A stretch of 64,000 nt of DNA from the NCBI GenBank assembly GCA_047967505.1, contig CM106538.1. One strand, given 5' to 3'. The stretch comes from Dipteris shenzhenensis. Taxonomy: Eukaryota. The notes below the pieces were generated by a model, which made no database searches, was not told the origin of the DNA, and saw only the letters and a list, made by a program, of their open reading frames with translations. Every line of letters starts with the position of its first letter. Position 1 is the stretch's first letter. The translations under genes and the position numbers were made by a program. Below, piece after piece: positions 1 through 64,000 of the stretch.

Positions 1-18857: not shown

Positions 18858-21800
18858 ATGTCGACTAGCAACCTCAATCTGGAGGCATCTGCTAAGTTAG
18901 ACAACTCCCATTACGGTACATGGAAACACTGAATGGAGACCATTCCATCTCTTGTCACAGCACTAGCAATGGGATCTACATCTACACAAATAGTTTTCGC
19001 ACTAGTAGCAGATCCTGCCATTGCCCAAGCTCAGGCAGAATGGGATAAGAAAGACAAGTATGCCTATCACCTGATCAAGCAGAATGTGCAAGATGTAATG
19101 CTAGGACAACTCAACACAGTCAAGACATCAAAAGAATCATGGGATATGGTTGCAACTCTCTACGAGTCCAAGAACACATCCAAGATTCTCACCCTGAGAA
19201 ACCAGATCAACCAGAGTTTCTGCAACAGTAGTGAAACCGGTCATGCTTATGTACTCCACAAAAAAGATTACAACAATCAACTTGCAGCAACAGGAGAGAC
19301 TATGAACCCCGCAAAAATGGTTCAAGTCATTCTGAACAGACTAGGAGAGGGATACGAGAATGTAGTCCAGAGTATTGGACACTGGAAGAACTTCAATCAA
19401 TCCTATTTGGTGAAGAACTCAGGACTCAGGCAATACAAGCACGTAAAAGTAATTCTAATGATCAGGCATTCACAGCTTCAGACAGAAGCAGAGGCAATGG
19501 CAAAGGTAGGGGTAGATCATATCAAAAAAGTGGTCATCATCAGTAACAAAATCAAAGTCAACATCAGCATTAGCATCATCCTCAGCAACATCAGAATCGA
19601 CAAAGAGGAAATCATTCCAACCGAGGAAGATTTCAAGGATGAGGGAATGCATCCACCAACATGTCAAACATTCAGTGCAGCTACTGTCACAAGTTTGGAC
19701 ACTATGAAAGAGATTGCCACAAGAAGTAGTACGACCAAGGCGGTCAATCCAGCAGTAATTGAGGAAATTCTTGAGGTAGAGGAAATCATCATGGTGGACA
19801 TTCTAGTCATAGTCATTTTGCAAATGAACATGGAAATATGTTTCTTGCAAGCGAGAACTTGCATCAGACTAATACAATGTACCTCGACACTCATTTCAAT
19901 CCCAAAGAGGATTACAGCTATCAAGTCGACCAAGTGGAACAAGATCCTTGGTACAGCGATAGCGGTGGATCAACTCACATGACAAATCATCAGGAATGGT
20001 TCACAAAACAATACACCGAATCCAGTTCAAGGGACAGGTGTTATCCCTGTGAACAATCTCACTGGTACAAAAGGATTAGTCAAAGATGTGCTCTATGTTC
20101 CGAAGCTCAGCAAGAACCTTTTTTCAGTAGGTCAAATGACGGAACACAATTACAAAGTCATCTTTGACGGTGATGAATGCACTATCAGAGACAAATCCAA
20201 AAGATGTCAGCTAGTAGCAAAAGGTGTCAACGAAGGATGCTTATACATAATGCTAGCTACAATACTAGATAAGCATGCCATGTCAGCTCAACCGCAACAG
20301 ATGCCACTATCTGCAAAATGGCACAAGAGATATGGTCATGTCAACTTCAAGTACTTGTTAGATCACAGGAATCAGAATATGGCAATTGGGATTCCGAAGC
20401 TACAGTTTCTTAGAAAGGTTTGCGAAGCATGCTACTTCAGCAAACAAAAGCGAACCAACTTTGTCAGAAGTACCTCTCGTGCACAAGGTATTCTTGATTT
20501 GATACATACAAATGTATGGAGTTATGCCCAGACCCGCAGCATCAATGGTTCACTTTATTACTTGACTTTCATCGGTGACTACAACAGATATTGTTGGGTC
20601 TACTTTTTGAAAGAGAAATCTGAAGTGTTTTCCACATTTCAAGAATTCAAAGCCATGGTAGAAAACCAGACAGGCAGAAAGATCAAGGTCATGAGGTCAG
20701 ATAGAGGAAGTGAATACATGTCTTCAGCATTCATGAACTTTTGCAAAAATCACCGCATTCGAAGACAATTCACATGTGCAGATACTCCTCAGCAAAATGC
20801 AAGAGCTGAAAGGAAGAATGGGACTTTAGCAGATAGTGCTAGAGCAATGCTTAGTGAAAAGCATCTTCCAAATGAGTATTGGGCAGAAGCAATAGCTACA
20901 ACAAACTATTTGCTTAATCGGCTTCCTACCGAACCGATACAAGGTATGACTCCTTATGAAGCATTCACTGGACAAAAGCCACACATTGGGCATCTCCGCA
21001 TATTTGGTTGCATAGCATATGCCCACATACATGATGATAATCATAGAAAATTGGATGCAAAGTCATGCAAATGCATCATGGTTGGCTACAGTGAAGAAAG
21101 CAAAGCATACAAATTGTATGATCCCATCAACCGCAAAGTCATTATCTCCAGAGATGTAATCTTTGATGAGGAATCAGAATGGAAAACCTCACCTACTCAG
21201 GAGATAGAAGGATCGACTTCACAGTCATCGACAAAACAGGTTGATGAAGAAGAGCAAGAATTGCTAGCACCACCCCAAGCAGAGCCACAGTAGCTCAAAC
21301 GGTCTACTAGGGAAATTAGACCTCCAGCCAGATTGACATATGCTCAGAAAGGCAAAGCAATTCAAGTGGAAACCACGAACTATGCTCTTATGACTACCAT
21401 CATGGCTACAGAAGAGCCAGTGTACTTCGAAGACGCAGTAGACAAGCCAGAATGGCAAACTGCTATGAATGAAGAAATGGATGCTTTGTATAAAAATAAC
21501 ACTTGGGAATTATGCGACCTTCCACCAAGAAAGAAGGCCATAGCAAACAAATGGGTATACAAAGTGAAGTACAATCTAGATGGCAGTATTCAGAGATATA
21601 AAGCCAGATTAGTTGCAAAAGGATTTGCACAACAATATGGTCAAGACTATGATGAGACTTATGCTCCAGTAGCAAAGATGGATTCCATACGGTTCTTGAT
21701 ATCGCAGCACTCAGTAAATGGAATGTGTATCAGCTCGATGTCAAGAATGCATTTCTCAATGGTTACCTAGACGAGGAAGTCTACATGCAACAACTAGTAG

Positions 21801-22119
21801 GTTATGTTGAACCAGGAAAGGAGATAAGGTTTGCCATCTCAAGAAAAGTCTCTACGGCTGAAAGCAAGCACCGAAATGTTGGTACAGCAGAATTGACAAG
21901 TATTGTGCTGATCTGGGATACATGAAGTCCAATGCAGATCATACTCTCTACTACAAAGTTCAAGGGGAAGACATTACCATTGCACTTTTGTACGTAGATG
22001 ATCTGATTGTGATAGGAAGCAAGGATAGCTTCATCAGAAAATTAAATCAAGACTTATCTACAGAGTTTGACATGAAAGATCTTGGACTTATGCACTATTG
22101 TCTTGGAATTGAGTTCTAG
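18858..22119 (+). pseudogene. Copia A gag-pol pseudogene, copy 1
   Basis: Start MSTSNLNLEASAKLDNSHY; zinc knuckle CSYCHKFGHYERDC; protease WYSDSGGSTHM; GAG-pre-integrase WHKRYGH..CEAC; integrase MRSDRGSEY..AERKN; RT YKARLVAKGF and LYVDDL. Multiple stops and frameshifts. Confidence 0.93.
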
Positions 22120-22570
22120 AGAGGTTCTTTGAGAATTAATTCATGATGGTGGTGGCTCTCATTAGCCACGTTTGTCGTGGGTAAGATTCCACCCGGTTGG
22201 CAGTCAATTACCAGCCACCGAAGTGCCACCACATGGCATCTTCTTCATGATTACTAGCCCCCCGTCTGGGGTGGCGCCTAATATTCCACCGCAATGGCCT
22301 GCAATTAAGATGGATGGAACCCTAGCAAGCTCCAGCCACCACAGTGGCTCAAAATTTATAATATATATAAGATCTGTGGCATTTGGCATTTTACTATGTT
22401 GCTCTGATCCCGCCCATGCTCTACTACTTTGCTCCACACACTCTGCTACTTTGCTCCACACCCCTCCTCTAGATCTTTTCTGCCCCTGCTCTACTTTGCT
22501 CCATGCTCCCTCCTCTAACTCTCATCACTCATCTACTCCCCTACTCACCCACTCATCTTCAACATGCCTA

Positions 22571-23053
22571 CTACCACCCCCCTTCGATGCTCTGTGATCC
22601 CAATGTTATCTGCCTTCTCATATAAGGTGATTGTGTTGCACTCACCTGGAGTAGAAATGCTAGCACTAGTGGAGACCCTTCGTTCCCACAGTCGATTCCC
22701 CACACATCTACATGTTGAACCACCTTAGATGACATGCTCATAGAGGGCCTCTTTATCGATGTGCTGTATGGGTTCCCCCTAGATGTCGACGAAGGCCTTA
22801 GTATTTTCAGAGCAAAGTACTCTAGACTTGTTGGGGGGGCCGTAATCCGAGTCCTGGCAATGTGCATGGTCTTTGGCCTCTCCATCGTATCCTCCTTTGG
22901 CTCCCTAAAACAAGCTAAACTGGTGAAAAACTGAGTCGTACAAATTCCCTCTTGCTTAGATGAGGCTCTCAGTAATGGCTGGATGTAATCTTTTGGGTTC
23001 TCAATGATCTTTTGGCTCACTGGATGTAATGTTGTGGCCTCTAAGGCATTCAT
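22571..23053 (-). other. Uncharacterised ~150-170-codon ORF in the sequence joined to the truncated copia A (copies 49773-50231 and 63230-63736)
   Basis: Open in all three copies, although the C-termini differ by frameshift. Ser/Thr/Pro-rich, no recognisable domain. Confidence 0.25.
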
Positions 23054-23471
23054 GTAATCTCTTTTTGTTCAATTTGAGGCTCTCAGTATGCACCGTTGTT
23101 AACTTTTATATTTTGAATGGTTATGGCTGCTACCTGTAATCTTTTGGCCTTTAAGGCTCTCAGCAATTGCCGAGTTTTTATAAATGTAAGATCCTCCATT
23201 CAATTTTTACTCAGTATAAGTTGATAGTTTTTATATAACCTGTTATTGGATGTAGATGTACATTGTAATCTCTTTTGCTTAATTTTCACTCGAGAAATTG
23301 TACTTTTGCCCTCATTTATATTTATTGCAATAAGGACTAAAATACCAAGAAAGATGGACTACAATTTCCTTGGTTTATGACCAAAATAGTGCTAAAATAA
23401 CTCCAACGATCCCACCATTGTGGTTGCATGGAGATACATCTAGAAAAATACAATTAAACTTTCAAAAATTG

Positions 23472-23625
23472 CAATTGAGGATATGGCCCTTGAGGGGTCC
23501 TCTCTAGGGGCAAGGGCCATATCGACGTGCATTATACAATATCCAAGATGCCACTGGACAGAAATGGCATATCGATACGACCCTTGCCCCTAGAGGAGAC
23601 CCCTCAAGGGCCATATCGTCAATTG
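23472..23625. repeat. 154-bp double hairpin (inverted repeat whose arms are themselves palindromes)
   Basis: Arms 23472-23525 and 23572-23625 are imperfect reverse complements. Each arm reads gatatggcccttg...caagggccatatc (the right arm has 2 mismatches). Confidence 0.9.
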
Positions 23626-25497
23626 GATTTTGCTTTGTTGCACAATAGATTACATTTTCCTTGGTACACATACTAATAACTCAAAGAACTAGCGCAGTGG
23701 CTTTCATAGATCTCCTTCTGTTTGCCAGTGCGCTGGTCGTCATAGACTTCCTCCTGTAATACGTAAAAATAGGTAACTTAGCTATAACGCTAAGAACCAG
23801 CACGGTGGTCTTTGCAAGACAACCTTGAATTCTGAGCGATGATAGGCCATTAGAGGCCAGAGATTGCACTGAGGCAATGCTCAGAATGATAGATTGCGTC
23901 TCATTATTATGCCAAAAACCAGCGCGGTGGTCTCTCTAGGCCAACCTATGATTTGCATGGTCTGCGGGCAAAGATGCAACAAAAGGTTGCACGATGACAG
24001 GTGGTCGGCTTGTGTGCTGTGGCGGTGTTCAGAATGATAGATTGCATCTAATTATTATGCCAAGACCTAGCACGATGAACTCTCTAAGACAACCTTCAAT
24101 TTTAATGATCCATATGGGTGTGGTGCCTAGTGACAGGTGGCAAAGCTACAGCAAAAGGTTGTGCGATGATAAGTGATTAGGTGGCATAGGCCAGAGACTG
24201 CGCTGTGCGCAGTAGTGCAGAGATGCCATGTGTCGAGCTATGCAGTGTTCAAAACAAATACATTGTGTCTCAGTATTACGCTAGTGCACCTTCATGACAT
24301 CGAAAAAATTTTTGAGGAGAGCACGGGTCCGCACAAAATTCAAATATTCACCCAGGAGCGCATTACGTCGCGGCCCCAAAATGGCCTCGAAAATACTTCC
24401 ACAATTGACTACACCCAAGCAAACGTTAACCCTATTGCATTCACTTCTTGCACTCTTTACGAGTCTATTTATTCCAGCATCAATCCTACATTAAAGGAAA
24501 GAAATTAGCACATTGAGCTTGTGAGCTCAAAAGCAGCTTGTTACATCCACAAGAAGAAGAATTGTCAGATCCATGAGTAAAGTCTCTTGATACACACTGG
24601 GTAAGCCTTTGACATAGAGCCACAAACATTCTCCAGCATGGACCAATTCTATTTCTCATTCTTATTTAAGTGGTGATATTCCATTCATGATTCCAAATGA
24701 AATCCACGAATCGGAAGAACAAAACTAGCAAAAAATTGTATTGCTCGCTATACAAGCATTGACTTAGTTTGAATTGCCATACTCATGTTGCAATAGCTCC
24801 CTTGGCTAGCAATCACGAATTCCTCTTGATTTTGGCATGAATTGAATTCTTACAAAATACACAATGAGATCAGATTATGTGCCATGGGAGATATTCGATT
24901 TATGTTTCAAACATAGATTTACAATAACTACAAAATTTAAGCATTGAACTCATTCGAAATAACAAATCCTCATGTTGAAACCCAATGCATTACTTCTTTT
25001 TTCCTACTCCATGAGGGCAAATGCATAAAGGGAAGCTAGTTAAAAGATATTGGGAGACATGTCTATAGCAATAGAGATGTTTTTCACTAATTTGGCTAAG
25101 GCAAATGCATAAAGTTCCTTGATGGGATAGAGCTTGTGGAAAGGGAAAGCGAGTTGGATCCCCTTTTCTTGACTAATTCCACCATAGAATGGTGTTTTTT
25201 CAAACTTTTTATAATGGGAGCCATTTTCCATTGATTTGGCCGACCAAGTGCGTAAACATCCTCAAGTCCATCAGAGTATCCTCAAGTGGGTATTCATCAT
25301 CAAGTCCATCAGAGTATCCATAAGGATGTCTAAGTTTATGTTCTTGAGATTGTGGTATGACCAAATGAGCATTAGATCAGTCTTGCTTGATTGATTCCAC
25401 CATAAACTCTATGATTCATACTTTCTATACTATGTTGGGATCCATTTCTCATTTGTTTGCTTAGGTAGAAATGGACTCAAGTTAGGCAAGATGTATG

Positions 25498-28400
25498 TGT
25501 TGAGATATTGAGCTCCACTCGCGATATGTCAGGGTGACCATTGTGCATTTATGTCACCGACTTGTTAGCTACAGATGCGGTTGGTACACTGCCCACGAAT
25601 AATAGCTGGATGACAGCTATCCTTATCTACACTAGTTCGTGGCTCAGTTAGTATGCCACCTTAGTTAGTTGAGTTTGGTTTGAGACCCACATATAGGGTT
25701 CTTCTATTTCTTTATACTAGAGTTCTTTTGGCTTTCACAACTAAGAAGAGGAAAACTATTTTCAGCCTCCACCTTTGTGTGTATTCCCCCATTGTGCTTG
25801 TGAGAAAGCCTCAAGTGAGACTGCTTCCCTCTCTCCCACTATCTTCACATGGTATCAGAGCCTTGTTCGTGGTAAGGAGCTCAAGAAAGCAAACCAAGTT
25901 CGCGGTGTCCTGGTAAGAGGACCAGTGTTGCTTTCCTATTTCGAGTTTAGGAGCAAATCTCTGCAGGTAGCATAGCCAGAAGTGCAAGAGTGCACTGTCT
26001 CAGATTGAGACGCCCTTCGCGGTGTGGCGAGAGCACAGTTCTGATTTGAGGCCATTTCGGGGCCCGTTTTGAAGGCGGAAGTTCTTCGCAGGCACTTAGA
26101 AAAAGGCCCTATTTTTGCTATGCGACCACTGCTCTGCTGGTCAGTGAGAAGTTACCAGATAAATTGCATCGTATGCCTATGCACAGAGATATTGGGAGTT
26201 GCAGAATCATCCTTATTGCCTGTTGATGCAAAATCGTCACTAGGAAGTGATTGTGTGGTCAAAAACCACTTTCGTTAGTTTTGTAGATTTGCCCTTGTGA
26301 GGCAGAACCTGTGTTTTTTTGCAGTGACAGAATATTTTGCAGTGTTCTGTAATGGCGTCTGATTATCTTTCACAGATTGTCACTGAAAAGCTTGACAAGA
26401 ACAACTTCCAAGCATGGAAGTTTAGAATGATGAATTTCCTTATGGGAAAAGGCTACTGGGAGTTCATTACAGGAAATGAAGAAGAACCAGTTCTTCCTAA
26501 TGTTCCCAATCAACAGGAAATGCAGGCATTTAAAGGATGGCATGAGAGAGCCAGAAAAGTTATGTACTGGCTGTCTATCAGTATTTCAGATTCAATGATT
26601 GTGCATATTCAGGATGCAAGTACGCCAAAGGTGGCATGGGATACTTTGGCTAAAATGTACAGCACAAATACGCAGGCCAGGAAAATGTAGCTCAAGCAGG
26701 AGCTGCACAATGTGCAGAGAGAAAATATGAGCATCAATGACTACCACATGAAGGTGAAGAAAATTGCGGATGCACTTGCTTCCATTGGGTCGCCAGTGGA
26801 TGATGACGATTTAGTTTCTATGACCTTGAATGGTCTAGGAAAGGATTATGCACAGTTCCAGACATCCATTGCCATCCGTGAAAAATTTCTTGATTTTGAG
26901 GAGTTGATTGCTCTTCTAATTTCTGAAGAGCAGAGAAATGGTGGTGCATCTTCTTCAGAAGGAACTTCAAAAGAAACTATCTTCTACTCAAATGTTAGAA
27001 GAGGTAGAGGTAGAGGTAGAGGAGGCCGATCTGCAGGCTGTGGTAGAAATCAGAATATGCAGCAAACTCAAGAAAACCAGTCCTATGCAGGAGGATGTGG
27101 TAACTCTAGAGGCAGGGGGAGCCAAAGAGGTCGTGGTGGATGGTAGAGAGGCCAAAATGCAAACAGTAATGTTGAATGCTACTACTATGGTAAAATGGGG
27201 CATATGGCTAAAAACTGCTATAAAAAGCAGAATGACATTATGAATGGAAAATTGCAGCAAGGCAATCATGCATCCTCTAGTAGATAGGGTGATGACAGAA
27301 ATGAGCATTTGTTTATGGTGCAACATATGACAAATTCTGTGACAAGTGTAGAAGAAAGCAATGATGTGTGGTATGTTGATTCAGGTGCGTCAAACCACAT
27401 GTGACAGGTCATGCTGAATGGATGCAGGATGCATGGAAAATGGAAAAACCAGCATTTGTGGAGACTGGTGATGATACTGCACATCCTATTGTGCAGATTG
27501 GAAAAATTCCTTTGTCTATGCAGGATGGGAAAAAGAAATACTTGTCTGATGTATTTCATGTCCCGAACATCACCAAGAACCTGGTTTCTATTGGTCAAAT
27601 GGTTGAGCAGGGCTTGTAGGTCAGATTCAATCCTCATGGATGCTTTGTTGAGGATATGAAAAATAATGGTCGCTTGATAGCAAAAGGAAAGAAGAACGGC
27701 AGGATGTTTACGCTGGATGCGGACATGCCTGAATTGAGTGCAGCAATGTTTGCACATGGGACTGGTGTAGTTGCAGATATTGATATCTGGCATAAACGCA
27801 TTGGTCATGTTAATGTACATCGACTTAAATCAATGCAGGCCCAAAATATTGTTGTAGGATTGCCTAAATTCAAGGTTGCAGAAATGCACAAGGTTTGTGA
27901 AGCCTGTCAATTTGGGAAACAGGCAAGGAAACCTTTTCCTAAGCATGTTCAAGAGAGTTAAAAGCCATTGGAATTAATCCACTCTGATGTGTGGACTACT
28001 AAAGCTGCATCTATTGGAGGCTGTCACTATTTTGTCACCTTTATTGATGACTTCAGCAGAAAACTTTGGGTGTATTTTATGAAAAAGAAAAGTGAAGTGT
28101 TTGGGCACTTCAAAGCTTTTAAAGCTATGGTTAAAAAAGAAACAGGCCTGCAAATAAAATGCCTAAGGTTAGATGGAGGGGGAGAGTACCTCTCAAATGA
28201 GTTTGCAAGGTTCCTGCAGGAGCATGGCATAAAGCAGCAATATTCATGTAGTCATACCCCACAGCAAATCGGAATTGCAGAAAGGAAAAAGAGGCATATT
28301 GGAGAGGTATCTCGGGCCATGCTAAATAAAAAAGATCTACCAGATTATTATTGGGCTGAAGTAGTTGCTACAACAGTTTATATAATGAACAGGACTCCCA

Positions 28401-31029
28401 CTGCAGCAATACATGGCATGACGCCAGAGGAGATGTATACTGGTAGGAAACCAGACATTTCTCATTTGAAAATTTTTGGTTGCATTGCCTATGTTCATGT
28501 GCCAGATGAGTTGAGGTCCAAGTTGGATCCAAAGGCTGAGAAGTGCATCTTTATCGGTTATTCTCTGCAGCAGAAAGGGTATATATGCTATAACCCTTCT
28601 ACATGTAAGTTCACAGTGAGCAGAGATGTTGTTTTTTATGAGATGAGCAGCTGGTATAAACTAGTAAATGTGATGATTGATGTAGATGCACAAAATGGTA
28701 ATGCTGCACAAAATGCACAGCAGCAATCACAAAATATCAGTGGACCTGCAGTGTCCTCTAGCAATGGTTCGCATACTTCGCCATGGACAGGTAGATTGAG
28801 ATCAGGAGAATCTCCTCAAAGCAATGCAGATAGTGGTATGCAAGTATCACGAAAAGAAAAAGAGAAGGTAGATCAGCCCATGTTTGATGTGAATGCAGGT
28901 CACTCTTATGTGGATGGTGAATCCAGTGGCTCAGAGCAGAGCATTGATGATGAGTTGGGTATTCCTTCTGTTGTTACACCTGGAGTAAGGAAGACCAGGG
29001 ATGTTTTGAGAGCACCTAGAAGTGAGCTTCTTTTGCGCAGGTCTACCAGGGTTAGGTATCCTATGGATAGGCTGAAATATGATGGATTTACAGCCATTCA
29101 CTATGCCTATATGGTCAAAGTGATACAGGAACTAGAACCTATTTCTTTTGAGCAAGCCATGGGAAAAGAAAAATGGGAGAAAGCCATGGATGAAGAAATG
29201 GATGCCTTGGATGCAAATGCAACATGGGAATTGGTGCCTTTGCCTAAAGACAAGAATGCAATTGGCTGTAAATGGGTTTATAAGGTGAAGCATAATGCAG
29301 ATGGTTCTGTGAACAGATACAAGGCAAGATTAGTTGTCAAGGGGTATGCACAGTCATATGGCATTGATTATGAAGAAACATTCAGCCCAGTTGCAAGGAT
29401 TGCGATTGTAAGAGCAAACATTGCTATGGCTGCATCAAAGGGATGGTCTTTACATCAAATGGATGTAAAGAATGCCTTCTTGCATGGTGATTTGCAAGAA
29501 GAGGTCTATATGGAGCAGCCACCAGGTTATGCGCACGCTGTTCATCCTGAGTTTGTTTGTAGGTTGAAGAAAGCCTTGTATGGCTTGAAGCAAGCACCTA
29601 GAGCATGGTCTAACAAGATAGGACAGTATCTTGTTACTATTGGCTTTCAGATTTCCAAGGCAGATTTCTCACTCTATGTGATAAAAACAGAGAAAGGTAT
29701 TATGCTGCTTGTCATTTATGTTGATGATTTGATCATCACAGGTGATAGTGATGAAGACATCCTTCATGTGAAAATGCTATTGAAGCAGAAGTTTGAGATG
29801 AAGGATTTGGGAGAGCTGCGTTATTTCTTGGGCATTGAGGTGATTAGATCACCAAGTGGGATACAGCTCTTGCAGAGGCAGTATGGACTGGACATGCTGT
29901 CCAAATATGGGATGACAGGCTGTAAGCATATTTCAGTTCCTTTGGAGCAGAATGTGAAGCTGAGCGCAGATGCAGGTGAGCTTCTGGAAGACCCTACTAT
30001 GTACAGACGCATAGTAGGAAGTTTGATTTACATGACTATTACCAGGCCAGATTTGAGATATGCTGTTGGGTTGGTAAGTCAGTTTATGCAGGCTCCAAGG
30101 AAACCGCATCTGGATGCAGCTAGACGCATACTCAGGTATGTGAAGTCCACATTGCAGTATGGACTATTTTATGAGGCTGGGGTTCAGATACAGTTGCATG
30201 GATACACTGATGCTGATTGGGCTGGTAGTATTTCTGATAGACGATCTACCAGTGGATATGTGTTCTCTTTTAGTAGTGTTGCAGTCACTTGGAGCAGCAA
30301 GAAATAGCCTACAGTTGCCTTGTCGAGCACAGAGGCTGAGTACAGGGGTGCAGCAATGGCTGCATGTGAGGTAGCTTGGTTGCATAAGCTACTCTATGAT
30401 ATGCATCAATCTACAGATGGGCCAGTTGTCATTTATTGTGACAACATGAGCAGTATACACTTGGCAAATAACCCAGTCTATCATGCTAGAACAAAGCACA
30501 TTGAGGTGCATTATCACTATGTGCGGGAGAAGGTTTTACTAGGTCTTATTGATCTAGTTTATGTCAGCACAGAGGATCAGATAGCTGACATATTCACAAG
30601 GCATTGGAAGCAAAGAAGCTACACAAGTTCAGAGACCTGCTTGGTGTGCAGGAATTGGGATTGAGCTCGAGGGGGAGTGTTGAGATATCGAGCTCCACTC
30701 GCGATATGCCAGGGTGACTGTTGTGCATTTATGTCACCGACTTGTTAGCTACAGATGCGGTTGGTACACCACCCACGAATAATAGCTGGATGATAGCTAT
30801 CCTTATCTACACTAGTTCGTGGCTCAGTTAGTATGCCACCTTAGTTAGTTGAGTTTGGTTTGAGACCCACATATAGGGTTCTTTTATTTCTTTGTACTAG
30901 AGTTCTTTTGGCTTTCACAACTAAGAAGAGGAAAACTGTTTTCAGCCTCCACCTTTGTGTGTATTCCCCCATTGTGCTTGTGAGAAAGCCTCAAGTGAGA
31001 CTCCTTCCCTCTCTCCCACTATCTTCACA
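25498..31029 (+). mobile_element. Full-length Ty1/copia LTR retrotransposon family B, copy B1 (defective)
   Basis: 352-bp LTRs at 25498-25849 and 30678-31029 (TG...CA); 5-bp TSD gtatg at 25493-25497 and 31030-31034; PBS tggtatcagagcc at 25850-25862; PPT gagggggag at 30669-30677. About 11 LTR mismatches counted by eye. Confidence 0.98.
26352..30664 (+). pseudogene. Copia B1 gag-pol pseudogene
   Basis: KLDKNNFQAWKFRM (gag), WYVDSGASNHM (protease), WHKRIGH..CEAC, LIHSDVW..DGGGEY (integrase), YVDDL (RT), YTDADWAG..DRRSTSG (RNase H). Several in-frame TAG stops and frameshifts. Confidence 0.96.
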
Positions 31030-31541
31030 GTATGCAAGTTTCTAATACTTGATTAGATGAACTTTTAACTAGAACATGGGAGAATTGGATCTCCATTGCT
31101 TTCCCATTCCTTCTTCTTACACTTTCTATATGAATGGAGCCATTTTTGCCTAATTTGGCTAAGGTGAGTGTCTAAAGGGACTCAAGTTAGGAAATGAGTG
31201 AAAATTTCACTAAAAAATGGTATTGATATTGTGCACAGCCACTCGAGCATTTGATTGGATTTGTTTGACTACTTCTATAACAAAAAGTCAATTTTCACAC
31301 TTTTATACCAAGGGAGTCATTTTTTAAACTTTGATTGGATTTGTTTTCCTACTTCTACAACAAATAACACCTTAATTGGATTTGTTTGACTATTTCTACA
31401 ACAAGTGAGTACAAGCATTTGTGAGCACTACCTTCAAATTGGTTCTGTCAAAGGAAAACAATTGTAAAGATGATCGAATCATTAATTCGTAGCACCAATG
31501 ATGGAAGCCCATGCATAGGAAAGTCCAAATGATGTGCAAAC

Positions 31542-31549
31542 TGTGTGTA

Positions 31550-31601
<52 letters not shown>
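31542..31601 (+). repeat. Compound (GT)n(GA)n microsatellite
   Basis: Read directly from the sequence. Confidence 0.95.
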
Positions 31602-31605
<4 letters not shown>

Positions 31606-32370
31606 AACCAAAATGGAAGGGGGACACTTGGCAAGAAAGTGTGTGGGACACTTTTTAACAAAAGTGTAACTATAGCATTGCCTTGAAGGCAGTGCTAACA
31701 AACAACCAATTTTCACACTTTTTATACCAAGTGATTCATTCTTTAATGATTTGGCCAACTAGAAGGGTAAATGGCCTTGAACAAGGAAATGAGTGGCAAG
31801 ACATCATAACTGATGCTGAGCCATATTTCATTGATTTGGAAAAACCAAGTCTATTGAGGGACTAGACCAATGAAATAAGTTTTTAAGGTCCTCCTTCTTG
31901 ATGGGTTTGATGTTGTAGAAAGGCAACATTATCATTATATTCCCCTTCTCCATCATTGATTTAATTTTTTCACCATAAATTACATTTTTCCACACTTTCT
32001 ATAGCACATGACCCATTTCATGGAACATTACCCCATGCTATCAAAAGAAACTATGTGTGATTACGTATGACTGAATGTTTATTAAGCAATGGGTTTATGA
32101 TTTATTCAAATTTCACATGTTGAGTTAAAGAGTTGCTAACAAGGGTTATATTCATGTGCACTTCTAGTCATACACCTGTAGCCCTAGTTATAACATAAGG
32201 TATTAGAGCACAAAGGATATTGTGCCTATGTTTGTATTCTAACTCTTCTATTGAGTTGTAGACGATGCTGGGAGATAGGTGGCCAAGATGGCATGAGAAG
32301 AAGCAAACTTTTTTTCTTCTCCCATATTGTGGGAAGTGGTTGGCATCAATGGGGTTAGAGGATTTGTAAC

Positions 32371-34592
32371 TGTTGGGATATCTCAAGGTGTATGCCTCAG
32401 GCACACCTTATGTTTCTATGTGTGAGTGCTAGAGGCACAGTTAGGTGCCCACAAGCACAGTTAGGTGGTGGAAAGCCACATAGGATGATTGAGAGAATCT
32501 AGGAGCAGATTGAGGAGATGATTGTGGAGCTCTGAAGTCATCAATGATGTCAGTGAGCATGTATGAGGTGCCTACTTAAGGACCTCACTCTTCTTCATTC
32601 TAAAAGCAAGTAATGCAAGTATTCTGAGTTTGTGTCCACTCTTTCCTTTCCTTTCAGCTTTCCAACATGGTATCAGAGCCATTTGATCCTCCTTGAGCCC
32701 ATTTCTACCACATCATCTTCTTCTTCTTCTTCTTCTTCTTCACCATCTCTCCCTCTTCTCCCAAAAATTTGCTTGAGCTTGTTCTCCTCCAATCCTCAAC
32801 CATTTCCCACGCCCTTTCTGCTAGAGATCCCTCTTATTAGGGCAAATTTCGGGCTGCAAGCAATTGGAGAATAACCCACTCTGCTGGTAGTCATTGCATG
32901 AACTTCATCGAACCTTCTTCCTGCAAGTTCTCTGCACCTGCTCTGTCTTTGTCTAATTCCTTTCAGGGCAAGCTTCTCCATACCTAGAGCTACCTTGTGC
33001 TGAAATCTGAGTAGCAATGGCTGCATATTGAAGGAGAAAACAGAGAAAAACCAGTCGACTTTGTTCAAGAAGGTGAAGGCAACCTGACGCATATTTTCGC
33101 CTCTTCTTCCAAGAGGATCTACTATGGTATACCAGCTTTCTTTTGCCTTAGAAAGCCCCCTTTCTTTTGCTTTGAAGAGTGTGATATGAGCCCTCTAAGT
33201 TCAGCTCTCTCTAGTTTTGAAAGTTTTGACATACTTTTGAAAATGATGCTACATAAAATGCTACTCTAGCATTTCTGGTCTTTTGAAGTTTTTAATAACT
33301 TCACTACAAGTGTTGCTTCAGTTTTGTTTTGACTTGCTAGACCTGGTTGTGATTGGAAAGTGTTTATTTCATTCACTTCTATGAAGCATGCAAAAAGTAG
33401 CATCATTGTTTGAAAACTAGTCACTACTATTTGCTACATCAAGTGCCTATACTTTGGAAGTATTTCAGTTCTTTTTGCCTTGTAAGAGAGAAGACACTGC
33501 CCAATACCTGGGTTAGACCCTCTCATGGCTTGCTTATGCAAAATATGTGAAAAGCCAAAACATAAAGCAATGTCTTGTTATGCTACAAAGGATGAAAATG
33601 TCAACCTAACTTCCTTGTTGAAGATTGCCAAAAAGGAAGCAACTACAAAGCTAGAGATCTACCCTCTCATGGCACTTTTATTTGACTCCAAGTACAAGAA
33701 AAAGATGAAGGTCAGATACCTAAGATATGCTTCTCTACACAACTATGGAGATGACAAGATAATTGTTCTCTTGAAGGATATGACTTTCAGATCCACTTGT
33801 TCTATCATAGTACCATCATCTTATAAGGCACTAGACACTGCCCATGTGGTAAGACCTTGCCTTGACATGGATATTTTGCCTCCACAAGATGAGGCATCCC
33901 ATGAAGATTATGCATTTTAAATCATCTCTATGTATGCTCCAGATCTCTCTTTTTATGTCAAGGTACTCAGCCTGGATAGTCCTCCAAAATGAATGAAAAT
34001 AAACTATTGTGTTTTGTGTGTTTTGTAAACACCTCTGGTCACCTTATGATGTAGGCCATGTGTATGTTTTGTTCCATGGTACCTCCTACAGACATTGTGT
34101 GCATGTACATGTAGGGGAGATAACCATTGGAAGGTCTGTTTGTATCCCTTTCTGTTTACCTTACACCCAAGGGAACCCTTGCTAGCATGAGAACCTAGCC
34201 ATAGATTAATCCTTGACCACCATGAGATGGCATGAGAAACTATGAGACTAGATGTATCCTTGACATAGCCTGAGGCATTTCCTTGAGGGGGGGTTTGTTG
34301 GGATATCTCAAGGTGTATGCCTCAGGCACACCTTATGTTTCTATGTGTGAGTGCTAGAGGCACAGTTAGGTGCCCACAAGCACACTTAGGTGGTGGAAAG
34401 CCACATAGGATGATTGAGAGAATCTAGGAGCAGATTGAGGAGATGATTGTGGAGCTCTGAAGTCATCAATGATGTCAGTGAGCATGTATGAGGTGCCTAC
34501 TTAAGGACCTCACTCTTCTTCATTCTAAAAGCAAGTAATGCAAGTATTCTGAGTTTGTGTCCACTCTTTCCTTTCCTTTCAGCTTTCCAACA
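32371..34592 (+). mobile_element. Non-autonomous LTR retroelement C (TRIM/LARD-like, 2222 bp), very young
   Basis: 297-bp LTRs at 32371-32667 and 34296-34592 with one visible mismatch; TSD gtaac at 32366-32370 and 34593-34597; PBS at 32668-32680; PPT gaggggggg at 34285-34293. Empty sites at 274-278 and 53055-53059. No PR/INT/RT motifs inside. Confidence 0.97.
33525..33920 (+). CDS. 131-aa protein with N-terminal CCHC zinc knuckle (CX2CX4HX4C) inside element C
   Basis: ATG-initiated uninterrupted sense ORF MACL-CKICEKPKHKAMSC-Y..., with a basic middle region. It is the longest ORF in the internal region. Confidence 0.55.
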   Translation: MACLCKICEKPKHKAMSCYATKDENVNLTSLLKIAKKEATTKLEIYPLMALLFDSKYKKKMKVRYLRYASLHNYGDDKIIVLLKDMTFRSTCSIIVPSSYKALDTAHVVRPCLDMDILPPQDEASHEDYAF

Positions 34593-36566
34593 GTAACTTG
34601 GGTCTTCTAGGAGAAGTTTATTCTCTTCCTACTTTCCCCTCGCTCTCCTATTTGCCCATTTGATTTATGGGTAGCCTTTCCAAGGGACACTTGAGTAAGA
34701 AGACCCTTCGATCCTTTGATTTTGACTTTGACCTGGATGGAGGTAGATGATTTTTCTCAACTTCAACCATTGTGTATTGCATATGGCCATAGAGCCTTGC
34801 TTTGATCAAATTGTCATGTCTAGTGAAGACCCCCACATCTTTTGTGGCTTTGTACATTGCATCAAGCCACAAGCCTCAAGTCGCCTCAAGTAGCATAACT
34901 ACTTGCTCCATAATGTTCCTGCCTATAGTTCTAGGCTGTACCGCCCTTTTCAAGTCATAAGCCTTGATGATTAGAAGGTTATCTCTATTTTCTATAGCTT
35001 TGTCTTTCCCTTGTCGTGAGTAACATGCATCATAGCTTCTTCATTCCACAAAGCCATGTGCAAATACATTTGCGAAAGACACAATTCTAAGATCTACTCC
35101 TTAGTGAGTGAATCTATTTTATTTTTTCCCATTCGAGATGGATTACTCCATGTCCTTAAATGCTGGATCAGAATGGTTTTAAATGCATAAGTTCCATCAA
35201 GACTGCACTTTTTATAAGCTCATGTAGTTTTGGCAAAAGTAACGACCTCCATCCTTAAAGCATGAGTGCAATGTCTTCATAGAAAGGACAAATGGAGCAT
35301 AGAAACAACAAAGTCTTCATCAGAAGACCAAAATTCATAAGCCTTAGATAACATGGAGCATATATGATCACACAATTCCATTTGATTTGATTTTGGATAG
35401 GTCATTTGAACCTACTCAAGAATAGCATCAATTTTGATTCAAATTACTACTTAGATTGGGACATGAGCTCATCTATAATAGTGAGTTGAACCTGAAACAT
35501 GTTGTGGAGGTAGCTCTATTGGGTCATTTTTTCCTTGGGTGTAGCCTTTTTTGGTGAGGTTCATGGACTTTTCTGTATATAGGTATCTTGCATGACCCAT
35601 AACTTATGCTTTGCTCAACGGAATTCAGCAAACTTTGTCTTCAAGTTGTAATACACATTCCAAACTTGAACATGAAAGGAAAAAATTATGTAATAAGAAT
35701 TTGGAACAAGACCGTAAAAGAATTACAAGTGCTATGTTTCTTGTGAAGCATGCATCCTGAAGACTATAGGATATAACAATTTATTCAAAAACATCAAAAT
35801 TTTATTCTATAGATACATGCAACCAAGTAATCATTCAAAAGTACACTACGTGAGCTTCTCCTCAACCCAAGGATGCACCTAAATGAGATCATTATGGATG
35901 GGTTAATGGGGCCTCCAATGTTGTGCTAAAGTGATGCATACCCATTTGGGGGCATGCTCCATAACTTTTTTTTGATTTGTTGAAAACCAAAACGGATTGA
36001 AAACTTGGAATCCAAACTATTAGGACAAGTGCATGGTGGTCTTAAAACGTTGATAGTTGATAGTATTGGTATCTAGATTCACCCTAAAATGGAAGAAGTT
36101 GGAAAGTGCAATTTGTGCATGTGAAAATATATTTTAATAAATCCGACACTATTTACAATTTTGAATTGTTTCTTTTTCCATGCACTTACTTGCTATATGG
36201 CTCATAAGCATGCCAAAGGTCATTGCATTTAATAATACACAACATCAAACCCGATCATGTGCCCTTTGGCCTATTTGTGTTTTGAAGCATTTTAGGGCAC
36301 ATTGCACTTGTTTGGGATATCCAAGTCTGCTGACGTGTATCACCGGAGGGGGAAAAACCAATGGCTTAAGTTTTGCTACCCCCGTGAATTTTGAATTTTC
36401 ACACCTCCCACCCATCAAATCTTGGAAGATTAAGTACCTGCAACCTGCCCCTGCCCTACAAATGCCCTACAACCCACATGCACCTCAACATGACCTTGCA
36501 AAGACTTTGGTTTGCCATTGTCTTCTTTCGGGTAAGTTGTCTTCTAATCTTTGATTGCCTTACCAG

Positions 36567-36824
36567 ATAGCTTCTCCAAGTCTAATCAAGAATGTGGATC
36601 TTACCTTTACTAAAAGGCCAAAAGTGATTTGTCAATGCAGAGTACAATATAGTTCAGAGCGCAAGAAAAGGAGAGGCAGCCTAAGTGCAGAAGTCATTGC
36701 TACAGTGATGACGTTTTGGCATGAAAATACGAGAGTTTCTCCAAATAGAAAGGAGATCTGTAAGAAGCAGACGGGATGCAAGGTCTTTGAGGAGCACATC
36801 ATACACATGCTAAATATAACGCAG
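36567..36824 (+). pseudogene. Transposase-like exon remnant, copy 2
   Basis: Near-identical to 2220-2477 (ORF 36555..36839). Confidence 0.5.
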
Positions 36825-37757
36825 GTTAGTGGTGCCTAAACTAGCCCGGTGGTTGTTTGTGATTCAGCTTTGGGATAGCTTACTTGTTTCATTTCTTAAA
36901 CTAGGCTTGGACTAAATGTGATTGTCCTAAACCAGCCTAGTGGTTGGAACATCATGCAACCGTAGGCTGGTTCAACTCACTTGCTAGCTATGTGATTGTC
37001 CTGAACCAGCGCATGTGGTTGAACATACATTAGTTGTTATTCAGCACGGTGGCATGGTCGAGCAAAAATTAATAGCAATATATTTCATAATATATTGTTA
37101 TTTTACTAAACCAACCCGGTGATTGGAACATCATGCAACCGTGGCTGCTTTGGCTCAATCAACAGTTATGTGATTGTCCTGAATGAGCATGGTTGAACAG
37201 ACATTACTTATTGACCAGCTCTCTGGTTGAAATTATTGTATTTCGTAGTACCTAAATTCATTAAATTTAATTTCCTACTATTCGGTTCATATACCACTGC
37301 TAAATTGTGAAATTCAGAAATGAAAAGCAATATATTGTTATTTTCTAATGGTGAAATTCAAAAATGAAAAGCAATATACTTGTTATTGTCTAATATGTGA
37401 AGTTGAGTCCATCAGGCTAAACCATCCCAGTGGTTGAAACTATGATAGTGTCCTAAACCATCCGTGGTTGAAATTGTGAGTGACTGCTCTCCTAAACGTG
37501 TCCTAAACCAAACCGGTGATTGAAATTGTGACTCTCCTAAACTAGCGCGGTGGTTGAAATTTGTTTTGCTTCATTATATACTTTAATTAGACACTGTGTT
37601 TTGTATTAAGTTTAGTAGTAGCAAAAAGGGGGCTCATTGTTCTGTTCTTCCTGCATGTTGGGTCAATAGACTGAATTGTATCTCAAGTTTATGGATCGGA
37701 ATCTAAACATTTCAATTGGGCAGAGGTGTTGAGAGTTCACGCTCAACATCATGTGAT

Positions 37758-39320
37758 CATGTGTGCATAACACCATCACGTGATCATATGTGCATAGCAC
37801 TAACCTTATAGAGTGCTATAAAGGAAAGGGTTAGATCCCCTAACCCTAACCCTAAAAGGGTTTGTATATATTCTATTTTTTGAACTAAATCTAGTGTACA
37901 GTTAGTCATTTGTGGTGTGCTCTCTAGATGTGCCCTCTCTCCTCATCTCCACTCTTCTCCTCTTCCCTCTTCATATTTTGTCATGGTATCGAAGCTCCCT
38001 TGCCTTTTGCTGAGGCATTGCCAATCTCGAGAGAGTGAGAGAGATTGTGAGATTGAGTGTTCTTTCACTTCCATTGAGAGATAGAGAAATTTCCGTCCAT
38101 TTGAGAGGAATTTCCATCCATGAGAGATTGAGAGATTTCTGTTAATCTCATTCCATTCTATTCATTCCTTCTTTAAGAGTTTCTATTCATTGGAGAGAGA
38201 AAGAGGGAGCGAGATTTCAATTGAGAGAGATTCACTCTGAGATATTGTGTGAAAGAGAGAGAGAGGTTTTGAGATATCTGTGAGAAAGAGTTCTTAGACT
38301 CCCTCAACGACTGCATACTTGAGGTGCATCAGCCCCTGTGTGCTCACCAAGTCTCCAAGGCTCTGACCTTGACTACATGCCTACAACAAATAAGGCTCTC
38401 TATGCATAGCCTTCTCAACGAGGGCTTATCCACGATGGCCTGCTTCTCCAAGCTTTGACCGGCCGGGCTCACGGGCTCATGGGCAATGCTTCAAAACTAC
38501 CCATGCAAGCCACCTCTCGAAAGCTTGTACAAAGCTGTGAAACATGTGTGCATAGCACCATCACGTGATCATATGTGCATAGCACTAACCTTATAGAGCG
38601 CTATGCAGGAAAGGGTTAGATCCCTTAACCCTAACCCTAAAAGGGTTTGTATATATTCTATTTTTTGAACTAAATCTAGTGTACAGTTAGTCATTTGTGG
38701 TGTGCTCTCTAGCTGTGCCCTCTCTCCTCATCTCCACTCTTCTCCTCTTCCCTCTTCATCTTTTGTCATGGTATTAGAGCTCCCTTGCCTTCCGCTGAGG
38801 CATTGCCATTCTCGAGAGAGTGAGAGAGATTGTGAGATTGAGCGTTCTTTCACTTCCATTGAGAGATAGAGAAATTTCCGTCCATTTAAGAGGAATTTCC
38901 GTCCATAAGAGATTGAGAGATTTTTGTTAGTCTCATTCCATTCTATTCATTCCTTCTTTAAGAGTTTCTATTCATTGGTGGAGAGAGAAAGAGGGAGCGA
39001 GATTTCAGTTGAGAGAGATTCACTCTGAGAGATTGTGTGAAAGAGAGAGAGGTTTTGAGATATCTGTGACAAAGAGTTCTTAGACTCCCTCAACGACTGC
39101 ATACCTGAGGCACATCAGCCCCTATGTGCTCGCCAAGTCTCCAAGGCTCTGACCTTGACTACATGCCTACAACAAATAAGGCTCTCTATGCATAGCCTTC
39201 TCAGCAAGGGCTCATCCACGACGGCCTGCTTCTCCAAGCTTTGACCCGCTGGGCTCACGGGCTCATGGGCAATGCTTCAAAACTGCCCATGCAAGCCACC
39301 TCTCCAAAGCTTCTACAAAG
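37758..39320 (+). repeat. ~785-bp tandem duplication covering the 3' part of the copia A LTR, the PBS and the leader
   Basis: catgtgtgcata(a/g)caccatcacgtg at 37758 and 38543; two PBS-like sites at 37984 and 38769. Confidence 0.92.
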
Positions 39321-41370
39321 CTTCCAACAAACAGGCCTACTTCCAACAAATGGCTCCTATATAGCAGAAGCCTCGGACGTCTCCAATCGGCAGTGCAGCT
39401 CTACATCGGCTCTCATCGACTCGACAACCTTCTACGTGGCCTTCTCTAGGCAACGCCAAGCTTCTAGCTCAGCAACTCTGTAAGCCGCGTAGTGCCTAGC
39501 TCCATATAGCCTGTATTCCTTATATCCGCTGTTACTCACTACGTCACCAGCCATCTTGTTGGTAATAATGAATCAAAGATGGTGAAGAAGAAGAGCAAGA
39601 CGATGAGCGGCATGAGTCACAATTGAAGCACAGCTCCATGGAATTGGTCTTGTAAGTTGTGCAATCTCCTGCAAGCTCAACCAACTCGACATACTTTGCC
39701 ACGGGATTCCCTTGAGCCTTGCATCGTCAATAGCCATGCTTTGGCCCAAAGTAAGGGCCCGCTCCTGGCAACACCTCTCCTGATGGCCCTTCCCGATAGC
39801 TTGCGGGATCCCATACCCTCTGATGCCATCGATACCCTACGCCAATCGAACTTTCAGCCTCTGCAATGACTAAGCAAAACTGCATCTCCAAGGCGCCATC
39901 TCCATCGTTCAGTCCATCGCCTCCGTCAACCAAGATACCTGCATCTCTTCTCTGAGAGAGAAACTGCCACATGGCAGATAAGGCCACGTGGCACTCTTCA
40001 ATCCCATCACCCACCTTAGCAAGGTAACCCAGCGTAGAGTAACCCTGGTAAAAAATGGATAAGGATGGTTAAGTGAACCCCCAGGCAAGTTAACCCAAGG
40101 CTGGGCTACTCAGCGAAGGGTGGTCAAAAATCAGCCACATGGCACTTATCCACTTGCCATGTCATCCAGTTGACATGTGGCAATCGATTGCCACATCATC
40201 AACCTTATCGTGCCACATCATCAAGGCAATCCTTATCTACCACGTCACCCCTGCCAGCTCAACAGGCCACATCAGCACAAACATGTCATCATCGACTCAA
40301 AGATTTCACTTGGCATATTGAGTGTATTTGCAATTGATTCATACAAATATCTTCACGACACTTTTGAGTACATTTCTTGCACCATGTCGACTAGCAACCT
40401 CAATCTAGAGGCATCTGCTAAGTTAGACAACTCCCATTATGATACATGGAAATACTGAATGGAGACCATTCTTGTACTTCAGGACAAATGGGAGTATGTC
40501 AATGGGTCTAACCTAGACCATTGGCCGATCCACCTACCAGTAGCTCTACTCCATCTCTTGTCATAGCACTAGCAATGGGATCTACATCTACACAAACAGT
40601 TTCCGCACTAGTAGCAGATCCTGCCATTGCCCGAGCTCAGGCAGAATGGGATAAGAAAGACAAGTATGCCTATCACTTGATCAAGCAGAATGTGCAAGAT
40701 GTAATGCTAGGACAACTCAACACAGTCAAGACATCAAAAGAAGCATGGGATATGGTCGCAGCTCTCTACGAGTCCAAGAACACATCCAGGATTCTCACCC
40801 TGAGAAACCAGATCAACCAGAGTTTCTGCAACAACAGTGAAACCGGTCATGCCTATGTACTCTGCAAAAAAATTACAACAATCAACTTGCAGCAGCAGGA
40901 GAGACTATGAACCCCGCAGAAATGGTTCAAGTCATTCTGAACAGACTAGGAGAGGGATACGAGAATGTCGTCCAGAGTATTGCCATCCAACGGCAAATTC
41001 TGATACTAGAAGAACTTTAATCAATCCTATTTGGTAAAGAACTTAGGACTCAGGCAATTCAAGCACGTAAAAGTCATTCTAATGATCAGGCATTCACAGC
41101 TTCAGACAGAAGCAGAGGCAACGGCAAAGGTAGAGGTAGATCATATCAAAAAAGTGGTCATCATTAGTAACAAAATCAAAGTCAGCATCAGCATCAACAT
41201 CATCCTCAGCAACATCAGAATCAACAAAGAGGAAATCATTCCAACCGAGGAAGATTTCAAGGATGAGGGAATGCATCCACCAACATGTCAAACATTCAGT
41301 GCAGCTACTGTCACAAGTTTGGACACTATGAAAGAGATTGCCACAAGAAGTAGTACGACCAAGGCGGTCA

Positions 41371-44300
41371 TGTGAAGATTGTGGGAGAGAGGGAAGGAGT
41401 CTCACTTGCGGCTTTCTCACATGCACAATGGGGGAATACACACGAAGGTGGAGGCTGAAAACAATTTTCCTCTTCTTAGTTGTGAAAGCCAAAAGAACTC
41501 TAGTACAAAGAAATAGAAGAACCCTATATGTGGGTCTCAAAACCAAACTCAACTAACTAAGGTGGCATACTAACTGAGCCACGAACTAGTGTAGATAAGG
41601 ATAGCTGTCATCCAGCTATTATTCGTGAGCGGTGTACCAACCGCATCTCCAGCTAACAAGTCGGTGACATAAATACACAACGGTCACCTTGGCATATCTC
41701 GCGAGTGGAGCTCGATATCTCAACACTCCCCCTCGAGCTCAATCCCAATTCCTGCACACCAAGCAGGTCTCTGAACTTGCGCAGCTTCTCTGCGCCCAAT
41801 GCTTTCGTGAAGATGTCAGCTACCTGATCCTCTGTGCTGACATAAACTAGATCAATAAGACCTAGTAAAACCTTCTCCCGCACATAGTGATAATGCACCT
41901 CAATGTGCTTTGTTTTGGCATGAAAGACTGGGTATGACAACTGGCCCATCTGTAGACTGATGCATATCATAGAGTAGCTTCTGCAACCAAGCTACCTCAC
42001 ATGCAGCCATTGTTGCACCCCTGTACTCAGTCTCTGTGCTCGACATGGCAACTGTAGGCTGTTTCTTGCTACTCCAAGTGACTGCAGCACTCCCAAAAGA
42101 GAACACATATCCACTGGTAGATCGTCTATTTGAAATGCTACCAACCCAATCAGCATCAGTGTATCCATGCAACTGTATCTGAACCCCAGCCTCATAAAAT
42201 AGTCCATACTGCAATGTGGACTTCACATACCTGAGTATGCATCTAGCCGCATCCAAATGCGGTTTCCTTGGAGCCTGCATAAACTGACTTACCAACCCAA
42301 CAGCATAGCTCAAATTTGGCCTGGTAAAAGTCATGTAAATCAAACTTCCTACTATGTGTCTGTACATAGTAGGGTCCTCCAGAAGCTCACCTGCATCTGC
42401 GCTCAACTTCACATTCTGCTCCAAAGGAACTGAAATAGGCTTACAGCCTGTCATCCCATATTTGGACAGCATGTCCAGTCCATACTGCCTCTGCAAGAGC
42501 TGTATCCCACTTGGTGATCTACTCACCTCAATGCCCAAGAAATAACGCAGCTCTCCCAAATCCTTCATCTCAAACTTCTGCCTCAGTAGCATTTTCACAT
42601 GAAGAATATCTTCATCACTATCACCTGTGATGATCAAATCATCAACATAAATGACTAGCAGCATAATCCCTTTCTCTGTTTTTCTCACATAGAGTGAGAA
42701 ATCTACCTTGGAAATCTGAAAGCCAATAGTGACAAGATACTGTCCTATCTTGTTAGACCATGCTCTAGGTGCTTGCTTCAAGCCATACAAGGCTTTCTTC
42801 AACCTGCAAACAAACTCAGGATGAATAGCATAAACATAACCTGCTGGCTGCTCCATAAAGACCTCTTCTTGCAAATCACCATGCAAGAAGGCATTCTTTA
42901 CATCCATCTGATGTAAAGACCATCCCTTTGATGCAGCCATAGCAATGGCTGCTCTTACGGTTGCCATCCTTGCAACCAGGCTGAAAGTTTCTTCATAATC
43001 AATGCCATATGTCTGTGCATACCCCTTGACAACTAATCTTGCCTTGTATCTATTCACAGAATCATCTGCATTGTGCTTGATCTTATAAACCCACTTACAA
43101 CCAATTGCATTCTTGCCTTTAGGCAAAGGCACCAATTCCCATGTAGCATTAGCATCTAAGGCATCCATTTCTTCATCCATGGCTTTCTCCCATTTTTCAT
43201 TTCCCATGGCTTGCTCAAAAGAAGTGGGTTCTGGTTCCTGTATCACTTTGACCATATAGGCATAGTGAATGGCTGTAAATCCATCATATTTCAGCCTATT
43301 CACAGGATACCTAACCCTGGTAGACCTGCGCAAAATAGGCTCACTTCCAGGTGCTCTCAAAACATCCCTGGTCTTCCTTACTCCAGGTGTAACAATAGAA
43401 GGAATACCCAACTCATCATCAATGCTCTGCTCTGAGCCACTGGATTCACCATCCACACAAGAGTGACCTGCATTCACATCAAACATGGGCTGATCTACCT
43501 TCTCTTTTCCTTTTCGTGATACCTGCATACCACTCTCTGCATTGCTTTGAGGGGATTCTCCTGATCTCAATCTGCCTGTCCACGGCGAAGTATGTGAACC
43601 ACTGGTAGAGGATACTCTAGGTCCACTGATATTTTGTGATTGCTGCTGTGCATTCTGTGCAGCATTACCATTTTGTGCATCTACGTCAATCATCACATTT
43701 ACTGGTTTATACCAGCTGCTCATCTCATCAAAAACAACATCTCTGCTCACTGTGAACTTACGTGTAGAAGGGTTATAGCATCTATACCCTTTCTGCTGCA
43801 GAGAATAACCAATAAAGACGCACTTCTCAGCGTTTGGATCCAACTTGGACCTCAACTCATCTGGCACATGGACATAGGCAATGCAACCAAAAATCTTCAG
43901 ATGAGAAATATCTGGTTTCCTACCAGTATACATCTCCTCTGGCGTCATGCCATGTATTGCTGCAGTGGGAGTCCTGTTCATTATATAGACTGTTGTAGCA
44001 ACTGCTTCAGCCCAATAATAATCTGGTAGATCTTTTTCATTTAGCATAGCCCAAGATACCTCTCCAATATGCCTATTTTTTCTTTCTGCAATTCCATTTT
44101 GCTGTGGGGTATGGCTGCATGAATATTGCTGCTTTATGCCATGCTCCTGCAAGAACCTTGCAAACTCATTTGAGAGGTACTCTCCCCCTCCATCTGACCT
44201 TAGGCATTTTATTTGCAGGCCTGTTTCTTTTTCAACTATAGCTTTGAAAGCTTTGAAGTGCCCAAACACTTCACTTTTCTTTTTCATAAAATACACCCAC

Positions 44301-46889
44301 AGTTTTCTGCTGAAGTCATCAATAAATGTGACAAAATAGTGACAGCCTCCAATAGATGCAGCTTTTGTAGTCCACACATCACAGTGGATTAATTCCAATG
44401 CCTAGGAAAAGGTTTCCTTGCCTGTTTCCCAAATTGACAGGCTTCACAAACCTTGTGCATTTCTGCAACCTTGAATTTTGGCAATCCTGCAACAATATTT
44501 TGGGCTTGCATTGATTTAAGTCGCTGTATATTAACATGACCAATGCGTTTGTGCCAGATATCAATATCTGCAACTACACTGGTCCCATGTGCAAACATTG
44601 CTGCACTTAATTCAGGCATGTCCGCATCCAACGTAAACATCATGCCCTTCTTCTTTCCTTTTGCTATCAAGCGACCATTATTTTTCATATCCTCAACAAA
44701 GCATCCATGAGGATTAAATCAGACCTGCAAGCCCTGCTCAACCATTTGACCAACAGAAACCAGGTTCTTGGTGATGTTCGGGACATGAAATACATCAGAC
44801 AAGTATTTCTTTTTCCCATCCTGCATAGACAAAGGAATTTTGCCAATCTGCACAATAGGATGTGCAGTATCATCACCAGTCTCCACAAATCCTGGCTTTT
44901 CCATTTTCCTTGCATCTTGCATCCATTCTGCATGACTTGTCATGTGGTTTGACGCACCTGAGTCAACATACCACACATCATTTTGTTCTTCTGCACTTGT
45001 CACAGAATTGGTCATATGCTGCACCATAAAAAGATGCTCATTTCTGTCATCACCCTGCCTGCTAGAAGATGCATAATTGCCTTGCTGCAATTTTCCATTC
45101 ATGATGTCATTCTACTTTTTGTAGCAGTCCTTAGCCATATGACCCATTTTGCCACAATAGTAGCATTCAACATTGCTGTTTGCATTTTGGCTTCTCTGCC
45201 ATACACCACGGCCTCTTTGGCTCCCCCTGCCTCTAGAGTTACCACGTCCTCCTGCATAGGACTGGTTTTCTTGCGTTTGTTGCATATTCTGATTTCTACC
45301 ATGGCCTGCAGATCGGCCTCCTCTACCTCTACCTCTACCTCTACCAGCATTTGAGTAGAAGACAGTTTCTTTTGAAGTTCCTGTTGAAGAAGATGCACCC
45401 CCATTTCTCTGCTCTTCAGAAATCAGAAGAGCAATCAACTCCTCAAAATCTGGAAATTTTTCACGGACGGCAATGGATGTCCGGAATTGTGCATAATCCT
45501 TTCCTAGACGATTCAAGGTCACAGAAACCAAATCGTCATCATCCACTGGCGACCCAATGGAAGCAAGTGCATCTGCAATTTTCTTCACTTTCATGTGGTA
45601 GTCATTTATACTCAAATTTTCTCTCTGCACGTTGTGCAACTCCTGTTTGAGTTGCATTTTCCTGGCTTGTGTATTTGTGCTATACATTTTTGCCAAAGTA
45701 TCCCATGCCTCCTTTGGCGTACTTGCATCTTGAATATGCACAATCATGGAGTCCGAAATACTGATAGACAGCCAGTACATAACTTTCCTGGCTCTCTCAT
45801 GCCATCCTTTGAATGCCTGCATTTCTTGTTGACTGGAAACATTAGGAAGAACAGGTTCTTCTTCATTTCCTGTAATGAATTCCCAATAGCCTTTTCCCAT
45901 CAAGAAATTCGTCATTCTAAACTTCCATGCCTGGAAGTTGTTCTTGTCAAGCTTTTCAGTGACAATCTATGAAAGAGAATCAGATGCCATTACAGAACAC
46001 TGCAAAATATTATGTCACTGCAAAAAACACAGCTTTTGCCTCACACCACGGGCAGATCTGCAAAACTGACGAAAGTGGTATTTCACCACACAGTCACTTC
46101 CTAGTGATGATTTTGCATCAATAGGCAAGAGACATGAATCTGCAACTCCCAATATCTCTGCACACAGGCATACGATGCAATTTTTGCGGCACCTTTCCAC
46201 CGACTAGCCGCACAGTGGTCGCACAGCCAAAAACAGGGCCTTTTTCTGAGTGCCTGCAAAGAACTTTCGCCTTCAAAACGGGCCCCGAAACGGCCTCAAA
46301 TCAAAAAAATAAAGTCACCAAGGGCTTCACCTTTCCCGTAGCATATACTGCGCTCTCGCCACACTGCGAAGGGTGACTCAATCTGAAACAGTGCACTCTT
46401 GCACTTCTGGCTGTGCTACCTACAGAGATTTGCTCCCAAACTCGAAATAGGAAAGCAACACTGGTCCTCTTACCAGGACACCACGAACTTGGCTTGCTTT
46501 CTTGAGCTCCTTACCATGAACAAGGCTCTGATACCATGTGAAGATTGTGGGACAGAGGGAAGGAGTCTCACTTGCGGCTTTCTCACATGCACAATGGGGG
46601 AATACACACGAAGGTGGAGGCTGAAAACAATTTTCCTCTTCTTAGTTGTGAAAGCCAAAAGAACTCTAGTACAAAGAAATAGAAGAACCCTATATGTGGG
46701 TCTCAAAACCAAACTCAACTAACTAAGGTGGCATACTAACTGAGCCACGAACTAGTGTAGATAAGGATAGCTGTCATCCAGCTATTATTCGTGAGCGGTG
46801 TACCAACCGCATCTCCAGCTAACAAGTCGGTGACATAAATACACAACGGTCACCCTGGCATATCGCGAGTGGAGCTCGATATCTCAACA
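41371..46889 (-). mobile_element. Full-length Ty1/copia family B, copy B2, nested antisense in copia A gag
   Basis: 5' LTR 46537-46889, 3' LTR 41371-41725; TSD ggtca at 41366-41370 and 46890-46894; PBS at 46524-46536; PPT at 41726-41734. The LTRs differ by about 2 substitutions plus a 2-bp indel. Confidence 0.98.
41740..45990 (-). pseudogene. Copia B2 gag-pol pseudogene
   Basis: ORFs 45112-45915 (gag with CYYCGKMGHMAKDC), 44719-45102 (protease), 44389-44688 and 41900-44398 (INT-RT-RH). TAG stops and small deletions near 44400 and 41933 relative to B1. Confidence 0.96.
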
Positions 46890-49800
46890 GGTCAATCCAG
46901 CAGTAATCGAGGAAATTCTCGAGGTAGAGGAAATCATCATGGTGGACATTCTAGTCACAGTCATTTTGCAAATGAACATGGAAATATGTTTCTTGCAAGC
47001 GAGAACTTGCATCAGACTAATACAGTGTACCTCGACACTGATTTCAATCCCAAAGAGGATTACAGCTATCAAGTTGACCAAGTGGAACAATATCCTTGGT
47101 ACATTGACAGCGGTGGATCATCTCACATGACAAATCATCAGGAATGGTTCACAAAAATAAAGCCATTAGAAGGACAGAAAAATTTCATCTACATAGCAGA
47201 CAATACACCGAATCCAGTTCAAGGGACAGGTGTTATCGCTATGAACAATTTCACTGGTACAAAAGCATTAGTCAAAGATGTGCTCTATGTTTTAAAGCTC
47301 CGCAAGAACCTTTTGTCAGTAGGTCAAATGACCGAACACAATTACAAAGTCATCTTTGACGGTGATGAATGCACTATCAGAGACAAATCCAAAAGATGTC
47401 AGCTAGTAGCAAAAGTTGTCAAGGAAGGATGCTTATACAAAATGCTAGCTACAGTACCAGATAAGCATGCCATGTCAGCTCAACCGCAACAGATGCCACA
47501 ATCTGCAAAATGGCACAAGAGATATGGTCATGTCAACTTCAAGTACTTGTTAGATCACAGGAATCAGAATATGGCAATTGGGATTCCGAAGCTACAGTTT
47601 CTTAGAAAGGTTTGCGAAGCATGCTGCTTCAGCAAACAAAAGCAAACCAACTTTGTCAGAAGTACCTCTCGTGCACAAGGTATTCTTGATTTGATACATA
47701 CAAATGTATGGAGTTATGCCCAGACCCGCACCATCAATGGTTCACTTTATTACTTGACTTTCATCGGCTACTACAACAGATATTGTTGGGTCTACTTTCT
47801 GAAAGAGAAATCTGAAGTGTTTTCCACATTTCAAGAATTCAAAGCCATGGTAGAAAACCAGACAGGCAGAAAGATCAAGGTCATGAGGTCAGATAGAGGA
47901 AGTGAATACATGTCTTCAGCATTCATGAACTTTCTTCAGCATTCATGAACTTTTGCAAAAATCACGGCATTCGAAGACAATTCACATGTGCAGATACTCC
48001 TTAGCAAAATGCAAGAGCTGAAAGGAAGAATGGGACTTTAGCAGACAGTGCTAGAGCAATTCTTAGTGAAAAGCATCTTCTGAATGAGTATTGGGCAAAA
48101 GCAATAGCTACAACAAACTATTTGCTTAATCGGCTTCCTATCAAACCGATACAAGGTATGACTCCTTATGAAGCATTCACTGGACAAAAGCCACACATTG
48201 GGCATCTCCGCATATTTGGTTGCATAGCATATGCCCACATACATGATGATAATCGTAGAAAATTGGATGCGAAGTCATGCAAATGCATCATGGTTGGCTA
48301 CAGTGAAGAAAGCAAAGCATACAAATTGTATGATCCCATCAACCGCAAAGTCATTATCTCTTGAGATGTAATCTTTGATGAGGAATTAGAATGGAAAACC
48401 TCACCTACTCATGAGATAGAAGCATCAACTTCACAGTCATCGACAAAATAGGTTGATGAAGAAGAGCAGGAATCGCTAGCAACACCCCAAGCAGAGCCAC
48501 AGCAGCTCAGACGGTCTACTAGGGAAATCAGACCTCCAGCCAAATTGACATATGCTCAGAAAGGCAAAGCAATTCAAGTGGAAACCACCAACTATGCTCT
48601 TATGACTACCATCATGGCTACAGAAGAGCCAGTGTACTTCGAAGACGCAGTAGACAAGCCAGAATGGCAAACTGCTATGAATGAAGAAATGGATGCTTTG
48701 TATAAAAATAACACTTGGGAATTATGCGACCTTCCACCAGGAAAGAAGGCCATAGCAAACAAATGGGTATACAAAGTGAAGTACAATCCAGATGGCAGTA
48801 TTCAGAGATTTAAAGCCAGATTAGTTGCAAAAGGATTTGCACAACAATATGGTCAAGACTATGATGAGACTTATGCTCCAGTAGCAAAGATGGATTCCAT
48901 ACGGTTCTTGATATTGCAACACTCAGTAAATGGAATGTGTATCAGCTCGATGTCAAGAATGCATTTCTCAATGGTTACCTAGACGAGGAAGTCTACATGC
49001 AACAACCAACAAGTTATGTTGAACCAGGAAAGGAGAATAAGGTTTGCCATCTCAAGAAAAGTCTCTATGGCTGAAAGCAAGCACCCAAAAGTTGGTACAG
49101 CGGAATTGACAAGTATTTTGCTGATCTGGGATACATGAAGTCTAATGCAGATCATACTCTCTACTACAAAGTTCAAGGGGAAGACATTACTATTGCACTT
49201 TTGTACGTAGATGATCTGATTGTGACCAGAAGCAAGGATAGCTTCATCAAAAAATTAAAAAAAGACTTATCTATAGAGTTTGACATGAGAGATCTTGGAC
49301 TTATGCACTATTGTCTTGGAATTGAGTTCTAGAGAGATCCTTTGAGAATTAATTCATGATGGTGGTGGCTCTCATTAGCCACGTTTGTCGTGGGTAAGAT
49401 TCCACCCGGCTGGCAGTCAATTACTAGCCACTGAAGTGCCACCACATGGCATCTTCTTCATGATTACTAGCCCCCCGTCTTGGGTGGTGCCTAAGATTCC
49501 ACTGCAGTGGCCTGCAATTAATATGGATGGAACCCCAGCAAGCTCCAGCCACCACAGTGGCTCAAAATTTATAATATATATAAGATCTGTGGCATTTGGC
49601 ATTTTACTATGTTGCTCTGATCCCGCCCATGCTCTACTACTTTGCTCCACACACTCTGCTACTTTGCTCCACACCCCTCCTCTAGATCTTTTCTGCCCCT
49701 GCTCTACTTTGCTCCATGCTCCCTCCTCCAACTCTCATCACTCATTTGCTCCCCTGCTCACCCGCTCATCTTCTACATGCCTACTACCACCCCCCCTCGA

Positions 49801-50683
49801 TGCTCTGTGATCCCAATGTTATCTGCCTTCTCATATAAGGTGATTGTGTTGCACTCACCTGGAGTAGAAATGCTAGCACTAGTGGAGACCCTTCGTTCCC
49901 ACAGTCGATTCCCCACACATCTACATGCCACCACCTTAGATGACATGCTCATAGAGGGCCTCTTTATGGATGTGCTGTATGGGTTCCCCCTAGATGTCGA
50001 CGAAGGCCTTAGTATTTTCAGAGCAAAGTACTCTAGACTTGCTGGGGGGGCCGTAATCCGAGTCCTAGCAATGTGCATGGTCTTTGGCCTCTCCATCGTA
50101 TCCTCCTTTGGCTCCCTAAAACAAGCTAAACTGGTGGAAAACTGAGTCGTACAAATTCCCTCTTGCTTAGATGAGGCTCTCAGTAATGGTTGGATGTAAT
50201 CTTTTGGGTTCTCAACGATCTTTTGGCTCACTGGATGTAATGTTGTGGCCTCCTAAGGCATTCATGTAATCTCTTTTTGTTCAATTTGAGGCTCTCAGTA
50301 TGCACAGTTGTTAACTTTTATATTTTGAATGGTTATGGCTGCTACCTGTAATCTTTTGGCCTTTAAGGCTCTCAGCAATTGCCGAGTTTTTATAAATATA
50401 AGATCCTCTGTTCAATTTTTACTCAGTATAAGTTGATAATTTTTATATAACCTGTTATTTGATGTAGATGTACATTGTAATCTCTTTTGCTTAATTTTCA
50501 CTCGAGAAATTGTACTTTTGCCCTCATTTATATTTATTGCAACAAGGACTAAAATACCAAGAAAGATGGACTACAATTTCCTTGGTTTATGACCAAAATA
50601 GCGCTAAAATAACTCCAACCATCCCACCGTTGTGGTTGCATGGAGATACATCTAGAAAAATACAATTAAACTTTCATAAATTG

Positions 50684-50837
50684 CAATTGAGGATATGGCC
50701 CTTGAGGGGTCCTCTCTAGGGGCAAGGGCCATATCGACGTGCATTATACAATATCCAAGATGCCACTGGATAGAAATGGCATATCGATATGGCCCTTGCC
50801 TGTAGAGGGGACCCCTCAAGGGCCATATCGTCAATTG
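50684..50837. repeat. 154-bp double hairpin, copy 2
   Basis: Same structure as 23472-23625; here both arms have the gatatggcccttg/caagggccatatc stem intact. Confidence 0.9.
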
Positions 50838-52345
50838 GATTTTGCTTTGTTGCACAACAGAATACATTTTCCTTGGTACATATACATATAACTCAAAGAA
50901 CTAGCGCGGTGGCTTTCATAGATTTCCTTCTGTTTGCCAGTGTGCTGGTCGTCATAGACTTCCTCCTGTAATACGTAAAAATAGGTAATGGAGCTATAAC
51001 TCTAAGAACCAGCACGGTGGTCTTTCCAAGACAACCTTGAATTCTGAGCGATGATAGGTCGTTAGAGGCCAGAGATTGCACTGAGGCAATGTTCAGAATG
51101 ATAGATTGCATCTCATTATTTTGCCAAAAACCAGGGCGGTGGTCTCTCCAAGCCAACCTATGATTTGCATGGTCTGCGGGCAAAGATGCGACAAAAGGTT
51201 GCACGATGACAGGTGGTCAGGCCAAAGACTGTGTGCTATGGTGGTGTTCAGAATGATAGATTGCATCTAATTATTACGCCAAGACCTAGAACGATGAACT
51301 CTCTAAGACAACCTTCAATTTTAATGATCTGTATGGGTTTGGTGCCTAGTGATAGGTGGCAAAGCTAGAGCAAAAGGTTGTGCGATGATAAGTGATAAGG
51401 CAGCATAGGCCAGAGATTGCGCTGCGTGCAATAGTGCAGACATGCCATGTGTCGAGCTATGCAGTGTTCATAACAAATACATTGTGTCTCAGTATTACGC
51501 TAGTGCAACTTCATGACATCAAAAAAATTTTCGAGGAGAGCACGGGTCTGCACAAAATTCATATATTCACCCAGGATCGCATTACGTCGCGGCCCCAAAA
51601 TGGCCTCGAAAATACTTCCACAATTGACTACACCCAAGCAAACGTTAACCTTATTGCATTCACTTCTTGCACTCTTTACGAGTCTATTTATTCCAGCATC
51701 AATCCTACATTAAAGGAAAGAAATTAGCACATTGAGCTTGTGAGCTCAAAAGCAGCTTGTTACATCCACAAGAAGAAGTAATTGTCAGATCCATGAGTAA
51801 AGTCTCTTGATACACACTGCGTAAGCCTTTGACATAGAGCCACAAACATTCTCCAGCATGGACCAATTCTATTTCTCATTCTTATTTAAGTGGTGATATT
51901 CCATTCATGATCCCAAATGAAATCCACAAATATGAAGAACAAAACTAGCAAAAAATTATAGTGCTCGCTATACAAGCATTGACTTAGTTTGAATTGCCAT
52001 AATCATGTTGCAATAGCTCCCTTGGCTAGCAATCATGAATTCCTCTCGATTTTGGCATGAATTGAATTCTTACAAAATACACAATGAGATCAGATTATGT
52101 AACTATAGCATTGCCTTGAAGGCAGTGCTAACAAACAACCAATTTTCACACTTTTTATACCAAGTGATTCATTCTTCAATGATTTGGCCAACTAGATGGG
52201 TAAATGGCATTGAACAAGGAAATGAGTGGCAAGACATCATAACTGATGCTGAGCCATAATTCATTGATTTGGAAAAACCAAGTCTATTGAGGGACTAGAC
52301 CAATGAAATAAGTTTTTAAGGTCCTCCTTCTTGATGGGTTTGATA

Positions 52346-52593
52346 CTCGGGGGGGTCACTCATCATATGTAACCCTATCACATGAGTTCAACAGAAGGAT
52401 TTTTTTTATTTCTAAAATTTACAGAAATAAATATACATAAGGGACTATTTAAAATAGTTTTGGAAAAAATTTACAGATTTGTATAGAAAAGGGGTACATT
52501 TTTATTCATGAAATTTTTTACAGACAAGGGACTTTAAATATAGGCCTTGAACATAGGTGATATAAAGGGTTTATACATAGTGACCCCCCCGAG
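52346..52593. mobile_element. 248-bp MITE with perfect 15-bp TIRs and 8-bp TSD
   Basis: TIR ctcgggggggtcact / agtgacccccccgag; TSD gtttgata at 52338-52345 and 52594-52601; empty site at ~31905 (gggtttgatgttg). AT-rich interior. Confidence 0.96.
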
Positions 52594-54399
52594 GTTTGAT
52601 ATTGTATAAAGGCAACATGATCATTATATTCCCCTTCTCCATCATTGATTTAATTTTTTCACCATAAATTACATTTTTCCACACTTTCTATAGCACATGA
52701 CCCATTTCATGGAACATTAACCCGTGCTATCAAAAGAAAGTATGTGTGATTACATATGACTGAATGTTTATTAAGCAATGGGTTTATGATTTATTCAAAT
52801 TTCACATGTTGAGTTAAAGAGTTGCTAATAAGGGTTATATTCATGTGCACTTCTAGTCATACACCTGTAGCCCTAGTTATAACATAAGGTATTAGCGCAC
52901 AGAGGATATTGTGCCTATGTTTGTATTCTAACTCTTCTATTGAGTTGCAGACGATGCTGGGAGATAGGTGGCTGAGATGGCATGAGAAGAAGCAAACTTT
53001 TTTTCTTCTCCCACATTGTGGGAAGGGGTTGGCATCAATGGGGTTAGAGGATTTGTAACTTGGGTCTTCTAGGAGAAGTTTATTCTCTTCCTACTTTCCC
53101 CTCGCTCTCCTATTTGCCCATTTGATTTATGGGTAGCCTTTCCAAGGGACACTTGAGTAAGAAGACCCTTCGATCCTTTGATTTTGACTTTGACCTGGAT
53201 TGAGGTAGATGGTTTTTCTCAACTTCAACCATTGTGTATTGCATATGGCCATAGAGCCTTGCTTTGATCAAATTGTCATGTCTAGTGAAGACCCCCACAT
53301 CTTTTGTGGCTTTGTACATTGCATCAAGCCACAAGCCTCAAGTCGCCTCAAGTAGCATAACTACTTTTTGCTCCATAACGTTCCTGCCTATAGTTCTAGG
53401 CTGTACCGCCCTTTTCAAGTCATAAGCCTTGATGATTAGAAGGTTATCTCTATTTTCTATAGCTTTGTCTTTCCCTTGTCGTGAGTAACATGTATCATAG
53501 CTTCTTGAAAGTAAAAAATTATGTAATAAGGATTTGGAACAAGACCGTAAAAGAATTACAAGTGCTATGTTTCATGTGAAGCATGCATCCTGAAGACTAT
53601 AGGATATAACAACTCATTCAAAAACATCAAAATTTTATTCTATAGATACATGCAACCAAGTAATCATTCAAAAGTACATTATGTGAGCTTCTCCTCAACC
53701 CAAGGATGCACCTAAATGAGATCATTATGGATGGGTTAATGGGGCCTCCAATGTTGTGCTAAAGTGATGCATACCCATTTGAGGGCATGCTCCATAACTT
53801 TTTTTTTATTTGTTGAAAACCAAAACGGATTGAAAACTTGGAATCCAAACTATTGGGACAAATGCATGGTGGTCTTAAAACGTTGATAGTTGATGGTATT
53901 GGTGTCTAGATTCACCCTAAAATGGAAGAAGTTGGAAAGTGCAATTTGTGCATGTGCAAATATATTTTAATAAATCCAACACTATTTACAATTTTGAATT
54001 GTTTCTTTTTCCATGCACTTACTTGCTATATGGCTCATAAGCATGCCAAAGGTCATTGCATTTAATAATACACAACATCAAACCCGATGGTGTGCCCTTT
54101 GGCCTATTTGTGTTTTGAAGCATTTTAGGGCACATTGCACTTGTTTGGGATATCCAAGTTTGCTGACCTGTATCACTGGAGGGGGAAAAACCAACGGCTT
54201 AAATTTTGCTACCCCTATGAATTTCGAATTTTCACACCTCCCACCCATCAAATCTTGGAAGATTAAGTACCTGCAACCTGCCCCTGCCCTGCAAATGCCC
54301 TACAACCCACACGCACCTCAACATGACCTTGCATAGACTTTGGTTTGCCATTGTCTTCTTTCGGGTAAGTTGTCTTCTAATCTTTGATTGCCTTATCAG

Positions 54400-54667
54400 A
54401 TAACTTCTCCAAGTCTAATCAAGAATGTGGATCTTACCTTTACTAAAAGGCCAAAAGTGATTTGTCAATGCAGAGTACAACAGAGTACAACATAGTTCAG
54501 AGCACAAGAAAAGGAGAGGCAGCCTAAGTGCAGAAGTCATTGCTACAGTGATGACGTTTTGGCATGAAAATACGAGAGTTTCTCCAAATAGAAAGGACAT
54601 CTATAAGAAGCAGACGGGATGCAAGGTGTTTGAGGAGCACATCATACACACGCTAAAAATAACACAG
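54400..54667 (+). pseudogene. Transposase-like exon remnant, copy 3 (frameshifted by a 10-bp duplication cagagtacaa)
   Basis: Near-identical to 2220-2477, with a tandem cagagtacaa at 54471-54490. Confidence 0.5.
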
Positions 54668-57600
54668 GTTAGTGGTGCCTAAACTAGCTCGGTGGTTGTT
54701 TGTGATTGAGCTTTGGGATAGTTTACCTGTTTCATTTCTTAAACTAGGCTTGGACTAAATGTGATTGTCCTAAACCAGCCTAGTGGTTGGAACATCATAT
54801 ATGCAACCGTAGGCTGGTTCAGCTCAATTGCTAGCTATGTGATTGTCTGAACCAGTGCATGTGGTTGAACATACATTAGTTGTTATTCAGCCCGGTGGCA
54901 TGGTCGAGCAAAAATTAATAGCAATATATTTCATAATATATTGTTATTTTACTAAACCAGCCCGGTGATTGCAACATCATGCAATCGTGGCTGCTTTGGC
55001 TCAATCACCAGTTATGTGATTGTCCTGAATGAGCATGGTTGAACAGACATTACTTATTGACTAGCTCTGTGGTTGAAATTATTGTATTTCTTAGTACCTA
55101 AATTCATTAAATTTAATTTCCTACTCTTCGGTTCATATACCACTGCTAAATTGTGAAATTCAGAAATGAAAAGCAATATATTGTTATTTTCTAATGGTGA
55201 AATTCAAAAATGAAAAGCAATATACTTGTTATTGTCTAATATGTGAAGTTGAGTCCATCAGGCTAAACCATCCCAGTGGTTGAAACTATGATAGTGTCCT
55301 AAACCATCCCGGTGGTTGAAATTGTGAGTGACTGCTGTCCTAAACGTGTCCTAAACCAGACCGGTGATTGAAATTGTGACTCTCCTAAACCAGCGCAGTG
55401 GTTGAAATTTGTTTTGCTTCATAATATACTTTAATTAGACTGTGTTTTGTATTCTTTTAGTAGTAGCAAAAAGGGGGCTCATTGTTCTGTCATTCCTGCA
55501 TGTTGGGTCAACAGACTAAATTGTATCTCAAGTTTATGGATCGGAATCCGAACATTTCAATTGGGCAGAGGTGTTGAGAGTTCATGCTCAACATCATGTG
55601 ATCATGTTTGCATAGCACCATCACGTGATCATATGTGCATAGCACTAACCTTATAGAGTGCTATAAAGGAAAGGGTTAGATCCCCTAACCCTAACCCTAA
55701 AAGGGTTTGTATATATTCTATTTTTTGAACTAAATCTAGTGTACAGTTAGTCATTTGTGGTGTGCTCTCTAGCTCTGCCCTCTCTCCTCATCTCCACTCT
55801 TCTCCTCTTCCCTCTTCATATTTTGTCATGGTATCAGAGCTCCCTTGCCTTTTGTTGAGGCATTGCCAATCTCGAGAGAGTGAGAGAGATTGTGAGATTG
55901 AGCGTTCTTTCAGTTCCTTTAAGAGATAGAGAAATTTCCGTCCATTTGAGAGGAATTTCCATCCATGAGAGATTGAGAGATTTCCGTTAATCTCATTCCA
56001 TTCTATTCATTCCTTCTTTAAGAGTTTCTATTCATTGGAGGAAGAAAGAGGGAGCGAGATTTCAGTTGAGAGAGATTCACTCTGAGAGATTGTGTGAAAG
56101 AGAGAGAGGTTTTGAGATATCTGTGAGAAAGAGTTATTAGACTCCCTCAATGACTACATACCTGAGGCGCATCAGCCCCTGTGTGCTCACCAAGTCTCCA
56201 AGGCTCTGACCTTGACTACATGCCTACAACAAATAAGGATCTCTATGCATAGCCTTCTCAGCGAGGGCTCATCCACGACGGCTTGCTTCTCCAAGCTTTG
56301 ACCCGCCGGGCTCACGGGCTCACACGCAATGCTTCAAAACTGCCCATGCAAGCCACCTCTCCAAAGCTTCTACAAAGCTTCCAACAAACAGGCCTCCTTC
56401 CAACAAATGGCTCCTATAGCAGAAGCCTCAAATGTCTCCAATCGGCAGTGCAGCTCTACATCGGCTCTCATCGACTCGACAACCTTCTACGCGGCCTTCT
56501 CTAGGCAACGCCAAGCTTCTAGCTCAGTAACTCTATAAGCCGCGCAGTGCCCAGCTCCATATAGCCTGTATTCCTTATATCCCCTGTTACTCACTACGTC
56601 ACTAGCCGTCTTGTTGGTAACAATGAACACAAAGATGGTGAAGACGATGAGAGGCATGAGTCGCAATTGAAGCAGAGCTCCATGGAATTGGTCTTGTAAG
56701 TTGTGCAATCTCCTACAAGCTCAGCCAACTCGACATACTTTGCCACGGGATTCCCTTGAGCCTTGCATCGTCAACAGCCATGCTTTGGCCCAAAGTAAGG
56801 GCCCGCTTCTGGCAACGTCTCTCCTGACGGCCCTTCGTGACAGCTTGCGGGATCCCATACCCTCTGATGCCATCGATACCCTATGCCAATCGACCTCTCA
56901 GCCTCTGCAACGACTAAGCGAAACTGCATCTCCAAGGCGCCATCTCCATCGTTCAGTCCATCGCCTCCGTCGACCAAGATACCTGCATCTCTTCTCTGAG
57001 AGAGAAACTACCACGTGGTAGATAAGGCCACGTGGCACTCTTCAATCCCATCACCCACCTTAGGTCAAGGTAACCCGGTGTAGAGTAACCCTGGTCAAAA
57101 ATGGATAAGGATGGTTAAGTGAACCCCCAGTCAAATTAACCCAAGGCTGGGCTACTCAGAGAAGGGTGGTCAAAAATCAGCCACGTGGCACTTATCCACT
57201 TGCCATGTCATCCAACTGACATGTGCCAACCGATTGCCACATCATCAACCTTATCATGCCACATCATCAAGGCAATCCTTATCTACCACGTCACCCCTGC
57301 CAGCTCAGCAGGCCACGTCACCTGTGCCACATCATCATCAACTGCCACATCATCATCGATTGCCACATCACCTATGCCACATCAGTAGTCCATGTCATCA
57401 CTACCACATTAGCATTGCCATGTCATCTGCTGACATCATCATCTGTGCCACCTCAGTAGTGCCACCTAAGTAGTCCAATCAACACTGACCTCTGTAGGCA
57501 CTCACAGTGCTCCACAGTCACTTCATGTGACCACTTCTGCCACCTCAGCATAGGCTCCACTGGCACACCTCTTGCTAGGCATAGTGCCACATCATCACTG

Positions 57601-60600
57601 CATGTGACTCATAGTGACACATCATCATTGAGCACCATTTGCACTCCTTTTGCCCCTCCACCTAGATCAAGTCATATCTCTTGATCCAGGAAGAATTTGA
57701 GGGTGCTCCAAAAAGGAAAGTCGCTTGTTTTTTTGTGCTCTACATGCTCATCACATCATGCACACATTTCGGCACAAGTTATACTCACATTTGAGCCTCT
57801 CCGACAAAACCACTTCCTTCATGCACATTTGCCTCTACATCGACGCATCTGACCCAGCACTTAAAAAGAACAAAAGAAAAGGAATTATTCGATGTTCTTT
57901 CATCGATCGACGGTTGGTTTAGATCTAGATCAGAGTAGACTAGATTGCCATAGAAGGGATGCTTTGAATTTCCCCAAGTTGCCAATCTAAGCCATGCCCA
58001 AAATTCCCGACTAGTACCTACTCGAAATCAGTCCATATGCTCACATACGGATTCACATCATTACATTACCTGAAACCTTACATTCATCAGTTCAGTGAGC
58101 AGACTTCATAGAGTACAGAGGCATTGCAGATTGTTTCAATGGGCAGATAGCATTTGATTTCACACACACATGCCAACATTGTAAAGCCTATTTGGCTATC
58201 TCACGGCATCATGCACATCATTTCAGCCTTGTAAAGCCTCTTGGCTATTCCTGGCATCATTGCCACAAGCCTTGTAATACAGATCAAATTTTATATAATG
58301 CAGTTCTATCTTCACCAACGGTTCAAAGATTTCACTTGGCATATTGAGTGTATTTGCAGTTGATTCATACAAATATCTTCACGACACTTTTGAGTACATT
58401 TCTTGCACCATGTGGACTAGCAACCTCAATCTGGAGGCATCTGCTAAGTTAGACAACTCCCATTACGGTACATGGAAATATTGAATGGAGACCATTCTTG
58501 TACTTCAGGACAAATGGGAGTATGTCTATGGGTCTACACCTAGACCATTGGCCGATCCACCTACCAGTAGCTCTACTCCATCTCTTGTCAGAGCACCAAC
58601 AACGGGATCTACATCTACACAAACAGCAGTTTCCGCACCAGTAGCAGATCCTACCATTGCCCGAGCTCAGCAGGCAGAATGGGATAAGAAAGACAAGTAT
58701 GCCTATCACCTGATCAAGTAGAATGTGCAAGATGTAATGCTAGGACAACTCAACACAGTCAAGACATCAAAAGAAGCATGGGATATGGTCACAGCTCTCT
58801 ACGAGTCCAAGAACACATCCAGGATTCTCATCCTGAGAAACCAGATCAACCAGAGTTTTCGCAACAGCAGTGAAACCAGTCATGCTTATGTACTCCGCAT
58901 AAAAGACTACAACAATCAACTTGCAGCAGTAGAAGAGACTATGAACCCTGCAGAAATGGTTCAAGTCATTCCGAACAGACTAGGAGAGGGATACGAGAAT
59001 GTAGTCCAGAGTATTACCATCCACAACGGCAAATTTTGACACTGGAAGTACTTCAATCAATCCTACTTGGTGAAGAACTAAGGACTCAGGCAATTCAAGC
59101 ACGTAAAGGTCATTCTAATGATCAGGCATTCACAGCTTCAGACAGAAGCAGAGGCAAAGGCAAAGGCAGAGGTAGATCATATCAAAAAAGTGGTCGTCAT
59201 CAGTAACAAAATCAAAATCAGCATCAGCATCAACATCATCCTCAACAACATCAAAATCAACAAAGAGGAAATCATTCCAACCGAGGAAGATTTCAAGGAT
59301 GAGGGAATGCATCCACCAACATGTCCAACATTCAGTGCAGCAAGGGACACTATGAAAGAGATTGCCGCAAGAAGTAGTACGACCAAGGCGGTCAATCCAG
59401 CAGTAATCGAGGAAATTCTTGAGGTAGAGGAAATCATCATGGTGGACATTCTAGTCACAGTCATTTTGCAAATGAACATGGAAATATGTTTCTTGCAAGC
59501 AAGAACTTGCATTAGACTAATACAGTGTACCTAGACGTGTACCTAGACACTGATTTCAATCCCAAAGAGGATTACAGCTATCAAGTCGACCAAGTGGAAC
59601 AAGATCCTTGGTACATTGACAGCGGTGGATCATCTCACATGACAAATCATCAGGAATGGTTCACAAAAATGAAGCCATTAGAAGGACAGAAAAATTTCAT
59701 CTACATAGCAGACAATACACCGAATCCAGTTCAAGGGACAGGTGTTATCCCTATGAACAATTTCACTGGTACAAAAGGATTGGTCAAAGATGTGCTCTAT
59801 GTTCCGAAGCTCAGCAAGAACCTTTTGTCAGTAGGTCAAATGACGGAACACAATTACAAAGTCATCTTCGACGGTGATGAATGCACTATCAGAGACAAAT
59901 CCAAAAGATGCTTATATAGAATGCTAGCCACGGTACCAGATAAGCATGCCATGTCAGCTCAACCGCAACAGATGCCACTATCTGCAAAATGGCACAAGAG
60001 ATATGGTCATGTCAACTTCAAGTACTTGTTAGATCACAGGAATCAGAATATGGCAATTGGGATTCCGAAGCTACAGTCTCTTAGAAAGGTTTGCGAAGCA
60101 TGCTGCTTCAACAAACAAAAGCGAACCAACTTTGTCAGAAGTACCTCTCGTGCACAAGGTATTCTTGATTTGATACATACAAATGTATGGAGTTATGCCT
60201 AGACCCGCAGCATCAATGGTTCACTTTATTACTTGACTTTCATCGGCGACTACAATAGATATTGTTGGGTCTACTTTCTGAAAGAGAAATCTGAAGTGTT
60301 TTCCACATTTCAAGAATTCAAAGCCATGGTAGAAAACCAGACAGGCAGAAAGATCAAGGTCATGAGATCAGATAGAGGAGGTGAATACATGTCTTCAGCA
60401 TTCATGAACTTTTGCAAAAATCACGGCATTCGAAGACAATTCACATGTGCAGATACTCCTTAGCAGAATGCAAGAGCTGAAAGGAAAAATGGGACTTTAG
60501 CAGACAGTGCTAGAGCAATGCTTAGTGAAAAGCATCTTCTGAATGAGTATTGGGCAGAAGCAATAGCTACAACAAACTATTTGCTTAATCGGCTTCCTAC

Positions 60601-61196
60601 CGAACCGATACAAGGTATGACTCCTTATAAGCATTCACTAGACAAAAGCCACACATTGGGCATCTCCGCATATTTGGTTGCATAGCATATGCCCACATAC
60701 ATGATGATAATCGTAGAAAATTGGATGCGAAGTCATGCAAATGCATCATGGTTGGCTACAGTGAAGAAAGCAAAGCATACAAATTGTATGATCCCATCAA
60801 CCGCAAAGTCATTATCTCCAGAGATGTAATCTTTGATGAGGAATCAGAATGGAAAACCTCACCTACTCAGGAGATAGAAGCATCGACTTCATAGTCATCG
60901 ACAAAACAGGTTGATGAAGAAGAGCAAGAATTGCTAGCAACACCCCAAGCAGAGTTACAGCAGCTCAGATGGTCTACTAGGGAAATCAGACCTCCAGCCA
61001 GATTGACATATGCTCAAAAAGGCAAAGCAATTCAGGTGGAAACCACCAACTATGCTCTTATGACTACCATCATGGCTACAGAAGAGCCAATGTACTTCGA
61101 AGACGCATTCGAAGACGCAGTAGACAAGCCAAAATGGCAAACTGCTATGAATGAAGAAATGGATGCTTTGTATAAAAATAACACTTGGGAATTATG

Positions 61197-62190
61197 GGGT
61201 GTGATTTTTTAGTGAGCTTTTTGTCATGAGCTTTTTTTCAATTTTCATGAATATTGCGAGCTTTTCATTCACCTGAGAGAGAGAGAGGGGGGGGGGTCAT
61301 GGAGTGGGGTGGGTTGAAAGTTTGGGTTGTGGTTGTAGTTAAGAGGAGAGAGGGGGGGGAGGGGAGATAAAGGAAAGAGGGAGGGACGGGCGCATGGGTA
61401 AGGTGGCATGGAGAATGGAGGGGAGGGGAGTTGGAACATATATTCATTATCATAGTGGATAACGTAGAGGGGGAACTTATAAGATATGAAAAGAGGAGTG
61501 CAAGGAGGAGAGAGAGGATGAGGAATGTGAAAGTTATGTTCATCTACTAAATGTAAAGGGGAAGGGAGAGCATGTGGGAAATTTGTTTATTTTCAAAGTA
61601 TATAATTTGACAGATTTGACCTCATATGTGGATTCCTCGTCGAATTCCGGTCATTTTGAGTACCAACATGACCATATTCTGATAAAAATTGGAAAAATGG
61701 TGTTTTTGTCATTTTGGCCAGTTTGGGGCCTGTTTTGAGTCTGCGCTAGACTCAAAACAGGCCCCAAACTGGCCAAAATGACAAAAACACCATTTTTCCA
61801 ATTTTTATCAGAATATGGTCATGTTGGTACTCAAAATGACCGGAATTCAACGAGGAATCCAAATATGAGGTCAAAAGTTTCAAATTATACACTTTTAAAA
61901 TGTACATATCTCCCATAGTTCCTCCCTTCTACTTTGAATATGGACATATCTTCCATAATTTTTTGCCTCCTACTGCCACTCATATCCTCCCCCCCCTTGT
62001 GCATAGTATACACTCTTCCACCCCTCCCACATGCTATGAAAATGAACATATCCTATATTCTCTCCCCCTCTTTCTAACCTCCCCATCTTTCTTATAACAA
62101 AAACATGTATGGATTTCTAAAAAAAGCTCACAAAAACAAAGGAAATGGTAAAAAAGCTCACATTAAAAAGCTCGCCAAAAGATTTCCCCC
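61197..62190. mobile_element. 994-bp non-autonomous Mutator-like (MULE) element inserted in copia A RT
   Basis: 9-bp TSD ggaattatg at 61188-61196 and 62191-62199; GGG...CCC termini with an imperfect ~26-bp TIR and repeated gagctttt/aaaagctc subterminal motifs. Empty sites in copies 1 (~21506) and 2 (~48718). Confidence 0.92.
61615..61875. repeat. Near-perfect hairpin with 128-bp arms and a 5-nt loop
   Basis: Arms 61615-61742 and 61748-61875 around loop gcgct; 2 mismatches seen. It extends imperfectly to ~61601/61889. Confidence 0.96.
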
Positions 62191-64000
62191 GGAATTATGC
62201 GACCTTCCACCAGGAAAGAAGCCCATAGCAAAAAAATGGGTATACAAAGTGAAGTACAATCCAGATGGCAGTATTCAGAGATTTAAAGCCAGATTAGTTG
62301 CAAAAGGATTTGCACAACAATATGGTCAAGACTATGATGAGACTTATGCTCCAGTAGCAAAGATGGATTCCATACGGTTCTTGATATCGCGACACTCAAT
62401 AAATGGAATGTGTATCAGCTCGATGTCAAGAATGCATTTCTCAATGGTTACCTAGATGAGGAAGTCTACATGCAATAGCCAGCAGGTTATGTTGAACCAG
62501 GAAAGGAGAATAAGATTTGCCATCTCAAGAAAAGTCTCTATGGCTTAAAGCAAGCACCCAGAAGTTGGTACAACAGAATTGACAAGTATTTTGCTGATCT
62601 GGGATACATGAAGTCTAATGCAGATCATACTCTCTACTACAAAGTTCAAGGAGAAGACATTACTATTGCACTTTTGTACGTAGATGATCTGATTGTGACA
62701 GGAAGTAAGGATAGCTTCATCAGAAAATTAAAACAAGACTTATCTACAGAGTTTGACATGAAGGATCTTGGACTTATGCACTATTGTCTTGGAATTGAGT
62801 TCTAGAGAGATTCTTTGAGAATTAATTCATGATGGTGGTGGCTCTCATTAGCTACATTTGTTGTGGCTAAGATTCCACCCAGCTGGTAGTTAATTATCAG
62901 CCACCAAAGTGCCACCACATGGCATCTTCTTCATGATTACTAGCCCCCTGTCTGGGGTGGCACCTAAGATTCCACCGTAGTGGCCTGCAATTAATATGGA
63001 TGGAACCCCAGCAAGCTCCAGCCACTACAGTGGCTCAAAATTTATAATATATATAAGATCTAAGGAATTGGGCATTTTACAATGTTGCTCTGATCCGCCC
63101 ATGCTCTACTACTTTGCTCCACACACTCTGCTACTTTGCTCCACACCCCTCCTCTAGATCTTTTCTACCCCTGCTCTACTTTGCTCCATGCTCCCTCCTC
63201 CAACTCTCATCACTCATCTGCTCCCCTTCTCACCCACTCATCTTCAACATGCTCAATACCACCCCCCCTCGATGCTCTGTGATCCCAATGTTATCTGCCT
63301 TCTCATATAAGGTGATTGTGTTGCACTCACCTGGAGTAGAAATGCTAGCACTAGTGGAGACCCTTCGTTCCCACAGTCGATTCCCCACACATCTACATGT
63401 CACCACCTTAGATGACATGCTCATAGAGGGCCTCTTTATGGATGTGCTATATGGGTTCCCCCTAGATGTCGACGAAGGCCTTAGTATTTTCAGAGCAGAG
63501 TACTCTAGACTTGTTGGGGGGGCCATAATCCGAGTCCTGGCAATGTGCATGGTCTTTGGCCTCTCCATCGTATCCTCCTTTGGCTTCCTAAAACAAGGTA
63601 AACTGGTGGAAAATTGAGTCGTACAAATTCCCCCTTGCTTAGATGAGGCTCTCAGCAATGGCTCGATGTAATCTTCTGGGTTCTCAACGATCTTTTGGCT
63701 CACTGGATGTAATGTTGTGGTCTCTAAGGCATTCATGTAATCTCTTTTTGTTCAATTTGAGGCTCTCAATATGCACAGTTGTTAACTTTTATATTTTGAA
63801 TGGTTATGGCTGCTACCTGTAATCTTTTGGCCTTTAAGGCTCTCAGCAATTGTCGAGTTTTTATAAATGTAAGATCCTCTGTTCAATTTTTACTCAGTAT
63901 AAGTTGATAATTTTTATATAACCTATTATTGGATGTAGAGGTACATTGTAATCTCTTTTTCTTAATTTTCACTCGAGAAATTGTACTTTTGCCCTCATTT

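Follow-up and report, generated by a model that had tools for sequence, protein, structure and literature searches.

Non-autonomous LTR elements are assigned to different classes by length and coding content. TRIM elements are about 1 kb or less in length and have no coding capacity, and LARD elements are large (>4 kb) and non-coding. The size gap between these two classes was pointed out in PMC13570524, according to which no name exists for the range of 1.5-4 kb; of the 115 sugar beet families presented there, 43 contained domain remnants, which were distributed patchily over the members of a family. In TR-GAG elements, as described by Chaparro et al. 2015 (PMC4350172), the ORF corresponds to a full Gag, in which the UBN2 (PF14223) capsid is followed by a zinc finger (for example, in a protein of 433 aa whose finger lies at residue 275).

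Here, a 2,222-bp LTR retrotransposon located at positions 32371-34592 of the window, i.e., the whole 64,000-nucleotide stretch of DNA from the fern Dipteris shenzhenensis that was analysed, was compared with these systems. It is probably an ordinary trans-mobilised non-autonomous LTR retrotransposon with a relic of a gag reading frame, and a functional knuckle protein represents a minority possibility. The features of the element are listed in Table 1.

Table 1. Features of the element, its insertion site and the paralogous empty sites in the window.
Feature	Position	Strand	Basis
Left TSD copy, GTAAC	32366..32370	+	Single GTAAC in paralogous empty sites
5' LTR, 297 bp, TGTTGG..CCAACA	32371..32667	+	296/297 identical to 3' LTR
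PBS TGGTATCAGAGCC, presumably tRNA-Met type	32668..32680	+	Adjoins LTR; tRNA assignment agrees with PMC6317226
Rest of long leader, PBS to ORF	32681..33524	+	No protein domain
(TCT)n microsatellite in leader	32716..32741	+	Sequence
131-codon ORF, orphan; ATG probably the parental gag start	33525..33920 (stop included)	+	ORF call, searches, family contigs
CX2CX4HX4C motif CKICEKPKHKAMSC	33537..33578	+	Residues 5-18; bounded by breakpoints of the family (33537, about 33626)
ORF segment of 226 nt, replaced by 31 other letters	33651..33876	+	Contigs of two runs; frame kept
PPT GAGGGGGGG	34285..34293	+	2 nt before 3' LTR
3' LTR	34296..34592	+	LTR comparison
Right TSD copy, GTAAC	34593..34597	+	Empty-site comparison
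Paralogous empty site, one GTAAC, other host-repeat copy	53055..53059	+	Alignment to joined flanks
Second paralogous empty site	274..278	+	Alignment to joined flanks

Structure and insertion of the element

The two LTRs of 297 bp were found to differ only at position 32460 (G vs C), and both have TG..CA termini. The element is flanked by a TSD of 5 bp, a length reported for 93.4% of plant elements in PMC6317226. Two paralogous empty sites were present in the window (53020-53094 and 239-313), each of which reads ..GGATTTGTAACTTGGGTC.. with one GTAAC and is 96.6-97.8% identical to the joined flanks of the element. Both of these sites prove that the element is a true insertion. The PBS lies immediately 3' of the 5' LTR and is, we presume, of the tRNA-Met type; six PBS-type sites were observed in the window, compared with a chance expectation of 0.42. 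The assignment to tRNA-Met agrees with PMC6317226. All structural features of an LTR retrotransposon were therefore found, namely, TG..CA LTRs, a TSD with an empty site, a PBS and a PPT.

Pfam searches with the 131-codon ORF and with nine further ORFs from a six-frame translation of the internal region (1,628 bp) gave no credible domain, so that neither a gag capsid nor a protease, integrase or RT was found, whereas the same kind of search performed on the other copia elements of the window returned PF14223, PF22936, PF00665 and PF07727. The full domain set of an autonomous Ty1/copia element is missing. Two claims of the sequence-only reading are supported, namely, the very young age of the element and its nature as a non-autonomous LTR element whose cis signals are intact and which has no pol.

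No second copy of the element and no solo LTR were detected by blastn across the window. The element showed no nucleotide similarity to the other copias of the window, which also have different LTR ends, and no partner was found among them. In public contigs, a pattern composed of the LTR end and the PBS matched two loci (L001 and L002), which resembled the element only over the 27-32 nt junction. An LTR pattern gave no matches in genome contigs or in viral contigs, and a pattern from the ATG region gave none in metagenome contigs. A simple regex scan of the LTRs did not find a TATA-like or AATAAA-like motif. An Rfam scan of 32300-34700 yielded only three sub-threshold chance matches (17-20 bits vs gathering scores of 50-73); the 5S rRNA-like or hammerhead ribozyme sequence of a Cassandra TRIM or a retrozyme was not found in the LTRs by Rfam.

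The 131-codon ORF and its CX2CX4HX4C motif

The element contains a single sense ORF of at least 40 codons starting from ATG. This is the intact 131-aa ORF noticed in the sequence-only reading, and its CX2CX4HX4C knuckle (C5-X2-C8-X4-H13-X4-C18) was found to be exact, as claimed. The basic region that was said to follow the knuckle was recovered in part: residues 19-70 are moderately basic (12 K/R vs 5 D/E), but the last 61 residues form an acidic C-terminal part, and the ORF as a whole has a pI of 8.8. The ATG is located 857 nt from the end of the LTR and is preceded by nine upstream ATGs. This is no argument against translation of the ORF because the gag-bearing copias of the window have ATG-rich leaders as well (546 nt with 5 ATGs and approximately 1.6 kb with 21 ATGs).

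The ORF was shown to be an orphan sequence. No homologues were found in very large protein collections either by a near-length word search or by a longer-length search. When 1.84 billion representatives were searched with phmmer, in a database that includes fern copia proteins (the best named matches were from Adiantum), the ORF had one match, the bacterial repeat protein P0001; this match was rejected as spurious, its score having been inflated by eight tandem repeats. Structure prediction, which had been proposed as a check of the ORF, gave no confident fold (mean pLDDT of 39.9 in a single-sequence AlphaFold model). The ESM recognition value of 2166 was under the 2300 mark and in the range of shuffled sequences, and no usable match was found in the ESM Atlas.

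The knuckle was then compared with those of copia elements. Although CKICEKPKHKAMSC has the spacing of a zf-CCHC motif, the ORF gave no match to PF00098 at E<=10 and matched 0 Pfam families overall, whereas the gag of a window copia scored 28.2 bits. H is preceded by K instead of G, and no aromatic residue is present, whereas GH together with Y/F was present in 4 of 4 compared copia knuckles. Judged by these residues, the knuckle is degenerate relative to copia knuckles. Its alignment to the window copias had a z of 2.7, with 9 of 300 shuffles being equally good, and beyond the knuckle, the ORF resembled neither the gag nor the protease nor the pol C-terminus of these copias. A decayed copia protease was rejected as the source of the ORF tail (Smith-Waterman z of -0.5 to 0.5 against protease ORFs). 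An origin from the pol C-terminus was rejected as well: a pairwise match to ..VSTEDQVADIFTKAL reached a z of 2.1-2.4, but a profile of 121 copia C-termini scored -0.9 bits against the ORF, and 1,108 of 2,000 shuffles were equally good.

The ORF might encode a minimal nucleocapsid-like protein, consisting of a knuckle and a basic stretch, that binds its own RNA, possibly in cis, and aids either entry into the helper particle or tRNA annealing and dimerisation. This possibility appears unlikely. It is consistent with the sense orientation of the ORF, with its probable position on the gag ATG, with the moderately basic 52 residues after the knuckle and with the exact spacing of the motif: when the internal region (1,628 bp) was shuffled 3,000 times with its dinucleotide composition preserved, any CX2CX4HX4C was obtained only once. 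However, the degenerate knuckle, the missing zf-CCHC match, the lack of a homologue and the lack of a confident fold all argue against it, and a protein without a capsid would have no evident route into a helper particle.

It is less plausible still that the ORF and its knuckle arose de novo as chance products of non-coding internal sequence, with no gag ancestry. The orphan status, the low pLDDT and the ESM value similar to that of shuffled sequences are compatible with such an origin, and an antisense stop-to-stop frame of 132 codons at 32796-33194 demonstrates that long open frames do occur in the element. On the other hand, an ATG ORF of at least 131 codons appeared in only 30 of the 3,000 shuffles, the knuckle pattern was much rarer, as stated above, and the motif lies on the sense strand of the retroelement, as would be expected of a gag knuckle. 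A sister variant in which this ATG is followed by a Gag-like N-terminus, described below, also argues against chance.

Family copies in public sequencing runs

Related contig pieces were collected from four public runs (137, 132, 35 and 54 pieces), and all likeness classes were represented. It was shown that the family is multi-copy and diverged and that the ORF is a mosaic among the family contigs. A variant present in two runs (X3, 99 letters, and X4, 49 letters) ceases to match the window exactly after 33537. A hand translation of this variant in the frame of the ORF gives MACL-YNLEKFNGKG, i.e., codon 4 is followed by an N-terminus that resembles those of copia Gags (..TEKLDKNNFQAWKF and ..SEKLDKNNFHAWKF), and the knuckle is absent; this reading comes from a 30-letter consensus, and the motif comprises approximately 5 residues within a 10-residue reading. 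The position of the Gag-like N-terminus suggests that the ATG of the ORF is the parental gag start. In addition to the variant in which 226 nt of the ORF are replaced, further breakpoints of the family were found before about 33626. The replacement of the knuckle segment in one sister variant and of the 226 nt in another argues against a nucleocapsid-like function.

The length differences inside the ORF were +15, -3, a further -6 and 226->31 (net -195, the replacing letters being free of stop codons). Among the matches listed, all four of these inferred differences were multiples of three, compared with 1 of the 12 indels outside the ORF, the sizes having been deduced from gap totals and record lengths rather than read directly. 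The frame could thus have been kept by selection, which would favour a nucleocapsid-like protein. However, the placeable in-frame substitutions (8 nonsynonymous and 3 synonymous in a crude hand count) look neutral. Judged from their lengths, the contigs spanning the ORF leave it open, which is also in line with a functional product, but this openness means little because the ORF-bearing subfamily is too young: contigs across the ORF differed from the window by 1-6 substitutions in 174-431 nt.

With regard to contig depth, the flanks at 32000-32302 and 34626-35000 were uncovered, and the word depth of the LTR was far above that of the ORF segment. Because the runs consist of contigs, word depths give neither copy numbers nor a ranking.

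In the strongest version of a coding role, the family would keep the frame at the gag ATG open by selection, through at least four frame-preserving length changes. The product, an "NC-only" protein that begins with the knuckle and has no capsid, would coat or chaperone the RNA of the element in competition for helper particles, and semi-autonomous LTR parasites of this kind would form a "TR-NC" type. We regard this proposal as improbable. A full-text literature search, in the passages that it returned, turned up no element of such a type.

Known truncated Gag inhibitors act via the capsid domain, and Ty1 p22 is a truncated Gag that serves as a restriction factor. That the ORF is a comparable Gag-derived peptide damping a helper element is highly improbable, since, although a gag-frame fragment with in-frame length changes in a parasitic element would fit, no capsid domain was found by Pfam in the ORF or in the internal ORFs, and there is no evidence of conservation.

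Origin of the element and its relation to known classes

The reading that we consider probable is that of a young trans-mobilised non-autonomous LTR retrotransposon, in which the ORF is a leftover of the parental gag frame and plays no role in mobility. The element would be a 2.2-kb member of a multi-copy family, probably derived from Ty1/copia, that was recently inserted into an older repeat. Apparently, only the cis-acting parts were retained (TG..CA LTRs, tRNA-Met PBS, leader and PPT), and therefore copying and integration would be carried out by the proteins of an autonomous element; a helper located outside the window would supply Gag, protease, RT/RNase H and integrase. The ORF may join the gag start codon to the degenerate CCHC knuckle and then to a tail of no recognisable ancestry, as a result of internal deletion or rearrangement. 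Its open state would be explained mainly by the young age of its subfamily, and nothing indicates that it is needed for mobility. If the ORF is a gag relic, the gag of the partner would be expected to begin with MACLYNLEKFNGKG... at the position homologous to 33525, 33538-33626 would be expected to align with the knuckle of that gag, and the tail of the ORF would be expected to match partner sequence either in frame or out of frame.

Mobilisation in trans, the descent of the ATG and the knuckle from gag, and the absence of function are inferred; as the autonomous parent was not found, the deletion breakpoints and the source of the knuckle are putative. For residues 19-131, gag ancestry is not supported by any sequence match. 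The in-frame nature of all four inferred length differences and the rarity of so long an ORF by chance speak against a relic. A remnant of a deleted gag had been named in the sequence-only reading as an outcome that would overturn its own proposal; such a remnant fits the variant with the Gag-like N-terminus, whereas the in-frame length changes favour coding. The proposal itself, a parasite class encoding a nucleocapsid-like adaptor, was not upheld, given the orphan ORF with its pLDDT of 40, the degenerate knuckle without a zf-CCHC match, the mosaic structure and the 8:3 substitutions. The accompanying assignment to copia by the tRNA-Met PBS is also unsafe when made from the PBS alone because this type of PBS is used by most chromoviruses too, according to PMC6317226. 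Regarding a copia relationship, no nucleotide or protein similarity to the copias of the window was found, and the one positive indication is the 10-residue Gag-like reading in the sister variant.

The locus provides a clean, well-bounded and recent mid-size non-autonomous LTR retrotransposon in a fern genome, with empty sites in the same window. It may be used in repeat annotation and as a marker for recent retrotransposition activity, and, by implication, an autonomous partner has been active at some time in roughly the past few hundred thousand years. Were the ORF maintained and translated, it would mean that a retrotransposon parasite can retain just the RNA-binding end of Gag, which would bear on packaging competition among non-autonomous elements; the present evidence falls short of this.

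Among the known systems, BARE-2 (Tanskanen et al. 2007, as cited in PMC4350172 and PMC13570524) similarly has to obtain a missing Gag function from a partner, but BARE-2 lacks only a functional Gag and keeps pol, whereas the present element has neither pol nor capsid. The sunflower elements TR-RT, TR-RT-RH, TR-RH and TR-INT-RT (PMC9784723) also consist of two LTRs around one ORF for a piece of the polyprotein; the ORFs described there have recognisable domains and were found as transcripts, whereas the ORF studied here has no recognisable domain. TR-GAG elements (PMC4350172) share a length of <4 kb, LTR features, a single sense gag-related ORF and the absence of pol. As a short single-ORF element, the fern element resembles them, but it does not have the capsid-bearing GAG precursor: its ORF is 131 aa in length, has no capsid domain (UBN2/PF14223 or Retrotrans_gag) and carries the knuckle at residues 5-18.

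TRIM and LARD elements are likewise non-autonomous and trans-mobilised and have cis signals only. With a length of 2.2 kb and an internal region of 1.6 kb, the element is too long for the former and too short for the latter, and it has one long ORF in addition. The mid-size non-autonomous LTR elements of sugar beet (PMC13570524) have intact LTRs, PBS and PPT combined with incomplete coding capacity, as does the fern element. Unlike in those families, the remnant here is below Pfam detection and comprises only a start codon and a knuckle-like motif, and the host is a fern rather than an angiosperm; the patchy remnants described in sugar beet match the mosaic ORF of this element.

Structure, insertion and age of the element

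The 2,222-bp element possesses the complete set of LTR-retrotransposon cis features, encodes no enzyme and was inserted recently. Its LTRs end in TGTTGG...CCAACA and differ by a single mismatch (position 32460, G vs C). The window contains six sites of the PBS type, where chance alone would give 0.42; those outside this element adjoin copia LTR ends. The borders of the element are exact, and its flanks belong to a host repeat with three copies in the window. The other two copies (53020-53094 and 239-313) are uninterrupted, carry one GTAAC each and match the joined flanks at 96.6-97.8% identity. Therefore, insertion with a 5-bp target duplication was directly proven.

Judging from the identity of the LTRs (99.7%) and that of the host-repeat copies with one another (95-96%), the insertion postdates the divergence of these repeats. 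One difference in 297 bp corresponds to K = 0.0034. At a substitution rate of 1.3e-8 per site per year, which may not be that of this lineage, the age would be close to 0.13 Myr (Poisson range approximately 0.003-0.7 Myr). The sequence-only reading was correct in describing the element as young and non-autonomous.

Positions of features in the element and in the window
Feature	Position	Length	Remarks
5' LTR	32371-32667	297 bp	direct repeat
PBS TGGTATCAGAGCC			directly 3' of the 5' LTR
Microsatellite	32716-32762		(TCT)8.7 running into a TCTTCTCCC repeat, shortly 3' of the PBS
Antisense stop-to-stop frame	32796-33194 (-)	132 codons	98 codons from ATG
ORF	33525-33920 (+)	131 codons	sole long sense ORF of the element
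Polypurine tract GAGGGGGGG	34285-34293		2 bases upstream of the 3' LTR
3' LTR	34296-34592	297 bp	direct repeat
Target duplication GTAAC		5 bp	both flanks of the element
Satellite-like tandem array	5885-12365		unit about 715-757 bp
2.4-kb block of composite unit	274-2660 / 34593-37007 / 53055-54853		
Copia part of composite unit	16309-24880 / 37003-41370 + 47200-52100 / 54849-64000		PBS at 17289, 38769, 55829
Second copia family	26042-30432 (+) / 41934-46303 (-)		PBS at 25850 (+), 46536 (-)

The surroundings are rich in repeats. A composite unit, in which a copia element comes after a 2.4-kb block that has no name, occurs three times at about 94-96% identity, pointing to a tandem or segmental organisation of the LTR elements; the 2,222-bp element is present only in the block of the second unit. 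The two copies of the second copia family are 93% identical and oppositely oriented, their gag-pol frames are broken by stops, and the minus-strand copy interrupts the middle composite unit. For a copia pol C-terminus at 41701-41955 (-), the best named relatives, at 66-79% identity, are hypothetical proteins from Adiantum nelumboides, a fern; numerous unnamed metagenome and Logan contig proteins match it as well. A fern or a close relative is the probable source of the window. In the copia family whose PBS lies at 17289, about 1.6 kb of leader containing 21 ATGs precedes the Gag N-terminal motif (17289-18894), and long leaders rich in ATGs seem to be the norm in this genome. The satellite-like array comprises at least nine units of 74-98% identity, with shorter sub-repeats in 12-bp phase.

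Coding content and relatives of the ORF

No gag capsid, protease, integrase, RT or RNase H was detectable in the internal 1,628 bp. The Pfam search gave no match to the ORF at E<=10 and only chance-level matches, far below the cut-offs (E 0.008-0.08), to the nine other six-frame internal ORFs; the same search readily recognised the copias elsewhere in the window. It also gave no match to the antisense frame in the leader. An Rfam scan of the element revealed no 5S-like, ribozyme or other RNA family.

The ORF does contain the exact CX2CX4HX4C knuckle that had been reported, at residues 5-18 (CKICEKPKHKAMSC). The basic region said to follow it is modest, with 12 K/R vs 5 D/E in residues 19-70; the C-terminal 61 residues are acidic. 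Gly-His and an aromatic residue were present in each of the four copia knuckles compared, of which three belong to the window (CSYCHKFGHYERDC twice, CYYCGKMGHMAKDC) and the fourth to a polyprotein of a fern copia (CYYCGKPGHMQADC), whereas the ORF knuckle has Lys-His and no aromatic residue. PF00098 did not match it and gave 28.2 bits for a window copia gag. By this comparison, the ORF knuckle is atypical.

Protein word searches at near length and at longer length found no homologue of the ORF in a collection that includes fern copia proteins. Exhaustive phmmer against 1.84 billion representatives returned one match (E 1.3e-4), which was rejected: it is a bacterial protein with eight tandem repeats that raise the score artificially. 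The part after the knuckle did not resemble copia protease (z -0.5 to 0.5). Pairwise similarity of the tail to the copia pol C-terminus (z 2.1-2.4) did not survive comparison with a profile built from 121 copia C-termini (-0.9 bits; 1,108 of 2,000 shuffles equally good). The ESM Atlas yielded no usable neighbour for the ORF, with a recognition value within the shuffled-sequence range, and AlphaFold without alignment gave a mean pLDDT of 39.9.

Family copies and probable origin of the ORF

Pattern scans detected no copy of the element among contigs of metagenomes, prokaryote genomes and viruses. Logan contigs with at least 80% likeness to it came from four public runs of four studies. The pieces aligned (137, 132, 35 and 54 per run) represented all likeness classes; therefore, the family is multi-copy and diverged. 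The contigs appear to end at the microsatellite.

At least five contigs overlap the ORF in part; over 174-431 nt they show 1-6 substitutions. The contigs of two runs, X3 and X4, follow the window up to 33537, where the first Cys codon of the knuckle begins, and diverge from it immediately afterwards; hand translation in the ORF frame gives MACL-YNLEKFNGKG. Some contigs match the window from about 33626 on and differ upstream. The variant ..LEKFNGKG shortly after an MA- start looks like the Gag N-terminus of window and fern copias (MAS..IVTEKLDKNNFQAWKF and ..SEKLDKNNFHAWKF). This short motif suggests that 33525 was the parental gag start codon and that internal deletion or rearrangement may have moved the knuckle beside it. 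It is considered rather probable that the element is mobilised in trans and that its ORF is a relic of the gag frame. A remnant of a deleted gag, named by the sequence-only reading as its own refutation, agrees with the X3/X4 start; the in-frame length changes are a weak signal the other way.

These changes, deduced from record lengths and gap totals rather than from sequence, were a 15-nt insertion within 33602-33650, a 3-nt deletion, a further 6 nt lost in two contigs and, in X3 and X4, 31 other letters without a stop in place of 33651-33876 (226 to 31, net -195). All four are multiples of three, compared with 1 of 12 indels listed outside the ORF. At face value this bias is unlikely under neutrality. 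However, the sizes are inferred, separate runs probably yielded contigs of the same few variants, and the listing leaves aside 24 indels and 328 records; the bias is a real but weak signal, which keeps the coding hypothesis alive. A functional nucleocapsid-like protein is unlikely, and on general grounds a knuckle peptide without capsid would have no obvious route into a helper particle, which weakens the adaptor mechanism. Placeable in-frame substitutions, counted by hand, were 8 nonsynonymous to 3 synonymous, near the neutral expectation (V to A at 33601, T to I at 33784 and a synonymous change at 33608; the three versions of the replacement segment contribute 6 nonsynonymous and 2 synonymous ones). 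The open frame itself carries little evidential weight because ORF-bearing copies are only about 1% off the window. Together with the missing relatives, the atypical knuckle and the Gag-like variant, these counts leave the proposed adaptor protein unsupported.

Origin by chance is still less likely. When the internal region was shuffled 3,000 times with its dinucleotides preserved, 30 shuffles gave an ATG ORF of at least 131 codons and one gave the motif; therefore, the pair was judged not to be due to chance. That the ORF encodes an interfering peptide is very improbable.

Proposed mobilisation and comparison with known elements

As a trans-mobilised element, it would be transcribed from its 5' LTR and primed by tRNA-Met at the PBS, and packaging, reverse transcription and integration would be performed by proteins of an autonomous partner. 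The Gag-like variant makes Ty1/copia the probable superfamily; the PBS alone is indecisive because most chromoviruses likewise use tRNA-Met (PMC6317226). The 64-kb window contains no such partner, since the LTRs of its copias have other ends (..TTTTGTCA and ..CTTCACA).

By the customary size limits, the element is longer than a TRIM and shorter than a LARD. It lacks the ORF that defines TR-GAG elements, which encodes Gag with a UBN2 domain and a zinc finger downstream (PMC4350172). A targeted full-text literature search found no category of knuckle-only LTR elements, which is not proof of absence. The element can be placed in the broad population of non-autonomous 1.5-4-kb families documented recently, exemplified by those of sugar beet (PMC13570524), 43 of 115 of which carry patchy domain remnants, and stands alongside the truncated single-ORF elements of sunflower (PMC9784723).
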